Shown here: piece by piece, positions 1 through 64,000 of the stretch | How positions within the stretch are numbered: position 1 is the first letter of the stretch | Layout of the letters: the number at the start of each line of letters is the position of its first letter | Assembly: GCA_035459025.1 (NCBI GenBank) | Contig: DATHYT010000085.1 | Coordinates: forward strand, 64,133-128,132 | Source: Burkholderiales bacterium | Lineage (GTDB): Bacteria > Pseudomonadota > Gammaproteobacteria > Burkholderiales > SG8-39 | Length of the DNA stretch: 64,000 bases | Direction of reading: 5' to 3' | Translations under genes and position numbers: made by a program | Notes under the pieces: model-generated | What the model saw: the letters and a program-made list of their open reading frames with translations, nothing else | Databases searched by the model: none | What the model was told of the DNA's origin: nothing

Positions 1-1074
1 CAGGATCTCCACCGTCTCGTCCACCGAGGGCTCGACGACGTCGATCTTCTGGAAGCGGCGCGACAGGGCGTGGTCCTTCTCGAACACGCCGCGGTACTCG
101 TTGTACGTGGTGGCGCCGATGCACTTCAGCTGCCCGGTGGAGAGCACGGGCTTCAGCAAATTGGAGGCGTCCAGCGTGCCGCCCGAGGCGGCGCCGGCGC
201 CGATGACCGTATGGATCTCGTCGATGAAGAGAATCGCGTTGGGGTTGTCCACCAACTGCTTCAGCACCGCCTTCAGGCGCTGCTCGAAGTCGCCGCGGTA
301 CTTGGTGCCGGCGAGGAGGGCCCCCATATCGAGCGCGTAGACCGTGCTGCGCGCGAGCAGCTCGGGCACATTCGACTCGATGATTCTGCGCGCCAGCCCC
401 TCGGCGATCGCGGTCTTGCCGACGCCGGCCTCGCCCACCAGCAGGGGATTGTTCTTGCGCCGGCGGCACAGTGTCTGGATCACGCGCTCCAGCTCGCGCT
501 CGCGGCCGATCAACGGATCGATCTTGCCGGCGAGCGCAAGCGCGTTCAGGTTCTGCGTGTAGTTGTCGAGCGGGCTGTTGGAGGGCTCGGCCTGCGCCTC
601 GTCGCCGGCCTCCTGCTCGGCCTTGCCGGCGTGCGGCTGCGGCGTCTTGGTGATGCCGTGCGAGATGTAATTGACGACATCGAGCCGGGTCACACCCTGC
701 TGCTGCAGGAAGTACACCGCGTGCGAATCCTTCTCGCCGAAGATCGCCACCAGCACGTTGGCGCCGGTGACTTCCTTCTTGCCCGAGGACTGCACGTGCA
801 GGATGGCGCGCTGGATGACGCGCTGGAAGCCGAGGGTGGGCTGCGTGTCAACCTCGCGATCGGCGGCGATGCGCGGCGTCTGCTCGGCGACGTGCTGGGT
901 CAGGCTCTTGCGCAGCTCGTCCAGATTGGCGCCGCAGGCGCGCAGCACTTCGGCCGCCGTGGGGTTGTCGAGCAGCGCCAGCAGCAGGTGCTCTACGGTG
1001 ATGAACTCGTGCCGCTTCTGGCGCGCTTCGACGAACGCCATGTGCAGGCTGACTTCGAGCTCCTGGGCGATCAT
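1..1074 (-). CDS. clpA: ATP-dependent Clp protease ATP-binding subunit ClpA, N-terminal ~358 codons (gene continues past window start)
   Basis: Reverse translation from the ATG at 1074-1072 reads MIAQELEVSLHMAFVEARQKRHEFITVEHLLLALL... A Walker A motif LLVGEAGVGKT lies near 400-440. The gene starts 1 nt after the clpS stop. It is absent from the ORF track because no stop falls inside the window. Confidence 0.95.
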   Translation of the reverse strand, partial: MIAQELEVSLHMAFVEARQKRHEFITVEHLLLALLDNPTAAEVLRACGANLDELRKSLTQHVAEQTPRIAADREVDTQPTLGFQRVIQRAILHVQSSGKKEVTGANVLVAIFGEKDSHAVYFLQQQGVTRLDVVNYISHGITKTPQPHAGKAEQEAGDEAQAEPSNSPLDNYTQNLNALALAGKIDPLIGRERELERVIQTLCRRRKNNPLLVGEAGVGKTAIAEGLARRIIESNVPELLARSTVYALDMGALLAGTKYRGDFEQRLKAVLKQLVDNPNAILFIDEIHTVIGAGAASGGTLDASNLLKPVLSTGQLKCIGATTYNEYRGVFEKDHALSRRFQKIDVVEPSVDETVEIL

Positions 1075-1075
1075 G

Positions 1076-1381
1076 CTACGTTTCCTCCATCACACATTGC
1101 AGCGGATGCTGGTGGCGCCGCGCGTACCCCGCGACCTGCTGCACCTTGGTGCTGGCGATATCCTGAGGATACACGCCGCACACCCCGATGCCCTCGCGAT
1201 GCACCTTCAGCATGACCTGCGTGGCACGCTCGCGCGTCATGCCGAAGAACTTCTGCAGCACCATCACCACGAACTCCATCGGCGTGTAATCGTCGTTGAG
1301 CAGCATGACCTTGAACATCGGCGGCGGCTGCAGCTTGCTCCGCTGCGCCTCGAGCAGAATGTCGTCCTTGAACTGCGCCAT
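1076..1381 (-). CDS. clpS: ATP-dependent Clp protease adaptor ClpS
   Basis: 101 aa with the ClpS core [20 protein letters not shown] at 1381. It lies directly upstream of clpA, as in E. coli. Confidence 0.95.
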
Positions 1382-1542
1382 GCCGCTTAAGAGTCGCTGC
1401 CAAGCTCAATCCGATCGGACATGCCCTTTAAGTTTCCGTTCCCGCACTCCGTGCAATGTGTGAATCGCCGGGCATAACCGCGCCCGCTGATGGCTATCCT
1501 AATCAATGTGTTCGGCGCGCGCAACGCGCCGCCAGGGGGGTC

Positions 1543-1571
1543 TTGACGGGTTCTGGGAAGCCGGGTAGAAG
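1543..1571 (+). promoter_or_regulatory. Sigma70-like promoter of the cold-shock gene (TTGACG-17-TAGAAG)
   Basis: TTGACG at 1543-1548, a 17-nt spacer, then TAGAAG at 1566-1571. This would give a ~115-nt 5' UTR, as is typical of cspA-family mRNAs. Confidence 0.45.
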
Positions 1572-1693
1572 CCGCCTTGTGTTTGGATTCAGGCTGTCTG
1601 TAACGCCATAGGAAAGGGCGGCGGCGACGTGAGTTTCAAGCATGGCCCGGGCGAGGTGTCCGGCGTACTCCAACCAACACAAGGGATGCGGCA

Positions 1694-1897
1694 ATGGCGA
1701 CAGGCACCGTGAAGTGGTTCAACGACGCGAAGGGGTACGGCTTCATCACGCCGGATGACGGCAGCGAAGACCTGTTCGCGCATTTCTCGGCCATCCAGAT
1801 GGCGGGCTTCAAGACCCTCAAGGAGGGCATGAAGGTGAGCTTCGACGTGGTGCAGGGGCCCAAGGGCAAGCAGGCCTCGAACATCAACAAGGTCTGA
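1694..1897 (+). CDS. cspD: Cold-shock domain protein (CspD/CspA family)
   Basis: 67 aa with RNP1 KGYGFI and RNP2 DLFAHF motifs. The QGPKGKQAS tail resembles CspD. It is divergent from clpS-clpA, as cspD is in E. coli. Confidence 0.9.
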
Positions 1898-1915
1898 GCG
1901 CCGCATCCGCAAGCG

Positions 1916-1946
1916 AAAAGGGCCGCGCCAGCGGCCCTTTTTCTTT
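1916..1946. terminator. Bidirectional rho-independent terminator between convergent csp and icd
   Basis: Hairpin GGGCCGC-GCCA-GCGGCCC at 1920-1937, flanked by AAAA (1916-1919) and TTTTT (1938-1942). Confidence 0.7.
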
Positions 1947-1966
1947 GCGGCGGCGCCGGCGCGCTG

Positions 1967-3223
1967 CTACATGCGCTCGATCATCGCCTGGCCGAAGCCG
2001 GAGCACGACACCTGCTTGGCGCCCTGCATCAGGCGCGCGAAGTCGTAGGTCACCACCTTGTCGGCAATCGCCTTCTCCATCGAGCGCACGATTACGTCGG
2101 CGGCCTCGGTCCAGCCCATGTGCCGCAGCATCATCTCGGCGGACAGGATCTCCGAGCCCGGATTGACGTAGTCCTTGCCGGCGTACTTCGGTGCGGTGCC
2201 GTGGGTGGCCTCGAACATGGCGATCGAGTCGCTCATGTTGGCGCCCGGCGCGATGCCGATGCCGCCGACCTGCGCGGCAAGCGCGTCCGAGACGTAGTCG
2301 CCGTTCAGGTTCATGGTGGCGATCACGTCGTACTCCGCCGGGCGCAGCAGGATCTGCTGCAGGAACGCGTCGGTGATCACGTCCTTCACCACGATCTCGC
2401 GCCCGGTCTTGGGGTTCTTGAAGCTGCACCACGGCCCGCCGTCGACCAGCTTCGCGCCGAACTCCTTCTGCGCCAGGGCGTAGCCCCAGTCTCGGAACGC
2501 CCCCTCGGTGAACTTCTGGATGTTGCCCTTGTGTACCAGGGTCACCGACTTGCGGTCGTTGTCGACAGCGTACTGGAAGGCCTTGCGGATCAGCCGCTCC
2601 GAGCCCTGCACCGAGACCGGCTTGATGCCGATGGCCGAGGTCTCGGGAAAGCGGATCTTCTTCACCTTCATCTCGTCGGTCAGGTACTTGATCAGCTTCT
2701 GCACCTCGGGCGTCTTCGCCGCCCACTCGATCCCGGCGTAGATGTCCTCGGAGTTCTCGCGGAAGATCACCATGTCGGTCTTCTCCGGCTCCTTGAGCGG
2801 CGAGGGCACGCCCTTGAAGTAGCGGATCGGGCGCAGGCACACGTAGAGGTCGAGCTCCTGGCGCAGCGCCACGTTGATCGAGCGGATGCCGCCGCCCACC
2901 GGCGTGGTGAGGGGGCCTTTGATCGACACGACGTATTCCCTGGACGCGGCGAGCGTCTCGTCGGGCAGCCATACGTTCTCGCCGTAGACCTTGCAGGACT
3001 TCTCGCCGGCGTACATCTCCATCCAGACGATCTTCTTCTTCGCCCCGTAGGCCTTCTTCACGGCCGCGTCCACCACCTTGATCATCACCGGCGTGATGTC
3101 GACGCCGGTACCGTCGCCCTCGATGTAGGGAATCACCGGAGTGTCGGGCACCGCCAAAGAAAAGTCCTTGTTAACCTTGATCTTCTCGCCGGTGGCGGGG
3201 ACCTTGATGTGCTTGTATGCCAT
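1967..3223 (-). CDS. icd: NADP-dependent isocitrate dehydrogenase
   Basis: ATG at 3223 ([15 protein letters not shown]...), 418 aa, with an SD CAGGAGC upstream. It is full-length Icd-like throughout. The 715-aa track ORF (1967..4114) is an artefactual 5' extension. Confidence 0.95.
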
Positions 3224-3257
3224 GAAAGCTCCTGCGTGGATGCGTCGAATGGGCGCC

Positions 3258-3263
3258 ATTATA
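3258..3263 (-). promoter_or_regulatory. Candidate -10 box (TATAAT) for icd
   Basis: A perfect TATAAT on the minus strand, 34 nt upstream of the icd ATG. It contains the TAA stop of the upstream HupE-like gene. No convincing -35 element. Confidence 0.35.
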
Positions 3264-4380
3264 AGAGCTTCAGGTCGAACGCCCGCTCCACTAGCCACGC
3301 GGCGGCCAGCAGTGCGATCGCAACGGAGCCGCCCGCGAACGCCAGGCGGCGATAGGCCCAACGACGACGCGCAAGGAACGCCGCCGGCAGAAATGCGCCG
3401 ACGATTGCGAGCTGCCCAGCTTCGACACCCACGTTGAAGCCGACCAGTGACACGAGCAGGGCCTCGCGCGGCAGCCCGAGGTCGGCGAGCACGCTGGCAA
3501 AGCCAAAGCCGTGCACCAGCCCGAAGCCGAAAGCCACCGCCCAGCGCCGGCCGAGCACCCACGGCCTCAGGTTGTTGAGCGCGGCGAGCATGACCGAGAG
3601 CGCGATCACCGATTCGACGAGGCGCGAGGGCAGCGCCACGACGCCGAGCGCCGCAAGCGACAAGGTGATGGAATGCGCCACGGTGAACGCGGTAACGATC
3701 CTGAAGACGTCCCAGAACGCGGGCGCAAAGCGTGGCGCGGGCTCCCAGGCGCGCGCGCCGTAAACCAGCACTGCGGGGAGCAGAAGTGATACCAGGAACA
3801 GCGCGTGATCGATGCCGATCCAGATGTGCCACACCCCCTCGCGCGCGTAATCCAGGAACTGGCGCAGGCGCGACACCGTGCCAACCGCGAGCTCGAGGCG
3901 CGGGTGGTCCGGGCCCAGCACGCCGCTCGCGGTCGCGGCGCCTTGCTGCACCTGGAGCAGGCCGCGGTGCGTGGGGTCGAGGTCGGCGAACAGGCTGTAG
4001 TCGAACCGCAGGGTGCGCTGCGGCGCGGCGGCGCAACGCGCCTCGAATTCCAGTACGGCGTAGGCGCCGTCGCTGTGCTCGTCGACGAGCAACCTGCGCG
4101 ACTCGGCGCCGCAAGGCTGGCCGTCGGCGCTCAACGCAAGCCGCGCGAACGCGTAGGCCGCTATGTCGGCCTCGCGCGCGCGCACCTCGCCCCAGGTTAT
4201 GGCGCCATCGCCATCGGCATCCAGGCCGATGGCGTACTCAAGGTCGCGCAGCGCGATGTCCCACTGCCCTCGCAGCAGCGCGCCCTCGACCCGCACACGG
4301 AGATAACTGTCGCTCGGCTTGTGCGCAAGCGCCGGGCCGCCGGCGAATGCCAGCGCGAGGAACAAGACGACGGCCTTCAC
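3259..4380 (-). CDS. HupE/UreJ-family membrane protein with a long periplasmic N-terminal domain
   Basis: The GTG at 4380 overlaps the upstream stop (GTGA). Signal peptide [20 protein letters not shown] ~190-aa soluble domain carries the loop [12 protein letters not shown]. It is followed by multi-TM HupE-like helices ([18 protein letters not shown]). Confidence 0.8.
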
Positions 4381-5543
4381 CGCAACTCTGCGGCTAGGCG
4401 GCGCATGCCGTCGTGCTCGAATCCGGTTCGCGCTAGCCAGTCGAGTACCGGGGCCGCGGCGGCCGGGGCGCGCGCCGCGCGCGCCGCCCGCAGCAGTATC
4501 AGGGCATCGCGCGGCTCGCGCTGCGACTTCCAGTTCTCCGCGGCGGCGGCAAGTGCTGCACCGGCATCGCGCCGAAGCTCGAGCAGGTAGCGGGCTTCTT
4601 CCGCGAGGTGCAGCCGGTCGCCGCGCAGCGCCGCGGCGGCGAACCGCTCGGCGAGCACACGCGCCTGCTTTGCCGCTTCGGGCATACCGAGCTCGTGCAT
4701 GGCGAGCGCAAGGCGCAGCAACAGGGTGTCCGAACGGCCGCGGTCCTCGAGCAGCGCCACGACCTCGCGCTGGCGGCCCTGCTCCAGCAAGAAGTCCGCG
4801 TACGCGGCGAGCAGGAAGTTGTCGTCGATGCCGAGCGCGAGCGCGGCGCGAAAGTGATTCTCGGCCGCGGCGGCGTCGCCGAGGCGATCCGCCATTTCCG
4901 CGAGCCGCGTCTGCACCCACAGGCGTACGCCCATGTCGGCGTCGGCGTGTTGTTCGAGCGCCGCGCGCAGCCGGTCGTACGCAGCGCGCGTACGGCCCGT
5001 CGTGGCCTCGACATACGCGCTGCAGCCCGCGGCCAGCAGGTCGTCGCTCAGCGCCGCGAGCGCGGCGCATTCGCCGGCGGCCTTCCCATACTCCGCGCGC
5101 ACCATGAAGATCGCCGCCCGCCACGCACGGCCCTCGGCATTGTTGCGATCGCGCTCCAGGGCGAGCGCCAGTGCGCGCAGCGCACCGTCGAAATCGTGCC
5201 GGTACTGCCGCAACATCGCGCGCACGAGCAGTATGTCGGCAGGCGCGAGTGCCTCGTCCCAGGGCCGCAGGACCGCTTGCGCGTAGCCGACGAACCGGGG
5301 ATCGCCCTGCGCCATCGCGAGGCCGAAATAGCGACGCGCGAGCGCCGCGGCAGGAGCGGGATCCTTAGGGGTGGCGGCGACACGGGCGCGCAACTGGCGC
5401 AGCGCGGCCGATTCCGGACTGTCGCGCACCAGCGACAGGCGCTCGAGGATTTCCGCATCATCCGACGGCAGGCGCGGCGCAGCCGCGGCCTGCACGGTGG
5501 CAAGGCACGTCAGTGTCCCAATCAGGAACCTGAAGACTGTCAC
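4377..5543 (-). CDS. Secreted TPR-like repeat protein
   Basis: GTG start with signal peptide MTVFRFLIGTLTCLATVQAAAA. The rest is Ala/Leu/Arg-rich helical-repeat sequence. It is translationally coupled to the HupE-like gene. Confidence 0.75.
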   Translation of the reverse strand: MTVFRFLIGTLTCLATVQAAAAPRLPSDDAEILERLSLVRDSPESAALRQLRARVAATPKDPAPAAALARRYFGLAMAQGDPRFVGYAQAVLRPWDEALAPADILLVRAMLRQYRHDFDGALRALALALERDRNNAEGRAWRAAIFMVRAEYGKAAGECAALAALSDDLLAAGCSAYVEATTGRTRAAYDRLRAALEQHADADMGVRLWVQTRLAEMADRLGDAAAAENHFRAALALGIDDNFLLAAYADFLLEQGRQREVVALLEDRGRSDTLLLRLALAMHELGMPEAAKQARVLAERFAAAALRGDRLHLAEEARYLLELRRDAGAALAAAAENWKSQREPRDALILLRAARAARAPAAAAPVLDWLARTGFEHDGMRRLAAELR

Positions 5544-5703
5544 GGGAAAGGGGTTAATCCCAATAATATCATGAGGTTACAAAAAATAGGACAAAGGCCC
5601 CCGACTCGGTCAACCGCTGCGCACGTGCGGCGTTATTGACTGCGGGAGCGTGGCGGAAGCGCTGCGCCGACCCGCTACGGTGTACACCAACTAGGAGATT
5701 TGA

Positions 5704-5889
5704 ATGAACAAGCTTCTGACTGTGATCGCCGCCGCGATGTTCGCGGCCGTTAGCGCCTCCGCCTTTGCCGCGTCGCACGCCGGCGCGCCGATGAAGGAAG
5801 GCGAGAAGAAGGTGGAGAAGAAGGCCGACAAGAAGAAGGCGGCCAAGAAGAAGGAAGCGAAGGAAGCAAAGGAAGGCGACAAGAAGTAA
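5704..5889 (+). CDS. Small secreted Lys/Glu-rich protein (61 aa)
   Basis: SD AGGAGA 6 nt upstream. Signal peptide MNKLLTVIAAAMFAAVSASAFA, followed by a KEGEKKVEKKADKKKAAKKKEAKEAKEGDKK tail. A strong terminator follows. Confidence 0.65.
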   Translation: MNKLLTVIAAAMFAAVSASAFAASHAGAPMKEGEKKVEKKADKKKAAKKKEAKEAKEGDKK

Positions 5890-5904
5890 GTCGCCTCTTT
5901 CCCG

Positions 5905-5936
5905 AAAAGGGCAGGGTTGCTACCCTGCCCTTTTTT
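5905..5936 (+). terminator. Rho-independent terminator
   Basis: Hairpin GGGCAGGG-TTGCTA-CCCTGCCC at 5909-5930, followed by TTTTTT at 5931-5936. Confidence 0.75.
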
Positions 5937-5943
5937 GTTGCCC

Positions 5944-6378
5944 GTGAAGCGCCTTCTCCTTGTCCTGCTGCTCGCCGCAGCCGGCGGCCATGCGCAGCAG
6001 CCCACGTTGCCGACGGTCCAGCTCGGCGCTGGCATGCACCTGATCCGCGCCGAGGTCGCCGATCACGACGCCGCCCGCGCCATGGGTCTCATGCTGCGCA
6101 CCTCGCTCGCGCCCAATGGCGGCATGCTGTTCGTATTCGACGAAACCTCGGCGCACTGCATGTGGATGAAGAACACGCTGCTGCCGCTGTCGGTGGCCTT
6201 CATCGACGAGCGCGGCGCCATCGTCAACATCGCCGACATGCAGCCGCAGACCGAGGACTCGCACTGCGCGGCGCGGCCCGCGCGCTTTGCGCTGGAAATG
6301 ACGCAGGGCTGGTTCGCCGCGCGCGGCATCCGCGCAGGGTTTCGCCTGCGCGGGCTGGACCAGCTCAAGCCGCGCTAG
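5944..6378 (+). CDS. DUF192 domain protein (secreted)
   Basis: The GTG at 5944 (VKRLLLVLLLAAAGGHA signal) is preferred. The track start at 5917 lies inside the terminator loop. The sequence has a DUF192-like core (MLFVFD...CMWMKNTLLPLSVAFID). Confidence 0.8.
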   Translation: MKRLLLVLLLAAAGGHAQQPTLPTVQLGAGMHLIRAEVADHDAARAMGLMLRTSLAPNGGMLFVFDETSAHCMWMKNTLLPLSVAFIDERGAIVNIADMQPQTEDSHCAARPARFALEMTQGWFAARGIRAGFRLRGLDQLKPR

Positions 6379-6975
6379 CTACAGGCCCCCATTCTGCTGC
6401 GCCACCATGCAGTAGAGCATGGGGATCGACAGCAGCGTGTTCAGGCGCGAGGTCATGCCGGCCTTCTTTGCCGCCGCGGCCTTCTCCTCGGCGCCAACCT
6501 GCACCATGCCGAGCGCCTTCTTCTGGTTTGGCCAGATGATGAACCAGACGTTGAACGCCATCACCAGGCCGAGCCACATGCCGATGCCGATGGCGGTGAA
6601 CGGGCGCTGCAGCGAGAGCGCCTGCACCAGCCAGCCGCTCATGGTGGCGAGGAGCAGGCCGGTCACGATCGTCGCCAGCGCCGCCCAGCGGAACCAGAAC
6701 AGTGCCTCCGGAGCGATGACCTTGCTGATGGCGGGTTTGTGCTCGTCGGGGATCTTGGGCATCGACGGCGTCTGCACGAAGTTGAAGTACCACAACAGGC
6801 CGATCCACATCACGCCGGAGAGCACGTGCAGCCAGCGCATGAAGAACGCCCACCAGGCGTGGCTGCCCAGGTTGATCCAGGCGCCGGTCGCCTGGCCCAC
6901 GATGAGCAGGATGACCACCAGCACGACGATGCCGGCAACGATCGTGCGGCTGAGGGACGAAAGTATCGCGCCCAT
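6379..6975 (-). CDS. Integral membrane protein (about 5 TM); resembles short membrane-only proteins annotated as PuuD-like, name uncertain
   Basis: SD AAGGAGA upstream of the ATG at 6975. Hydrophobic helices run throughout. Its stop abuts the DUF192 stop (TAGCTA). Confidence 0.7.
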   Translation of the reverse strand: MGAILSSLSRTIVAGIVVLVVILLIVGQATGAWINLGSHAWWAFFMRWLHVLSGVMWIGLLWYFNFVQTPSMPKIPDEHKPAISKVIAPEALFWFRWAALATIVTGLLLATMSGWLVQALSLQRPFTAIGIGMWLGLVMAFNVWFIIWPNQKKALGMVQVGAEEKAAAAKKAGMTSRLNTLLSIPMLYCMVAQQNGGL

Positions 6976-7026
6976 GGAAATCTCCTTTGCGTGCTTGTGG
7001 TTAAGGGCAAAAAAAGTCTAGCATAG

Positions 7027-7767
<741 letters not shown>

Positions 7768-7769
7768 GG

Positions 7770-8864
7770 TCAGTTCTCCCTGAGGTAGTGTGCCCGGCCG
7801 CGCGCCAGCTCCCGCTCCAGATTCTGGCTGTACTGCGACATGGCGTAGCAGAAGGCGAAATACACGAGCGAAGCGAAGATGTAGGCCTCGACGCCGAACC
7901 CGGTCCAGGCGGGCTCGGCGATCGACACCTTGATCGAGGTGAGCAGGTCGAACAGGCCGATGATCACCACCAGCGAAGTGTCCTTGAAGAAGCCGATGAA
8001 GGTGTTCACCAGCGGCGGAATCGACACGCGCAGCGCCTGCGGCAGCACGATGAGCAGCGTCTTCTTCCAGTACGACAGGCCCATGGCGTCGGCGGCCTCG
8101 ACCTGGCCCTGGGGCACCGCCTGCAGCCCGCCGCGCACCACCTCGGCCAGGTAGGCCGCCGCGAACAGGATCATCGCGATCTGCGCGCGCAGCAGCTTGT
8201 CGATGCTCAGGCCCTCGGGCAGGAACAGCGGCAGCATCACCGAGGCCATGATGAGGAGCGAGATCAGCGGCACGCCGCGGATCAGCTCGATGTAGCCGAC
8301 GCACAGCACGCGCACCGCGGGCATGTCCGAGCGCCGCCCGAGCGCGAGCACGATCGACAGCGGAAAGGCAAACGCGATGCCGATGGTGGCCAGGAGCAGC
8401 GTGAGCATCAGGCCGCCCCAGCGCTCGTTCTCCACGTACGGCAGGCCGAATACGCCGCCCCACATCAGTACGCCGATCAGCGCCAGACCGGCGAGCCACA
8501 CGCCGGCGAGCGCCGGGCGCCAGAAGCGGCGCATCGCGCTCACCACGTACAGCGCGATCAGCAGCAGGATGCCGAGCGCCGGGCGCCAGTGCTGCTCGTA
8601 CGGATAGGTGCCGAACAGGATAAAGCGGTGTTTTTCGGTGATCAGCGCCCAGCAGGCGCCGGCGCCGCGCGCCTCGCGGCACGGCTTGGAGTCGGGCGCG
8701 CTCCAGATGGCATTGACGAACGCCCAGTCGACGAAAGGCACGATCGCCTTCCAGGCGAGGTAGGCGAGCAGCAGCGTGGCCAGCGCGCTCGGCACGCTAT
8801 AGAACAGGTTGCCGATGATCCACGACAGCGGCGAGGCGCCCGCGGGCGCATGTCTGGCGCTCAC
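7770..8864 (-). CDS. aapM: Amino acid ABC transporter permease
   Basis: The GTG at 8864 overlaps the aapQ stop (GTGA). It is a multi-TM permease with an EAA-loop region ([28 protein letters not shown]). Confidence 0.9.
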
Positions 8865-10078
8865 CGGCGCGCTCCCTTCAGCGCGATGCGCGCGTTGTAC
8901 CAGTTCATGAACGCGGAGATCGACAGGCTGATCGTCAGGTACACGGCCATGATCACCGCGATGCCCTCGATCGCCTGCCCGGTCTGGTTCATCGCCGTGT
9001 TGGCGATCGACACCAGGTCGGGGTAGCCGATGGCCACCGCGAGCGAGCTGTTCTTGGTGAGGTTGAGGTACTGGCTGGTCATCGGCGGCACGATGACGCG
9101 CAGCGCCTGCGGCAGGATGACCAGGCGCATGACGCGGCGCGGCCGCAGGCCGAGCGCCGCGGCGGCCTCGAACTGCCCGCGATCGACGGCGATGATGCCG
9201 GCGCGCACGATCTCGGCGATGAACGCCGCGGTGTAGAGCGTGAGGCCCGCGAGCAGCGCGGCGAACTCCGGCGTGAGCACGCCGCCGCCCGCGAAATTGA
9301 AGCCGGCGAGCTCCGGGCGGTTGAGCGCGGTCGGCGCGCCGGCGGCCAGGAACGCGACAAGCGGCAGGCCGAGGATCAGCGCCGCACCCGTTGAGAAGAC
9401 CGGGAAGATCTGCCCGGTGCGCGCCTGGCGCGCGCGCGCCCAGCGCGCGACCAGCCACGCAGCCGCAATCCCGGCGAGCAGAGTGACGCCCATCCACACA
9501 TGCACCGGGTGCGAAGCGAACACCGGGAACACGATGCCGCGATTGCTCAGGTACACGCCCGGCAGCGGGTTGAGCGCTTCGCGCGGGCCGGGCAGGTTTT
9601 CCGAGATGATCGCGTACCAGAAGAACAGCTGCACCAGCAGCGGGATGTTGCGCACCGTCTCGATGTAGCCCGAGGAGATCTTCGCGATCAGCCAGTTGTG
9701 CGACAACCGCGCCAGGCCGATCAGCGTGCCGATCAGGGTGGCGAGGACGATGCCGATCAGCGCGACGCGGAAAGTGTTGAGCAGGCCGACGACGAAGGCC
9801 TTGCGGTAGGTGTCGGCGGCGCCGTAGGCGGTGAACGGGGATTCGCCAATCTCGAATCCCGCTTCGCGGCCGAGGAAGCCGAAACCGCTCGCGATCTTGC
9901 GCACCTCGAGGTTGTGCGCGGTGTTGCTGGCGAGGTACCAGACCCCCAGCAGCACCGCCGCGACCAGCGCCACCTGGTAGATGAGGGCGCGGACTCCCGG
10001 GTTGTTGAGCGACCAAGACGCGCGCCGCTTGGCTGCGGCGCGCGCCCCCTGTCTGCTGTCGCCCGCCACGGGGCGCAA
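8861..10078 (-). CDS. aapQ: Amino acid ABC transporter permease
   Basis: Permease with AAFIAEIVRAGIIAVDRGQFEAAAALGL. The only nearby in-frame starts are the TTG at 10078 and the GTG at 10069. Confidence 0.85.
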   Translation of the reverse strand: MRPVAGDSRQGARAAAKRRASWSLNNPGVRALIYQVALVAAVLLGVWYLASNTAHNLEVRKIASGFGFLGREAGFEIGESPFTAYGAADTYRKAFVVGLLNTFRVALIGIVLATLIGTLIGLARLSHNWLIAKISSGYIETVRNIPLLVQLFFWYAIISENLPGPREALNPLPGVYLSNRGIVFPVFASHPVHVWMGVTLLAGIAAAWLVARWARARQARTGQIFPVFSTGAALILGLPLVAFLAAGAPTALNRPELAGFNFAGGGVLTPEFAALLAGLTLYTAAFIAEIVRAGIIAVDRGQFEAAAALGLRPRRVMRLVILPQALRVIVPPMTSQYLNLTKNSSLAVAIGYPDLVSIANTAMNQTGQAIEGIAVIMAVYLTISLSISAFMNWYNARIALKGARR

Positions 10079-10091
10079 CTGTCGGTGCGTT

Positions 10092-11102
10092 CTAGCGCAG
10101 AGGCGGCGCGTACATCAGGCCGCCCTGGGTCCACAGGTTGTTGATGCCGCGGTCGAAGCCGAGGGGGGTGAGGTTGGCGTCAAACGATTCGCCGTAGTTG
10201 CCCACCTGCTTGACGACGTTGTAGGCCCAGCGTGCGTCCAGCCCCAGCATCTTGCCGATGTCTCCGGTGGCGCCGACGAAGCGCTGCACCGACGGGTTGG
10301 TGCTCGACACCTGCGAGTCGATGTTCTTCGAGGACAGGCCCAGCTCCTCGGCCTCGAGCATGGCGAACAGCGTCCACTTGACGACGTCGAACCAGCGGTC
10401 ATCGCCGTGACGCACCACCGGCCCGAGCGGCTCCTTGGAGATGACCTCGGGCAGGATCACGTGATCGGCCGGGTTGGGCGCGCGCGAGGCGCGCGTCGAA
10501 ACGAGGCCCGAGACGTCGGTGGTGAACACGTCGCAGCGGCCCGAGAAGTAGGCGTTGGTGACTTCCTCGAGCTTCTCGATCACCACGGGCTTGAAGCTCA
10601 TCTTGTTGGCGCGGAAATAGTCGGCGAGATTGAGCTCGGTGGTGGTGCCGGGCTGCACGCAGATGGTGGCGCCGTTCAATTGCTTCGCGCTCTTCACGCC
10701 GAGCTTCTTCGGCACCATGAAGCCCTGGCCGTCGTAGTAATTCACGCCGACGAAATTCAGGCCGAGGCTGGTGTCGCGGCTGACCGTCCAGGTGGTGTTG
10801 CGCGCCAGCACGTCGATCTCGCCCGACTGCAGCGCCGTGAAGCGCTGCTGCGCGGTGAGCGGCGTGTAGCGCACCTTGGTGGCGTCGCCGAAAACAGCGG
10901 CCGCGACCCCGCGGCAGGTATCGACGTCGATGCCCTTCCATACGCCACGCGAGTCCGGCTGGGAGAACCCGGCCAGGCCGGTGTTGACGCCGCACTGCAC
11001 GTAGCCCTTGGACTTGACCGCGTCGAGCGTGGACTGGGCATGCAGCGTGCCGCTCGCCAGCGCGGCGACGGCGCAGGCGGCAATCGTAATGCGAGCATTC
11101 AT
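10092..11102 (-). CDS. aapJ: Amino acid ABC transporter periplasmic substrate-binding protein
   Basis: ATG at 11102 with SD GGAGGGGG. Signal peptide MNARITIAACAVAALASGTLHA. The fold looks like a family-3 SBP. The track ORF (to 11321) is 5'-extended. Confidence 0.9.
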   Translation of the reverse strand: MNARITIAACAVAALASGTLHAQSTLDAVKSKGYVQCGVNTGLAGFSQPDSRGVWKGIDVDTCRGVAAAVFGDATKVRYTPLTAQQRFTALQSGEIDVLARNTTWTVSRDTSLGLNFVGVNYYDGQGFMVPKKLGVKSAKQLNGATICVQPGTTTELNLADYFRANKMSFKPVVIEKLEEVTNAYFSGRCDVFTTDVSGLVSTRASRAPNPADHVILPEVISKEPLGPVVRHGDDRWFDVVKWTLFAMLEAEELGLSSKNIDSQVSSTNPSVQRFVGATGDIGKMLGLDARWAYNVVKQVGNYGESFDANLTPLGFDRGINNLWTQGGLMYAPPLR

Positions 11103-11133
11103 GGAATCCCCCTCCGTGGGTAAGGTACGTGGC

Positions 11134-11163
11134 AGTCTAGTCGCGCCGACGCATGCTTGGCAA
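11134..11163 (-). promoter_or_regulatory. Candidate promoter of aapJQMP (TTGCCA-18-TAGACT)
   Basis: On the minus strand: TTGCCA (11163->11158), an 18-nt spacer, then TAGACT (11139->11134), about 30 nt upstream of the aapJ ATG. Confidence 0.45.
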
Positions 11164-11172
11164 CCATCGCCC

Positions 11173-12975
11173 TCAGCTGTCTTCGCGCAGCGGCCGCGTC
11201 GGGCATTCCTCGAAGATGCGCGCCCGGCAGCGCGCGCAGATGCCGGGGTCGAGCCTGTCGAAGATGCGCGCGATGGCCTCGCGCTTGTCGCGGAACACCG
11301 CGTCGGTGCCGATCTCGGCAAGGTAGCCGCCGTTGCGCAGCACGTCCTCGGCCGGCAGGCGCAGGCCCTGCAGCCACAGCCGCCCGCCGCGCCAGCGCCG
11401 CGCGCGCGCCTCGCGCACCAGCGCCTCGGCGCCGGCGATGTCGAGGAAGTTGATGTTGCGCGCCACCACCAGCAGGTGCTTCTGCTCGCGCGCCACCGCG
11501 CGCAGGGTGTCGAAATGCGACTCGACGTGGTCCACGGCGCCGAAGTAGATCGAGCCCTCGACTGCCATGATCTTCAGCTGGGGGCACTCGGTGATGCCCT
11601 GCGCCACCGGACCGAAGCGGCGCACGCTGTGGCGCGGGTCGGGCGCCACGGCGCGCATCTGCGGCCGCGAGGTGCGGTTGAGGTAGACGATCAGCGACAG
11701 GGTCACGCCGACCAGGATCGCCGCCTCCAGGTTCATCAGCAGCGTCGCGGCGAAGGTGAGGCCGAGCACGGCCGACTCGCTGCGGCTGGTGCGCACGATG
11801 GCGCGCATGGCGCCGAAGTCGAGCAGGCCCCAGGCCACCATGAACAACAGCGCCGCCATCGAGGCGAGCGGCAGGTAGGCAAGCAGCGGCGCCACCGCGA
11901 ATACGACCACCGCGAGCAGCGGCGCCGACAGCGCGGCGGCGAGCGGCGTCTGCGCTCCGGCCTCGTAATTCAGTCCGCTGCGATTGAAGGACGCCGATAC
12001 GGGGTAGCCGGAGAACACGCTGGCCGACATGTTGGCCAGGCCCTGGCCCATGAACTCCTGGTCGGCGTCGATGCGCTGGCCCGACTTCAGCGCCACGGCG
12101 CGCGAGATCGACATCGCCTCGGTGAGCGACAGCACGGTGATGCCGACGGCGATGCCCATCAGCGACTTCAGGGTGTCGGCCGACAGATCGGGCAGCGTCA
12201 GGCCGGGCAGCGCGCCGGGCAGCAGCCCGATGGTGCGGATGCCGCTCACCTCGGGCGTCAGCCAAAGGTTGATGACGAGGCCGGCGAGCCCGCCCGCGAC
12301 CAGCGCGACGATCATGTACGGGGCCTTCGGCACGTAGCGGCGCGCCGCGGCGCCGGCGACGAGCGTCAGCGCGCCCACCAGCATCACCCAGGGCTGCACC
12401 GCGCCGGCCTGCGCTGCGAACGCGCGCAGGGTCGACAGGAACGAGCTCCCCGCCGGCACGTCGATGCCAAAGAAGTTTCGCAGCTGGCTCGCGACGATCA
12501 GCACCGCCGCGCCGGCGGTGAAGCCGACCACCACCGTGTGCGAGACGAAGTTGACCAGGCGGCCGAGGCCAAACGCACCCATCACCAGCATCAGCGCGCC
12601 CGACATGAAGGCGAGCGTCAGCACCAGGCTGATGTACTCGGGCGATCCGGGCACGGCGAGCGGCGCCACCGTGGCGAACACGTACAGCGAGATCGCGTTG
12701 GTGGGGCCGGACACGGCGTGCCACGACGAGCCGAAGAACGCCGCCACCATCGCGGGCACCATCGCGCAGTACAGGCCGAACTCCGGCGGCAGCCCGGCGA
12801 GCGTGGCGAACGCGACGCCCTGCGGCAGCACGATAATGGCGCTGGTCAGCGCGGCGCTGGCGTCGGCGCGCAGGGTGGCGCGGGTGACGCGCGGCCACCA
12901 GGCGAGAAACGGCAGAAAGCGCGCGACGGCGGGCGGAAGCGGCAAGGTGGGAGGAATCTTCTCGTATTCGCGCAA
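11173..12975 (-). CDS. SulP/SLC26-family anion permease with C-terminal STAS domain
   Basis: The N-terminal motif region (ILPQGVAFATLAGLPPEFGLY) and many TM helices match the family. A STAS-like region is present (LLVVARNINFLDIAGAEAL). The TTG at 12975 is the only start near the N-terminus. Confidence 0.9.
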   Translation of the reverse strand: MREYEKIPPTLPLPPAVARFLPFLAWWPRVTRATLRADASAALTSAIIVLPQGVAFATLAGLPPEFGLYCAMVPAMVAAFFGSSWHAVSGPTNAISLYVFATVAPLAVPGSPEYISLVLTLAFMSGALMLVMGAFGLGRLVNFVSHTVVVGFTAGAAVLIVASQLRNFFGIDVPAGSSFLSTLRAFAAQAGAVQPWVMLVGALTLVAGAAARRYVPKAPYMIVALVAGGLAGLVINLWLTPEVSGIRTIGLLPGALPGLTLPDLSADTLKSLMGIAVGITVLSLTEAMSISRAVALKSGQRIDADQEFMGQGLANMSASVFSGYPVSASFNRSGLNYEAGAQTPLAAALSAPLLAVVVFAVAPLLAYLPLASMAALLFMVAWGLLDFGAMRAIVRTSRSESAVLGLTFAATLLMNLEAAILVGVTLSLIVYLNRTSRPQMRAVAPDPRHSVRRFGPVAQGITECPQLKIMAVEGSIYFGAVDHVESHFDTLRAVAREQKHLLVVARNINFLDIAGAEALVREARARRWRGGRLWLQGLRLPAEDVLRNGGYLAEIGTDAVFRDKREAIARIFDRLDPGICARCRARIFEECPTRPLREDS

Positions 12976-12982
12976 TCTTAGC

Positions 12983-12990
12983 TAACATAG
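12983..12990. promoter_or_regulatory. Overlapping back-to-back -10-like boxes in the 21-bp sulP/hyi divergent spacer
   Basis: Plus strand: TAACAT (12983-12988), 8 nt before the hyi ATG at 12997. Minus strand: TATGTT (12989->12984), 8 nt before the sulP TTG at 12975. No SD on either side. Confidence 0.3.
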
Positions 12991-12996
12991 TCGCGC

Positions 12997-13776
12997 ATGC
13001 CCCGCCTCGCCGCCAATGTTTCCCTGATGTTCCCGGAAGTTCCCTTTATGGAGCGCTTCGCTGCCGCGGCGCGCGCCGGCTTCCGCTACGTCGAGTATCA
13101 GTTTCCCTACGCCTTCGGCGGCGCGGCCGAGGTGGCGCAGCGCGCGCGCGACGCGGGCGTCGAAGTGGTGCTGCACAACCTGCCGGGCGGTGACGCCGCC
13201 AAGGGCGATCGCGGCATCGCCTGCCAGCCAGCGCGCGTCGCCGAGTTTCGCGAGGGCGTGGAGCGTGCCATCGAGTACGCGAAGGCCGCCGGCTGCCCGC
13301 GCCTGAACGCGCTTGCCGGCGTTGCGCCGGCGGACGCCGCGCCGGAGCTGCTGTTCGAGACGCTGGTGGAGAACCTGCGCTTCGCCGCCGGCAAGCTCGC
13401 GGCGGCTGGCCTGACGCTGCTCACCGAGCCTGCGAACCGACGCACGATTCCGGATTTCTTCCTGTGCGGCTCGCGCCAGGGCATCGAGGTGATCGACGCC
13501 GCGGGCGCCCCGAACCTGAAGCTGCAGTACGACATCTTCCACATGCAGATCGTCGAAGGCGACCTCGCCAAGACCATCGAGCGCCTGCTGCCGCGGATCG
13601 GCCACATGCAGCTCGCCGACGTGCCCGATCGGCACGAGCCCGGCACCGGCGAGATCAACTTCGATTTCCTTCTTGCGCACATCGACCGCCTGGGCTATCA
13701 GGGCTGGATGGGCTGCGAGTACATCCCGAAGGGCGACACGGTCGAGGGGCTCGGGTGGGCGAAGCGCTACCTGTAG
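12997..13776 (+). CDS. hyi: Hydroxypyruvate isomerase family (TIM-barrel sugar-phosphate isomerase/epimerase)
   Basis: 259 aa starting MPRLAANVSLMFPEVPFMERF. The sequence is Hyi/OtnI-like along its full length and ends in GWMGCEYIPKG. Confidence 0.88.
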   Translation: MPRLAANVSLMFPEVPFMERFAAAARAGFRYVEYQFPYAFGGAAEVAQRARDAGVEVVLHNLPGGDAAKGDRGIACQPARVAEFREGVERAIEYAKAAGCPRLNALAGVAPADAAPELLFETLVENLRFAAGKLAAAGLTLLTEPANRRTIPDFFLCGSRQGIEVIDAAGAPNLKLQYDIFHMQIVEGDLAKTIERLLPRIGHMQLADVPDRHEPGTGEINFDFLLAHIDRLGYQGWMGCEYIPKGDTVEGLGWAKRYL

Positions 13777-15242
13777 CGGGCCGCGAGCGCCAGCGCGCCG
13801 TGGCGCGGGCGCTCGGCGCCTTCCTGCCGGAGCGCGCGGTGCTGTGGCAGGAAGAGGACACGCGCCCCTACGAATGCGACGGGCTCACCGCGTACCGGCG
13901 CGTGCCGATGGTGGTGGCGCTGCCGGAGACCGAGGCGCAGGTGCAGGAAGTGCTGCGCACCTGCCACGCGCTCAAGGTGCCGGTGGTGCCGCGCGGCGCG
14001 GGCACCGGCCTTTCGGGCGGCGCGCTGCCGCCGGGCGACGGCGTGCTGCTCTCGCTCGCCAAGTTCATGCGCATCGTGCGCGTCGATCCCGTGGCGCGCG
14101 TCGCGGTGGTGCAGCCGGGGGTGAGGAACCTCGCCATCTCGGACGCAGCCGCGTCCTACGGCCTGTACTACGCGCCCGATCCGTCGAGCCAGATCGCCTG
14201 CACCATCGGCGGCAACGTCGCGGAGAATTCGGGCGGCGTGCACTGCCTGAAGTACGGGCTCACGGTGCACAACGTGCTCCGGGTGCGCGGCTTCGCCGCC
14301 GACGGCGAGCCGCTCGATTTCGGCTCGGAAGCGCTCGATGCGCCGGGCCTCGACCTGCTGGCGCTGATCGTGGGCTCGGAGGGCATGCTGGCGGTGGCCA
14401 CCGAGATCACGGTGAAGCTGCTGCCTAAGCCGCCTGCGGCGCGCGTGGTGATGGCCTCGTTCGACGACCTGCAGAAGGCGGGCGACGCGGTCGCCGCGGT
14501 GATCGCCGCGGGCATCATCCCCGCGGGCCTGGAGATGATGGACCGGCCGGCGACGCGGGCGGTCGAGGAGTTCGTCGGCGCCGGCTACGACCTGCAGGCG
14601 GCGGCGATCCTGCTCGCCGAGGCCGACGGCCTGCCGGAGGAAGTGGACGAGGACATCGCGAAGCTGAGCGAGGTGCTGACGCGCGCCGGCGCCACGCGCC
14701 TGACCGTGTCGCGCGACGAGGCCGAGCGGCTGCGCTTCTGGTCCGGGCGCAAGGCGGCGTTCCCGGCGATGGGCCGCATCTCGCCCGACTACTACTGCAT
14801 GGACGGCACCATCCCGAGAAAGCGCCTGGGCGAGGTGCTCGGCTTCATCGGCGAGATGGAGAAGAAGTACGGGCTGCGCTGCCCGAACGTGTTCCACGCC
14901 GGCGACGGCAACCTGCACCCGCTGATCCTGTTCGACGCCAACGACCCCGGCCAGCTCAAGCGCACCGAGGAATTCGCGGCCGAGGTGCTCGAGAAATGCG
15001 TCGCGGTCGGCGGCACCATCACCGGCGAGCACGGCGTGGGCGTGGAGAAGATCAACGAAATGTGCGCGCAGTTCCGCGACGAGGAGCTCGAGCTGTTCCA
15101 CGCCGTGAAGCGCGCCTACGATCCCGCGGGCCTGCTCAACCCCGGCAAGGCGGTGCCCACGCTCGCGCGCTGCGCCGAGTTCGGCCACCGGCACGTGCAC
15201 GCGGCCACCGCCGCGGCGCACCCGGGCCTGCCGCGCTTCTGA
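13755..15242 (+). CDS. glcD: Glycolate oxidase FAD-binding subunit GlcD
   Basis: Near-colinear with E. coli GlcD (PYECDGL, VVPRGAGTGLSGGALP, PDPSSQIACTIGGNVAENSGGVHCLKYG). The probable start is the GTG at 13755, which overlaps hyi by 22 nt. The alternative is the GTG at 13800. Confidence 0.9.
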   Translation: MGEALPVAGRERQRAVARALGAFLPERAVLWQEEDTRPYECDGLTAYRRVPMVVALPETEAQVQEVLRTCHALKVPVVPRGAGTGLSGGALPPGDGVLLSLAKFMRIVRVDPVARVAVVQPGVRNLAISDAAASYGLYYAPDPSSQIACTIGGNVAENSGGVHCLKYGLTVHNVLRVRGFAADGEPLDFGSEALDAPGLDLLALIVGSEGMLAVATEITVKLLPKPPAARVVMASFDDLQKAGDAVAAVIAAGIIPAGLEMMDRPATRAVEEFVGAGYDLQAAAILLAEADGLPEEVDEDIAKLSEVLTRAGATRLTVSRDEAERLRFWSGRKAAFPAMGRISPDYYCMDGTIPRKRLGEVLGFIGEMEKKYGLRCPNVFHAGDGNLHPLILFDANDPGQLKRTEEFAAEVLEKCVAVGGTITGEHGVGVEKINEMCAQFRDEELELFHAVKRAYDPAGLLNPGKAVPTLARCAEFGHRHVHAATAAAHPGLPRF

Positions 15243-16297
15243 TGGCCGCGCACCTGCGCGAGCGCATCCGCGAAGCGGCGGCGCGCGGCACGCCGCTGTG
15301 CCTGCGCGGCGCGGGCAGCAAGGACTTCTATGGCGGCGCGCCGCGCGGCGAAGTGCTCGATACGCGCGCGCATGCCGGCATCGTCGACTACGAGCCGACC
15401 GAGCTGGTGGTGACGGCGCGCTGCGGCACGCCGCTCGCCGAGCTCGAGCGCGCGCTCGCCGCCCAGGGCCAGATGCTCGCCTTCGAGCCGCCGCACTTCG
15501 GCCCCGGCGCGACCCTTGGCGGCTGCGTCGCCGCGGGCCTCTCGGGCCCGCGCCGCGCGGCCGCCGGGGCGCTGCGCGACTATGTGCTCGGCGTGCGCCT
15601 TGTCGACGGGCGCGCGCGCGAGCTCTCGTTCGGCGGGCGCGTGATGAAGAACGTGGCGGGCTACGACGTGTCGCGCCTGCTCGCGGGCTCGCTCGGCACG
15701 CTCGGCCTGATCCTCGAGGTCTCGCTCAAGGTGCTGCCGCGGCCGGCGGCCGAGCACACGCTGTGCCTCGAGCTGCCGCTGGAAAAGGCGCTCGAGTCGC
15801 TCAACCGGTGGGCCGGCACGCCGCTGCCGGTGTCGGCGAGCGCCTGGCGCGACGGCGAGCTCTGGGTGCGCCTCTCGGGCGCCGAGACCGCGGTTCGGGC
15901 AGCGGTTGTAAAGGTCGGCGGCGAGACGCTCGCGGCGGCGGATGCCGGGCGCTTCTGGGCGGGGATCCGCGAGCAGACCGATCCCTGGTTTGGGGGCGAC
16001 GCGCCGCTATGGCGCCTGTCGCTACCTTCGGCCGCGCCGCCGCTCGGGCTCGCCGGCGAGGGGCTGATCGAGTGGGGCGGCGCGCTGCGCTGGCTGCGCT
16101 CGCGCGCCGACGCCGCCAGCGTGCGCGAAGCCACGGTGCGCGCCGGCGGCCACGCCACGCTGTTTCGCGGTGGCGACAAGGCGGCGGGGGTGTTCGCGCC
16201 GCTCGCGCCGGCGCTGGCGCGCCTGCACCGCGAGCTGAAAGCGGCGTTCGACCCGGCAGGCGTGTTCAACCCTGGACGGCTCTACCCGGAGCTCTAG
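15242..16297 (+). CDS. glcE: Glycolate oxidase FAD-binding subunit GlcE
   Basis: The ATG at 15242 shares its A with the glcD TGA. 351 aa, with the GlcE-like region MKNVAGYDVSRLLAGSLGTLG. Confidence 0.9.
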   Translation: MAAHLRERIREAAARGTPLCLRGAGSKDFYGGAPRGEVLDTRAHAGIVDYEPTELVVTARCGTPLAELERALAAQGQMLAFEPPHFGPGATLGGCVAAGLSGPRRAAAGALRDYVLGVRLVDGRARELSFGGRVMKNVAGYDVSRLLAGSLGTLGLILEVSLKVLPRPAAEHTLCLELPLEKALESLNRWAGTPLPVSASAWRDGELWVRLSGAETAVRAAVVKVGGETLAAADAGRFWAGIREQTDPWFGGDAPLWRLSLPSAAPPLGLAGEGLIEWGGALRWLRSRADAASVREATVRAGGHATLFRGGDKAAGVFAPLAPALARLHRELKAAFDPAGVFNPGRLYPEL

Positions 16298-16905
16298 GCC
16301 TTGGGCACCTTCTTTTCCTGTTCCTTCATGTTGGCGCGCACGAAATCGGCGTACTGCGACTGCGGGTACTTGGCGAGCAGCGTCGCGTACAGCTTGAGCG
16401 CGTGCTGCGCCTGGCCGGCGTCGCCGGCGCGCACCGCGACCTCGACCAGGCGCTTCTGCGCGAGCGCAGCGTCGCCGGCAATCGCGGCGCCGGCGTGCAG
16501 CGCCCAGGCGGCCTCCATATACGTACCCTGCGCGAGCAGCGCGCGGCCGAGGCCCTCCCAGGCCGCCGGCTCGAGCGTGAGCTTGGTACGCTCGGCGACG
16601 ACCGCGAGGAACGCTTTCGCCGCGTCTGTGCCACGGCCGGCGGCGAGCGCCGCGCGGATTGCTTCCGCCGCGGCGGCGATCGGATCGGCCGGTGCGGCGG
16701 GCGTGGCGGGTGCCGCAGGCGCGGCCGGCTTTGCCGCCGGCGGATTCGCGGCTTGCGGTTTTGCACGCAGCATCTCGGCGACGAACTGCGCCTCGCGCTC
16801 GCGCTCGAAAGCCTTGCGTGCCTCGAACTTGCGCATGACGATGACGACCCACACCACGACGCCGACGAGCACGGCGAGGGCGGCGAGGATGACGAACGTC
16901 TGCAT
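16294..16905 (-). CDS. Membrane-anchored hypothetical protein (1 TM, Pro/Ala linker, TPR-like C-terminal domain)
   Basis: 203 aa with strong GC3 bias in this frame. TM helix FVILAALAVLVGVVVWVVIVM, then a PAAKPAAPAAPATPAAPADP linker, then a helical C-terminus. It lies antisense within the glcDEF block. Confidence 0.7.
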   Translation of the reverse strand: MQTFVILAALAVLVGVVVWVVIVMRKFEARKAFEREREAQFVAEMLRAKPQAANPPAAKPAAPAAPATPAAPADPIAAAAEAIRAALAAGRGTDAAKAFLAVVAERTKLTLEPAAWEGLGRALLAQGTYMEAAWALHAGAAIAGDAALAQKRLVEVAVRAGDAGQAQHALKLYATLLAKYPQSQYADFVRANMKEQEKKVPKA

Positions 16906-16911
16906 GCAACG

Positions 16912-16919
16912 AGTATAGC
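16912..16919. promoter_or_regulatory. Overlapping -10-like boxes in the 23-bp spacer between the 16905 gene and glcF
   Basis: Minus strand: TATACT (16917->16912), 6 nt before the ATG at 16905. Plus strand: TATAGC (16914-16919), 9 nt before the glcF ATG at 16929. No SD on either side. Confidence 0.3.
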
Positions 16920-16928
16920 GGCCCGCCG

Positions 16929-18134
16929 ATGCAGACCGAACTCGCCGCCTTCATCCGCGACACGCCCGAGGGACAGGAGGCCGACGCCATCCTGCGCAAG
17001 TGCGTGCATTGCGGGTTCTGCACGGCCACCTGCCCGACCTACCAGCTGCTCGGCGACGAGCTCGACGGGCCGCGCGGGCGCATCTACCTCGTCAAGCAGG
17101 TGCTGGAAGGCGCTACGCCGACGGCGCGCACGCAGCTGCACCTGGACCGCTGCCTCACCTGCCGCTCGTGCGAGACCACCTGCCCGTCGGGCGTGAAGTA
17201 CGGGCGGCTCGCCGACATCGGCCGCGGCATCGTCGAGGCCAGGGTGCCGCGCTCGCTCTGGCAGCGGGTACAGCGCGCCGCGCTCGCCTTCGCCCTGCCG
17301 CGGCGCGCGCTGTTCGCGCTGCTGCTGGGGCTGGGCCGCCCGTTCCGGTTCCTGTTGCCGCGCCTCGTGCCCGCGCCGGCGGCGCCCGCCGGCGCCTGGC
17401 CGGCGCCACGGCATGCGCGCCGGATGCTCACGCTCGCGGGCTGCGTGCAGCCGGCGCTCGCGCCACGCATCAACGCAGCCGCCGCGCGCGTGCTCGATCG
17501 CATCGGCGTGTCGCTCGTCGAGGTGCCGGGCGCGGGCTGCTGCGGCGCGCTGCGCTATCACCTCAACGACCAGGACGCGGGCTGCGGCGACATGCGCGCG
17601 CTGATCGACGCCTGGTGGCCGGTCGTCGAGCGCGGCGAAGTGGAGGCGATCGTGGTGACGGCGAGCGGCTGCGGCGTGACCGTGAAGGACTACGGCCATC
17701 TGCTCGCCCATGATCCCGCCTACGCGGAAAAAGCGGCGCGCGTCGCGGCGCTGGCGCGCGACCTGAGCGAGGTGATCCCGCTCGAGGCGGTTCCCGAGCG
17801 CGCCGGCCTTGGGCGCATCGCGTTCCATTCCCCTTGCTCGTTGCAGCACGGCCAGCAGCTGCGCGGCGGCGCCGAGCGGCTGCTCACGCGCGCCGGCTTC
17901 GAGCTCACGCCGGTCCCCGAGGCGCACCTGTGCTGCGGCTCGGCGGGCACCTATTCGATCCTGCAATCCGAGCTCGCGGAGCAGCTGCGCGGCCGCAAGC
18001 TCGCGGCGCTGCAGAGCGGGCAGCCGGTCGGCATCGTCACCGCGAACATCGGTTGCCTGGTGCACCTGCAGGCGGGCGCGCAGGTGCCGGTCGCGCACTG
18101 GGTGGAACTGCTGGACGAAGCCCTGCAAGCGTAA
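16929..18134 (+). CDS. glcF: Glycolate oxidase iron-sulfur subunit GlcF
   Basis: Two ferredoxin-type motifs (CVHCGFCTATCP and CLTCRSCETTCP) plus Cys-rich CCG-type regions. Confidence 0.92.
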   Translation: MQTELAAFIRDTPEGQEADAILRKCVHCGFCTATCPTYQLLGDELDGPRGRIYLVKQVLEGATPTARTQLHLDRCLTCRSCETTCPSGVKYGRLADIGRGIVEARVPRSLWQRVQRAALAFALPRRALFALLLGLGRPFRFLLPRLVPAPAAPAGAWPAPRHARRMLTLAGCVQPALAPRINAAAARVLDRIGVSLVEVPGAGCCGALRYHLNDQDAGCGDMRALIDAWWPVVERGEVEAIVVTASGCGVTVKDYGHLLAHDPAYAEKAARVAALARDLSEVIPLEAVPERAGLGRIAFHSPCSLQHGQQLRGGAERLLTRAGFELTPVPEAHLCCGSAGTYSILQSELAEQLRGRKLAALQSGQPVGIVTANIGCLVHLQAGAQVPVAHWVELLDEALQA

Positions 18135-18144
18135 AATCCGGCGC

Positions 18145-20178
18145 ATGCTGGTCCGCGCCGCCTGCCCGCACGACTGCCCCGATACCTGCGGCATGCTGGT
18201 GACCGTGGAAGACGGCGTCGCCACGAAGATCCAGGGCGATCCCGCGATGCCGTTCACGCAGGGCACGCTCTGCACCAAGGTCGCGCACTACCTCGAGCGC
18301 ACCTACGCGCCCGAGCGGCTGCTGCACCCCTTGCGGCGCGTCGGCCCCAAGGGCAGCGGGCGCTTCGAGCGCATCTCCTGGGACGCGGCGCTCGACGAGA
18401 TCGGCGCGCGCCTCAAGGCGCTCGCCGCAGAGGACCCGGAAACGATCCTGCCGCTCAGCTACGCCGGCACCATGGGCATGGTGCAGTACAGCTCGATGGA
18501 CCGGCGCTTCTTTCATCGGCTCGGCGCCTCGATCCTCGACCGCACGCTGTGCTCTTCGGCCGGCAAGGCGGGCATCAAGGCCACGCTTGGCGGCTCGGTC
18601 GGCATGGACCCCGAGCGCTTCGACGAGGCGCAGCTGATCCTGCTCTGGGGCGCAAATCCCGTGGTGTCCAACCTGCACCTGTGGTCGCGCGTGCAGGAGG
18701 CCAAGCGCCGCGGCGCCCGGGTGGTGGCGATCGATCCCTACAGGAGCCTGTCGGCCGAGAAATGCACGCAGCACGTGGCGCTGCTGCCCGGCACCGACGG
18801 CGCGCTCGCGCTCGCCATGATGCACGTGCTGATCGCCGAAGACCTGCTCGATCGCGACTACATCGCGCGCCACACGCTCGGATTCGACCAGTTGGCCGAG
18901 CGCGTCAGGCAGTACACGCCGCAGTGGGCCGCGGGCGTCTGTGGCCTCGCCGTCGAGGAGATCGTGCAGCTTGCGCGGGCGTACGGCACGACGCGGCCCG
19001 CCGCCATCCGGCTGAATTACGGCATGCAGCGCCACGCCGGCGGCGGCATCGCCGCGCGCACCATTGCCTGTCTGCCGGCGCTGACCGGCGCCTGGCGCGA
19101 CGTCGCCGGCGGCATCGTGCTCACGACGGCGGACTTCTACGGCTTCGACCACGCGGCGCTCGAGCGGCCCGATCTGCTCGGCGACAGGAAGCCCCGCGTC
19201 ATCAACCACGCGGCGATCGGCGACGCGCTCACCGCGGCCGAGCCGCCGGTGAAGGCGGTGGTCGTCTACAACAACAACCCGGTGGCCGTGTGCCCGGACT
19301 CGGAGAAGGTGCTGGCGGGCTTTCGCCGCGAGGACCTCTTCTGCGTGGTGATGGACTCGTTCATGACCGACACCGCGGACTACGCCGACCTGGTGCTGCC
19401 CGCGACCACGCAGCTCGAGCACTACGACGTGCACAAGTCCTACGGGCACCTGTACGCGGTGGCCAACAACCCCGCGATCGCGCCGGTGGGCGAGTCATTG
19501 CCGAATTCCGAAGTGTTCCGGCGCCTTGCCGCGCGCCTGGGGTTCGCGGAGCCGTGCTTTCGCGACAGCGACGAGGACATCTGCCGCACGGCGCTCGCCA
19601 GTACGCAGCCGCGCATGCGCGGCATCGACTGGGAGCAGATGAAGCAGCGTGGCTGGCAGCGCCTCGACGTGCCGGCGCGCTTCGCGCCGTTCGCCGAAGG
19701 CGGCTTCCCAACGCCCTCGGGCAAGTGTGAGTTCTACAGCGCGGCGCTGCAAGGGCAGGGCATCGACCCGCTGCCGTTCTACAACCCGCCCGCCGAGCCG
19801 GCGGTGCCGGGCGAGCTGCAGTTCATCTCGCCGCCGGCGCGAAACTTTCTGAACTCGAGCTTCGCGCACCTGAAGCGCTTCCGCGAGCTTGAGGGTGAGC
19901 CGCGCCTAGAGATGCACACCACGGACGCCGCGGCGCGCGGCATCCGCGACGGCGACACCGTGCGTGTGTTCAACGCGCGCGGCAGCCTGCGACTGCGCGC
20001 GCGCGTGAACGACCGGCCACGTCCCGGCGTGGTGGTCGCGCCCTCGGTGTGGTGGAAGAAGCACTCGCCCGACCGCGGTAATGCCAACAACCTGACCGGG
20101 CAGCGCGTCGCCGACCTGGGCGGCGGCGCCACGTTCTACGACTGCCGGGTGCAGGTTGAACGCGCCACGCACGCTTGA
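18145..20178 (+). CDS. Cytoplasmic molybdopterin (bis-MGD) oxidoreductase family protein
   Basis: ATG at 18145, 10 nt after the glcF stop. The N-terminal Fe-S motif is CPHDCPDTC. 677 aa of MopB-like sequence with no Tat signal. Confidence 0.85.
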   Translation: MLVRAACPHDCPDTCGMLVTVEDGVATKIQGDPAMPFTQGTLCTKVAHYLERTYAPERLLHPLRRVGPKGSGRFERISWDAALDEIGARLKALAAEDPETILPLSYAGTMGMVQYSSMDRRFFHRLGASILDRTLCSSAGKAGIKATLGGSVGMDPERFDEAQLILLWGANPVVSNLHLWSRVQEAKRRGARVVAIDPYRSLSAEKCTQHVALLPGTDGALALAMMHVLIAEDLLDRDYIARHTLGFDQLAERVRQYTPQWAAGVCGLAVEEIVQLARAYGTTRPAAIRLNYGMQRHAGGGIAARTIACLPALTGAWRDVAGGIVLTTADFYGFDHAALERPDLLGDRKPRVINHAAIGDALTAAEPPVKAVVVYNNNPVAVCPDSEKVLAGFRREDLFCVVMDSFMTDTADYADLVLPATTQLEHYDVHKSYGHLYAVANNPAIAPVGESLPNSEVFRRLAARLGFAEPCFRDSDEDICRTALASTQPRMRGIDWEQMKQRGWQRLDVPARFAPFAEGGFPTPSGKCEFYSAALQGQGIDPLPFYNPPAEPAVPGELQFISPPARNFLNSSFAHLKRFRELEGEPRLEMHTTDAAARGIRDGDTVRVFNARGSLRLRARVNDRPRPGVVVAPSVWWKKHSPDRGNANNLTGQRVADLGGGATFYDCRVQVERATHA

Positions 20179-22693
20179 TCTGATCCTGCCGCAGGCCCGC
20201 GTTGACGCGGCGCGGGTCGCGGCGCTGTTCGGCATCGCCAAGACGGTGTATGCGGCGACGCTGGTTGCGGGCGCTTTGGTGGTGGCGATGCTCTGGGGCG
20301 AGACGCCCGTCGCAGCGCTCGCCACCTGGTACGGCGTGCTGGCGGCGGTGACGCTGGCGCGCCTCGGGCTGCATCGCGCCCACGCCGCGCACCCGGAGCG
20401 GCGCACGCCGCTCGCCTGGGAGCGGCGCTTTGCGCTCGGGGCGTTCACCGCCGGGCTGCTGTGGGCGCTGCCGATCGCCGCGTTCTTCCCGCAGGCGCCG
20501 GTGCTGCAGACGGCCGTGTTGCTCGTGACGGCGGCCGCCGTGGTCGGCGCGGCGGGGGTGTACGCCGCCAGCGCGGCCGCGTTCTACGGTTTCTGCCTGC
20601 CCCCGATCCTCGCCGTCGTCGTCCAGTTCGCGCGCCAGCCCGGCGAGGTCTATCCGCTGCTCGCGCTGGCCGCGCTGGTGTTCGTCGCGGCCATGGTGCG
20701 CGTGTACCGCGACATGCACGCCAACGTGGTGGGCGCGCTCGGCGCGCGTGCCGAGAAGGAGGCGCTGCTCGAGCGCGTGGCACAGAGCGAGGCGCGGCTG
20801 CGCGACGCGATCGAGGGCTTCCCCGAGGGCATCGCGGTGTTCGACGAGGACGGGCGCGTGCTCGCGTCCAACGATGCTTACACGACGGTCGCGGGCGAGG
20901 CGCGCGCGGCGGGCGCGGCGGAGGCGCCCGCCGTGCGCCAGTTCCGCACCCGCGATGGACGCTGGATGCAGGGCCACTTCGTGCGCATGGAGCGCGGGGG
21001 CGCGGTGGGCGTGTTCACCGACGTGAGCGACCTGAAGCGCGCGCAGGCGGCGTTCGAGGCCGCGCTCGCCGAGCGCGACCTGGTGCTCGATGCGCTGCCG
21101 CTGGGCGTCGCTTTCGTCGAGAATCGCGTCATCGCGCGCTGCAATGCACGCCTCGAACGCATGCTCGGCTACGAGCCGGGCGAGCTCGCCGGACAGTCCG
21201 CGCGCCTGCTCTATCCGAGCGACGCAGCCTGGCGCGGCGGCGCGGCGATGTACGAGGCCCTAAGCGGCGGCGCGCTCTACGAGGGCGACGGCGAGCTGCG
21301 GCGCAAGGACGGCACGACGCAGTGGTGCCGCGCCTGGGCGCGCACGCTGAACCCCGCGGCGCCGCAGGAGGCGACGATCATCGCGTTCTCCGACATCGCC
21401 GAGCGGCGGGCGGCCGAGCAGGCGCTCGCCGCGAGCGAGGCGCTGTACCGCAGCCTGGTCGAGACCTCGAACGACCTGGTGTGGTCGGTCGACCGCGACG
21501 GCCGCTGGACTTATCTCAATCCGGAAGCGGTGCGCCGGATCTACGGCGGCCGCCCTGCCGATCTCCTCGGGCACGCGTTCCACGAGCCGGTGGTGCCGGC
21601 GCTGCGCGAGCGCGACCGCGCGGTGTTCGAGCGGGTGCTCGCGGGCGAGCCGGTATTCCGGCACGAGACGCGCCACCGACGCAGCGACGGCACCAGCGTC
21701 GACTTGTCGTTCAACGCGGTGCCGCTGCGCGACGCGCGCGGCGCGATCGTCGGCGCCACCGGCACGGCGCGCGACATCACCGAGGAGCGGCGCGCGGCCG
21801 CCGCGCTGCACGAGGGCATCGAGAAGCTGCGCCTCGCCGTCGAGGCGGCGGAGCTGGTCTACTGGGAGTGGGACCAGGCCAGCGGCGAGCTGCATTGGGG
21901 CCGGGACCCGTCGGGGCGCCTCGGCGCGCAAAACGGGCATACCGTGCGCTGGAGCGAGTACGTGCAGCTGGTGCATCCGGAGGATCGCGAGCGCTACCTC
22001 GCCGAAACGCGTGCCGCCTGGAGCAGTCGGCAGCCGTACGGCGCGGAGTACCGCGTGATCGGCCGCGAGGGGCAGGTGGCATGGATCTCGGCGCGCGGCA
22101 AGGTGCTCACCGACAGCGCGGGCCGCGCGCAGCGCATGATCGGGGTGTCGCAGGACATCACCGAGCGCAAGCGCCGCGAGGAGGAAGACCGCTTCCTCGC
22201 CTACCACGACACGCTCACGGGGCTGCCCAACCGCCGCTTGCTGGACGACCGCCTGCGCCAGGCGCTGTACCTCGCGCAGCGGCGCGGCACGCGCCTCGCC
22301 GTGATGCTCGTCGATCTCGACGACTTCAAGCGCGTGAACGACGAGCGGGGACACCGCGCGGGCGACGCGGTGCTGCGCCAGGTGGCGCAGCGGCTCGCGG
22401 ACTGCGTGCGCAAGGCCGATACGCTCGCGCGCCAGGGCGGTGACGAGTTCGTGGTGGTGATCCCCGAGCTCGCGCAGGACGGCGACGCCGAGGTCGTGGC
22501 GCAGAAGATCCTGCGCGCGCTCGCCGAGCCGGTGCGCGCCGAAGGCGAAGCGCTGCGCGTCGGCGCGAGTATCGGCATCTCGCTGCACCCGGGCGACGCC
22601 GGCGACGGCGACGCGCTGCTGCGCAACGCCGACGCCGCCATGTACCGCGCGAAGCAATCGGGCGGCAACCAGTACTGCTATTACGGCCGCTAG
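20156..22693 (+). CDS. Membrane sensor diguanylate cyclase (multi-TM N-terminus, PAS repeats, GGDEF)
   Basis: The TTG at 20156 overlaps the upstream gene by 23 nt. It has hydrophobic N-terminal helices, several PAS-like segments and the active-site motif RQGGDEF. No EAL domain. Confidence 0.85.
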   Translation: MNAPRTLDLILPQARVDAARVAALFGIAKTVYAATLVAGALVVAMLWGETPVAALATWYGVLAAVTLARLGLHRAHAAHPERRTPLAWERRFALGAFTAGLLWALPIAAFFPQAPVLQTAVLLVTAAAVVGAAGVYAASAAAFYGFCLPPILAVVVQFARQPGEVYPLLALAALVFVAAMVRVYRDMHANVVGALGARAEKEALLERVAQSEARLRDAIEGFPEGIAVFDEDGRVLASNDAYTTVAGEARAAGAAEAPAVRQFRTRDGRWMQGHFVRMERGGAVGVFTDVSDLKRAQAAFEAALAERDLVLDALPLGVAFVENRVIARCNARLERMLGYEPGELAGQSARLLYPSDAAWRGGAAMYEALSGGALYEGDGELRRKDGTTQWCRAWARTLNPAAPQEATIIAFSDIAERRAAEQALAASEALYRSLVETSNDLVWSVDRDGRWTYLNPEAVRRIYGGRPADLLGHAFHEPVVPALRERDRAVFERVLAGEPVFRHETRHRRSDGTSVDLSFNAVPLRDARGAIVGATGTARDITEERRAAAALHEGIEKLRLAVEAAELVYWEWDQASGELHWGRDPSGRLGAQNGHTVRWSEYVQLVHPEDRERYLAETRAAWSSRQPYGAEYRVIGREGQVAWISARGKVLTDSAGRAQRMIGVSQDITERKRREEEDRFLAYHDTLTGLPNRRLLDDRLRQALYLAQRRGTRLAVMLVDLDDFKRVNDERGHRAGDAVLRQVAQRLADCVRKADTLARQGGDEFVVVIPELAQDGDAEVVAQKILRALAEPVRAEGEALRVGASIGISLHPGDAGDGDALLRNADAAMYRAKQSGGNQYCYYGR

Positions 22694-22703
22694 CGCGCTG
22701 CGG

Positions 22704-22709
22704 TAGAGT
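22704..22709 (+). promoter_or_regulatory. -10-like box TAGAGT, 7 nt upstream of the ABC exporter ATG
   Basis: Sequence ggTAGAGTtgcgcgcATG with no SD between box and start. Confidence 0.3.
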
Positions 22710-22716
22710 TGCGCGC

Positions 22717-24474
22717 ATGGGTTCGCTCGCGCGCCTGGCGCGCTTTCTCGCCCCGTACCGCTGGCGAGTCGCCGCGGCGCTCGCCGCCCTCCTGGCGGCG
22801 GCGGCCTGCGTGCTGGCGCTGGGGCAGGGCCTGAAGTACGTGGTCGACGCCGGCTTCGGCAGCGGCGAGCCGCGCCTGCTTGACCAGGCGCTCGCCGCCG
22901 CGGTGGCGGTGGCCGTGACGCTTGCGATCGCCACCTACTTCCGCTTCTACCTGATGATGAGCACCGGCGAGCGCGTGGTCACCGACCTGCGCCGGGCGGT
23001 GTTCGATCACCTGCTCGGGCTCTCGCCGGGGTTCTACGAGACGGCGCGCACCGGCGAGTTGGTGTCGCGCCTGGCGAGCGACACCACCGTGGTGCAGCAG
23101 GTGATCGGCTACGGCCTGTCGATGTTCGTGCGGAACCTCCTCATGATGGTCGGCGCGGCGGCGATGCTGTTCTTCACCAGCTGGAAGCTGGCGGCGCTGG
23201 TGCTCGCCGGCGTGCCGGCGACGCTGGTGCCGATCCTGCTGCTCGGCCGCCGCGTGCGGCGCCTGTCGCGCCGCAGCCAGGACCGCGTCGCCGACGTCTC
23301 GGCGCACGTCGACGAGGCCGTGCACGAGGTGCGCACGGTGCAGGCCTACGCGCACGAGGACACGGATCGCGCGGCGTTCGCGCAGCATGCCGAGGCCGCG
23401 TATGCCGCCGCCGCCGCCAGCCTGGGGCAGAAGTCCGCGCTCATCGCGACGGTGATGCTGATCGCGTTCTGCGCGGTGGGCGTCATCCTGTGGGTGGGGG
23501 GCCACGACGTGCTCGCCGGTCGCCTGAGCGCGGGCGAGCTCGCGGCCTTCGTGTTCTACGCCGGCGTGGTGGCCACCGGCGCGGGCACCGTGTCCGAGGT
23601 GTGGGGCGACCTGCAGCGCGCCGCCGGCGCCACCGAGCGCCTGTTCGAGCTGCTCGATGCGCGGCCCGCGATCGCCGCGCCGGCCGCGCCGCGTCCGGTG
23701 CCGGCCGCGCCGCGCGTGTACGAGTTCGATGCGGTCAGCTTCGCCTACGCCGGCCGGCCGCACGCCGCCGCGCTGGAGCGCTTCAGCCTGCGCCTTGCCG
23801 CCGGCGAGCGCGTCGCGCTGGTCGGCCCCTCCGGCGCCGGCAAGAGCACGGTGCTCGCGCTGCTGCTCCGGTTCTACGACCCGCAAGGCGGTGCGATCCG
23901 CGTCGACGGCGTGGACCTGCGCGACATGGAGCCGCGCGCCCTGCGCGGCCTGATGGCGGTGGTGCCGCAGGAGCCGGTGATCTTCGCGGCGAGCGCCTTC
24001 GACAACGTGCGCTACGGCCGGCCGGAGGCGAGCCGGGCCGAGGTCGAGCGCGCCTGCGAGCAGGCGTTCGCCGCGGAGTTCATCGCGCGGCTGCCGCAGG
24101 GCCTCGACACGCCGCTCGGCGAGCGCGGCGTCACGCTCTCGGGCGGCCAGCGCCAGCGCCTGTCGATCGCGCGTGCGCTGCTCGCCGACCGGCCGCTGCT
24201 GCTGCTCGACGAAGCGACCAGCTCGCTCGACGCCGAGAGCGAGCGCATGGTGCAGCAGGCGCTCGAGCGCCTGGAGCACGGGCGCACCACGCTGGTGATC
24301 GCGCATCGCCTGGCCACCGTGCAGCATGCCGACCGCATCGTGGTGATGGACCGCGGCACGATCGTCGCCCAGGGCACGCACGCCGAGCTGATGCGCCAGG
24401 GCGGGCTGTACGCGAGCCTCGCGCAGTTGCAGTTTCTCGACGGCGCGGCGGCGAGGGTCGCGCGCGCCGCATGA
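22717..24474 (+). CDS. ABC exporter half-transporter (fused TMD-NBD, MsbA/ATM1-like)
   Basis: A six-helix exporter domain followed by Walker A GPSGAGKST, signature LSGGQRQRLSIARAL and Walker B LLLLDEATSSLD. Confidence 0.9.
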   Translation: MGSLARLARFLAPYRWRVAAALAALLAAAACVLALGQGLKYVVDAGFGSGEPRLLDQALAAAVAVAVTLAIATYFRFYLMMSTGERVVTDLRRAVFDHLLGLSPGFYETARTGELVSRLASDTTVVQQVIGYGLSMFVRNLLMMVGAAAMLFFTSWKLAALVLAGVPATLVPILLLGRRVRRLSRRSQDRVADVSAHVDEAVHEVRTVQAYAHEDTDRAAFAQHAEAAYAAAAASLGQKSALIATVMLIAFCAVGVILWVGGHDVLAGRLSAGELAAFVFYAGVVATGAGTVSEVWGDLQRAAGATERLFELLDARPAIAAPAAPRPVPAAPRVYEFDAVSFAYAGRPHAAALERFSLRLAAGERVALVGPSGAGKSTVLALLLRFYDPQGGAIRVDGVDLRDMEPRALRGLMAVVPQEPVIFAASAFDNVRYGRPEASRAEVERACEQAFAAEFIARLPQGLDTPLGERGVTLSGGQRQRLSIARALLADRPLLLLDEATSSLDAESERMVQQALERLEHGRTTLVIAHRLATVQHADRIVVMDRGTIVAQGTHAELMRQGGLYASLAQLQFLDGAAARVARAA

Positions 24475-25973
24475 GGCGAGCGGCGGTGCTGCTGGCGCTC
24501 GCGGCCGCGGCCGCGGCGACGCAGGCGGAGCCGCTGGTGGTGGGCTCCAAGCGCTTCACCGAGTCCTACATCCTCGGCGAGCTCATCGCGCAGACCGCGC
24601 GCGCCGCCGGCGCCGAGGTCGAGCTGCGCCCCGGCATGGGCGGCACCAAGATCCTGTACGAGGCGCTGCGCACCGGCGCCATCGACCTGTATCCGGAGTA
24701 CACCGGCACCATCGCGCGCGAGATCCTGCAGGGCGAGACGCACGCCTCGCTCGGTGCGCTGAATGCGCGCCTCGCACCGCTCGGCCTGGCGGCGTCGGTG
24801 CCGCTCGGCTTCAACAACACCTACGCCATCGGCGTGCGCGCGGCGCTGGCAGAGCGCCGGGGGCTCGGGCGCATCTCCGACCTGAAGGGGCAGCGGCGGC
24901 TGCGTTTCGGCTTCGGCCACGAGTTCCTCGCCCGGCGCGACGGCTGGCCGGGGCTCGCCGCCGCCTACGGCCTGGCGCAGCGCCCGCGCGGCCTGGATCA
25001 CGGGCTTGCCTACGAGGCGCTCGCCGCGGGCGAGGTGGACGTCATCGACCTGTATTCGACCGACGCCAAGATCGCGCGCTACGCCATCGCGATTCTCGAG
25101 GACGACCGCGGCTTCTTTCCCGCCTACGACGCGGTGCTGCTGCATCGCACCGGCGTGCCGGAGCGTTTTCCGCGCGCCTGGCGCGCACTGCGCGGGCTCG
25201 AGGGCACGATCGACGCCGAGCGCATGCGGCGCATGAACGCCGCCGCCGAGCTCGAGGGCAAGAGCTTCGCCGACGCCGCCCGCCTGCACGGCGCGGGGCG
25301 CGCGGCCCCGCCGCGGCCCGGCGCGCGCACCCTGATGGCCGCGCTGTTCGGCCCGGATTTCTGGCGCCTGACGCGCGAGCACCTGCTGCTGGTGTTCGCC
25401 TCGCTCGCCGCGAGCGTCGCCGCGGCCGTGCCGCTCGGCGTCGCGGCCGCGAAGCTGCCGCGCCTGGCGCAGCCGATCCTCGGCGTGGTGGGCGTGATCC
25501 AGACCATCCCGTCGCTCGCGCTGTTCGCTTTCCTCATCGCGCTCACCGGCGCCATCGGCACCTGGCCGGCGCTGCTGGCGCTGTTCCTGTATGCACTGCT
25601 GCCGATCGTGCGCAACACCCACGCCGGGCTCGCCGGCATCGCCGCAGGCATGCATCAGGCGGCGCTCGCGCTCGCGCTGCCACGCCGCGTGCGGCTGTGG
25701 AGAATCGAGCTGCCGCTCGCGCTGCCCACGATCCTCGCCGGCGTCAAGACCTCCGCGGTGATCAACGTCGGCACCGCCACCATCGCGGCGTTCATCGGCG
25801 CCGGCGGCTACGGCGAGCGCATCGCCTCGGGCCTGGCGTTGAACGACAACGTCATGCTGCTGGCCGGCGCGATTCCCGCCGCGGCGCTGGCGCTGCTGGT
25901 GCAGGGGGCGTTCGAGCTCGCCGAGCGCCGTTGCGCATGGATGCGCGAAGCCCCGGGGCAGGGGAAGGTATGA
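24471..25973 (+). CDS. Fused substrate-binding protein + permease of an osmoprotectant (glycine betaine/choline-type) ABC importer
   Basis: The ATG at 24471 overlaps the upstream TGA (ATGA). It has a signal peptide and an OpuAC/ProX-like SBP half (DLYPEYTGT), followed by a 5-6 TM BPD-type permease half. Confidence 0.85.
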   Translation: MRRAAVLLALAAAAAATQAEPLVVGSKRFTESYILGELIAQTARAAGAEVELRPGMGGTKILYEALRTGAIDLYPEYTGTIAREILQGETHASLGALNARLAPLGLAASVPLGFNNTYAIGVRAALAERRGLGRISDLKGQRRLRFGFGHEFLARRDGWPGLAAAYGLAQRPRGLDHGLAYEALAAGEVDVIDLYSTDAKIARYAIAILEDDRGFFPAYDAVLLHRTGVPERFPRAWRALRGLEGTIDAERMRRMNAAAELEGKSFADAARLHGAGRAAPPRPGARTLMAALFGPDFWRLTREHLLLVFASLAASVAAAVPLGVAAAKLPRLAQPILGVVGVIQTIPSLALFAFLIALTGAIGTWPALLALFLYALLPIVRNTHAGLAGIAAGMHQAALALALPRRVRLWRIELPLALPTILAGVKTSAVINVGTATIAAFIGAGGYGERIASGLALNDNVMLLAGAIPAAALALLVQGAFELAERRCAWMREAPGQGKV

Positions 25974-26070
25974 TGCAGATCAAGCCCGCACCCGGCCGCG
26001 AAAGTAGACTTGGGCACCCGGGGCAGCGGCCTCGAGCGAAATCCGGTCCGGCTATTCAAAAGGGAGATCC

Positions 26071-27660
26071 ATGTCGCAGGTGATTGGAGTGCCAAGGGAG
26101 TCGGCTGCCGACGAAAAGCGCGTGGCGACGGTGCCCGAGGTCGCGCAAAAGCTGATCAAGCTCGGCTTCAAGGTGATGGTGCAATCGGGCGCGGGCGCCG
26201 GCGCGAACTTCGACGATGCGTCCTACGAGGCGGTAGGCGCGCAAATCGCGCCGGACGCCAAGGCCCTCTGGTCCGCGGCGGACATCGTCTTCAAGGTGCG
26301 TGCGCCCACGGCTGAAGAGGTCGGTCTGATGCGCGGGAGCCAGACGCTGGTCTCTTTCATCTGGCCGGCGCAGAACTCCGAGCTGATGCAGAGCCTCGCG
26401 GCGCGCGGGGTCACCGTGCTGGCGATCGACTCGCTGCCGCGCATGCTGAGCCGCGCCCAGAAGATGGACGCGTTGACCTCCATGGCCAGCATCTCCGGCT
26501 ACCGCGCCGTCGTCGAGGCCGCCAACGCCTTCGGCCGCTTCTTCAACGGCCAGGTGACCGCCGCCGGAAAGATTCCTCCGGCCAAGGTGTTCATCGCCGG
26601 CGCCGGCGTGGCCGGCCTGTCCGCGATCGGCACCGCCGTCGGGTTGGGCGCCATCGTGCGCGCCAACGACACCCGGGCCGAGGTGGCTGACCAGGTGGTG
26701 TCGATGGGCGGCGAGTTCGTGAAGGTCGACTACGAGGAAGAAGGCGCCGGCGGTGGCGGCTACGCCAAGGTGATGAGCGAAGGCTTCCAGCAGGCCCAGC
26801 GCGAGATGTACGCGAAGCAGGCGAGGGAGGTGGACATCATCATCACCACCGCGCTGATTCCGGGCAAGCCCGCGCCGCGGCTGATCACGGCCGACATGGT
26901 GCGTAGCATGAAGCCGGGCAGCGTCATCGTCGACATGGCTGCGGAGCAGGGCGGCAACTGCGAGCTGACCGAGGCCGGCAAGGCCGTGGTGAAGCACGGC
27001 GTCACGATCATCGGCTATACGGACCTGCCCAGCCGGCTCGCCAAACAGTCCTCGACGCTGTATGCGACCAACCTGTTCCGCCTTGCCGAGGAGCTGTGCA
27101 AGGGCAAGGACGGCGTCATCGACGTCAACATGGAAGACGACGCCATCCGCGGCCTGACGGTCATCAAGCAGGGCAGCATCACCTGGCCGCCGCCGCCGCC
27201 CAAGCTGCCGGCGCCGCCGGCCGCCGCCAAGCCGGCGGCCGCGCCGCCCGCGCCCAAGGGGCACGGCCACGGCGCCGGCGCGCCGCGCTCGGGCAGGGCG
27301 ATGGCGATCACGTTCGTGGTGGCCGCGCTGCTGTTCTGGTTCATCGGCGCCAATGCGCCGGCGTCGTTCCTCAACCACTTCACGGTGTTCGTGCTCGCTT
27401 GCTTCGTGGGCTACATGGTGGTGTGGAACGTCACCCCGGCGCTGCACACGCCGCTGATGAGCGTCACCAACGCGATCAGCAGCATCATCGCCATCGGCGC
27501 GCTGATCCAGATCGCGCCGCCGCTCGCCGCGGGCGCCGGGGCCGACCGGCCGGAGACCTGGATCCAGTGGCTCGCGGTGGTCGCCATCGGCCTTACCGCG
27601 ATCAACATGTTCGGCGGCTTCGCCGTGACGCAGCGCATGCTGCAGATGTTCCGCAAGTAA
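26071..27660 (+). CDS. pntA: NAD(P) transhydrogenase subunit alpha
   Basis: SD AGGGAGA. An AlaDH/PNT domain ([14 protein letters not shown]), then a Pro/Ala linker, then a 4-TM C-terminus. Confidence 0.95.
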
Positions 27661-27672
27661 GGGAGACGATCC

Positions 27673-29088
27673 ATGTCCGCGACTCTGGCGACGGTCTCTT
27701 ACATCGGCGCGACCATCCTGTTCATCCTCAGCCTCGGCGGCCTCTCGCACCCGGAGACCTCGCGGCGAGGCAACCTCTACGGCATCATCGGCATGGCGAT
27801 CGCCGTGCTGGCGACGGTGTTCGGGCCGCGCGTCACGCCCGCCGGCTACGCCTGGATCATCATCGCCATGCTGATCGGCGGCAGCGTCGGCCTGTACGCC
27901 TCGCGCATCGTGAGGATGACGCAGATGCCCGAGCTGGTGGCGCTGATGCACAGCCTGGTCGGCCTCGCTGCGGTGCTGGTGGGTTTCGCCAACTTCATCG
28001 ACCCGGCGGCCTCGGTGGGCTTCAGCGGCGCGGAGAAGACCATCCACGAGGTGGAGATCTACCTCGGGATCCTGATCGGCGCGGTGACCTTCTCGGGGTC
28101 GGTGATCGCGTTCGGCAAGCTCTCGGCCAAGATCAGCGGCAAGCCGATGCTGCTGCCCGGGCGCCACTGGCTGAATCTCGCGGGCCTCGCGGTGGTGCTC
28201 TGGTTCGGCTGGCGCTTCATCCAGGCGCACTCGATCGCCGACGGCATGCTGCCGCTGGTGGTGATGACCGTGATCGCGCTGCTGTTCGGCATCCACATGG
28301 TGATGGCGATCGGCGGCGCCGACATGCCGGTGGTGGTATCGATGCTGAACAGCTACTCCGGCTGGGCGGCCGCGGCCACGGGCTTCATGCTGTCCAACGA
28401 CCTGCTGATCGTCACCGGCGCCCTGGTCGGCTCTTCGGGGGCGATCCTGTCCTACATCATGTGCCGCGCGATGAACCGGCGCTTTTTGGCGGTGATCGCC
28501 GGCGGCTTCGGCACCGAGGGCGGGGCCGTGGCTGCCAAGGGCGGCGCGCAGCCCGCGGGCGAGGTCGCGCCGATCAGCGCGCCCGAGACCGCCGAGCTGC
28601 TGCGCGAGGCGAAGAACGTGATCATCGTCCCGGGCTACGGCATGGCGGTGGCGCAGGCGCAGCACACGGTCTACGAGATCACCCGGCACCTGCGCGAAAA
28701 GGGCGTCAACGTGCGCTTTGGCATCCACCCGGTGGCCGGGCGCATGCCGGGCCACATGAACGTCCTGCTCGCCGAGGCCAAGGTGCCCTACGACATCGTG
28801 CAGGAGATGGACGAGCTGAACGACGACTTTCCGCAGACCGACGTCGCCATGGTGATCGGCGCGAACGACATCGTGAATCCGGCCGCCCAGGAGGACCCCG
28901 CGAGCCCGATCGCCGGCATGCCCGTGCTCGAGGTTTGGAAGGCGAAGACCTCGGTGGTGATGAAGCGCAGCATGGCCTCGGGTTATGCCGGCGTGGATAA
29001 CCCGCTCTTCTACAAGGAGAACAACCGCATGCTGTTCGGCGACGCGAAGAAGATGCTCGACGAGGTTCTGGTTGCCCTGAAGGGCTGA
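27673..29088 (+). CDS. pntB: NAD(P) transhydrogenase subunit beta
   Basis: SD GGGAGA. A multi-TM N-terminus and a C-terminal NADP(H) domain ([13 protein letters not shown]). Confidence 0.95.
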
Positions 29089-29146
29089 TCGAAACTCCGG
29101 CCGCGGTCCGCAGTCAGACCGCGAATACCAACCCGGGAGAGACCCC

Positions 29147-29983
29147 TTGCAGCGCTCGCTCGTCGCCCGCCTGCGCGCCCTGACCGACCGGCTCGGCCGC
29201 CGCATGAGTGCGCCGACGCTGAAAATCGGCGTCTCGGCGCGCATCCTGCATCCACAGCGCGGCGCGCGCGGCCTGCAGTCGAAGACGCTGCAGTACCTCG
29301 AGCAGACCGCCGCGCACTGGCTCATGTCGCGCGACGTGCTGGTGCTGATGGTGCCCACCGTGGATACCGGCGGCATCCTCCACCGCAGCAGCATCCGCCT
29401 GTCAGACTACGCGCGCCACCTCGACGGCCTGATGCTGCAGGGCGGCGCCGACGTCAGCCCCTTGAGCTACGGCGAGGATCCGCTGTCGCGCGAGTGGGCG
29501 GGGGACCGTCTGCGCGACGAATACGAGATCGAGCTGCTGCACGAGTTCATCGAGGCGGGCAAGCCGGTGCTCGGCGTGTGCCGCGGCCTGCAGCTCATCA
29601 ACGTCGCCTACGGCGGCACGCTCTACCAGGACATCGTGCAGCAGGTGCCCAAGGCGCGGCGCCACGTTACCGAGGACTACGAGAAGAATCTGCACGAGGT
29701 GCATTTCGAGCCGGCGGGGGCGCTCGCCCGCCTGTACCCGGGCGTCGAGCGCGCGCGCGTCAACTCTATCCACCACCAGTCCGTGAAGACCCTGGGCCGC
29801 AACCTGCGCGTCGAGGCCTGGTCCGAATCCGACCGCGTCGTCGAGGCGATCCGCGGCACCGGCGCGAGCTACGTGCTCGGCGTGCAATGGCACCCCGAGT
29901 TCCATCCCCCGGGCGACCAGAGCGTGCTCGACAGCGCGCCGATCCTCGACGAATTCCTGCGCGCGGCGCAGCGCGCGGCCTGA
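29147..29983 (+). CDS. Class-I glutamine amidotransferase-like / peptidase C26 gamma-glutamyl hydrolase family protein
   Basis: The nucleophile context is LGVCRGLQLIN and the His context is GVQWHPEF. The TTG at 29147 has GGGAGAG 5 nt upstream. The alternative ATG at 29204 has no SD. Confidence 0.85.
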   Translation: MQRSLVARLRALTDRLGRRMSAPTLKIGVSARILHPQRGARGLQSKTLQYLEQTAAHWLMSRDVLVLMVPTVDTGGILHRSSIRLSDYARHLDGLMLQGGADVSPLSYGEDPLSREWAGDRLRDEYEIELLHEFIEAGKPVLGVCRGLQLINVAYGGTLYQDIVQQVPKARRHVTEDYEKNLHEVHFEPAGALARLYPGVERARVNSIHHQSVKTLGRNLRVEAWSESDRVVEAIRGTGASYVLGVQWHPEFHPPGDQSVLDSAPILDEFLRAAQRAA

Positions 29984-29988
29984 GCCCG

Positions 29989-31200
29989 ATGGGCCTCGGC
30001 TTTCTGCCCGAACTGCCGCCCGCCTTCGGCCAGCCGGCGCTGTTTGGCGCGCTGCTGCTCGCCGGGCTGCTGGGCGGCGAGCTGGCGCGGCGGCTGCTCG
30101 GGCTGCCGCGCATCACGGGGTACGTGCTCGCCGGGGTGCTGCTCGGACCCCAGGCCTCGGGGCTGCTCGCCCCCGGCGCGCTCGGCGAGGCGCGCGTGCT
30201 GATCGACCTCTCGCTCGGGCTGATCGTGTTCGAGCTCGGCCACCGCCTCGACGTGCAGTGGTTGCACCGCAACCGTTGGCTGTTCGTCGCCGCTATCGCC
30301 GAGAGCGCATTCTGCTTCGGCGCGGTGCTCGGGACGCTCCTCGCCTTCGGTTTCCAGCCGCTGCTCGCGGCATCCGCCGCGGCCATCGGCACCGCGACGT
30401 CGCCCGCGGTGGTGCTGCTGGTGGCGCACGAGCTGCGCGCCTCGGGCCAGGTGACCGAGAGGATGCTCCTGTTCACCGCCGTGAATTGCGTGCTCGCCTA
30501 CATCGCGCTGACGCTGCTGCTGCCGTTCCTGCATCTCGAGCACGCGGTAAGCTGGCGCGAAGCCGTGCTGCACCCCCTCTACATCCTCGGCGGCTCGGCG
30601 CTGGTCGGCTCCCTTGCCAGCCTGTCGCTGCTGTGGCTCGCCGGCTGGGTCGGCAAGCGCGAGGACCGCCAGTTCATCCTGCTCATCGCGCTGGTGGTGC
30701 TGGCGGTGGGCGCCGCGCGCAGCCTCAACCTGTCGGTGGTGGTGACCCTCATCATCCTCGGCATGCTGGCGCGCAACTTCGACTACGAGCAGGTGCTGCT
30801 GCCGCTGCGCTTCGGCTACGGCGGGCAGCTGTTCTTCGTCATCCTGTTCGTGCTGACCGGCGCCAGCGTCGAGTTCACGGCGCTGCCGGGCGTGGCCGCG
30901 GCCGTGCTCGCCTTCATCGTCGCGCGCTTTGCCGGCAAGGGCCTCGCCATCCTCGTCTTCGGGCGGCTCTCGGGGGTGGGTCCGCGCAGCGCCGGGCTGC
31001 TCTCGCTTGCGCTGCTGCCGATGTCGGGTCTGGCCGTGGTGATGGTGCTGGACACGCAGGCCCTGTACCCGGCGTTCGGCGGCGAACTGGCGGCGGTGGT
31101 GCTCACGGCGGTGGCGGTGCTCGAGATCCTCGGGCCCATCGCCACCCAGTTCGCGCTGCGCCGCGCCGGCGAGGCCGACCCGGCGGCCGGCAGCGCCTGA
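29989..31200 (+). CDS. Cation:proton antiporter, CPA2/Kef-type membrane domain without a KTN/RCK domain
   Basis: ATG at 29989, 5 nt after the previous stop. 403 aa, entirely multi-TM (GYVLAGVLLGP...). There is no soluble C-terminal domain. Confidence 0.85.
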   Translation: MGLGFLPELPPAFGQPALFGALLLAGLLGGELARRLLGLPRITGYVLAGVLLGPQASGLLAPGALGEARVLIDLSLGLIVFELGHRLDVQWLHRNRWLFVAAIAESAFCFGAVLGTLLAFGFQPLLAASAAAIGTATSPAVVLLVAHELRASGQVTERMLLFTAVNCVLAYIALTLLLPFLHLEHAVSWREAVLHPLYILGGSALVGSLASLSLLWLAGWVGKREDRQFILLIALVVLAVGAARSLNLSVVVTLIILGMLARNFDYEQVLLPLRFGYGGQLFFVILFVLTGASVEFTALPGVAAAVLAFIVARFAGKGLAILVFGRLSGVGPRSAGLLSLALLPMSGLAVVMVLDTQALYPAFGGELAAVVLTAVAVLEILGPIATQFALRRAGEADPAAGSA

Positions 31201-31208
31201 GGGCCGAC

Positions 31209-32345
31209 GTGGACGAGACCGATTTCAAGGCCTCGCCGGAGCTCACCTTCGGCGTCGAGCTCGAGTTGCAGCTGGTGCAGCCGCACGACCTTGACCTGGC
31301 GCGCGACGCCGGCGAGCTGCTGGCGCGACTCGAGAAGCTGAAGCTCCCCGGGGCGGTGAAGCCCGAGATCACCGAGAGCATGATCGAGCTGAACACCTCG
31401 ATCCACCGCAGCTATCCCAGCCTGGCCGCGGAGCTCGACGCCATGCGCGATGCGGTGGTGAAGGAAGCCGGCATGCTGAATCTTCGCGTGTGCGGCGGCG
31501 GCTCTCACCCGTTCCACAGCTGGAGCGAGCGGCGCGTGTTCCCCACCGAGCGCTTCCGCCACATCCTCGAGCGCTACGGCTACCTCGCCAAGCAGTTCAC
31601 CGTGTTCGGCCAGCACATCCACGTCGGCTGCGCGAGCGGCGACGACGCGGTGTACCTGGTGCACATGATGACGCGCTATGTGCCGCATTTCATCGCCCTG
31701 TCGGCCGCTTCGCCCTTCTACCAGGGCGAAGACACGTCGTTCCAGTCCTCGCGTCTCACCGCGATTAACGCCTTCCCGCTGGCCGGGCATATGCCGTTTG
31801 TCGATGACTGGGCGGAGTTCCGCGTGTACTTCGAGAAGTTGCGCGCGCTCGGCGTGGTGGAGAGCATGAAGGACTTCTACTGGGACATCCGCCCCAAGCC
31901 CGAGTACGGCACCGTCGAGATCCGCGTCTGCGACACGCCGCTCAGCGTGGCGCGCGCGGCGCAGCTCGCCGCCTACGCGCAAGCGCTCGCCAAGTGGCTT
32001 CTCGAGCAGCGCCCGCGACAGCCCAAGCGCGCCGTGTACCTGGTGAACGCCTTCAACCGCTTCGAGGCGGCGCGCTTCGGGCTGCGCGGCCAGCTCATCG
32101 ACCCGTACGAGGAAGTGAAGCGCCCGCTCGCCGAGGACATCCTTGACGCGCTGGCGGGCGTCATGCCGCAGGCGGCTGCACTGGAAAGCGCCGACGCGCT
32201 GTCGGCGCTCGCCGCCGACGTGCGCCGCGGCTATTCGGACGCCGGCTGGCTGCGCGAGCGCTTCGCCGCCAACCAGTCGCTCGCGCACACGGTGCGCGAA
32301 TCCACGGCGCGCTGGGCGGGCGACAAGCCGCGCGCCAGCGGCTAG
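31209..32345 (+). CDS. ybdK: Carboxylate-amine ligase YbdK (glutamate-cysteine ligase family 2)
   Basis: GTG at 31209. Family motifs present: FGVELELQLV, EITESMIELNT, FGQHIHVG, YWDIRPKPEYGTVEIRVCD. Confidence 0.88.
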   Translation: MDETDFKASPELTFGVELELQLVQPHDLDLARDAGELLARLEKLKLPGAVKPEITESMIELNTSIHRSYPSLAAELDAMRDAVVKEAGMLNLRVCGGGSHPFHSWSERRVFPTERFRHILERYGYLAKQFTVFGQHIHVGCASGDDAVYLVHMMTRYVPHFIALSAASPFYQGEDTSFQSSRLTAINAFPLAGHMPFVDDWAEFRVYFEKLRALGVVESMKDFYWDIRPKPEYGTVEIRVCDTPLSVARAAQLAAYAQALAKWLLEQRPRQPKRAVYLVNAFNRFEAARFGLRGQLIDPYEEVKRPLAEDILDALAGVMPQAAALESADALSALAADVRRGYSDAGWLRERFAANQSLAHTVRESTARWAGDKPRASG

Positions 32346-32348
32346 AAT
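32343..32348 (+). promoter_or_regulatory. TAGAAT box overlapping the ybdK stop codon, 23 nt upstream of mrpE
   Basis: Sequence gcTAGAATcgcgcgctgcggcgcacgcacccATG. The TAG of the box is the ybdK stop. Confidence 0.3.
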
Positions 32349-32371
32349 CGCGCGCTGCGGCGCACGCACCC

Positions 32372-32848
32372 ATGCTCCACTTCGCGATACTTTTCGTCCT
32401 GTTCTACGCGTTCTGGATCCTGATGTCGGGATTCTTCACGCCGTTCCTGCTCGCGGCGGGCGCGGCGACCAGTCTGGCCGTGGTGTGGTTCGCGCACCGC
32501 ATGGACCTGGCGGACCGCGAAGGCCATCCCGTGCACCTCCTGTGGTCGGCGCTCACGTACTGGCCGTGGCTCGTGCGCGAGATCCTGAAATCCGCGCTCG
32601 ACGTCTCGAAGGTGATTCTCGACCCGCAGCTGCCGGCCTCGCCGACGGTGGTGCAGTTCAAGCCGCGGCAGAAGACCGTGGTCGGCCTGGTGACCCACGC
32701 CAACTCCATCACCCTGACCCCGGGCACGCTGTCCGTCGAGGTGGGGCCCGATCGCTTCCTGGTGCACGGGCTCACGCGCGAGAGCGCCAACGCGGCGGTC
32801 GACAGCGACATGGACCGGCGCGTCGAGCGCTTCGAGCGCAGGCCATGA
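32372..32848 (+). CDS. Mrp/Mnh-type cation:proton antiporter subunit E
   Basis: 158 aa and MnhE-like (FYAFWILMSG..., ANSITLTPGTLSV). Confidence 0.85.
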   Translation: MLHFAILFVLFYAFWILMSGFFTPFLLAAGAATSLAVVWFAHRMDLADREGHPVHLLWSALTYWPWLVREILKSALDVSKVILDPQLPASPTVVQFKPRQKTVVGLVTHANSITLTPGTLSVEVGPDRFLVHGLTRESANAAVDSDMDRRVERFERRP

Positions 32849-33129
32849 TGTTCGCCGCCGCGGCGCTCGCGCTGCTCGTCGCGCTCGCCCTGGCGCTCGC
32901 GCGCGCGATCGCGGGCCCGACGGTGTTCGACCGCGCGCTTGCCGCCAATTCCATCGGCACGCTCGCCATGATGATCCTGGCGGTGTTCGGTTTCCTCACC
33001 GGGCGCCCCGAGTTCCTCGATCTCGCCATCCTCTACGGACTGCTCAACGTCATCGGCACGATCGCCGTGCTCAAGTTCTTCCGCTACGGCGATCTCGGCG
33101 ACCCGGGCAGGCCGGAGGAAGAGCGGTGA
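32845..33129 (+). CDS. Mrp/Mnh-type antiporter subunit F
   Basis: The ATG at 32845 overlaps the E stop (ATGA). 94 aa, 3 TM, MrpF/PhaF-like (DRALAANSIGT). Confidence 0.85.
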   Translation: MMFAAAALALLVALALALARAIAGPTVFDRALAANSIGTLAMMILAVFGFLTGRPEFLDLAILYGLLNVIGTIAVLKFFRYGDLGDPGRPEEER

Positions 33130-33458
33130 ACGTGCTGCTCGAAGCCCTGTCCTGGGCGCTGCTCGCCGCCGGCGGCGCGTTCTGCGTCATCGGCGCGCTC
33201 GGCTTGGTGCGCCTGCACAGCTTCTTTCCGCGCACCCACGCCGCGAGCGTCATCGACTCGGCGGGCGCCGGGCTGCTGCTCGCCGGCATGCTGCTGCAGG
33301 CGGGCTGGACGCTGGTGGCGGTGAAGCTCCTGGTGATCGGGCTGCTCATCTTCTTTGCTTCGCCCACCGCGACGCACGCGCTTGCCAACGCCGCGCGCGA
33401 GCGCGGGGTGGCATACGACGAGATGACCGAGGAGGGGGAGGCGCCATCGAAGCCCTGA
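33126..33458 (+). CDS. Mrp/Mnh-type antiporter subunit G
   Basis: The GTG at 33126 overlaps the F stop (GTGA). 110 aa, MnhG/PhaG-like (GALGLVRLHSFFPRTHAAS). Confidence 0.85.
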   Translation: MNVLLEALSWALLAAGGAFCVIGALGLVRLHSFFPRTHAASVIDSAGAGLLLAGMLLQAGWTLVAVKLLVIGLLIFFASPTATHALANAARERGVAYDEMTEEGEAPSKP

Positions 33459-33478
33459 TCATCCAGGCGCTGCTCACG

Positions 33479-33988
33479 ATGATGGCGGCGACGGTCATCG
33501 CCATCATCGCGCAGAGGAACCTGTTCTCGGTGGTGGTGCTCGCCGGCGTCTACAGCTTCCTCATGGCGACGGTGCTGGTGGCGCTCGATGCGGTGGACGT
33601 CGCCATGACCGAGGCGTCGGTGGGCGCCGGCATCTCGACGGTGCTGCTGCTCGGCGCGCTGTATTTGTGCGGCGGCGAGGAGGCCAAGCCGATGGCGCGG
33701 CCGTGGCTGCCGCTCGCGGTGACGCTGGTGATCGTCGGCGCGCTGGTGTACGGCACCCTCGGCCTGCCGGCTTTCTCCGATCCCATGGCGCCGATCCATA
33801 CGCACGTCGTGCCGCGCTACCTGGGCCAGGCGCTCGCCGAAACGGGCGTTCCCAACGTGGTGACCGCCGTGCTCGCGAGCTACCGCGGCTACGACACGCT
33901 CGGCGAAACGGTGGTGGTGTTCACGGCGGGCATAGGCGTGATCGCGCTGCTGCGCCGCGCGCGCCGCGGCAAGGAGAAGGGCAAGTGA
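33479..33988 (+). CDS. DUF4040/MbhD-like membrane protein (equivalent of the MrpA C-terminal domain)
   Basis: 169 aa with the region VALDAVDVAMTEASVGAGISTVLLL, typical of MbhD/MnhB-N. The true start may lie upstream, because the in-frame IEALIIQALLT also looks like part of the domain but has no canonical start codon. Confidence 0.75.
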   Translation: MMAATVIAIIAQRNLFSVVVLAGVYSFLMATVLVALDAVDVAMTEASVGAGISTVLLLGALYLCGGEEAKPMARPWLPLAVTLVIVGALVYGTLGLPAFSDPMAPIHTHVVPRYLGQALAETGVPNVVTAVLASYRGYDTLGETVVVFTAGIGVIALLRRARRGKEKGK

Positions 33989-34407
33989 GGCGCGAGCCCG
34001 TCCTGCGCGTGGTGGGCAAGCTGCTCATTCCGTACATGCTGGTGTTCGCCCTGTACGTGCAGTTCCATGGCGATTTCGGCCCGGGCGGCGGCTTCCAGGC
34101 GGGAGTGATCACGGCGGCGTCGATCATCTTCTACGCGCTCATCTTCGGTCTGCCGGCCGCGCGGCGCGCAGTACCCGAGGCCCTGGTCGAAGCCATGGTG
34201 GCGCTCGGCGCGTTCCTGTACGTGGCGGTCGGCTTTGCCGGGCTCGCGCTCGGCGGCAACTACCTGGATTACTTCGTGCTCCACCCCAACCCGGTAGAAG
34301 GCCAGCATCGCGGCATCTTCTGGGTCGAGGTCGGCGTGCTGGTCACGGTGTCGGGCGTGATGCTGAAGATCTTCTACGTGTTCGCCGGGCGCGGCCGCGA
34401 GAGCTGA
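33985..34407 (+). CDS. Mrp/Mnh-type antiporter subunit B
   Basis: The GTG at 33985 overlaps the previous stop (GTGA). 140 aa, MnhB-like (LYVQFHGDFGPGGGFQAG). Confidence 0.85.
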   Translation: MRREPVLRVVGKLLIPYMLVFALYVQFHGDFGPGGGFQAGVITAASIIFYALIFGLPAARRAVPEALVEAMVALGAFLYVAVGFAGLALGGNYLDYFVLHPNPVEGQHRGIFWVEVGVLVTVSGVMLKIFYVFAGRGRES

Positions 34408-34410
34408 AGT

Positions 34411-34779
34411 ATGTCGGCGTTCGCGAGTCACTATACCTACTGGGTCACCGTGCTGCTGATGGCCGCGGGCCTGTACATCATGATCGCGCGCGGCAACCTG
34501 GTGAAGAAGCTCATCGGGCTGTCGATCTTCCAGACCTCGGTGTACCTGCTGTACATCGCGCCCGGCAAGCTGATCGGCGGCACCGCGCCCATCCTGTCCC
34601 AGGCCTACAAGGTGTATTCGAACCCGCTGCCGCACGTGCTGATCCTCACCGCGATCGTGGTGGGGATCGCGACGCTCGCGCTCGGCCTCGCCATCGTGGT
34701 GCGCATCCGCGAGGCCTACGGCAGCATCGAGGAAGACGAGATCGTCGCCGCGGACGCGAAGCGCGGGGACGGCGAGTGA
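34411..34779 (+). CDS. Mrp/Mnh-type antiporter subunit C (NuoK-like)
   Basis: 122 aa with the motif GNLVKKLIGLSIFQTSVYLLYI. Confidence 0.9.
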   Translation: MSAFASHYTYWVTVLLMAAGLYIMIARGNLVKKLIGLSIFQTSVYLLYIAPGKLIGGTAPILSQAYKVYSNPLPHVLILTAIVVGIATLALGLAIVVRIREAYGSIEEDEIVAADAKRGDGE

Positions 34780-36257
34780 TCTCCGAGCACCTGCCGGCGC
34801 TGCAGGTGGTCGTGCCGCTCGCCGCGGCGCCGCTCATCGTGCTGCTGCGCCATCCGGGCATCGCCTGGGCGATCGCCGTGGCGGCGAGCGTGTTCGCGTT
34901 CGGCGCGAGCCTCGGGCTCGCTGCGGAGGTGGCGCGCAGCGGCGTCATCTCCTACGCCATGGGCAGCTGGCCGCCGCCCTGGGGCATCGAGTACCGCGTC
35001 GACGCGCTGTCGGCGTTCGTGCTGGTACTGGTATCGGCGATCGGCGCGCTGGTCGCGCCCTACGCCCTGCGCAGCGTGGCCGCGGAGGTACCGCGCGAGC
35101 AGCGCTACCTGTATTACGCGGTGCACTGCCTGTGCCTCGCGGGCCTGCTCGGCATGACGATCACCGGCGACGCCTTCAACGTGTTCGTGTTCATGGAGAT
35201 CGCCTCGCTCGCGATGTACGTGCTGATCGCGCTGGGGCGCGACCGGCGCGCGCTGCTCGCCTCGTACCAGTACCTGATCCTCGGCACCATCGGCGCCACG
35301 TTCTACGTGATTGGCGTCGGGCTGCTCTACCTCGTCACCGGCACGCTCAACATCGCCGACATGGCCGAGCGCCTGCCGCAGGCCGGCGCGGCGCGGCCGG
35401 TGCTGGCCGCGCTCGCGTTCATCACCGTCGGGCTGTCGCTCAAGCTCGCGCTGTTCCCCTTGCACCTCTGGCTCCCGAACGCCTATGCCTACGCGCCCTC
35501 CGCGGCCACCGCGCTCCTCGCCGCGACCGCCACCAAGGTCTCGGTGTACGTCCTGCTGCGCTATTACTTTTCGGTGTTCGGCGCCGGGCTGGTGGTCGAG
35601 TCCCTGCCGGTGCCGGAGATTTTGATCGGCCTGTCGATCGCCGCCATCGTCACCGCGTCGCTCGTCGCGCTGTGGCAGGCGGACTTCAAGCGCCTGCTCG
35701 CCTACTCGAGCGTGGCGCAGATCGGGTACATCACGCTCGGCATCGGTCTCGCGACGCGCGACGGGCTGACCGCGGCGGTGGTGCACCTGTTCAACCACGG
35801 CATTACCAAAGGGGCCCTGTTCCTGCTCGTCGGCGGCATCGCGCTGCGCGCGGGTGGCGTGAATTTCGCGCGCCTGCAGGGCCTCGCGCGCGCGATGCCG
35901 CTCACCTGCCTCGGCGTGACGCTTGCCGGGCTGTCGCTCATCGGCGTGCCGGGCACGGCCGGGTTCATCAGCAAGTGGTATCTCGTGCTCGGCGCCATTG
36001 AGGCCGGGCACTGGTGGCTCGCGGGGCTGGTGGTACTCACCTCGCTGATCGCCGTGGCCTACGTCTGGCGCTTCGTCGAGGCCGCTTACCTCAGCGAGCC
36101 GGCCGCGGGCACGGCGCGCATCGCGGAGGCGCCGCTGCCGATGCTGGCGATTTCCTGGGTGCTGGTCGGTGCCTGCGTCTGGTTCGGCTTCGACACGTCC
36201 TTTACGGTCGAGGGCGCGCGCCGCGCGGCACTGCTCATGCTGGGCGGCACGCCGTGA
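34776..36257 (+). CDS. Antiporter-like subunit, MrpD/NuoM-N type (paralogue 1)
   Basis: The GTG at 34776 overlaps the C stop. 493 aa. Proton_antipo_M-type core with LHLWLPNAYAYAPSAATALLAATATKVSVY. Confidence 0.9.
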   Translation: MISEHLPALQVVVPLAAAPLIVLLRHPGIAWAIAVAASVFAFGASLGLAAEVARSGVISYAMGSWPPPWGIEYRVDALSAFVLVLVSAIGALVAPYALRSVAAEVPREQRYLYYAVHCLCLAGLLGMTITGDAFNVFVFMEIASLAMYVLIALGRDRRALLASYQYLILGTIGATFYVIGVGLLYLVTGTLNIADMAERLPQAGAARPVLAALAFITVGLSLKLALFPLHLWLPNAYAYAPSAATALLAATATKVSVYVLLRYYFSVFGAGLVVESLPVPEILIGLSIAAIVTASLVALWQADFKRLLAYSSVAQIGYITLGIGLATRDGLTAAVVHLFNHGITKGALFLLVGGIALRAGGVNFARLQGLARAMPLTCLGVTLAGLSLIGVPGTAGFISKWYLVLGAIEAGHWWLAGLVVLTSLIAVAYVWRFVEAAYLSEPAAGTARIAEAPLPMLAISWVLVGACVWFGFDTSFTVEGARRAALLMLGGTP

Positions 36258-37705
36258 CCGGCGCGCAGCTGATCGCCGCGTGCCTCGTCGTGCCCGCCGC
36301 GGGCGCGGCGGGCATTGCGCTCGCCGGACGCTGGCCGAACGCGCGCGAGACGGTGACGCTCGGCACCGCGGCGCTGCTGTTCGCGTGCGTGCTCGGCCTG
36401 CTGCCTACCGTGCTGGCGGGCGGCATTCCGCAGCTGTTCGTGCTCGAGATGCTCCCCGGCATCGCGCTCGGCTTTCGCGTCGAGCCGCTCGGGATGCTCT
36501 TCGCGCTGGTGGCCTCCGGGCTGTGGATCGTGAACTCGGTCTACTCCATCGGCTACATGCGCGGCAACGAGGAGCCGCACCAGACGCGCTTTTACGTCTG
36601 CTTCGCGCTGGCGCTCGCCGCCACCATGGGCATCGCCCTGTCGGCAAACCTGCTGACGCTGTTCGTGTTCTACGAGATGCTGACGCTGGTCACCTGGCCG
36701 CTGGTGACGCACCACGGCGACGACGAGGCGAGAAAGGGCGGGCGCGTGTACCTCGGCGTGCTGCTCGGCACGTCGATCGTGCTGCTGCTGCCGGCCGTGA
36801 TCGCCACCTGGGCGATTGCCGGAACGCTGGAGTTCACCCCGGGCGGCATTCTCGGCGACAAGGTGTCGGGCGCCGCGCTCGGGGGGCTGCTGGCGCTGTA
36901 CATGTTCGGCATTGGCAAGGCGGCGCTGATGCCGATGCACCGCTGGCTGCCGGCGGCGATGGTGGCGCCGACGCCGGTGTCGGCGCTGCTGCACGCGGTG
37001 GCGGTGGTGAAGGCGGGCGTGTTCGCGGTGGTGAAAGTCGTCGTCTACGTCTTCGGCACCGGGGCGCTCGCCGCCACCACGGCTTCCGACTGGCTGCCGA
37101 CGGTCGCCGGCTTCACCGTCATCGCCGCCTCCGTGGTCGCGCTTCGCGCCGACAATCTGAAGCGCCGCCTCGCCTACTCGACGGTGAGCCAGCTGTCCTA
37201 CGTGGTGCTGGCGGCGGCGATCCTCGCGCCCCTTTCGGTGATCGGAGCGACCCTGCATATCGCCGCGCACGCCGTCGGCAAGATCACCCTGTTCTTCGCT
37301 GCCGGCGCGATCTACACCGCTGCCCACAAGACCGAAGTCAGCCAGCTCGACGGCATCGGCCGGCGCATGCCCTGGACCATGGGCGCATTTGCCGTCGGGG
37401 TGCTGTCGATGATCGGGCTGCCGCCGGCCGCCGGCTTCGTCAGCAAGTGGTACATGCTGGCGGGCGCACTCCAGGCCGAGCACTGGGTGGCGGTCGGCGT
37501 GATCGCCGCGAGCACGCTGCTCAACGCCGCCTACTTCGTGCCGATCGTGTACCGCGCGTTCTTTCGCGCGCCGCACGGCGAGCGCCACGGCGAGGCGCCG
37601 CTGCCGATGGTGCTCGCGCTCGTCGCCACCGCGCTCGCCACGCTGGCGTTGTTCTTCTTCCCGCAAGTGCCGCTCGCGCTGGCGCGCGCGCTGCCCGGAG
37701 GCTGA
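36254..37705 (+). CDS. Antiporter-like subunit, MrpA/NuoL-core type (paralogue 2)
   Basis: The GTG at 36254 overlaps the previous stop. 483 aa. The motif HRWLPAAMVAPTPVSALLHAVAVVKAG is NuoL/MrpA-like. Confidence 0.85.
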   Translation: MTGAQLIAACLVVPAAGAAGIALAGRWPNARETVTLGTAALLFACVLGLLPTVLAGGIPQLFVLEMLPGIALGFRVEPLGMLFALVASGLWIVNSVYSIGYMRGNEEPHQTRFYVCFALALAATMGIALSANLLTLFVFYEMLTLVTWPLVTHHGDDEARKGGRVYLGVLLGTSIVLLLPAVIATWAIAGTLEFTPGGILGDKVSGAALGGLLALYMFGIGKAALMPMHRWLPAAMVAPTPVSALLHAVAVVKAGVFAVVKVVVYVFGTGALAATTASDWLPTVAGFTVIAASVVALRADNLKRRLAYSTVSQLSYVVLAAAILAPLSVIGATLHIAAHAVGKITLFFAAGAIYTAAHKTEVSQLDGIGRRMPWTMGAFAVGVLSMIGLPPAAGFVSKWYMLAGALQAEHWVAVGVIAASTLLNAAYFVPIVYRAFFRAPHGERHGEAPLPMVLALVATALATLALFFFPQVPLALARALPGG

Positions 37706-37706
37706 G

Positions 37707-37964
37707 ATGAGCGATCACTGGCTGGTACGTCCCTCCACGATCCGGCTGCTGTGGCGGGTGTTCATCGCCGTGCTCGCCCTTACCGTGATCGCGGAGTTCC
37801 TCGTCGTGCACCACCCGCACTTTGCCGTCGAGTCGGTGCCCGCGTTCGGCGCCTGGTACGGCTTTGTCGCCTGTGCCGGCATGATTCTGTTCGCCAAGGG
37901 GCTGGCGCTGTTCCTCAAGCGGCCCGACACCTACTACGAGGGCGAGGAGGGCCGCGATGCCTAG
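37707..37964 (+). CDS. Small 2-TM membrane protein of unknown function embedded in the Mrp-like operon
   Basis: The ATG lies 1 nt after the previous stop. The ORF overlaps the next gene by 8 nt. 85 aa with two hydrophobic helices. Confidence 0.6.
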   Translation: MSDHWLVRPSTIRLLWRVFIAVLALTVIAEFLVVHHPHFAVESVPAFGAWYGFVACAGMILFAKGLALFLKRPDTYYEGEEGRDA

Positions 37965-39642
37965 CGCCTGGCTGCATCCGGGCCTGCTGGTGATCGTCGC
38001 GGGCCTCGCGCTCGCGCTGCTGCGCGGCCGGGCGCGCGAGGCGGTGGCGCTCGTCGCCCCGCTCGCCGCGTTGTGGCTCGTGCTTGCCGCGCCCACGGGC
38101 ATCGCCTGGAGCGGCACCTGGCTCGGCCTGGAGGTGCGGCCGCTCGCCTACGATGCGCTGTCGCGGCTGTTCGCCGCGATCTTCGCGATCATGGCGTTCG
38201 CCGGCGGCCTGTATGCCCTCAACCAGAAGAGCCGGCTCGAGCTGCCCGCGGCCTACGTCTACGCCGGATCGGCGCTTGGCGCGGTGCTCGCCGGCGACCT
38301 GGTCACGCTGTTCGTGTTCTGGGAACTGATGGCGGTCGGCTCGACGCTCGTCATCTGGAGCGCGGGGACCGGACCGTCGTACCGCGCGAGCATGCGCTAC
38401 CTTTCGATTCACCTGCTGGGCGGCGTGCTGCTGTTCGCCGGCATCGCGGGCCACGTTGCCGCGACCGGATCCACGGAATTCACGCGCCTGGCGCTCGACG
38501 CGCCCGCCCACTGGCTGATCCTCGCCGGGTTCCTGATCAACGCCGGTGCGCCGCCGCTTTCGGCGTGGCTGCCCGACGCCTACCCGGAAGCGAGCTGGAG
38601 CGGCATGGTGTTCCTGTCGGCGTTCACCACCAAGACCGCGGTGTACGTGCTGCTGCGCGGCTTCCCGGGCACCGAGCTCCTCGTGTGGGTGGGCCTGTTC
38701 ATGGTGTTCTACGGCATCGTCTACGCGCTGCTCGAGAACGACATGCGGCGCATCCTCGCCTACAGCATCGTCAACCAGGTCGGCTTCATGGTGACCGGCA
38801 TCGGCATCGGCACGGAGATGGCGCTGAACGGCGCCGCGGCGCACGCCTTCACGCACATCATCTACAAGGCCCTGCTGCTCATGTCCGCGGGGTCGGTGCT
38901 CTACGCTACGCAAAAGCGCAAGTGCACCGACCTCGGGGGCCTGTTCCGCACCATGCCGCTCACGACGGTGTGCGGCACCATCGGCGCGCTCGCGATCTCG
39001 TCGTTCCCGCTCACCTCGGGCTTCGTGTCGAAGTCGATGATCTCGCAGGCCGCGGGCGATGAGCACCTGCTGTGGGTGTGGCTCGCGCTCGCCGCGGCGA
39101 CCGCGGGTGTCTTCCTGCACGCAGGGATCAAGTTCCCGTGGTTCGTGTTCTTCCAGAAGGATTCGGGCCTGCGCCCGCCCGAGCCGCCGCTCAACATGCG
39201 CCTCGCGATGCTGCTGTTTGCGGCGCTGTGCATCGGCCTCGGGGTCTTCTACCAGCCGCTGTATGCCCTGCTGCCCTTCAGCACGGGCTACGTGCCCTAC
39301 ACCGGGTCCCACGTCGTCGTGCAGCTCGAGTTGCTGCTGTTCTCGGGGCTCGCGTTCTTTGTCATGCTGCCCATGCTGCGGCGCACACTCACCATCACGC
39401 TGGACGTCGACTGGTTCTACCGCCGGCTTGCGCCGGCGCTCGCCGCCGCCCTCCTGGCTGCTCTGCGCGCGGTCGGGGCGGTGCTCGGGGCGGCGCGGGA
39501 CGGCGGCATGCGACGAATCAAGACCGGCGCGCATGCGTTGCACGGGCCACAGGCGCTGTTCGCGCGCACCTGGACGACGGGCGGAATGGCGCTGTGGGCC
39601 GCGCTCTTGCTGGCCGGGTATCTCCTGGTCGTCTACCTCTGA
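37957..39642 (+). CDS. Antiporter-like subunit, MrpD-type with C-terminal extension (paralogue 3)
   Basis: 561 aa. The core contains AWLPDAYPEASWSGMVFLSAFTTKTAVYVLLR. The extra ~85-aa tail ends in a TM helix. Confidence 0.85.
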   Translation: MPSAWLHPGLLVIVAGLALALLRGRAREAVALVAPLAALWLVLAAPTGIAWSGTWLGLEVRPLAYDALSRLFAAIFAIMAFAGGLYALNQKSRLELPAAYVYAGSALGAVLAGDLVTLFVFWELMAVGSTLVIWSAGTGPSYRASMRYLSIHLLGGVLLFAGIAGHVAATGSTEFTRLALDAPAHWLILAGFLINAGAPPLSAWLPDAYPEASWSGMVFLSAFTTKTAVYVLLRGFPGTELLVWVGLFMVFYGIVYALLENDMRRILAYSIVNQVGFMVTGIGIGTEMALNGAAAHAFTHIIYKALLLMSAGSVLYATQKRKCTDLGGLFRTMPLTTVCGTIGALAISSFPLTSGFVSKSMISQAAGDEHLLWVWLALAAATAGVFLHAGIKFPWFVFFQKDSGLRPPEPPLNMRLAMLLFAALCIGLGVFYQPLYALLPFSTGYVPYTGSHVVVQLELLLFSGLAFFVMLPMLRRTLTITLDVDWFYRRLAPALAAALLAALRAVGAVLGAARDGGMRRIKTGAHALHGPQALFARTWTTGGMALWAALLLAGYLLVVYL

Positions 39643-39682
39643 GCGCGCGAGCCGCATCCGCGTTTCACATCGTGAAGTCGCC

Positions 39683-39712
39683 TTGCGGCGGCTGAAGGGG
39701 GGGCGCTAGAAT
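39683..39712 (+). promoter_or_regulatory. Candidate promoter of the TRAP operon (TTGCGG-18-TAGAAT)
   Basis: TAGAAT at 39707-39712 with a weak -35 at 39683-39688. The ~60-nt leader contains SD AGAGGAGA. Confidence 0.35.
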
Positions 39713-39778
39713 GGCCGAGTACTACACACACGGGGCCCAAGCCCCGCGCAGCACCCACACCGAAAGAGGAGACCCAGC

Positions 39779-40912
39779 ATGAACAAGGAACAACATAAGC
39801 CCGAAACTGCGCGCCGCAAGTTCCTGACCGGCGCGGCGGCGGCGACGGCGGGCGCGGCGACGCTCGGCTTCCCGATGATCGCCAAGTCGCAATCGCCGAT
39901 CGTCATCAAGATGCAGGGATCGTGGAGCGCCACGGACATCTTCAACGAGATGGCGCAGGAGTTCGTGACGCGCGTCAACTCGATGTCGGGCGGCCGGCTG
40001 CGCGTCGACTACCTGGTCGGCGGCGCGGTCGTGAAGCCCTTCGAGGTGATGGACGCGGTGTCCAAGGGCGTGCTGGACGCCGGCCACACGGTGCCGGTGT
40101 ACTGGTACGGGAAGTCCAAGGTGGCGTCGCTGTTCGGCTCCGGGCCGATCAACGGCTCCGACGCGTTCCAGACGCTCGCCTGGATCTACCGCGGCGGCGG
40201 CCTCGAGCTGTACAAGGAACTGCTCGACAAGCTCGGCCTCAACGTCGTCGGCTTCTTCGCCATGCCGATGCCCACCCAGCCCCTGGGCTGGTTCAAGAAG
40301 CCCATCACGGACGCCAAGCAGCTCAAGGGCCTGAAATACCGCACTGTGGGCCTGGCGGCGGACCTGTTCCAGGAGATGGGCGCCAAGGTGACCCAGCTGC
40401 CGGGCGGCGAAATCATTCCCGCCCTCGAGCGCGGCGTGATCGACGCCTTCGAGTTCAACAACCCGACCTCGGACAGCCGCTTCGGCGCCCAGGACGTGAT
40501 CAAGAACTACGAGATGGGCAGCTTCCACCAGGCGATGGAGTTCTTCGAGATCATCATCAACAAGAAGAAGTGGGACTCGATGGGCAAGGACCTGCAGGCC
40601 ATCTGGCAGTACGGCGTCGAGGCCGCGTCCCAAGCCAACTACTGGACCGGCATGGACAACTACTCCAGGGACCTTCAGGTTCTCATCGACAAGCACAAGG
40701 TCAAAGTGATCCGCACGCCGAAGTCGGTGTTCCAGGCGCAGCTCAACGCCTGGGACGTGCTGACGAAGCGGCTCTCGGCCGAGGATCCGTTCTTCGCCAA
40801 GGTGGTCGAGTCGCAGCTCGCCTGGGCCAAGCGCGTGGGGTACTACTGGTTCCTCAACGACGCCGAGTTCAAGATGGGCTACGAGCACGTGTTCAAGACC
40901 AAGCTGGCGTAG
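39779..40912 (+). CDS. TRAP transporter substrate-binding protein (DctP family) with twin-arginine signal
   Basis: The signal is RRKFLTGAAAATAGAATLGFPMIAKS. 377 aa of DctP-like sequence. Confidence 0.9.
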   Translation: MNKEQHKPETARRKFLTGAAAATAGAATLGFPMIAKSQSPIVIKMQGSWSATDIFNEMAQEFVTRVNSMSGGRLRVDYLVGGAVVKPFEVMDAVSKGVLDAGHTVPVYWYGKSKVASLFGSGPINGSDAFQTLAWIYRGGGLELYKELLDKLGLNVVGFFAMPMPTQPLGWFKKPITDAKQLKGLKYRTVGLAADLFQEMGAKVTQLPGGEIIPALERGVIDAFEFNNPTSDSRFGAQDVIKNYEMGSFHQAMEFFEIIINKKKWDSMGKDLQAIWQYGVEAASQANYWTGMDNYSRDLQVLIDKHKVKVIRTPKSVFQAQLNAWDVLTKRLSAEDPFFAKVVESQLAWAKRVGYYWFLNDAEFKMGYEHVFKTKLA

Positions 40913-40941
40913 CCTTAGAGGCGCACAGGCAGGATCCAGCC

Positions 40942-40973
40942 GGGGCGACGCTTCGCGCGTCGCCCCGTTTTCT
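40942..40973 (+). terminator. Intra-operon hairpin terminator/attenuator after the SBP gene
   Basis: Hairpin GGGGCGACGC-TTCG-GCGTCGCCCC at 40942-40965, followed by GTTTTCTT. Confidence 0.65.
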
Positions 40974-41007
40974 TCGGGGCGCGTAGTCGCGCGCGGGGGC
41001 TCGCAAA

Positions 41008-41604
41008 ATGATCAGCCGCTTCATCTACGGCATCGACCAGCTGAGCAAGACAGTCGGCCATGCTTTTGCGTGGTGCATCATCATCCTCACGTTTGGCACC
41101 TCCTACGAGGTGTTCGTGCGCTACGCGCTGAACAACCCGACGAGCTGGGCGTTCGATTTCAGCTACATCATGTACGGCGCCCTGTTCTTCATGGCGGGCG
41201 CGTACGCGCTGTCGCGCAACGGCCACGTGCGCGGCGACTTCATCTACCGCATGTGGCGCCCGCGTATGCAGGCCGGAGTCGAGCTGACGCTGTACGTGCT
41301 GTTCTATTTTCCGGGCGTGCTGGCGCTGGTGTACGCCGGGTGGCTGTATGGGTTCGATTCCTTCAAGATCCGCGAGGTGAGCGTCAACAGCCCGGCCGGC
41401 ATCCCGGTGTGGCAGCTGAAGATCCTGATTCCGTTCGGCGCCGCGCTGCTCGCGCTGCAGGGCGTCGCCGAGACGCTGCGCTGCATCCTGTGCCTGCGCG
41501 ACGGCCAGTGGCCGCCGCGCCTGCACGACGTCGAGGAGCTCGAGGACGTGCTCGCGCAGCAGCACGCCGCCGAGGCGGCCGCAGCCAAGGAGGGCGCCAA
41601 GTGA
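41008..41604 (+). CDS. TRAP transporter small permease (DctQ family) with a charged C-terminal tail
   Basis: 198 aa with 4 TM helices, ending in the tail DGQWPPRLHDVEELEDVLAQQHAAEAAAAKEGAK. Confidence 0.88.
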   Translation: MISRFIYGIDQLSKTVGHAFAWCIIILTFGTSYEVFVRYALNNPTSWAFDFSYIMYGALFFMAGAYALSRNGHVRGDFIYRMWRPRMQAGVELTLYVLFYFPGVLALVYAGWLYGFDSFKIREVSVNSPAGIPVWQLKILIPFGAALLALQGVAETLRCILCLRDGQWPPRLHDVEELEDVLAQQHAAEAAAAKEGAK

Positions 41605-42947
41605 GCGATCCGGTCATCGCCCTGGTGATGCTGGGGCTGTTCATTTTCGTCATCCTGCTCGGCTTTCCGATCGCCTTCACGCTGATGGGCATGGCGGTGG
41701 GCTTCGGCTTCTACGCCTACTACCGCCCGGACCAGGAGTTCTTCGACAGCCGCGTCTTCTACCTGCTGACGCAGAACACCTGGAGCATCATGAGCAACGA
41801 CGTGCTCGTTGCGGTGCCCCTGTTCCTGTTCATGGGCTACGTGGTCGAACGCTCGAACATCCTCGACAAGCTGTTCTACAGCCTGCAGGTCGCGCTGCGC
41901 CACATCCCGGGCTCGATGGCGGTGGCGGCGCTCGCCACCTGCGCCATGTTCGCCACCGCCACCGGCATCGTCGGTGCGGTGGTGACGCTGATGGGGCTGC
42001 TCGCGTTCCCGGTGATGCTGCGCGCCGGCTACGACCAGCGGCTCTCCGCGGGGGTGATCTGCGCCGGCGGCACGCTCGGCATCCTCATCCCGCCCTCGAT
42101 CATGCTGATCGTGTACTCGGCCACTGCCTCGGTCTCCGTGGTGCGCCTGTATGCCGCGGCGCTGCTGCCGGGGTTCCTCCTCGCCGGGCTGTACGTCGGC
42201 TACGTGATCACGCGCGCGGTGGTCAATCCGAAGCTCTGCCCGCCGCTGCCGAAGGAGGAAAGCGAGGTGCCCTGGGCCAAGGCGGGCCTGCTGCTCCTGC
42301 AGGCGTTCGTGCCGCTCGCCGTGCTGATCTTCTCGGTGCTCGGCTCGATCCTGTTCGGCCTGGCGACGCCGACCGAGGCGGCGGCCGTCGGCGCCGCGGG
42401 CAGCCTGGTGCTCGCGGCGTCGTATCGCGCGCTCACCTGGCAGCGCCTGCAGGAAGCCGTGTATCTCACGGCGCGCACCTCAGCGATGGTGTGTTTCCTG
42501 TTCGTCGGCTCGTGGACCTTCTCCTCGGTGTTCTCGTACCTCGGCGGCGAGGGGCTGATCAAGGAGTTCGTGCTCGGCCTGAACCTCAACACCGTGCTGT
42601 TCCTGATCATGTCGCAGTGCATCATCTTTCTGCTCGGCTGGCCGCTGGAATGGAGCGAGATCATCATCATCTTCGTGCCGATCTTCCTGCCGCTGCTGCC
42701 GCACTTCAGCGTCGACCCGATGATGTTCGGCATCCTCGTGGCCCTCAACCTGCAGACCTCGTTCCTGACGCCGCCGATGGCGATGTCGGCGTACTATCTG
42801 AAGGGCATTGCGCCGCCATTCGTGGAGCTGTGGACGATCTTCAAGGGCTGCTTTCCGTTCCTCGCCCTGGTATTCGTCACCATGATCGTCGTGTACGTGT
42901 TCCCGCCGATCATGTTCTGGCTGCCCGACTTGATCTACGGCCGCTGA
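41601..42947 (+). CDS. TRAP transporter large permease (DctM family)
   Basis: The GTG at 41601 overlaps the dctQ stop (GTGA). 448 aa, multi-TM. Confidence 0.92.
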   Translation: MSDPVIALVMLGLFIFVILLGFPIAFTLMGMAVGFGFYAYYRPDQEFFDSRVFYLLTQNTWSIMSNDVLVAVPLFLFMGYVVERSNILDKLFYSLQVALRHIPGSMAVAALATCAMFATATGIVGAVVTLMGLLAFPVMLRAGYDQRLSAGVICAGGTLGILIPPSIMLIVYSATASVSVVRLYAAALLPGFLLAGLYVGYVITRAVVNPKLCPPLPKEESEVPWAKAGLLLLQAFVPLAVLIFSVLGSILFGLATPTEAAAVGAAGSLVLAASYRALTWQRLQEAVYLTARTSAMVCFLFVGSWTFSSVFSYLGGEGLIKEFVLGLNLNTVLFLIMSQCIIFLLGWPLEWSEIIIIFVPIFLPLLPHFSVDPMMFGILVALNLQTSFLTPPMAMSAYYLKGIAPPFVELWTIFKGCFPFLALVFVTMIVVYVFPPIMFWLPDLIYGR

Positions 42948-42954
42948 CCGACGC

Positions 42955-44298
42955 ATGGACGCATCGCAGCTGAACTGGCTCTCGGCGACCGACGCCGCGC
43001 GCGCCGTGCGCGAGGGCGCGATCAGCGCCGAGCAGCTCACCGAGGCCTGCCTCGCGCGCGTGCGCGAGGCGGACCGCGACGTCGAGGCCTGGGCCTTTCT
43101 CGACCCCGAGCACGCCCTCGCGCAGGCGCGCGCGCGCGACCAGGACCGGCGCGAAGGCAAGCCGGTCGGCCCGCTGCACGGCGTGCCCGTCGGCATCAAG
43201 GACATCTTCGACACCGGCGACATGCCGACCGAAGACGGTAGCGTGCTGCATGCCGGCCGCACGCCGGCGTACGACGCGACCGCGGTGCAGCGGCTGCGCT
43301 CTGCCGGTGCGGTGATCCTGGGCAAGACGGTGACCACGGAGTTCGCGACGTACACGCCGGGCAAGACGCGCAATCCGCGCAATCCGGCGCACACGCCGGG
43401 CGGCTCATCGAGCGGCTCGGCCGCGGCGGTGGCCGCGGGCATGGTGCCGCTTGCGCTGGGCAGCCAGACCAATGGCTCGGTGATCCGCCCGGCGGCGTTC
43501 TGCGGCGTGTACGGCTTCAAGCCCACGCATGGGTTGGTCTCGCGCGCCGGGGTGATGCAGCTTTCGCGCACCCTCGATCACGTCGGCATGTTCGCGCGCA
43601 CGCTGGAAGACATCGCGCTCGCCGCCGAGCAGCTGGTCGGCCACGACCCGCGCGACCCGGATACGCGCCCGCGGGCGCGCGTGCCATTCGTCGACACGCT
43701 GGCGCAGGAGCCGCCGCTGCCGCCGATGCTGGCGTTCGTGAAAGGGCCGACCTGGGAGCGCGCCAGCGAGGAGTCGAAAGCCGCGTTCGCCGAGCTGGTC
43801 GCGGCGCTCGGCGATCGCATCGTGGAAGTGCCGATGCCGGATAGCGCGCACCGGGCGCTCGACTGGCACCGAGAGATCATGGAGGCCGAGATGGCCGCCA
43901 ACCTCGACCAGGAATGGGAACGGGGGCGCGAGCGCATCTCGCCGAACCTGCGCGCCCAGTTGGAGCGCGGGCGCGAGGCGAAGGCGCTCGACTACCAGCG
44001 CGCGCGCGCGCGCATTCCGCTGCTGAACGAAGGCTTCGACGAGATATTCGAGCGCTGCGACGCCATCGTCACGCCGGCGGCGCCGGGCACGGCGCCGGCG
44101 GGCCTGGAGGCGACGGGCGATCCGGCGTTCTGCAGCCTGTGGACGCTGTGCGGCATGCCGGCGCTCAGCCTGCCGCTGATGCGCGGCGCGAACGGACTGC
44201 CGATGGGGGTACAGTTGGTGGGACGGCGCGACAACGATGCGCGGCTGCTGCGCACGGCGCGCTGGCTCGTGGCGCAGGTCGAAGCGGGCGGCGGCTAA
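42955..44298 (+). CDS. Amidase-signature family amidase
   Basis: The AS motif GGSSSGSAAAVAAG is present, with the Ser-cisSer-Lys context (GIKDIF..., GSQTNGSVIRPAAFCG). Confidence 0.9.
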   Translation: MDASQLNWLSATDAARAVREGAISAEQLTEACLARVREADRDVEAWAFLDPEHALAQARARDQDRREGKPVGPLHGVPVGIKDIFDTGDMPTEDGSVLHAGRTPAYDATAVQRLRSAGAVILGKTVTTEFATYTPGKTRNPRNPAHTPGGSSSGSAAAVAAGMVPLALGSQTNGSVIRPAAFCGVYGFKPTHGLVSRAGVMQLSRTLDHVGMFARTLEDIALAAEQLVGHDPRDPDTRPRARVPFVDTLAQEPPLPPMLAFVKGPTWERASEESKAAFAELVAALGDRIVEVPMPDSAHRALDWHREIMEAEMAANLDQEWERGRERISPNLRAQLERGREAKALDYQRARARIPLLNEGFDEIFERCDAIVTPAAPGTAPAGLEATGDPAFCSLWTLCGMPALSLPLMRGANGLPMGVQLVGRRDNDARLLRTARWLVAQVEAGGG

Positions 44299-44313
44299 AC
44301 GGAGAATCGGGCA

Positions 44314-44481
44314 ATGATATTCAAGATAATCGCAGGCATCGTGGCGGCGGCCCTGCTCATCATTTTCGTCGGGCCGGTGGTCGTCAAGCTCAAGGACGCC
44401 GCGCTCACCGTGGTGGTGCTGATCGGGCTGACGATGATGCTGGTCGACCTCTGGCAGTCGCTGAAGTCTAAGGACGACTGA
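44314..44481 (+). CDS. Unannotated small membrane protein (55 aa, 2 TM)
   Basis: This ORF is below the track size cutoff. SD GGAGAA (44301-44306) lies 7 nt upstream of the ATG. The translation is MIFKIIAGIVAAALLIIFVGPVVVKLKDAALTVVVLIGLTMMLVDLWQSLKSKDD. Confidence 0.5.
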   Translation: MIFKIIAGIVAAALLIIFVGPVVVKLKDAALTVVVLIGLTMMLVDLWQSLKSKDD

Positions 44482-44914
44482 GCCGCTCGCGCAGCTGTTC
44501 GAGCTCGGTGCGGTCGGAGAACGCCAGCACCCAGTGCGTGACGCGGCCGTCGCTGCCGCGCACCGCCCTCACCGAAACCTCGACCCGCGCCAGCGAGCAG
44601 TCCTTGCGCTGCGTGCTCAGCACGACGCCAGGCGCGCCCTCGCAGTAGAGCTGCTCGGCGCGCGCCGCATCCATCGCCAGCAGCACGTGCGCCGGGCGCC
44701 CGAGCGCCTCCGCGGCGCGGTAGCCGAAGAAAGCCTCGAACGCCTGGTTCACGTAGGAGATCGGCCGCGAGCCGGCCGCGTCGGCAAGCGCCACCGGCAG
44801 GCCGCAGGCATCCAGCGCCGCGCGCGACAACGCCGCCTCGGCGAGCAGCCGGAACAGCGCGGGCGCGACCTCCGGGCGCGTGGCCCCCAGGCGCAATCTT
44901 TCAGCAACCGTCAT
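44468..44914 (-). CDS. Stand-alone PAS domain protein
   Basis: 148 aa with a PAS-like core (ISYVNQAFEAFFGYRAAEALGRP...VEVSVRAVRGSDGRVTHWVLAFSD). Confidence 0.75.
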   Translation of the reverse strand: MTVAERLRLGATRPEVAPALFRLLAEAALSRAALDACGLPVALADAAGSRPISYVNQAFEAFFGYRAAEALGRPAHVLLAMDAARAEQLYCEGAPGVVLSTQRKDCSLARVEVSVRAVRGSDGRVTHWVLAFSDRTELEQLRERLSRP

Positions 44915-45007
44915 GGAATTCTATTTGCCACGAGCCGCGGCGCGAGCGCAAGCGCCGGGGCGGCTAAATGCGGGGAATCGTGACAAACCCCACAGTACGT
45001 ACGCCCG

Positions 45008-45955
45008 CTAAGCGACCTTGGCGTCCCGGCGCGACAGCGAATAGCAGAAGCGCCGCAGGCGCTTCAGGTCGGCTTCCTCGATGGCGTCCTTCAGGAAGCG
45101 CATGTTGCGGTCGATCTCGCTCTGGTACAGGCTCGGGCCGTCGAAGTGCGCCTCGGCGTAGCGGTCGGCGCCGCCAAGCTTCTTCTCGATGCGCGCGCGG
45201 GCGACGTACTCGTAGAACCCGGGCGTTTTCAGCATCAGGTCTTCGGGCGAGGCGTAGCGCACGATCTCGCGTCCGTCGTCGAGCTTCTCGCGTGCGATGC
45301 GGCCCCAGACGAACTCCGGATAGAGGAACTCACGGCATTTCTCCAGGTACATGCGGTCCGACATCTGCCCGATCAGGTCGGCCGTGCCCACCAGGTAGCC
45401 GAGCAGGCGGTCCTTGGGGTCGTGCAGCATGATGTCGTCGATGTCCATCTCGTAGCCGGTGAAATGCACCAGCTTGGCCGCGGCGGGCGCCTCCTCGGCA
45501 AAGCCGATTCTCGGCAGGTAGCGCGAGAGGAAGTCGGCGCTGCGGCTGACGTGGATCTTGGTGAACACCGCGCCGTTCTCGATGTGCGCCTCGGAGGCGC
45601 GCTTCATGTAGCCGGAATCGTGCAGCAGCGCGACCACCATGCCGAGCATGGCGCGGCGCGCGCCGATGCGATCGTCCCCGGCGTGGCTGCGGTCGTGCCC
45701 GTCGAGCAGGCGCGCCATCGCCAGCGTCATGTCGAGCGTGTGGCGCAGATCGTGATACGGGGTGTCGCAGGGCAGGTACCCGGGAAAAGTCCCCTGGAAC
45801 AGGGACTTGACGTCCTCGAAGGCACCTCGCAAGGGCGACAGGTCGGCCCCGGGGTAGCGTGCCGCGAACAGGGTGAGCACCGCGTCGCGGACCTGCTCGG
45901 GGTCCTCTACGTTGATGTTGTTGGTGACGTCGTTCTGATTGAGACGGTCGTGCAC
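45008..45955 (-). CDS. HD-domain metal-dependent phosphohydrolase family protein
   Basis: GTG start. The His-Asp signature is YHDLRHTLD ... LLHDSGY. 315 aa. Confidence 0.8.
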   Translation of the reverse strand: MHDRLNQNDVTNNINVEDPEQVRDAVLTLFAARYPGADLSPLRGAFEDVKSLFQGTFPGYLPCDTPYHDLRHTLDMTLAMARLLDGHDRSHAGDDRIGARRAMLGMVVALLHDSGYMKRASEAHIENGAVFTKIHVSRSADFLSRYLPRIGFAEEAPAAAKLVHFTGYEMDIDDIMLHDPKDRLLGYLVGTADLIGQMSDRMYLEKCREFLYPEFVWGRIAREKLDDGREIVRYASPEDLMLKTPGFYEYVARARIEKKLGGADRYAEAHFDGPSLYQSEIDRNMRFLKDAIEEADLKRLRRFCYSLSRRDAKVA

Positions 45956-46093
45956 TTTTTAGTTGTGCGGGCCTTGGCGGCCCGTTCTTCCTCCGGCACG
46001 GATCGAGTTCCCGCATTATCCCGCCGTCGCGTCGCCGAAGGCAAAAGGAATTGTCAACTGCGGTGCACAAAGAGCGCGCGAACGCGGCGGTGA

Positions 46094-46429
46094 AAATGGG
46101 AGACGGCCGATAAGCCGGGTTCTGTGCCAAGGGGCGAACCCCTCGCGGCAGCCATTCCTCTGGGCCCGCGGTCACCCGCGGGCTCAAGCCACCTACCCGC
46201 AAGCTCGGCCGGGCCGGCCTCAGGCGCTTGCCTATTTGGTGTTGCTCCGGATGGAGGTTGCCCGTTTCACCCCTCGGGTGTGACCCCGAGGACTCGTCTC
46301 TGTGGCCCTGTTCGTCGCCTTGACGCCGCTTGCGCAGCGCTTATGCGCGCCGGGGAGTTACCCCGCATCCCGCCCTGTGGAGCCCGGACTTTCCTCTGTG
46401 TCGCCACAGCGGCTGCCTGGCCATCTCCC
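46094..46429 (-). ncRNA. rnpB: RNase P RNA, bacterial type A
   Basis: The reverse complement contains the universal blocks GAGGAAAGUCCGGGCUCCACAGGGC and ACAGAACCCGGCUUAUCGGCC. The P1 helix pairs 5' GGGAGAUGGCC (46429->46419) with 3' GGCCGUCUCCC (46108->46098). Ends are accurate to about +/-5 nt. Confidence 0.93.
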
Positions 46430-46435
46430 ATGCGC

Positions 46436-46441
46436 ATTCTA
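46436..46441 (-). promoter_or_regulatory. -10 box TAGAAT of rnpB
   Basis: TAGAAT on the minus strand, followed by 6 nt (GCGCAT) and then the first G of the P1 helix. It lies inside the 3' end of the DUF3025 gene. Confidence 0.55.
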
Positions 46442-47260
46442 CGCCTCGGTGGCCGCCGCCCCGCGCCCCGGCGGCCGAAAGTAGCGCGTGTCGAGGTAGA
46501 AATCGGCACCTCCGGTCTCGGGCAGCCAGCCGGGATACCCGAATACCGGCAGCGGCGCGAGCAGGCGCGGCGATGCGTCCGGCGGCAGCCGCGCGAGCCA
46601 ATCCGCGGCCTGCGCGTCGGCGTCGAGCACCGGGTCGATGAACAGTGCCTTGCAGGTGATCCCGGGCCAGGGCGCGAGCGCCTGCTCGAGCGTCGCGTGC
46701 CCGAGCACGATGAAGCGCATGGCCGCGCGCACCCGTTCGCGACGCTCCCAGAACAGGTCCTTCCAGCGGAACTCGCGTACCAAGGCCTTGAGCTCAGGTT
46801 CGGCGCACGCCACCAGAACGCCGCCCTCGTCCAGGATGGTCAGCAGGTCACGCAGGCGCCCGCGCTTTGCGCCCTCGTGCGGGATCGCCGCGGCGTGCAG
46901 CGCGTTGATGCGCGCCTTGGTGCGGGGAAAGGCGAGCCAGGCGAGCGCGTTGAACAGGTCGTGGCGGTTGCCCGCGCGCGTCTGTACCTGCCCGGTCTCG
47001 TACAGGTGGACCTCGTAGTACGGGTCGCTTGCCGCCGGCGGCACGAAGCGCACCGGCCGCCCGCGCTCGGTGCGCAACGCGGCGCGCTCGGCGGCCGCGT
47101 TGAGCGCGTCGAGTCCGGGCGCGGGGCCCAGCGCCTCGAGCCAGGGCCGCAGCGGATCGAAGATCGGATGGGCTAGGCGAGCGTCCAGGGCACGGTCTCG
47201 CCCGCGCGCAGCGGCACGAGCTGCTCGGCGCCGAACTGGAGGGACGCCGGCACCGTCCAC
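46439..47260 (-). CDS. DUF3025 domain protein
   Basis: 273 aa ([23 protein letters not shown]..., C-terminus [13 protein letters not shown]). The only upstream start is the GTG at 47260, which overlaps pyrC by 88 nt, so the start is uncertain. Confidence 0.75.
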
Positions 47261-48204
47261 TCACGGCGCTCCAGCGTGACGCTGCCGCTGTTGACCGGCA
47301 GGCCGTAGAACTGCGGGCCGAAACGGCTGGCGAACCCTTCGAGCTTGTCCAGCGCCCCGGCTTCCTCGAACGCCGCCGCATAGAGCTCGAGCGCGGCGTG
47401 CGCCGTATAGATGCCGGCGCAGCCGCACGCCGCTTCCTTCGTGTGGCGCGCATGCGGCGCGCTGTCGGTGCCGAGGAAGTACTTGGGATTGCCCGAGATG
47501 GCGGCCTCGACCAGCGCTTCGCGGTGCGCCTCGCGTTTGAGCACGGGCAGGCAGTAGTGGTGTGGCCGCACGCCGCCCAGGAACAGGGCGTTGCGGTTGA
47601 GCAGCAGGTGGTGCGCGGTGATGGTGGCGGCAATGTTGGGGCCGGTGACTTCCACGAACTGCGCGGCCTCGCGCGTGGTGATGTGCTCGAGCACCACCTT
47701 GAGACCGCGGAAACGCTCGATCAACGGGCTGAGTACTTCCTCGATGAACACCGCCTCGCGATCGAACACGTCCACCTCGGGGTCGGTGACCTCGCCATGC
47801 ACGAGCAGCGGCATCCCCAGCGCTTCCATCTTCTCCAGCGCGTGAAAGCAGCGCGAGATGCGCGTCACGCCCGCCGTGGAGTGCGTGGTCGCGCCGGCCG
47901 GGTAAAGCTTCACCGCGTGCACCTGGCCCGAAGCGCGCGCGGCCGCAATCTCCTCCGGCGGCGTATTGTCGGTGAGGTAAAGCGTCATCAGCGGCTCGAA
48001 CTGCGCGCCTTCCGGCAGCGCCGCCAGGATGCGCTCGCGATAGGCGAGCGCCTCCTGCGTGGTGCGCACCGGCGTGCGCAGGTTGGGCATGACGATGGCG
48101 CGCGCGAAGCGCCGCGCGCTGTCGGGAAGCACCGCGGCCATCTGCGGGCCGTCGCGCAGGTGCAGGTGCCAGTCGTCGGGACGAATCAGCGTGAGGCGAT
48201 CCAT
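47173..48204 (-). CDS. pyrC: Dihydroorotase (class II)
   Basis: 343 aa starting [19 protein letters not shown]. Colinear with E. coli PyrC. Confidence 0.95.
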
Positions 48205-48210
48205 GGCGCG

Positions 48211-48216
48211 ATTCTA
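48211..48216 (-). promoter_or_regulatory. TAGAAT box 6 nt upstream of the pyrC ATG; its TAG is the rsmI stop codon
   Basis: Minus strand: TAGAAT-cgcgcc-ATG. No SD. The spacing is the same as the rnpB box-to-+1 distance. Confidence 0.4.
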
Positions 48217-49083
48217 CTTGCCGCGTTCCAGCGCGCGCTTGTAGAGCGCGTTGCGCGGCACGCCGGTGATGCGCGCCGCGAGCTTCGCCGCCTCGCCCGC
48301 GGGCAGCGCCTCGAGCAGCGCGTCGAGCACGCGCCCAGCGGCCTCGGCGTCGGGCGCGGCAGGCGCGCCGGGGCCGAGGACCAGCACGAATTCGCCCTGC
48401 TGGCGGTGCGCATCGGCCTCGAGCCAGGCGGGCGCCGCGGCGAGCGGCAGGCGCGCCACCTCCTCGAACTTCTTCGTCAGCTCGCGCGCAATGACGACCT
48501 CGCGCTCGCCGCCGAAGCGCTCGAGCAGGTCCTGCACGCACTCGCGCACGCGATGGGGCGCCTCGTACAGGACGAGCGGCCACGGCACGTCAAGCGCCGC
48601 CAGCGCCTTGCGCCGCGCCGAGGTCTTCGGCGGCAGGAAGCCGACGAACAGGAACCCGCCCGCCGCAAAGCCGGCGGCCGAGTAGGCCGCCAGGGCGGCG
48701 CTCGGGCCAGGGACGGGGACGACCCGCACGCCGGCGCGGTGCGCCGCCGCGACCAGCCATGCGCCCGGGTCCGAGACCGCGGGCGTGCCGGCGTCGCTCA
48801 CCAGGGCGACACTGCGGCCGGCCTGCAGGTCGGCGAGCACCTGTGCCGAGGCGGCACGCTCGTTGTGCGCGTGCAGGGCGACGGTCGCGCGCTCGATGCC
48901 GTGGCGCGCGAGCAGCGTGCGCGTGGTGCGCGTGTCCTCGCACACCACGACATCTGCCTCGCGCAGGGTCTGGAGCGCGCGCGGCGCGACGTCGGCGAGG
49001 TTGCCGATGGGCGTGGCGACGACGAACAGGGTTCCCTGAGGCACGGTCAACGGGAGGGTGGGCGGTGGCGTTAAGGGTGCCAT
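48214..49083 (-). CDS. rsmI: 16S rRNA (cytidine1402-2'-O)-methyltransferase
   Basis: ATG at 49083 (MAPLTPPP...), 289 aa. Motifs: LFVVATPIGNLADV..., EDTR, YEAPHR. The track ORF is 5'-extended. Confidence 0.9.
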   Translation of the reverse strand: MAPLTPPPTLPLTVPQGTLFVVATPIGNLADVAPRALQTLREADVVVCEDTRTTRTLLARHGIERATVALHAHNERAASAQVLADLQAGRSVALVSDAGTPAVSDPGAWLVAAAHRAGVRVVPVPGPSAALAAYSAAGFAAGGFLFVGFLPPKTSARRKALAALDVPWPLVLYEAPHRVRECVQDLLERFGGEREVVIARELTKKFEEVARLPLAAAPAWLEADAHRQQGEFVLVLGPGAPAAPDAEAAGRVLDALLEALPAGEAAKLAARITGVPRNALYKRALERGK

Positions 49084-49423
49084 GAACGCGGCGGGCATGC
49101 GAGCCGAGGAGCTTTGCGCCGAGCTGCTGCGCAAAGCGGGACTGCGCATCCTGGCGCGCAACTGGCGCTGCCGGCTGGGCGAGATCGACCTGGTGGCCGA
49201 GGACGGCGCGACGCTGGTCTTCGCCGAGGTGCGCCTGCGCCGGGACGCCGCCCATGGCGGCGCCGGCGAAAGCATCACCGCGGCCAAGCGCGCGCGGCTG
49301 CTCGCCGCCGCGCGCCTGTATCTCGCCGGGCGCGCCGGCACCGACTGCCGCTTCGATGTGCTGCTGCTCGACCAGCTGGCGCCGGCGCGCATCCGCTGGA
49401 TCCGCAACGCCTTCGGCGAGTAG
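49082..49423 (+). CDS. yraN: YraN family (UPF0102) endonuclease-like protein
   Basis: The motif is LARNWRCRLGEIDLVAEDGATLVFAEVRLR. Start is the ATG at 49082, with alternatives at 49097 and 49058. It is divergent from rsmI, as in E. coli. Confidence 0.85.
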   Translation: MNAAGMRAEELCAELLRKAGLRILARNWRCRLGEIDLVAEDGATLVFAEVRLRRDAAHGGAGESITAAKRARLLAAARLYLAGRAGTDCRFDVLLLDQLAPARIRWIRNAFGE

Positions 49424-49446
49424 GCGCGAGGCGTTGGCGCGGCGTG

Positions 49447-49452
49447 TAGAAT
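49447..49452 (+). promoter_or_regulatory. TAGAAT box 9 nt upstream of the SIS-protein ATG
   Basis: Sequence gtgTAGAATcatgccgccATG with no SD. Confidence 0.3.
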
Positions 49453-49461
49453 CATGCCGCC

Positions 49462-50079
49462 ATGGGTCACGCCGAGCAAAGCGCGGCGCTCGCTGAGCGC
49501 GTCGCGGCGCACTTCGCCGACAGCGCGCAACTGAAAGTCGCAGCAGCGCAGGCGCTAGCCGGACCGATCGCGCGCGCCGTCGAGGCAATGTGCGCGGCGC
49601 TGCGCGGCGGCGGCAAGGTGCTCGCCTGCGGCAACGGCGGCTCGGCCGCCGACGCGCAGCATTTCGCCGCAGAGCTCGTCAACCGCTTCGAGCGCGAGCG
49701 TCCGCCGCTCGCCGCGGTGTCGCTGGCGGCCGACAGCTCCAACCTCACCTCGATCGCCAACGACTACGGCTACGAGCAGGTGTTCGAGAAGCAGGTGCGG
49801 GCGCTAGGCCGCAAGGGCGATGTGCTGCTGGCGATCTCGACCTCGGGCAACTCGGAGAGCGTGCTGCGCGCGATGTCCGCGGCGCGCGAGCTCGGCCTGG
49901 TGACGGTGGCGCTGACCGGCCGCGGCGGCGGCAAGATGGGCGTCGCGCTCGGTGCCGGCGACGTGCACGTGTGCGTGCCGCACGAGCGCACCATGCGCAT
50001 CCAGGAGGTGCACCTCCTCGCGCTGCACTGCCTGTGCGACGGCATCGATTCCCTGCTGTTCGGAGCCAACAAGCCATGA
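49462..50079 (+). CDS. SIS-domain phosphoheptose isomerase family protein (GmhA/DiaA-like)
   Basis: Motifs: [28 protein letters not shown] and [10 protein letters not shown]. Its position after yraN matches E. coli diaA. Confidence 0.9.
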
Positions 50080-50684
50080 AAATCGTTCGCAGATTGACTC
50101 TTGCCGCGGCGGCGCTCGCGGCCCTGCTCCTGCTGCAGGGGTGCGTCGAGATGATGGTCGTGGGTACCGGCGTGGCCGTGGCGACGGTCGAGGACCGGCG
50201 CACCACCGGCGTACAGCTCGAGGACCGCGGCATCGAGCTGCGCGCGGCGAACCGGATCGACGACCGCTTCGGCGAGCGCGTGCACGTAAACGTGACCTCG
50301 TTCAACCGCTACGTCCTGCTCACCGGGGAAGTAGGGGACGAAGCGACCCGCACCGAGATCGAGACCCTGACGCGCGGCGTGCCCAACGTGCTGGGCGTCA
50401 GCAACGACCTGCAGATCGCCGGCAAGTCCTCGACCACCTCGCGCTCCAACGACACCCTCATCACCTCCAAGGTGAAGACGCGCTTCGCCGACGCCAACCG
50501 TTTCAACGTGTTTCACGTCAAGGTGGTGACCGAGGCCGCGGTGGTGTACCTGCTTGGCATCGTCACCGAGCAGGAGTCGGCCGACGCGGTGGAGATCGCG
50601 CGCACCACGGCGGGGGTGCGCAAGGTGGTGAAGATGTTCGAGTACTGCAAGCCCGACGACCCAGTGTGCCGGCGGCGCCAGTAG
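50076..50684 (+). CDS. BON-domain lipoprotein (DolP/YraP-like)
   Basis: The ATG at 50076 overlaps the previous TGA (ATGA). Lipobox LLLQGC. Two BON-like repeats. Confidence 0.85.
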
Positions 50685-51325
50685 CGTCCGGCGCGCCGGC
50701 CTTCGAGGCCAGGATCCTCGCGCCGGAGGCCGCGGCGCGCTGGGCAGCGGCAGCGCCGCGGCCGCTCGTGTTCACCAACGGCGTGTTCGACATCCTGCAC
50801 CGCGGGCACGTCACCTACCTCGCACGCGCACGCGCGCTCGGCGCGGCGCTCATCGTGGCGCTGAACGGCGACGCTTCGGCGCGGCGGCTGGACAAGGGGC
50901 CGGGCCGGCCGGTCAATCCCCTCGCCGACCGCCTGGCACTGGTCGCGGCGCTCGAGGCGGTGGATGCGGTCACCTGGTTCGACGACGACACGCCTGCCGC
51001 GCTCATCGACGCCTGCCGCCCCGACGTGCTGGTGAAGGGGGGCGATTGGCCGGCGGCGAAGATCGTGGGCGCGGCCGGGGTGCTTGCACGCGGCGGCACG
51101 GTGCATTCGATCCCGTTCGAGCACGCGCGCTCGACGACGGCGCTGCTCGAGCGGATCGGGGCCAGGGGCGCAGCCCGAAAGACAGCGCGCCGGGCGTCGG
51201 CGCAGCGGCGCAAGGCGCGCGCGGCAGGAAGCCGAGCGCGCGGTAAAGGGCGATCGCCGAAACCATCTTCGGCAGCGTATCGAGGCGCAACACGGCGTAC
51301 CCCGAGGCGCGCGCCGCGGCGATAA
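50666..51325 (+). CDS. hldC: D-glycero-beta-D-manno-heptose 1-phosphate adenylyltransferase (RfaE domain II / HldC) with anomalous ~55-aa Arg-rich C-terminal extension
   Basis: Motifs: [17 protein letters not shown] and LVKGGDW...STTALLERI. Homology ends near 51157, but the frame stays open to 51325. The probable start is the GTG at 50666. Confidence 0.8.
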
Positions 51326-51380
51326 TTGCCTGTGCGAGGCTGCGGCCCTGCAACGCTAGGGGCACGTAGAGCCGCTTCAT
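51171..51380 (-). pseudogene. GNAT acetyltransferase C-terminal remnant (about 70 codons, 5'-truncated, no proper stop)
   Basis: The frame reads (A)[57 protein letters not shown]...PGALSFGL, which matches only GNAT motifs A/B. The N-terminal half of the fold is absent. The frame runs on antisense into hldC. Confidence 0.55.
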
Positions 51381-51428
51381 CTCGGCCGCCCCGCCGCCGC
51401 CCCCGGCACCGACCAGGCACAGCATTGC

Positions 51429-51434
51429 TATCAT
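51429..51434 (+). promoter_or_regulatory. TATCAT box 6 nt upstream of the GTG at 51441
   Basis: Sequence ttgcTATCATgctccgGTG with no SD. Confidence 0.3.
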
Positions 51435-51440
51435 GCTCCG

Positions 51441-51963
51441 GTGAAACTGCGCCAGCTCAAGGTGGACTACAACGCCGAGCAGGATCGGCTGCTCATGCTG
51501 ATCGCGGCGAGCGACGCCGTGGAGCTGCGCATGTGGCTCACGCGCCGCTTCGTGAAGCTGCTGTGGCCGCTGCTCGTGAAGCTCGCCGAGGAGGCGAGCC
51601 CGCGCATCCGCACCCAGGCCAATCCCGAGGCGCGCAAGGCGCTGCTCGGCATCGAGCACCAGCAGGCAGTGCAGAAGGCCGACTTCAGCAAGGCCTACGA
51701 AGGAAAGTCGCGCAACATGCCGCTCGGCGAAGCGCCGCTCCTGCTCGGACGCATCCAGACCGGGCACGACCGCAAGGGTCAGCCGGTGCTCGCCATGCAT
51801 CCGGCCGAGGGGCAGGGCGTCACGCTGACGCTGGACGCGGTGCTGCTGCATTCGCTGTGCCGGCTGCTGCAGGCGGCGGTGAAGAAAAGCGGCTGGGACA
51901 TGGAGCTCAAGCTCCCGGGCACCGACGCGGCGCCCGCGGCCGACGAGCACGCCGGGCGCACGC

Positions 51964-51971
<8 letters not shown>
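51441..51971 (+). CDS. Hypothetical protein (176 aa, soluble, no family recognised)
   Basis: GTG start. Balanced amino-acid composition and high GC3 in this frame. It overlaps the ABC-F 3' end by 8 nt. Confidence 0.6.
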
Positions 51972-53871
<1,900 letters not shown>

Positions 53872-53881
53872 GCGGGGACGG

Positions 53882-53889
53882 AGTATAAT
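53882..53889. promoter_or_regulatory. Overlapping back-to-back -10 boxes in the 26-bp ABC-F/rhlE divergent spacer
   Basis: Plus strand: TATAAT (53884-53889), 8 nt before the rhlE TTG at 53898. Minus strand: TATACT (53887->53882), 10 nt before the ABC-F ATG at 53871. No SD on either side. Confidence 0.4.
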
Positions 53890-53897
53890 TCGCGCTC

Positions 53898-55301
53898 TTG
53901 GCAGATACTTCCTTCGACCAGCTCGGACTTCTTGCGCCCCTCCTGCAAGCGGTGCGCGATCAGGGTTACGAGCATCCCACGCCGGTGCAAGAGCAGGCGA
54001 TCCCGCTGGTGCTCGCGGGCCGGGACCTGATGGCAGGCGCGCAGACCGGCACCGGCAAGACCGCGGCGTTCGCGCTGCCGATCCTGCAGCGGCTCGCCCC
54101 GCTCGCGAGTTCGAGCGCCTCGCCCGCGCGGCACCCGGTGCGCGCGCTGGTGCTCACGCCGACGCGCGAACTTGCGATCCAGGTCGAGCAGAGCTTCCGC
54201 GACTATGGCAAGCACCTGCCGCTGAGGAGCACCGTCGTCTACGGCGGCGCCGACATGGACGCGCAGATCCGCGAGCTGCGCCGCGGGGTCGAAGTGCTGG
54301 TGGCCACCCCCGGACGGCTGCTCGACCACGTGCAGAGCAAGACCGTGATGCTGAACCAGGTCGGCATCCTCACCCTGGACGAGGCCGACCGCATGCTGGA
54401 CATGGGGTTCCTGCCCGACATCCGCCGCATCATCGCGCTGCTGCCGGCGGTACGGCAGAACCTGCTGTTTTCCGCGACCTTCCCCGACGAAATCCGCGGC
54501 CTGGTGAAGTCGCTGCTGAAGAATCCCGCCGAGGTGCAGGTGGCGGCGAGGAACGCGGTGGCCGAGCTGGTGACGCACGTGGTGCACCCGGTGGCGCGCG
54601 AAAAGAAGCGCGAGCTGCTTTCCTACCTGATCCAGACGCGCAACCTGCAGCAGGTGCTGGTCTTCTGCGGCACGCGCATCGGCGCCAACCGCCTCGCGCA
54701 CCAGCTCCGCAAGGACCGCATCCACGCCGACGCCATCCACGGCGACAAGTCGCAGGCCGAGCGCCTGGTGGCGCTGGAGAACTTCAAGGCCGGCAAGACC
54801 GCGGTGCTGGTGGCCACCGACGTCGCCTCGCGCGGCCTGGACATCGAGGGCCTGCCGCAGGTGATCAATTTCGACATCCCGCACTCGCCCGAGGACTACG
54901 TGCACCGCATCGGCCGCACCGGCCGCGCCGGCAGCGCGGGCGAGGCGATCTCGCTGGTGGCGCCGCAGGACTTCGACGCCTTGGCGGCGATCGAGCGGCT
55001 GATCAAGAGGAAGCTCGAACGCACGCTGGTTCCCGGCTTCCAGCCCGACGGCGGCACGGTGGCCACGCTGGTGAGCCGCAACGGCAGCCGCGAAGGGCGC
55101 CGCGGCCCGCGTCGCGAGGAAGGGTCCCGGACCGCCGTGCGCGAGCCGAAGGCGCCGCGGCCGATCGGCGACCCGATCTTCACCAAGCCATACGAGCCCG
55201 CGCCGCGCGCGGAAGATTCAGCGCCACGGGCCGAAGAGCCGCAGCGCGCCAAGCGCCGCCAGCCGCAGGTCGCCGCCCTCCTGGGCGGGATGAAGCGCTA
55301 G
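53898..55301 (+). CDS. rhlE: DEAD-box ATP-dependent RNA helicase (RhlE-like)
   Basis: Q-motif region, Walker A AQTGTGKT, a DEAD-box variant LDEADRML, and an Arg-rich C-terminal tail. TTG start. Confidence 0.92.
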   Translation: MADTSFDQLGLLAPLLQAVRDQGYEHPTPVQEQAIPLVLAGRDLMAGAQTGTGKTAAFALPILQRLAPLASSSASPARHPVRALVLTPTRELAIQVEQSFRDYGKHLPLRSTVVYGGADMDAQIRELRRGVEVLVATPGRLLDHVQSKTVMLNQVGILTLDEADRMLDMGFLPDIRRIIALLPAVRQNLLFSATFPDEIRGLVKSLLKNPAEVQVAARNAVAELVTHVVHPVAREKKRELLSYLIQTRNLQQVLVFCGTRIGANRLAHQLRKDRIHADAIHGDKSQAERLVALENFKAGKTAVLVATDVASRGLDIEGLPQVINFDIPHSPEDYVHRIGRTGRAGSAGEAISLVAPQDFDALAAIERLIKRKLERTLVPGFQPDGGTVATLVSRNGSREGRRGPRREEGSRTAVREPKAPRPIGDPIFTKPYEPAPRAEDSAPRAEEPQRAKRRQPQVAALLGGMKR

Positions 55302-56044
55302 ACGCAGCGCGCCCCGTCCACCTCGATACAGCTGCCCGAGATCATCGACGCCTCGTCCGAGGCGAGATACAGGCACGCGTTCGCGACGTCGAGCGGGGTG
55401 GAGAAGCGCCCCAGCGGGATCGTGGCGAGGAACGCCTTCTTCGCCTCTTCGGTGACCGCGCCGCCGGCGAACTCCGCGGACAGCGCGGTCTCGGGGCTGA
55501 ACACGGGGTTGACGCAATTCACGCGCACCTTGTCGGGGCCGAACTCGGCGGCCATCGACTTGGACATCAGGATCACGGCGCCCTTGGAGCTGTTGTACAC
55601 GGTGAGCCCCGGGCGCGGGCGCAGGCCCGCCGTCGAGGCGATGTTGACGAAGCAGCCGCCACCCTGCTTCTTCATCACCGGCAGCGCGTGCAGCGCCGAG
55701 AGGTAGATGCTCTTCACGTTGATGGCGTAGACCCTGTCGAATTCGGCCTCGGTGACCTCGAGGTAGGGCTTGCGCCGGTGGGTCCAGCCGGCGTTGTTGA
55801 CCACGATGTCCAGCCGGCCGAACTTGGCGGCGGCGGCCTGCACCAGCTTCGCCCAGTCCGCGCCCTTCGCCACGTCGGCCTGGACGAACTCGCCGCCGAC
55901 CTTCTTCGCGACGCGCGCGCCGCCCTCGGCGTTGATGTCGTTGACCAGCACCTTCGCGCCTTCCTGGGCGAAGCGCTCGGCGATGCCGGCGCCGAACCCC
56001 GACCCGCCACCGGTGACGATGGCAACCTTGTCCTTCAGTCTCAT
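55298..56044 (-). CDS. SDR-family oxidoreductase
   Basis: ATG at 56044 with SD AGGAGG. Cofactor motif TGGGSGFG and active-site motif YNSSK. 248 aa. Confidence 0.9.
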   Translation of the reverse strand: MRLKDKVAIVTGGGSGFGAGIAERFAQEGAKVLVNDINAEGGARVAKKVGGEFVQADVAKGADWAKLVQAAAAKFGRLDIVVNNAGWTHRRKPYLEVTEAEFDRVYAINVKSIYLSALHALPVMKKQGGGCFVNIASTAGLRPRPGLTVYNSSKGAVILMSKSMAAEFGPDKVRVNCVNPVFSPETALSAEFAGGAVTEEAKKAFLATIPLGRFSTPLDVANACLYLASDEASMISGSCIEVDGARCV

Positions 56045-56064
56045 GGCTCCTCCTTTGCCGGGAA

Positions 56065-57186
56065 TCATACTTTGAAGGGCGTGTGCTCGTTCAACTCGTT
56101 CACGTAGCGCGCGATGCCGCGCGCCTCGCGCTCGAGGTAGTCCTCGACGGCGCGCGCGAAGCGCCGGTGCGCCAGCCAGTGCGCCGAGAGCGACTCCGCG
56201 GGCAGCAGCCCCCGGAACAGCTTGTGCTCGCCCTGGGCGCCGCCTTCGAAGCGCGCCAGGCCGTGCGCGATGGCGTACTCGATCGCCTGGTAGTAGCAGG
56301 CCTCGAAGTGCAGCAGCGGCACGTGTTCCACCGCGCCCCAGTAGCGGCCGTAGATCGTGTCGCCCGCCACCACGTCGAGCGCCGCGGCGATCGGCGCGCC
56401 GCGCCGCTCGGCGAGCACGAGGAGGAAGTTCTCCGGCATGGCCGCCGCCACGCGCAGGAAGAACTCCAGGTTGAGGTACGGCGGCATGCCGTGCAGCGCG
56501 TAGGTCCTGACGTAGCAGCGGTGGAAGAACGCCCACTCGCGCTCGCCGATCTCGGTGCCGCGCAGCCAGCGCAGCCGCACGCCCGCCTCGTGCACGCGGC
56601 GCCGTTCCTGGCGGATGGTCTTGCGCCGCCGGTGCGACAGCCGCGCGAGGAACGCCTCGAAGTCGGCGTAGCCGGCATTGGCCCAGTGGAACTGCACCGT
56701 GCGCCGGAGCATCATCCCCGCCGCCTGCAGCGCGTGCGCCTCGGCATCCGGCGCGAACAGCACGTGCAGCGACGAGAAGTCGCGCGCCGCGGCGAGCGCG
56801 GCGGCGGCGAGCGCGTCGCGCGCCGCCACGTCGGCCGCGAGCAGGCGCGGCCCGCGCACCGGCGTGAACGGCACCGCGCACACGAGCTTCGGGTAGTACT
56901 CGAGCCCGTGCTGCGCATAGGCGTCGGCCCAGGCCCAGTCGAACACGTACTCGCCGCGCGAATGCGACTTCACGTACAGGGGCAGGGCGCCGGCGAGCAC
57001 GCCCGCGCGCTCGAGCAGCAGAAACTGCGGCTGCCAGCCGGTGCGCGCGCTCGCGCAGCCGCTGTCGGTCAGCGCGGCGAGGAACTCGTGGCGCAGGAAC
57101 GGATTCGACCCGGCGAGGGCGTTCCATTGCGCCGCGGGGATTGCGGCGAGCGAGTCGGCGACGCGCAGCGATTCGTTCGTCGCCAT
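56065..57186 (-). CDS. FemAB-like/DUF482 (GNAT-fold) family protein
   Basis: 373 aa with NPFLRHEFLAALTDSGC..., YYPKLVCAVPFTPVRGPRLL and GAQGEHKLFRG, typical of the PF04339-type family. Confidence 0.85.
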   Translation of the reverse strand: MATNESLRVADSLAAIPAAQWNALAGSNPFLRHEFLAALTDSGCASARTGWQPQFLLLERAGVLAGALPLYVKSHSRGEYVFDWAWADAYAQHGLEYYPKLVCAVPFTPVRGPRLLAADVAARDALAAAALAAARDFSSLHVLFAPDAEAHALQAAGMMLRRTVQFHWANAGYADFEAFLARLSHRRRKTIRQERRRVHEAGVRLRWLRGTEIGEREWAFFHRCYVRTYALHGMPPYLNLEFFLRVAAAMPENFLLVLAERRGAPIAAALDVVAGDTIYGRYWGAVEHVPLLHFEACYYQAIEYAIAHGLARFEGGAQGEHKLFRGLLPAESLSAHWLAHRRFARAVEDYLEREARGIARYVNELNEHTPFKV

Positions 57187-57192
57187 GGCCGC

Positions 57193-59742
<2,550 letters not shown>

Positions 59743-59750
59743 CGCCGGCC

Positions 59751-60755
<1,005 letters not shown>

Positions 60756-60782
60756 CTACCATATCCCGACGGACCCTGGCCC

Positions 60783-61451
60783 ATGGCGCCCCCGATCTCA
60801 CCGGCCGTGCTGCACACGGTGCCGCTCTTTGCGAGCGTGCCGGAGGAGCAGCTGCGCGCGCTTGCCACCATGCTCACGCGCCGCAGTACGACGCGCGGCT
60901 CGATCATCATGGCCGCGGGCGACCCCACCGACTCGCTCTACATCATCCTTTCGGGCCGACTGAAGGTGATGATGAGCGATGCCGACGGCAAGGAAGTCAT
61001 CCTCAGCATCCTCGGGCCGGGCGAATTCTTCGGCGAGATGGGCCTGATCGACGACAACCCGCGCTCGGCGAGCGTGGTGGCGATCGAGCCCTGCGAGCTG
61101 CTGTCGATCACGCGGCGCGACTTCAGGAAGTGCATGGCCGACAACGCCGAGATCGCGATGGCAGTGATGCGCGGGCTGGTGCGGCGCCTGCGCGAGGCCG
61201 ACCGCAAGATCGGCAGCCTGGCGCTGCTCGACGTGTACGGGCGCGTCGCGCGGCTGCTGCTCGACATGTCCGAGACGGTCGACGGGCAGAAGATGGTCAC
61301 CAAGCGCCTGCCCAAGCAGGACATCGCCAAGATGATCGGCGCCTCGCGCGAGATGGTGAGCCGCGTGATGAAGGACCTGCAGACCGGCGGCTTCATCGAG
61401 ATGCGCGGCTCGACCATCCTGCTGCGCGACAACATCGTCCTGCCGGAGTGA
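60783..61451 (+). CDS. Crp/Fnr-family transcriptional regulator (cNMP-binding + HTH)
   Basis: The cNMP-like domain contains [19 protein letters not shown] and the HTH contains [19 protein letters not shown]. Start is the ATG at 60783, with an alternative TTG at 60753. Confidence 0.85.
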
Positions 61452-61468
61452 CGGTCACGCCCCTGCGG

Positions 61469-61474
61469 TAGAAT
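61469..61474 (+). promoter_or_regulatory. TAGAAT box 23 nt upstream of ftsK
   Basis: Sequence cggTAGAATcggcggacccctacgggtgcgcgATG, located in the 46-nt gap after the crp-family gene. Confidence 0.3.
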
Positions 61475-61497
61475 CGGCGGACCCCTACGGGTGCGCG

Positions 61498-63777
61498 ATG
61501 GCAGCAGCACAGAAAACCACAGCAGCGCCCCTTCCCGCGAAGCTCGGCAACCTGTTGCGCGAGGCCCGGTGGCTGGTGCTGGCGGCCGTTGCGGGCTACC
61601 TGCTGCTCATCTTCCTCACCTTCGACCGCGGCGACCCGGGCTGGTCGCACAGCGCCGGCGGCGCGGCGGCGACGCATAACGCCGGCGGCCGCGCCGGCGC
61701 CTGGCTGGCCGACCTGCTGCTGTATCTCTTCGGCGTGTCCGCGTACTGGTGGGTGGCGTTGTGCCTGGTGGGCGTCGCCTGGGGCTACCGCGCGCTCGAG
61801 CGCTCGGCGCTCGTCGACCGGCGGCCGCTCGCCATCGCGCTCGGTGGCTTCGCGCTGCTGCTGCTCGCGAGCGCGTCGCTGGAAGCCCTGCGCCTGCATT
61901 CCATCGCCGCAGAGTTGCCGCTCGCGCCGGGGGGGCTGCTCGGCGAGGCCATCGGCGGCGCCGCCGCGGGCGTGCTCGGCTTCACCGGCGCCACGCTGCT
62001 GCTGCTTACCCTCGTCGCCGTGGGCTTCAGCCTGTTTACCGGCGTGTCGTGGCTGGCGGTGGCCGAGCTCACCGGCGCGCTGCTCGAGCGTGCCGCGGAG
62101 CTGGCGCGCCATGCCTGGGAGAGCCGCACCGACCGGAGAATCGGCAGCCTGGCGCGCGAGGAACGCGATTTGCAGGTCGAGGCCGAAAGGAAGCGCGAGG
62201 AGGAGCATCCGCCGCTGGTCATCGCGCCGCCGCCGCCGGAGATCCGCAAGTCCGAGCGCGTGCACAAGGAGAAGCAGGCGCCGCTGTTCGAGTCGCTGCC
62301 CGACACGCCGCTGCCGCCGGTGAAGCTGCTCGACGAGGGCGGCCACGACGGCGAGACGCTCAGCATCGAGTCGCTGGAGTACACCTCGCGGCTGATCGAG
62401 AAGAAGCTTTCCGACTTCGGCGTCTCGGCGAAGGTGCTGGCCGCCTATCCCGGCCCCGTGATCACGCGCTACGAGGTCGAGCCCGCTGTCGGCGTGAAGG
62501 GCAGCCAGATCGTCAACCTGGTGAAGGACCTGGCGCGGGCCCTCTCGGTGGTGTCGATCCGCGTGGTCGAGACCATCCCCGGCAAGTCGTGCATGGGCCT
62601 CGAGATCCCGAACCCGCACCGCCAGACCGTGCGCCTGTCGGAGATCCTCGGCTCCGAGGTGTACGCCGACATGCACTCGCCGCTCGCGCTCGCGCTCGGC
62701 AAGGACATCGCCGGCAACCCCGTGGTGACCGACCTGCAGCGGATGCCGCACCTGCTGGTGGCCGGCACCACCGGCTCGGGCAAGTCGGTGGCGCTGAACG
62801 CGATGATCCTGTCGCTGCTGTACAAGGCCGAGCCCAAACAGGTGCGCCTGATCCTGGTCGACCCGAAGATGCTCGAGCTCTCGGTGTACCAGGACATCCC
62901 GCACCTGCTCGCGCCGGTGGTCACCGACATGAAGCAGGCGGCCAACGCGCTCATGTGGTGCGTCGCGGAGATGGAGCGGCGCTACAAGCTGATGAGCTGG
63001 GTGGGCGTGCGCAATCTGTCGGGCTACAACCACAAGGTGGCCGACGCGGAGAAGACCGGCAAGCCGCTGGAAGACCCGGCCACGCTCGACTCGGGCGCGC
63101 CGCAGCCGCTCGCGCAGCTGCCCTACATCGTCGTGGTCATCGACGAGCTTGCCGACCTGATGATGGTGGTGGGCAAGAAGGTGGAGGAACTGGTGGCGCG
63201 CCTCGCGCAGAAGGCGCGCGCCTCGGGCATCCACCTCATCGTCGCCACGCAGCGGCCCTCGGTGGACGTGATCACCGGGCTCATCAAGGCCAACATCCCG
63301 ACGCGCATCGCCTTCCAGGTGGCCAGCCGCGTCGACTCGCGCACCATCCTGGATCAGCAGGGCGCGGAGGCGCTGCTCGGCGCCGGCGACATGCTGTACC
63401 TCCCCGCGGGCACCGGCCTCGCGCAGCGCGTGCACGGCGCGTTCGTCGGCGATCACGAGGTGCACAAGGTGGTGGATCACCTGAAGTCGCTGGCCTCGCC
63501 CGAGTACATCGAAGACGTGCTCGATCCGGGTGCGGGCGATGGCGGCGGCTACGAGGGCGCGAACGGCGAAGGCGGGGAGAAGGACGCGCTCTACGACCAG
63601 GCGGTGGAGATCGTGCTGCGCACGCGTCGGCCGTCGATCTCGCTCGTGCAGCGCCACCTGCGCATCGGCTACAACCGCGCGGCGCGCCTGATCGAGGACA
63701 TGGAGCGTGCGGGCCTCGTGTCGGCAATGCAGTCCAACGGCAACCGCGAGGTGCTGGTGCCGGCGAAGGCGGAGTAG
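61498..63777 (+). CDS. ftsK: DNA translocase FtsK
   Basis: 4 TM helices at the N-terminus, a linker, a motor domain (Walker A GTTGSGKS) and a gamma domain ([23 protein letters not shown]). Confidence 0.95.
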
Positions 63778-64000
63778 GTGCGCGGCCTGCTGCTGGCGCT
63801 GGCGCTGGCACCCGCGGTGGCGCTTGCCTCGGGCACCGAGCGCTTCCGCGCGTTCCTGAGCGGAACCGAGAGCGCGCGCGCGGCGTTCGAGCAGAAGGTG
63901 TACGACCGCGAGCGGCGCCTGGTGCAGGAATCCAAGGGCACGTTCTCGTTCCAGCGCCCCGGGCGCTTCCGCTGGGCGACGACGCAGCCCTACGAGCAGC
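63778..64000 (+). CDS. lolA: Outer-membrane lipoprotein carrier protein LolA (N-terminal part; continues past window end)
   Basis: The GTG lies immediately after the ftsK TAG. It has a signal peptide, then FSFQRPGRFRW, typical of LolA. ftsK-lolA synteny supports the call. Confidence 0.85.
   Translation, partial: MRGLLLALALAPAVALASGTERFRAFLSGTESARAAFEQKVYDRERRLVQESKGTFSFQRPGRFRWATTQPYEQ

What the first reader, a model, noticed from the sequence alone, without database searches (positions are those of the whole stretch)
29147..32371. Gamma-glutamyl hydrolase-like / KTN-less Kef-type antiporter / YbdK ligase triad joined to the front of the Mrp-like operon
Three same-strand genes, separated by 5-nt and 8-nt gaps, end 26 nt before mrpE.
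- The first is a peptidase-C26/class-I GATase, with Cys in GVCRGLQ and His in VQWHPEF.
- The second is a 403-aa CPA2/Kef membrane domain. It lacks the C-terminal KTN/RCK domain, which in KefB/KefC senses glutathione and its adducts.
- The third is a YbdK-type carboxylate-amine ligase of the gamma-glutamyl-cysteine ligase family 2.
A putative maker and a putative breaker of gamma-glutamyl amide bonds therefore bracket a Kef-like transporter that has no gating domain. This suggests cation/proton flux controlled by, or coupled to, a gamma-glutamyl small molecule. It may act together with the downstream Mrp-like complex, giving 13 genes over 10.5 kb. This functional link is inference only.
Basis: inference. 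Interest (0 to 1): 0.6.

Follow-up and report, generated by a model that had tools for sequence, protein, structure and literature searches.

The report
Asp-less Kef-like carrier with YbdK ligase
The three genes are real, but the conserved unit is a two-gene operon: a YbdK-type ATP-dependent ligase paired with a Kef/NapA-fold membrane protein that has lost its cation-binding aspartate. The C26 hydrolase is a frequent add-on and the Mrp-like operon only an occasional neighbour, which gives the long-uncharacterised YbdK enzyme a testable transport-linked role.

Summary
In detail: coordinates, the 5-, 8- and 26-nt gaps, the domain calls and the catalytic motifs are all correct.

**What is conserved**
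- **CPA2-like → YbdK pair:** found in 75 of 76 evaluable species-level genomes, and the one miss is a truncated match. It also occurs in Polynucleobacter, Sulfuricella, Ca. Berkiella and two other distant lineages, with unrelated flanks and often overlapping genes.
- **C26 hydrolase:** a recurrent but optional partner, found beside the pair in at least four different arrangements. Its sister clade sits in classical γ-glutamylation clusters (GS-like ligase, alcohol dehydrogenase, aldehyde dehydrogenase).
- **Mrp-like operon:** follows YbdK in only 11 of 64 genomes. An NhaD-like transporter more often occupies that slot.

**The membrane protein is not a canonical Kef antiporter**
- The position of the strictly conserved ion-binding Asp (KefC D156, NapA D157) is Cys167 here, and never Asp in the family.
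- KefC E337 is replaced by Gly.
- An invariant Arg313 accompanies the retained Lys317.
- Invariant prolines sit at both helix crossovers.

**Best reading (about 0.4):** a transport-coupled γ-glutamylation module. The carrier moves a solute that is not a metal cation, YbdK ligates it and C26 hydrolyses the amide.

The parts
29989..31200 (+). Core gene 1: a 403-aa NapA/KefC-fold (PF00999) membrane protein with no KTN/RCK domain. It belongs to an Asp-less subfamily.
   Evidence: Pfam PF00999 at 2e-26 is the only hit, and no NCBIfam model matches. phmmer finds no PDB hit. The family profile hits KefC at 7e-16 and NapA at 3e-11. The AF2 model has pLDDT 94.6 and pTM 0.91. Foldseek's top hits are SOS1, NapA, SLC9C1, NHA2 and KefC, with TM about 0.7. 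At E<1e-30 the family has 224 clusters at 50% identity, nearly all about 400 aa.
30484..30489 (+). Codons N166-C167. They occupy the place of the KefC Q155-D156 and NapA D156-D157 ion-binding motif.
   Evidence: Alignments of the family profile to KefC and NapA place them there. hmmalign shifts the register by one residue, but no acidic residue exists in window residues 158-184 in either register. Among 125 family representatives, position 166 is N in 105 and position 167 is N, S, T, C, G, A or V and never D or E. Only 3 have D at position 166.
30925..30939 (+). R313, invariant and specific to the family, and K317, the equivalent of KefC K307 and NapA K305. They lie one helical turn apart on the TM11-equivalent helix.
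   Evidence: R313 is present in 61 of 61 and in 121 of 125 sequences, the remainder being gaps. K317 is present in 56 of 61 and 98 of 125.
30403..30405 (+). Invariant P139 at the first helix crossover break, where KefC has the K+ ligand T127.
   Evidence: Present in 61 of 61 and 119 of 125 sequences. DSSP on the model shows a helix break at residues 135-138.
31018..31029 (+). P344-M-S-G347 at the second crossover break. P344 is invariant, and G347 replaces the dipole-neutralising Glu of KefC (E337).
   Evidence: Column counts are. The model shows a helix break at residues 342-347. The role of KefC E337 is taken from PMC11150392.
31209..32345 (+). Core gene 2: a YbdK-family ATP-dependent carboxylate-amine ligase (GCS2 fold), 378 aa, with a GTG start 8 nt after the stop of the CPA2-like gene.
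   Evidence: NF010040 scores 546 bits against a cut-off of 425. It is about 45% identical over its full length to the E. coli YbdK (1R8G) and Salmonella (1TT4) structures, at E about 1e-106. It shares 77 near-invariant residues with unpaired YbdKs, including E17, E19, E53, E60, H136, H138, E237 and R239. A GAGGG Shine-Dalgarno-like sequence overlaps the stop codon of the CPA2-like gene.
29147..29983 (+). Accessory gene: a peptidase-C26 / class-I glutamine-amidotransferase-fold hydrolase with catalytic Cys145, His249 and Glu251. The likely true start is the ATG at 29204.
   Evidence: PF07722 at 1.3e-53. The PuuD equivalog NF008471 scores only 96 bits against a cut-off of 266. The best PDB relatives are 3FIJ, 7D4R and 6VTV (PuuD). 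The triad is invariant in 49 orthologues.
32320..32348 (+). Promoter-like site GCGACA-17-TAGAAT. It overlaps the YbdK stop codon, 24 nt upstream of the mrpE ATG.
   Evidence: It is the only sigma-70-like hit in 15 kb, where 0.8 are expected by chance, so on its own it is not significant. Its position fits the Mrp-like operon being a separable unit.
32372..39642 (+). Neighbouring Mrp-like operon: mrpE, F, G, MbhD/E-like, MnhB, C, D, D, an 85-aa ORF and D. It is not part of the conserved module.
   Evidence: Pfam and NCBIfam hits are. It is adjacent to YbdK in only 11 of 64 evaluable genomes.
26071..29088 (+). Upstream pntA and pntB (proton-translocating transhydrogenase). They are a syntenic neighbour within the closer Burkholderiales relatives only.
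   Evidence: Pfam hits are. Synteny holds in loci where the CPA2-like protein is at least 60% identical and is absent in the 46-54% group and in distant lineages.

Best explanation
**What it is.** The conserved unit is a two-gene operon. It encodes (i) an elevator-type membrane carrier with the NapA/KefC fold and a remodelled substrate site, and (ii) a catalytically intact YbdK-type ATP-dependent carboxylate-amine ligase.

**The remodelled site.**
- The cation-binding Asp is lost (Asn166-Cys167 in place of QD/DD).
- The crossover Glu is replaced by Gly347.
- An invariant Arg313 sits beside the retained Lys317.
- Invariant prolines sit at both helix crossovers.

**What this lineage added.** A C26 amidohydrolase was recruited upstream. 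Its clade is sister to the γ-glutamyl-amide hydrolases of Puu/Ipu-type pathways.

**Proposed mechanism (inferred).**
1. The carrier moves a small solute that is not a metal cation. This is most likely the amine or amino-acid substrate of YbdK, or its γ-glutamyl product.
2. YbdK uses ATP to join it, probably to the γ-carboxyl of glutamate.
3. Where C26 is present, it hydrolyses the γ-glutamyl amide. Together these steps form a transport-linked γ-glutamylation and deglutamylation module.

**The neighbours.** The whole module sits in a syntenic slot between pntAB and a TRAP transporter. The Mrp-like operon downstream is a lineage-specific neighbour, possibly with its own promoter, and not part of the mechanism.

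**Shown:** gene identities, conservation patterns, loss of the Asp and Glu, and intact catalytic residues. **Inferred:** the substrate class, the direction of transport, and that YbdK plays the role a GS-like ligase plays in known pathways.
For: **Pair conservation**
- YbdK lies immediately downstream on the same strand in 75 of 76 evaluable GTDB species loci. The single miss, L062, is a truncated CPA2 match with YbdK in the expected place.
- The pair is kept with unrelated flanks in five distant lineages: Polynucleobacter (CPA2-like 29% identical), Sulfuricella, Ca. Berkiella (Gammaproteobacteria), and two more at 31-34% identity.
- In those lineages the genes overlap by 4-26 nt in four cases and are 12 nt apart in the fifth.

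**Fold retained, site changed**
- The AF2 model has pLDDT 94.6 and matches Na+/H+ exchangers by Foldseek.
- The family motif N-(N/S/T/C) aligns to KefC Q155-D156 and NapA D156-D157. G347 aligns to KefC E337, and K317 to KefC K307. R313, P139 and P344 are invariant.
- KefC D156 is 'strictly conserved', and D156N abolishes K+ density and signal (PMC11150392).
- PIN1 and ASBT are NhaA-fold carriers of organic anions. PIN1 has prolines at both crossovers and a crossover-stabilising Arg. PIN1 and ASBTs share an Asn where the exchangers have Asp or Glu (PMC9477737).

**Enzymes look active**
- YbdK shares 77 near-invariant residues with E. coli YbdK.
- The C26 triad is invariant.

**C26 linkage**
- C26 is upstream of the pair in 36 genomes and downstream in 2 by the automated count; a third locus, L072, also has it downstream. 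These come from 61 evaluable genomes.
- In a scan anchored on C26, 23 of 80 loci carry the pair within 6 kb. Arrangements include upstream, downstream, convergent, divergent, and CPA2a-C26-CPA2b-YbdK.
- The sister clade of this C26 is embedded in clusters with a GS-like ligase, an Fe-ADH and an ALDH. The two contexts never coincide.

**Mrp not required**
-.
Against: - No substrate is identified, and there are no expression or biochemical data.
- A ligase plus a hydrolase with no intervening oxidoreductase would be a futile cycle unless regulated or completed by genes elsewhere.
- Most distant lineages have the pair without C26 nearby.
- E. coli, Caballeronia and Legionella YbdK work without an adjacent CPA2-like gene, so the ligase does not need this carrier.
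- Ca. Ichthyocystis has the carrier without an adjacent YbdK.
- The residue mapping rests on profile alignments with a one-residue register ambiguity. The model coordinates could not be inspected.
- Conserved acidic residues elsewhere (D73, E105, E148) could conceivably form an alternative cation site.
- The genome sample is dominated by related Burkholderiales MAGs, so the counts are not phylogenetically independent.
Confidence: 0.4

Rival explanations
1. The 403-aa protein is a KTN-less Kef-type K+(Na+)/H+ antiporter. Its flux is controlled by a γ-glutamyl small molecule made by YbdK and destroyed by C26, and it acts together with the downstream Mrp-like complex.
For: - The protein has the PF00999 fold, and KefC and NapA are its closest solved relatives.
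- The TM11 Lys is retained.
- The gaps of 5, 8 and 26 nt suggest co-transcription in this organism.
- In relatives the slot after YbdK holds either an Mrp-like operon or an NhaD-like transporter. That could hint at a cation-homeostasis theme.
Against: - The strictly conserved ion-binding Asp and the TM12b Glu are absent from the whole subfamily. D156N abolishes K+ binding in KefC.
- There is no KTN domain, and no separate KTN gene was seen nearby.
- Mrp is adjacent in only 11 of 64 genomes.
- The NhaD-like assignment is weak: 58 bits against a cut-off of 577, and CitMHS falls below its cut-off.
- A promoter-like site lies just before mrpE.
Confidence: 0.12
2. YbdK acts on, or as a subunit of, the membrane protein. 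It might be a cytoplasmic regulatory partner, as KefF is for KefC. Or it might be a protein-modifying carboxylate-amine ligase, as PafA is within the same superfamily. On this view the small-molecule chemistry is secondary.
For: - The two genes are strictly adjacent and frequently overlap, which suggests stoichiometric co-production.
- Identities of the two proteins to the window co-vary across loci (r=0.93).
- The GCS2/GS superfamily includes the protein ligase PafA (PMC2588565).
- E. coli ybdK is followed by the small membrane protein gene ybdJ.
Against: - The r=0.93 is confounded by shared phylogeny.
- No CPA2-GCS2 fusion proteins were seen among the longer family members tested.
- YbdK orthologues exist without the carrier and keep the same invariant residues.
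- The recurrent link to a small-molecule γ-glutamyl-amidase clade argues for metabolite chemistry.
Confidence: 0.15
3. A thiol-specific version. YbdK is a genuine γ-glutamylcysteine ligase here. The carrier moves cysteine, γ-Glu-Cys or a related thiol, and C26 releases cysteine again. The module would then be a cysteine buffer or thiol export system.
For: - E. coli YbdK has γ-glutamyl:cysteine ligase activity in vitro (Lehmann et al. 2004, known here only from the title as cited in PMC2588565).
- The window protein is in the same NCBIfam equivalog.
- A binding site that is neutral or positive would suit an amino-acid or peptide anion.
Against: - From my own knowledge, the reported E. coli activity is weak.
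- Nothing in the neighbourhoods points to sulfur or redox metabolism.
- The sister C26 clade is tied to amine or amino-alcohol-type clusters with ADH and ALDH, not to thiol metabolism.
Confidence: 0.12
4. There is no functional link. The adjacency is inherited synteny within one bacterial order.
For: - Most sampled loci are Burkholderiales MAGs that share the order pntAB ... DctPQM.
Against: - The pair persists in Nitrosomonadales, Polynucleobacter and a gammaproteobacterium with entirely different flanks.
- C26 has been re-associated with the pair in at least four gene orders.
Confidence: 0.03

Closest known systems
KefC/KefB glutathione-gated K+/H+ exchangers and NapA (CPA2, PF00999)
   Same: It has the same 13-TM NapA-type fold with two broken, crossing helices. 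The TM11 lysine is retained, K317 being the equivalent of KefC K307. A Ser/Thr-rich first crossover is also shared.
   Different: There is no KTN/RCK domain. The strictly conserved ion-binding Asp (KefC D156) is replaced by Cys, Asn, Ser or Thr. KefC E337 becomes Gly and the K+ ligand T127 becomes an invariant Pro. There is an extra invariant Arg313. Single-sequence phmmer finds no PDB relative at all.
E. coli YbdK (PDB 1R8G) and Salmonella homologue (1TT4)
   Same: About 45% identity over the full length, with the NF010040 score above its cut-off and 77 shared near-invariant residues.
   Different: The E. coli, Caballeronia and Legionella genes are not next to a CPA2-like gene. Here and across many Beta- and some Gammaproteobacteria the gene is closely spaced with, or overlaps, the carrier gene.
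γ-Glutamylation catabolic pathways (E. coli Puu: PuuP transporter, PuuA GS-like ligase, PuuD C26 hydrolase; Ipu and Spu-type variants). The Puu and Ipu pathway components are recalled from my own knowledge.
   Same: The logic is the same: a transporter, an ATP-dependent γ-glutamyl ligase and a C26 hydrolase. The C26 clade is sister to one embedded in clusters with a GS-like ligase, an Fe-ADH and an ALDH. The closest solved C26 relatives include PuuD 6VTV and the P. aeruginosa 7D4R.
   Different: The ligase is GCS2/YbdK-type and not GS-type. No oxidase or dehydrogenase steps are in the cluster. The transporter is CPA2-fold and not APC-type. The C26 protein fails the PuuD equivalog cut-off, with 96 bits against 266.
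PIN auxin carriers and ASBT bile-acid carriers (NhaA-fold transporters of organic anions)
   Same: Prolines at both helix crossovers, an Asn in place of an exchanger acidic residue, and a basic residue stabilising the crossover (PMC9477737).
   Different: No detectable sequence relationship was tested or claimed, and the resemblance is analogy only. The Asn is on a different helix position than PIN1 N112. Topology also differs: 13 TM here against 10 TM in PIN1.
Mrp (Mnh/Pha) multisubunit cation/proton antiporter operons
   Same: The downstream genes hit the MrpE, F, G, B, C and D families.
   Different: The gene order is EFG-B(split)-C-D-D-x-D, with three MrpD-like subunits and no full-length MrpA. 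Its adjacency to the module is not conserved, at 11 of 64.

Membership tests
CPA2 / Kef-type cation:proton antiporter | Na_H_Exchanger (PF00999) transmembrane fold with two crossing broken helices | tested here: met
   PF00999 scores 93 bits against a cut-off of 26.2. The AF2 model has pLDDT 94.6 with helix breaks at residues 135-138 and 342-347. Foldseek top hits are NapA, NHA2, SOS1 and KefC.
CPA2 / Kef-type cation:proton antiporter | Strictly conserved ion-binding aspartate in the TM5/6 motif (KefC D156, NapA D157; the 'QD' or 'DD' motif) | tested here: not met
   The window has N166-C167. None of 125 family representatives has an acidic residue at position 167, and 3 have D at position 166. 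The essential role of D156 comes from PMC11150392.
CPA2 / Kef-type cation:proton antiporter | Glutamate at the start of TM12b that neutralises the helix dipoles (KefC E337) | tested here: not met
   It aligns to G347, which is Gly in 46 of 61 and 77 of 125 sequences and Glu in 4 of 125.
CPA2 / Kef-type cation:proton antiporter | TM11 lysine (KefC K307, NapA K305) | tested here: met
   K317 is conserved in 56 of 61 and 98 of 125 sequences.
KefB/KefC glutathione-gated subfamily | C-terminal KTN/RCK domain, or a separate KTN or KefF/G partner gene | tested here: not met
   The protein ends 13 residues after the PF00999 match. None of the neighbouring genes scanned with Pfam or NCBIfam gave a KTN/TrkA or KefF/G-like hit.
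CPA2 / Kef-type cation:proton antiporter | Measured cation/H+ exchange | not testable with these tools
   This needs reconstitution or electrophysiology.
YbdK family carboxylate-amine ligase (NF010040 / TIGR02050, GCS2) | Whole-protein score above the curated equivalog cut-off | tested here: met
   546.3 bits against 425, and TIGR02050 at 322 bits against 176.
YbdK family carboxylate-amine ligase (NF010040 / TIGR02050, GCS2) | Full-length similarity to the solved YbdK structures and retention of residues conserved across the family | tested here: met
   E about 1e-106 to 1R8G and 1TT4 over residues 4-372. 77 near-invariant positions are shared with the E. coli, Caballeronia and Legionella YbdKs.
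YbdK family carboxylate-amine ligase (NF010040 / TIGR02050, GCS2) | ATP-dependent ligation of a carboxylate (glutamate) to an amine, with γ-Glu-Cys activity in vitro | not testable with these tools
   Only the E. coli enzyme has been assayed (Lehmann 2004, cited).
Peptidase C26 / class-I glutamine amidotransferase-fold γ-glutamyl hydrolases | PF07722 match above cut-off and a Cys-His-Glu catalytic triad | tested here: met
   182.5 bits against 20.5. C145, H249 and E251 are invariant in 49 orthologues.
PuuD (γ-glutamyl-γ-aminobutyrate hydrolase, NF008471) | Score above the equivalog cut-off | tested here: not met
   96.5 bits against 266. It is a relative of PuuD, not PuuD itself.
Puu/Ipu-type γ-glutamylation pathway | A GS-family γ-glutamyl-amine synthetase plus oxidoreductase steps in the same cluster | tested here: not met
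   No GS-like, Fe-ADH or ALDH homologue occurs in the window or in the C26-anchored loci that carry the pair (0 of 19). ALDH alone appears in 7 of 97 loci that carry the CPA2-like gene. Those genes accompany only the sister C26 clade.
   MrpE follows YbdK in 11 of 64 evaluable genomes. It is absent in L009/L031, Polynucleobacter, Sulfuricella and Berkiella.

The most novel reading that the evidence does not exclude
The Asp-less NapA-fold proteins are a new functional class within the CPA2 sequence family. They would carry an organic amine, amino acid or γ-glutamyl compound and not K+ or Na+. They would also form an obligate transport-ligation couple with YbdK. That would reveal the physiological role of YbdK, unknown since its 2004 structure, as the ligase of a previously unrecognised γ-glutamyl cycle. 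The downstream slot alternates between NhaD-like and Mrp-like transporters, which would mean the cycle is energetically tied to Na+/H+ circulation.
Probability: 0.2. Interest if true: 0.8.

Novelty: new variant of a known kind. Interest (0 to 1): 0.6.

Why it matters
- **YbdK.** It is a widespread enzyme with a solved structure, yet I found no established physiological role for it in the searchable literature. A near-invariant, closely spaced membrane partner gives a concrete handle for finding its substrate.
- **Annotation.** The partner is annotated everywhere as 'cation:proton antiporter / KefB'. It lacks the residue that defines cation binding in that fold, so the annotation is probably wrong for at least 224 protein clusters at 50% identity. 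The family may also show how an ion exchanger fold is converted to carry another kind of solute.
- **γ-Glutamylation.** The alternation of one C26 hydrolase lineage between GS-like ligases and YbdK suggests that γ-glutamylation chemistry has been assembled at least twice from different ligase folds.
- **Mrp.** For annotation of this operon, the result warns against reading the 26-nt junction as a 13-gene system.

Tried and rejected
1. **Wide CPA2-like alignments for the genome scan.** A 7-sequence alignment worked, but it returned only Burkholderiales and Betaproteobacteria MAGs.
2. **Profile search of the 5.8-billion-protein set.** A search with the 61-sequence alignment did not widen the taxonomy, because the top 120 hits were again close relatives.
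3. **Plasmid collection.** It holds no homologue of the CPA2-like protein. Its YbdK hits served only as unpaired controls.
4. **Rosetta-stone fusions.** I looked for CPA2-GCS2 fusions among unusually long family members. Only PF00999 was found.
5. **Leader RNA.** I looked for a riboswitch or leader RNA upstream of the triad and found no Rfam hit at E≤1. The only Rfam hit in the window is RNase P RNA.
6. **Terminator between YbdK and mrpE.** None was predicted, and the one promoter-like hit is within chance expectation.
7. **Literature on a CPA2-YbdK pairing.** Nothing relevant turned up. The most likely place for a prior neighbourhood description is Iyer et al. 2009, Mol Biosyst (PMC3268129). 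It is not held, so prior mention cannot be excluded.
8. **The 'mirror-tree' correlation.** I considered r=0.93 as evidence of interaction and rejected it as confounded by phylogeny.

Full report
**1. Observation**

The window is about 70% G+C chromosomal DNA. It comes from an uncultured member of the Burkholderiales. Identical contigs occur in metagenome assemblies, and the nearest named relatives are Burkholderiales MAGs.

The three ORFs lie exactly where stated: 29147-29983, 29989-31200 and 31209-32345, all on the + strand. The gaps are 5 and 8 nt, and YbdK ends 26 nt before the mrpE ATG at 32372.

The domain calls are correct.
- Gene 1 matches PF07722 Peptidase_C26 at 1.3e-53 and PF00117.
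- Gene 2 matches PF00999 only, over residues 25-390 of 403, so it has no KTN domain.
- Gene 3 matches PF04107. It also passes the NCBIfam YbdK equivalog, at 546 bits against a cut-off of 425.
- The quoted Cys and His motifs are present.
- The ten downstream genes hit the MrpE, F, G, MbhD/E, MnhB, MrpC and three MrpD-like families. That gives 13 genes in 10.5 kb.

There is one correction. Conservation among 49 C26 orthologues starts at residue 25, so the ATG at 29204 is the more likely start.

**2. What is conserved: genomes anchored on the membrane protein**

I scanned one genome per GTDB species with an alignment of the membrane protein. This found 311 relatives, and the best 80 were kept (46-94% identity). 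I then located homologues of each window gene in every locus with tblastn.

| Feature | Count |
|---|---|
| YbdK immediately downstream, same strand | 75 of 76 evaluable loci (the miss, L062, is a truncated match with YbdK in place) |
| C26 upstream of the pair | 36 of 61 evaluable |
| C26 downstream of YbdK | 2 of 61 by the automated count (L070, L089); L072 also has it |
| C26 absent from the neighbourhood | 23 of 61 |
| MrpE following YbdK | 11 of 64 |
| NhaD/CitMHS-like transporter (about 450 aa) in that slot | 29 of 67 |

The NhaD/CitMHS assignment for the slot-filling transporter is weak, because both family scores fall below their cut-offs. The window has no such gene. The order pntAB ... 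DctPQM is inherited synteny within the closer relatives only.

**3. Beyond that clade**

Representatives of the membrane-protein family at 29-52% identity were looked up individually.

| Lineage | Identity to window | Pair kept? | Spacing of the two genes |
|---|---|---|---|
| Polynucleobacter | 29% | yes | 8-nt overlap |
| Sulfuricella | 52% | yes | 4-nt overlap |
| Ca. Berkiella (Gammaproteobacteria) | 33% | yes | 12-nt gap |
| A Burkholderiales MAG | 34% | yes | 26-nt overlap |
| An unnamed proteobacterium | 31% | yes | 8-nt overlap |
| Ca. Ichthyocystis (obligate intracellular) | 34% | no, carrier alone | not applicable |

The flanks are entirely unrelated in every case where the pair is kept.

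Conversely, the YbdK genes of E. coli, Caballeronia and Legionella (41-47% identity) have no CPA2-like neighbour. In a crude NJ tree they do not form a separate clade from the paired ones.

The core unit is therefore a two-gene operon. Synteny by descent cannot explain it.

**4. The membrane protein is not a canonical Kef**

Single-sequence phmmer finds no solved relative. A family profile finds KefC at 7e-16 and NapA at 3e-11. An AlphaFold model built with the family alignment is confident, with pLDDT 94.6 and pTM 0.91. It shows helix breaks at residues 135-138 and 342-347. It superposes on SOS1, NapA, SLC9C1, NHA2, PaNhaP and KefC with TM about 0.7. The fold is therefore retained, but the binding site is changed.

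| KefC / NapA residue | Window residue | Family pattern |
|---|---|---|
| KefC Q155-D156, NapA D156-D157 | N166-C167 | Position 166 is Asn in 105 of 125. Position 167 is N, S, T, C, G, A or V and never acidic. Three sequences have Asp at 166. |
| KefC E337 | G347 | Gly in 46 of 61 and 77 of 125 |
| KefC T127 (K+ ligand) | P139 | invariant in the 61-sequence alignment |
| KefC Q334 | P344 | invariant in the 61-sequence alignment |
| KefC K307 | K317 | retained |
| none (KefC has F303 here) | R313 | invariant, one helical turn from K317 |

hmmalign shifts the N166-C167 register by one residue. This does not matter, because no Asp or Glu exists anywhere in window residues 158-184.

The KefC structure paper calls D156 strictly conserved and essential, and shows that D156N loses the K+ density and signal (PMC11150392). 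The PIN1 paper covers the NhaA-fold carriers of organic anions, PIN and ASBT. PIN1 has prolines at both crossovers and a crossover-stabilising Arg. PIN1 and ASBTs share an Asn where the exchangers carry Asp or Glu (PMC9477737). The resemblance is an analogy, not homology at the residue level. It still makes a substrate other than a metal cation the more economical reading.

The family is sizeable. It has 224 clusters at 50% identity with E<1e-30, nearly all about 400 aa.

**5. The two enzymes look active**

YbdK is about 45% identical over its full length to the E. coli and Salmonella crystal structures. It shares 77 near-invariant residues with the unpaired YbdKs. The C26 catalytic triad Cys145, His249 and Glu251 is invariant.

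The closest solved C26 relatives are Lin1909 (3FIJ), a P. aeruginosa amidotransferase-like hydrolase (7D4R) and PuuD (6VTV). The protein fails the PuuD equivalog cut-off.

**6. Is C26 really linked? Loci anchored on C26**

A reciprocal scan of metagenome contigs with a C26 alignment returned 80 loci (51-92% identity). In 23 of them CPA2-like and/or YbdK homologues lie within 6 kb, in at least four gene orders:
- C26→CPA2→YbdK;
- CPA2→YbdK→C26;
- convergent, for example L109, L110 and L129;
- divergent, L135 and L140;
- CPA2a→C26→CPA2b→YbdK, L107 and L112.

Seventeen other loci place the C26 gene among a glutamine-synthetase-family ligase (related to γ-glutamylputrescine synthetase), an iron alcohol dehydrogenase and an aldehyde dehydrogenase. 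That is the signature of the known γ-glutamylation routes for amines and amino alcohols.

The two contexts never coincide. They fall into sister clades of a neighbour-joining tree, with one exception, L123.

This is the best available support for two inferences. The first is that the C26 protein hydrolyses a γ-glutamyl amide. The second is that YbdK occupies the role the GS-like ligase plays in the sister systems.

**7. Mechanism**

- **Shown:** a closely spaced or overlapping carrier-ligase operon, an altered binding site, intact catalytic residues, and recurrent but optional C26 linkage.
- **Inferred:** the carrier moves the ligase's amine or amino-acid substrate or its γ-glutamyl product. 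YbdK ligates it with ATP, and C26 reverses the bond.
- **Weaknesses:**
  - No substrate is known.
  - A ligase plus a hydrolase alone is a futile cycle.
  - The ligase can exist without the carrier and the carrier without the ligase.
  - Alternative acidic residues (D73, E105, E148) have not been excluded as a cation site.
  - The genome sample is phylogenetically clumped.

I put this model at about 0.4.

**8. The Mrp junction**

In this organism the 26-nt gap and the absence of a predicted terminator make read-through likely. The only sigma-70-like match in 15 kb (GCGACA-17-TAGAAT, 32320-32348) sits right in front of mrpE, but one such hit is what chance predicts.

Given adjacency in 11 of 64 genomes, the Mrp-like operon is a neighbour and not a component. 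The slot alternates between an Mrp-like operon and an NhaD-like transporter. This is noted as a lead and not relied on.

**9. Novelty**

I found no paper describing a CPA2-YbdK pairing or an Asp-less CPA2 subfamily. The 2009 amidoligase survey that might mention it is not held.

The system is best filed as a new variant of the γ-glutamylation theme. It is built from a different ligase fold and a repurposed exchanger fold.

Noticed in passing
L028:3624-4973 (+), and the equivalent position in 29 of 67 loci (for example L009:12408-13772): A polytopic membrane protein of about 450 aa sits directly after YbdK in many relatives. It is distantly NhaD/CitMHS-like (TIGR00775 58 bits against a cut-off of 577; PF03600 26.5 bits against 31.9). 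This is the slot the Mrp-like operon occupies in the window, and the window itself has no homologue.
   Followed up: partly
window 32320-32348 (+): A sigma-70-like site, GCGACA-17-TAGAAT, overlaps the YbdK stop codon 24 nt before the mrpE ATG. It is the only such hit in 15 kb, where chance predicts 0.8.
   Followed up: no
window 29147-29206: Conservation in the C26 family starts at residue 25. The ATG at 29204 (M20) is therefore a more likely start than the TTG at 29147.
   Followed up: partly
L107:1614-6000 and L112:3951-8400: Two CPA2-like paralogues (31-37% identical to the window protein) flank the C26 gene in the order CPA2a, C26, CPA2b, YbdK.
   Followed up: no
L091:6001-9064 (Legionella adelaidensis plasmid): An unpaired YbdK is followed on the same strand by a protein with a cyclic-nucleotide-binding domain and a class II glutamine amidotransferase. 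This is a different ligase-plus-amidohydrolase pairing.
   Followed up: no
L092:5989-7421 (E. coli): E. coli ybdK is followed on the same strand by ybdJ, a small DUF1158 membrane protein. YbdK therefore has a membrane-protein neighbour there too.
   Followed up: no
L098:8001-9245 (Ca. Ichthyocystis hellenicum): This reduced intracellular genome keeps the Asp-less CPA2-like gene but has no YbdK next to it. It is the only exception among the six distant lineages sampled.
   Followed up: no
L007:8428-9078, and 35 other loci: A lone LutC-like (LUD_dom) gene sits upstream of the module, after pntB in the closer relatives. In the 46-54% identity group a LutB-like gene lies upstream as well.
   Followed up: no
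window 32372-39642: The Mrp-like operon has three MrpD-like subunits, a split MrpB (MbhD/E-like plus MnhB), an 85-aa ORF at 37707-37964 with no family hit on record in the homologous locus L007, and no full-length MrpA. This resembles the membrane module of Mbh/Mbx-type complexes more than a classical Mrp.
   Followed up: no
window 46095-46428 (-): Bacterial RNase P RNA class A (219 bits), which confirms a chromosomal context. No tRNA genes were found in the 64 kb.
   Followed up: yes
window 14001-26000: G+C rises to 0.73-0.74 against about 0.69 elsewhere. This was not examined.
   Followed up: no

Follow-up and report, generated by a model that had tools for sequence, protein, structure and literature searches.

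A ten-gene cluster at positions 32372-39642 (plus strand) of the window, by which we mean the whole 64,000-nucleotide stretch of Burkholderiales DNA analysed, raised the question of whether its products form a stand-alone Mrp-type antiporter or something else. All ten co-directional open reading frames were intact (158, 94, 110, 169, 140, 122, 493, 483, 85 and 561 aa, in order) and backed by the GC3 frame plot, and independent gene calls on metagenome contigs with identical proteins gave equal lengths. The successive junctions measured -4, -4, +20, -4, +3, -4, -4, +1 and -8 nt; eight of the nine were overlaps or left at most 3 nt between the genes (ATGA at 32845; GTGA at 33126, 33985, 34776 and 36254; an 8-nt overlap at 37957; a 3-nt gap at 34408-34410; a 1-nt gap at 37706). 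This layout agreed with the preliminary description down to the coordinates. Promoter and terminator scans gave no significant signal; a weak sigma-70-like match just 5' of mrpE (32320..32348, plus strand, 9/12 positions) was the only one in 15.7 kb, where 0.8 were expected by chance. We conclude that the cluster is a real, intact ten-gene Mrp-type cation/proton antiporter operon.

Profile-HMM assignment with Pfam and NCBIfam, a check proposed in the preliminary description, identified nine of the ten genes. The results showed all Mrp domain types encoded together (MrpA N-terminal-like, MrpA C-terminal-like, B, C, D, E, F and G), in the order mrpE-F-G, an MbhD+MbhE gene resembling the MrpA C-terminus, mrpB, mrpC, D1, D2, X and D3. 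On the plus strand, mrpE (32372..32848, 158 aa) matched MNHE (E 3.8e-31), its stop overlapping the mrpF start (ATGA); mrpF (32845..33129, 94 aa) matched MrpF_PhaF; and mrpG (33126..33458, 110 aa) matched PhaG_MnhG_YufB and TIGR01300 (66.6 vs cut-off 63.1). The MrpA C-terminal-domain equivalent (33479..33988, plus strand, 169 aa) matched MbhD and MbhE, as well as NF009159 (175.7 vs 141). It was followed on the same strand by mrpB (33985..34407, 140 aa; MbhF-like, MrpB' in Pyrococcus furiosus naming), which matched MnhB and NF009162 (183.8 vs 120), and by the NuoK-like mrpC (34411..34779, 122 aa), which matched Oxidored_q2 and NF005624 (131.5 vs 95). Proton_antipo_M was found in each of D1, D2 and D3. 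D3 passed the curated cut-off of NF009310 (684.8 vs 564), which is PRK12668, 'Na(+)/H(+) antiporter subunit D', with NF009159, NF009162 and NF005624 as its companions; D1 and D2 fell below the cut-offs of their best NCBIfam models (451.7/700 and 572.4/663).

Group 3 Mrp systems have been defined by an irregular gene order or the lack of a full-length mrpA, and they often contain several genes of the mrpD type (PMC5703873, PMC8415708). Groups 1 and 2 have a full-length MrpA and the order A-(B)-C-D-E-F-G, whereas here MrpA was split and the order was E-F-G-A(C-terminal)-B-C-D1-D2-X-D3, with three Proton_antipo_M genes. The operon belongs to the group 3 Mrp (CPA3) class and is of a widespread, already annotated kind. 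D3 had relatives in at least 591 genomes of GTDB species and on at least 566 metagenome contigs. Among loci with enough upstream sequence to judge, the ten-gene order recurred in 55/64 species-level genome loci and 28/35 metagenome loci. It was shared by alpha-, beta- and gammaproteobacteria as well as by Gemmatimonadota and Magnetococcales, and the string "MrpEFGBCD1D2D3" is already written in genome papers (PMC13274419, PMC4287430, PMC7784846). The epithet "atypical" in the preliminary description holds only against the textbook mrpABCDEFG layout; this exact architecture is very common, recognised as group 3, covered by curated NCBIfam models whose cut-offs four of the proteins pass, and named in genome papers. 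A common subgroup with demonstrated Na+/H+ antiport had been named as the finding that would overturn that description; the architecture is indeed common, and the literature searched yielded no demonstration of Na+/H+ antiport or other functional test, and no solved structure, for the ten-gene type.

Both the three antiporter-like subunits and the splitting of MrpA were borne out, with MrpA divided between D3 and the 169-aa MbhD/E protein. D1 (34776..36257, plus strand, 493 aa) was MrpD-type, with MbsH (219.7 bits) and 7qru MrpD (194.6 bits) as its best solved relatives. D2 (36254..37705, plus strand, 483 aa) combined Proton_antipo_N with Proton_antipo_M, had NuoL, NdhF and MrpA as its best solved relatives, and contained the motif HRWLPAAMVAPTPVSALLHA previously reported for the 483-aa protein. 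The proton-path Glu of TM5 and Lys of TM7, TM8 and TM12 were kept in D1 and D2 in about 100 loci; the conserved residues were E141, K223, K254 and K400 in D1 and E141, K222, H247, K253 and K398 in D2. D3 (37957..39642, plus strand, 561 aa) kept the TM5 Glu, TM8 Lys and TM12 Lys across the same roughly 100 loci, with Asn (N195) at the TM7 Lys position; the lysine is missing in the window's clade and present in its sister clade.

The AF2 model of D3 (pLDDT 92) placed helices at 450-474, 486-529 and 541-560, the second being a 44-residue lateral helix, and its best Foldseek matches were MrpA (7qru_A), NdhF and NuoL at a TM-score of about 0.8. According to this model, D3 corresponds structurally to MrpA TM1-16 and to NuoL, with a predicted TM15, lateral helix and TM16. 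D2 comprised the 14-helix core without a lateral helix. The earlier assignment of the 483-aa protein as MrpA/NuoL-core-like and of the 561-aa protein as MrpD-like thus stands for D2 by sequence, but TM15, the lateral helix and TM16 are features of D3, not of D2.

The gene between them, X (37707..37964, plus strand, 85 aa), had been called a two-helix orphan. It is no orphan: 267 homologous protein clusters with invariant residues were found, X lay directly 5' of D3 in 79/80 genome loci, an X-like ORF was present in every metagenome locus checked, and in loci whose X was too diverged for tblastn it still stood between D2 and D3. Its AF2 model (pLDDT 74) showed helices at 9-35 and 47-70. Searches of Pfam, NCBIfam and, by profile, all PDB sequences returned nothing significant and no family name; aligning X by hhalign with the D3 family and with E. 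coli NuoL gave nothing significant either, and the idea that it is a split-off TM15/16 was dropped. Judged by its sequence conservation, X is a conserved, predicted two-helix subunit that is unnamed so far.

The products of the ten genes probably make up a single stand-alone antiporter of the Mrp type (CPA3, group 3) that sits in the membrane and exchanges monovalent cations for protons, powered by the proton motive force (probability roughly 0.7). From homology with solved Mrp, MBH and complex I structures, MrpE, MrpG, MrpF, MrpB, the MbhD/E-like protein and MrpC would form the cation-translocating end, D1 would adjoin MrpC, and D2 and D3 would lengthen the proton-translocating arm. D3 would lie distally, its C-terminal TM15, lateral helix and TM16 strapping the arm as in MrpA and NuoL, and X may be a small accessory subunit tied to D3. 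Since D2-X-D3 replaces the canonical MrpA N-terminal domain, three proton paths rather than two would be expected. The consequence might be more H+ per cation and a more strongly electrogenic cation extrusion, which would help under a small or reversed pH gradient or at high salt.

This reading is favoured by the occurrence of all Mrp domain types in one tightly coupled operon, the match of the first seven genes to the P. furiosus Mrp order, the proton-path residues, the invariant exit-site residues described below and the lateral helix of the D3 model. It is further favoured by the lack of a conserved partner and of Nuo or hydrogenase genes, by salt-stress neighbours and by the complementation obtained with the Aphanothece halophytica system. 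It is weakened by losses along the Na+ path, by the missing TM7 Lys of D3 and by a salt-stress neighbourhood that other genomes do not share. In the host, the complex is most likely ordinary salt/pH homeostasis equipment.

The residues of the cation-translocating end give a mixed picture. The MbhD/E protein aligned to residues 643-803 of 7qru_A MrpA, with D40, D139 and E143 corresponding to MrpA D678, D776 and E780. The proposed cation exit-site residues were invariant, namely D139/E143 (MrpA D776/E780), MrpB F37 and E115 (F41 and D121 when aligned to solved Mrp) and the essential Asp of MrpF, D29, within a kept D29-R30 motif. Other positions had changed. MrpF carried N35, invariant in 59 + 36 related loci, where all solved Mrp, MBH and MBS F subunits have Asp (aligned 6cfw_B, 6z16_F, 6u8y_B and 7qru_F; Asp35 in Anoxybacillus flavithermus and Asp38 in Bacillus pseudofirmus numbering). 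The MbhD/E protein had G49 at the MrpA Glu687 position, with E45 four residues, or one helical turn, earlier; MrpB had D30 at the H34 position. MrpC had T42 and Y45 at the positions of A. flavithermus H37 and H40, which are Thr/Val and Tyr/Phe family-wide, together with an invariant Q41. In A. flavithermus numbering, where Glu687 is E706 and D776/E780 are D792/E796, the Na+-path residues MrpF D29 and MrpA D792 and E796 were kept, and MrpF D35, MrpA E706 and MrpC H37 and H40 were not.

The MrpF Asp-to-Asn and MrpA Glu687-to-Gly changes and the MrpC His loss are family-wide and unlike all solved Mrp, MBH and MBS structures, so ion specificity or path could differ. It is conceivable, if unlikely, that the Mrp-type complex has another substrate or direction than the classical Na+ extruder, such as the K+/H+ exchange reported for Sinorhizobium Pha1, the Ca2+/H+ exchange reported for the Mrp of Thermomicrobium roseum, or a Na+-driven extrusion of protons. 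Mrp activities with ions other than Na+ have been documented (PMC5703873), and for the P. furiosus complex Na+ uptake coupled to H+ export has been proposed (PMC8415708). The MrpF Asn, the MrpA Gly with its shifted Glu, the Thr/Tyr pair of MrpC and the MrpB Asp, invariant over about 100 loci and unmatched in any solved Mrp, MBH or MBS structure, speak for another substrate, but conservation extends to the carboxylates of the exit site and to D29-R30 of MrpF, and the homologues' habitats (marine, saline and groundwater) suit Na+ handling equally well. To our knowledge, there is also no sequence rule that predicts Mrp ion specificity, which counts against reading another substrate from these changes.

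Very unlikely is that the cluster forms the membrane arm of a redox-driven pump of the MBH, MBS, Fpo or complex I type whose partner is encoded elsewhere in the genome. Such an arm would accord with the order E-F-G-(MbhD/E)-B-C-D, which the preliminary description rightly recognised as that of the MBH membrane arm; the same order is also that of the stand-alone P. furiosus Mrp, mrpEFGBB'CD (PMC8415708). It would also accord with the homologous D2-X-D3 trio in a Sinorhizobium megaplasmid nuo operon and with the separability of the genes, since a few gammaproteobacterial genomes have only mrpC-D1-D2-X-D3 together. Against it, the cluster includes MrpE, F and G, which stand-alone antiporters also have, and no NuoH/MbhM-, NuoB/D- or NuoA/J-like gene was found in the cluster or window. 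Searches by tblastn with Sinorhizobium and E. coli Nuo queries (the NuoH query not being full-length) revealed no NuoA, B, C, D, E or J homologue in the 64-kb window, and Pfam annotation revealed no hydrogenase among the surveyed near and distant window genes, in line with what had been described. Just two matches came up with these queries, a weak NuoG-like one to an unrelated molybdopterin oxidoreductase (17809-20178) and a ferredoxin-like one within a GlcF-like gene.

The proposed survey of gene neighbourhoods across genomes gave the same picture in 58 related loci, where no conserved partner family stood beside the cluster, none of the redox or hydrogenase genes sought was a conserved neighbour, and no recurring redox enzyme appeared among the ten commonest neighbour families (Pfam). 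Clustering of flanking ORFs gave a MASE1 histidine kinase as the commonest flanking family (9/58 loci) and a LuxR-type response regulator in 8. The local neighbours were salt/osmotic-stress genes (an OpuA-type betaine transporter, a CPA-type Na+/H+ exchanger and a TRAP transporter), and this neighbourhood was not conserved in other genomes. The cluster does not belong to MBH or MBS, being without a linked NiFe-hydrogenase-like module (NuoB/D, MbhJ/L) or NuoH-like anchor (MbhM), nor to complex I or 'green complex I', the window being without nuo genes. Barely credible, finally, is a decaying, non-functional duplicate of a canonical Mrp with a spurious 85-aa ORF: beyond that ORF's lack of a database family nothing specific speaks for it, and it is contradicted by the conservation data, with ten frames intact and junctions coupled, order and key residues conserved over several phyla, and X having 267 homologous clusters, invariant residues and a fixed place between D2 and D3.

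The ten-gene architecture, the NCBIfam models and the group 3 class were already known; the lateral helix of D3, the conserved X, the Sinorhizobium trio and the family-wide changes along the cation path are newly seen. Within the antiporter reading, we tentatively suggest, while leaning somewhat against it, that the family is a subclass distinct in both structure and mechanism. In it, D2-X-D3 would be a portable unit of two pumps that stands in for MrpA-N/NuoL and is found also in rhizobial green complex I, and a remodelled cation site (MrpF Asn35, the shifted MrpA Glu and no MrpC His) might confer another ion specificity, with a third proton path giving another H+/cation stoichiometry. A stand-alone Mrp in which a lateral helix straps three antiporter-like subunits would be the closest free-living analogue of the proton-pumping arm of complex I, and it would offer a simple system in which to ask how an added pump subunit alters H+/ion stoichiometry.

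Compared with the group 1/2 Mrp structures (A. flavithermus 6z16, B. pseudofirmus 7qru and Dietzia 7d3u), all subunit types were homologous, the proton-path Glu/Lys and exit-site carboxylates were conserved, and the D3 model superposed on MrpA including the lateral helix. The window cluster differed in its split MrpA, its extra D2 and X, its gene order, and the non-conservation of MrpF Asp35/38, MrpA Glu687/706 and MrpC His37/40. The group 3 Mrp of A. halophytica (mrpCD1D2EFGAB) is likewise a stand-alone antiporter with an irregular order and more than one mrpD-like gene, but its order is another and it has two, not three, large subunits as described; it is reported to complement Na+-sensitive E. 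coli and to confer Na+/H+ antiport (cited in PMC5703873). MBS (6u8y) also joins more than one antiporter-like subunit (MbsH, MbsH') to an Mrp-like Na+ module, MbsH being the best solved match of D1 and both being among the best of D3; it has a hydrogenase-like redox module (MbsJ, K, L, M, N), whereas nothing equivalent is linked in the window.

The group 3 Mrp of P. furiosus (PMC8415708) shares the first seven genes (E, F, G, MbhD/E-fusion B, MbhF-like B', C and D), and both clusters are without full-length MrpA and without a redox module. The window adds D2, X and D3 to that system, which as described has no lateral-helix subunit; P. furiosus with its mrp cluster deleted is altered in how growth depends on pH and in Na+-stimulated H2 production (PMC8415708). 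In rhizobial 'green complex I', two MrpD-like subunits stand in place of NuoL (cited in PMC9040806 and PMC7415380). We found on Sinorhizobium megaplasmids a contiguous trio homologous to D2-X-D3 between nuoK and nuoM, the place expected for nuoL (D2 53% identity; X 40% over 68 aa, E 4e-11; D3 49%). The rhizobial proteins were sister to, not nested in, the Mrp clades in neighbour-joining trees without bootstrap support, a placement that favours neither Mrp nor green complex I as the donor. The Sinorhizobium trio lies inside an NADH dehydrogenase operon with nuoA-N, whereas the window trio follows mrpD with no redox genes, and only the trio is shared, its D3 also having Asn at the TM7 position. 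The presence of D2-X-D3 in both settings points to a defined module that antiporters and respiratory complexes may have exchanged.

The ten plus-strand ORFs of the operon (32372-39642, +) were recovered as the preliminary description had given them. They encode MrpE, MrpF, MrpG, an MbhD/E protein equivalent to the MrpA C-terminal domain, MrpB, MrpC, the antiporter-like subunits D1 and D2, the small membrane protein X and a third antiporter-like subunit, D3 (158, 94, 110, 169, 140, 122, 493, 483, 85 and 561 aa, respectively), and the tight junctions were likewise borne out, at -4, -4, +20, -4, +3, -4, -4, +1 and -8 nt. GC3 (third-position GC) tracks each proposed frame, and independent metagenome contigs with identical proteins give agreeing gene calls. 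The ten-gene operon is genuine and intact. The G+C content of the window is about 70%, and the nearest protein matches are MAGs labelled Betaproteobacteria or Burkholderiales.

Upstream and co-directional with the mrp genes lie pntA, pntB and genes for a C26 peptidase/glutamine amidotransferase, a CPA-type Na+/H+ exchanger and a GCS2 carboxylate-amine ligase (26071-32345). Gaps within this run are 5-58 nt, and only 26 nt separate the end of the ligase gene from mrpE; the mrp genes may thus belong to a longer transcript. Promoter and terminator scans gave no informative signal. An OpuA-type betaine transporter is encoded farther upstream. At 24486-25973, one ORF fuses an OpuAC substrate-binding domain to an ABC permease domain, as a component of a betaine-type transporter. 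Genes for a TRAP transporter and an amidase lie downstream of the operon, and the remaining window genes are housekeeping genes. Our search of the window found no hydrogenase or Nuo gene, in agreement with the earlier claim. Genes for a GlcD-like FAD protein, a GlcF-like Fe-S/CCG protein and a 789-aa molybdopterin oxidoreductase (14996-20178) lie 12-17 kb upstream of mrp, separated from it by a GGDEF/PAS protein and transporters; these oxidoreductase genes showed no linkage to Mrp in other genomes.

Pfam assigned the small subunits to MNHE, MrpF_PhaF, PhaG_MnhG_YufB, MbhD plus MbhE, MnhB and Oxidored_q2, and all three large subunits to Proton_antipo_M. Curated NCBIfam cut-offs were exceeded by five genes, namely MrpG (TIGR01300), the MbhD/E protein (NF009159), MrpB (NF009162), MrpC (NF005624) and D3 (NF009310/PRK12668; score 684.8 against a cut-off of 564), and therefore models for the subfamily already exist at NCBI, where the D3 gene is named "Na(+)/H(+) antiporter subunit D". 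Compared with solved structures, D1 was MrpD/MbsH/MbhH-like (up to 220 bits), D2 was NuoL/NdhF/MrpA-core-like, and D3 was more remote from all solved proteins (about 107 bits). No three-pump Mrp structure was present among the PDB entries searched.

Among the large subunits aligned against NuoL, NuoM and NuoN of E. coli, D3 alone showed a NuoL-like C-terminal extension, in which the motif D-x-D-W-x-Y-R aligns with "FDWLYDK" of NuoL. The AlphaFold2 model of D3 (pLDDT 92) has a 14-helix core followed by helices at residues 450-474, 486-529 (44 residues) and 541-560, and Foldseek ranked MrpA (7qru_A, 6z16_A), NdhF and NuoL highest, with a TM-score of about 0.8 across the full length. The MbhD/E protein aligns to MrpA 643-803. 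The split MrpA proposed previously therefore consists of D3 (TM1-16) and the 169-aa MbhD/E protein (TM17-21). From its sequence and model, D3 is predicted to be the lateral-helix subunit of the complex, and D2 is an extra 14-helix pump subunit in spite of its NuoL-like core motif.

Key residues were counted over about 100 loci. The TM5 Glu and the TM8 and TM12 Lys are retained in all three antiporter-like subunits, and D1 and D2 have the TM7 Lys as well. D3 varies at this TM7 position: its family alignment divides into two clades, with Asn in the window's own clade (80/80; N195 in the window) versus Lys in the sister clade (79/80). The exit-site residues are invariant in both the MbhD/E protein (D139 and E143, equivalent to MrpA D776 and E780) and MrpB (F37 and E115, equivalent to MrpB F41 and D121). 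D29-R30 of MrpF is also invariant, and MrpF N35 replaces an Asp that is present in 4/4 solved F subunits and sits on the proposed Na+ path (PMC7419157, PMC9568556). The MbhD/E protein carries Gly49 at the MrpA Glu687/706 position, and its Glu45, one turn of the helix before, is invariant; MrpC carries Thr/Val and Tyr/Phe at the positions of A. flavithermus His37 and His40, together with an invariant Gln41. These counts thus suggest canonical proton machinery together with family-specific remodelling of the cation site.

The 85-aa ORF had been called an orphan, a label that does not hold: X has 267 homologous protein clusters, though no name. Its predicted structure is a two-helix hairpin, and no family in Pfam, NCBIfam or the PDB matched it; compared with segments of NuoL and D3, it bore no resemblance. 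H4, W5, W16, a helix-1 acidic residue (E30), K71 and R72 are invariant among close relatives, and between the D3 clades X differs in having Glu or Asp in helix 1 and K71 or Met. X lies directly upstream of D3 in 79/80 genome loci, and metagenome loci without a tblastn match to X nevertheless have, between D2 and D3, a two-helix ORF with the terminal motif R..(E/D)DYY. The two genes remain paired where the remaining genes lie elsewhere, standing alone in L073 (9667-11491) and L153 and, in L082 (9757-17672), pointing in the direction opposite to the eight others; therefore, X and D3 behave as a unit.

At 50% identity, 863 representatives matched D3 with E <= 1e-30. Relatives occurred in at least 591 genomes when one genome per GTDB species was scanned, and a sister-clade D3 query retrieved at least 566 metagenome contigs. 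Among the hosts are alpha-, beta- and gammaproteobacteria, Magnetococcales and Gemmatimonadota, with Roseospira goensis, Terasakiella brassicae, Limibaculum sediminis and Pseudoalteromonas and Thalassotalea strains among cultured carriers. Gene order was checked by tblastn in the best 80 genome loci of these at least 591 genomes; E-F-G-A(C-terminal)-B-C-D1-D2-X-D3 was found in 55 of the 64 loci with at least 6 kb upstream, and in 28/35 metagenome loci. The flanks of 58 loci held no conserved family. The commonest neighbour was a MASE1-domain histidine kinase (9/58), divergently upstream in eight loci, and a LuxR-type response regulator was upstream in seven of its eight loci; the two could form a regulator pair in some lineages. 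Genes of this kind lie at L018 2429-4060 (-), at L020 13556-14236 (-) and in 7-8 further loci. Shortened mrpC-D1-D2-X-D3 clusters occur in four gammaproteobacterial MAGs (L051, L062, L068 and L070; about 6460-11650 per locus); neither mrpE/F/G nor B-type genes lie within 10 kb of them. That of L068 is flanked by unrelated PCuAC, phosphatidylserine decarboxylase, epimerase and MMPL genes, and about 2 kb upstream is the end of a nuoL/M/N-like run. Some contigs carry extra D3 or Mrp-like copies beside the ten-gene cluster: two X-D3 pairs, one ahead of the full cluster (L145), two tandem D3-like genes (L154), or a second, different Mrp-like cluster downstream (L041 12905-16790).

The top plasmid matches of D3 were Sinorhizobium megaplasmids, with the order nuoJ, nuoK, D2 homologue, X homologue, D3 homologue, nuoM and then nuoA-G. 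In Sinorhizobium sp. C101 (plasmid NZ_CP104137.1; L168, 9328-15083), the trio homologous to window 36254-39642 lies between nuoK and nuoM, at the expected place of nuoL. Identities are 53% for D2 and 49% for D3; the 84-aa X homologue, annotated only as "hypothetical protein", shows 40% over 68 aa (E 4e-11). In rough neighbour-joining trees, the rhizobial proteins are sisters of the Mrp clades. Two papers describe "green complex I" as having NuoL replaced by two MrpD-like subunits (PMC9040806, PMC7415380), and the trio-bearing megaplasmid nuo operon is this complex. D2-X-D3 is therefore a module in use in two contexts. X, the lateral-helix role of D3, and the D2-X-D3 module shared with green complex I plus the remodelled cation site were absent from the databases and papers searched; they make biochemical work on the family reasonable without rendering the window locus exceptional.

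Taken together, the operon is a common, already annotated group 3 Mrp type, and its product is probably (roughly 0.7) a PMF-driven cation/proton antiporter that stands alone and has three proton paths; our literature search found no functional assay of the ten-gene type. Group 3 comprises clusters whose order is irregular or that lack a full mrpA, and several mrpD genes are often present in them (PMC5703873, PMC8415708). Published relatives include "MrpEFGBBCDD" of the Solemya symbiont (PMC4287430), "Mnh/MrpEFGBCD1D2D3" of Verruconatronum (PMC13274419) and the group 3 Mrp of Ca. Nitrospira alkalitolerans, which has two extra NuoM/L-like genes (PMC7784846). The stand-alone Mrp of P. furiosus, mrpEFGBB'CD (PMC8415708), corresponds to the first seven genes of the window operon.
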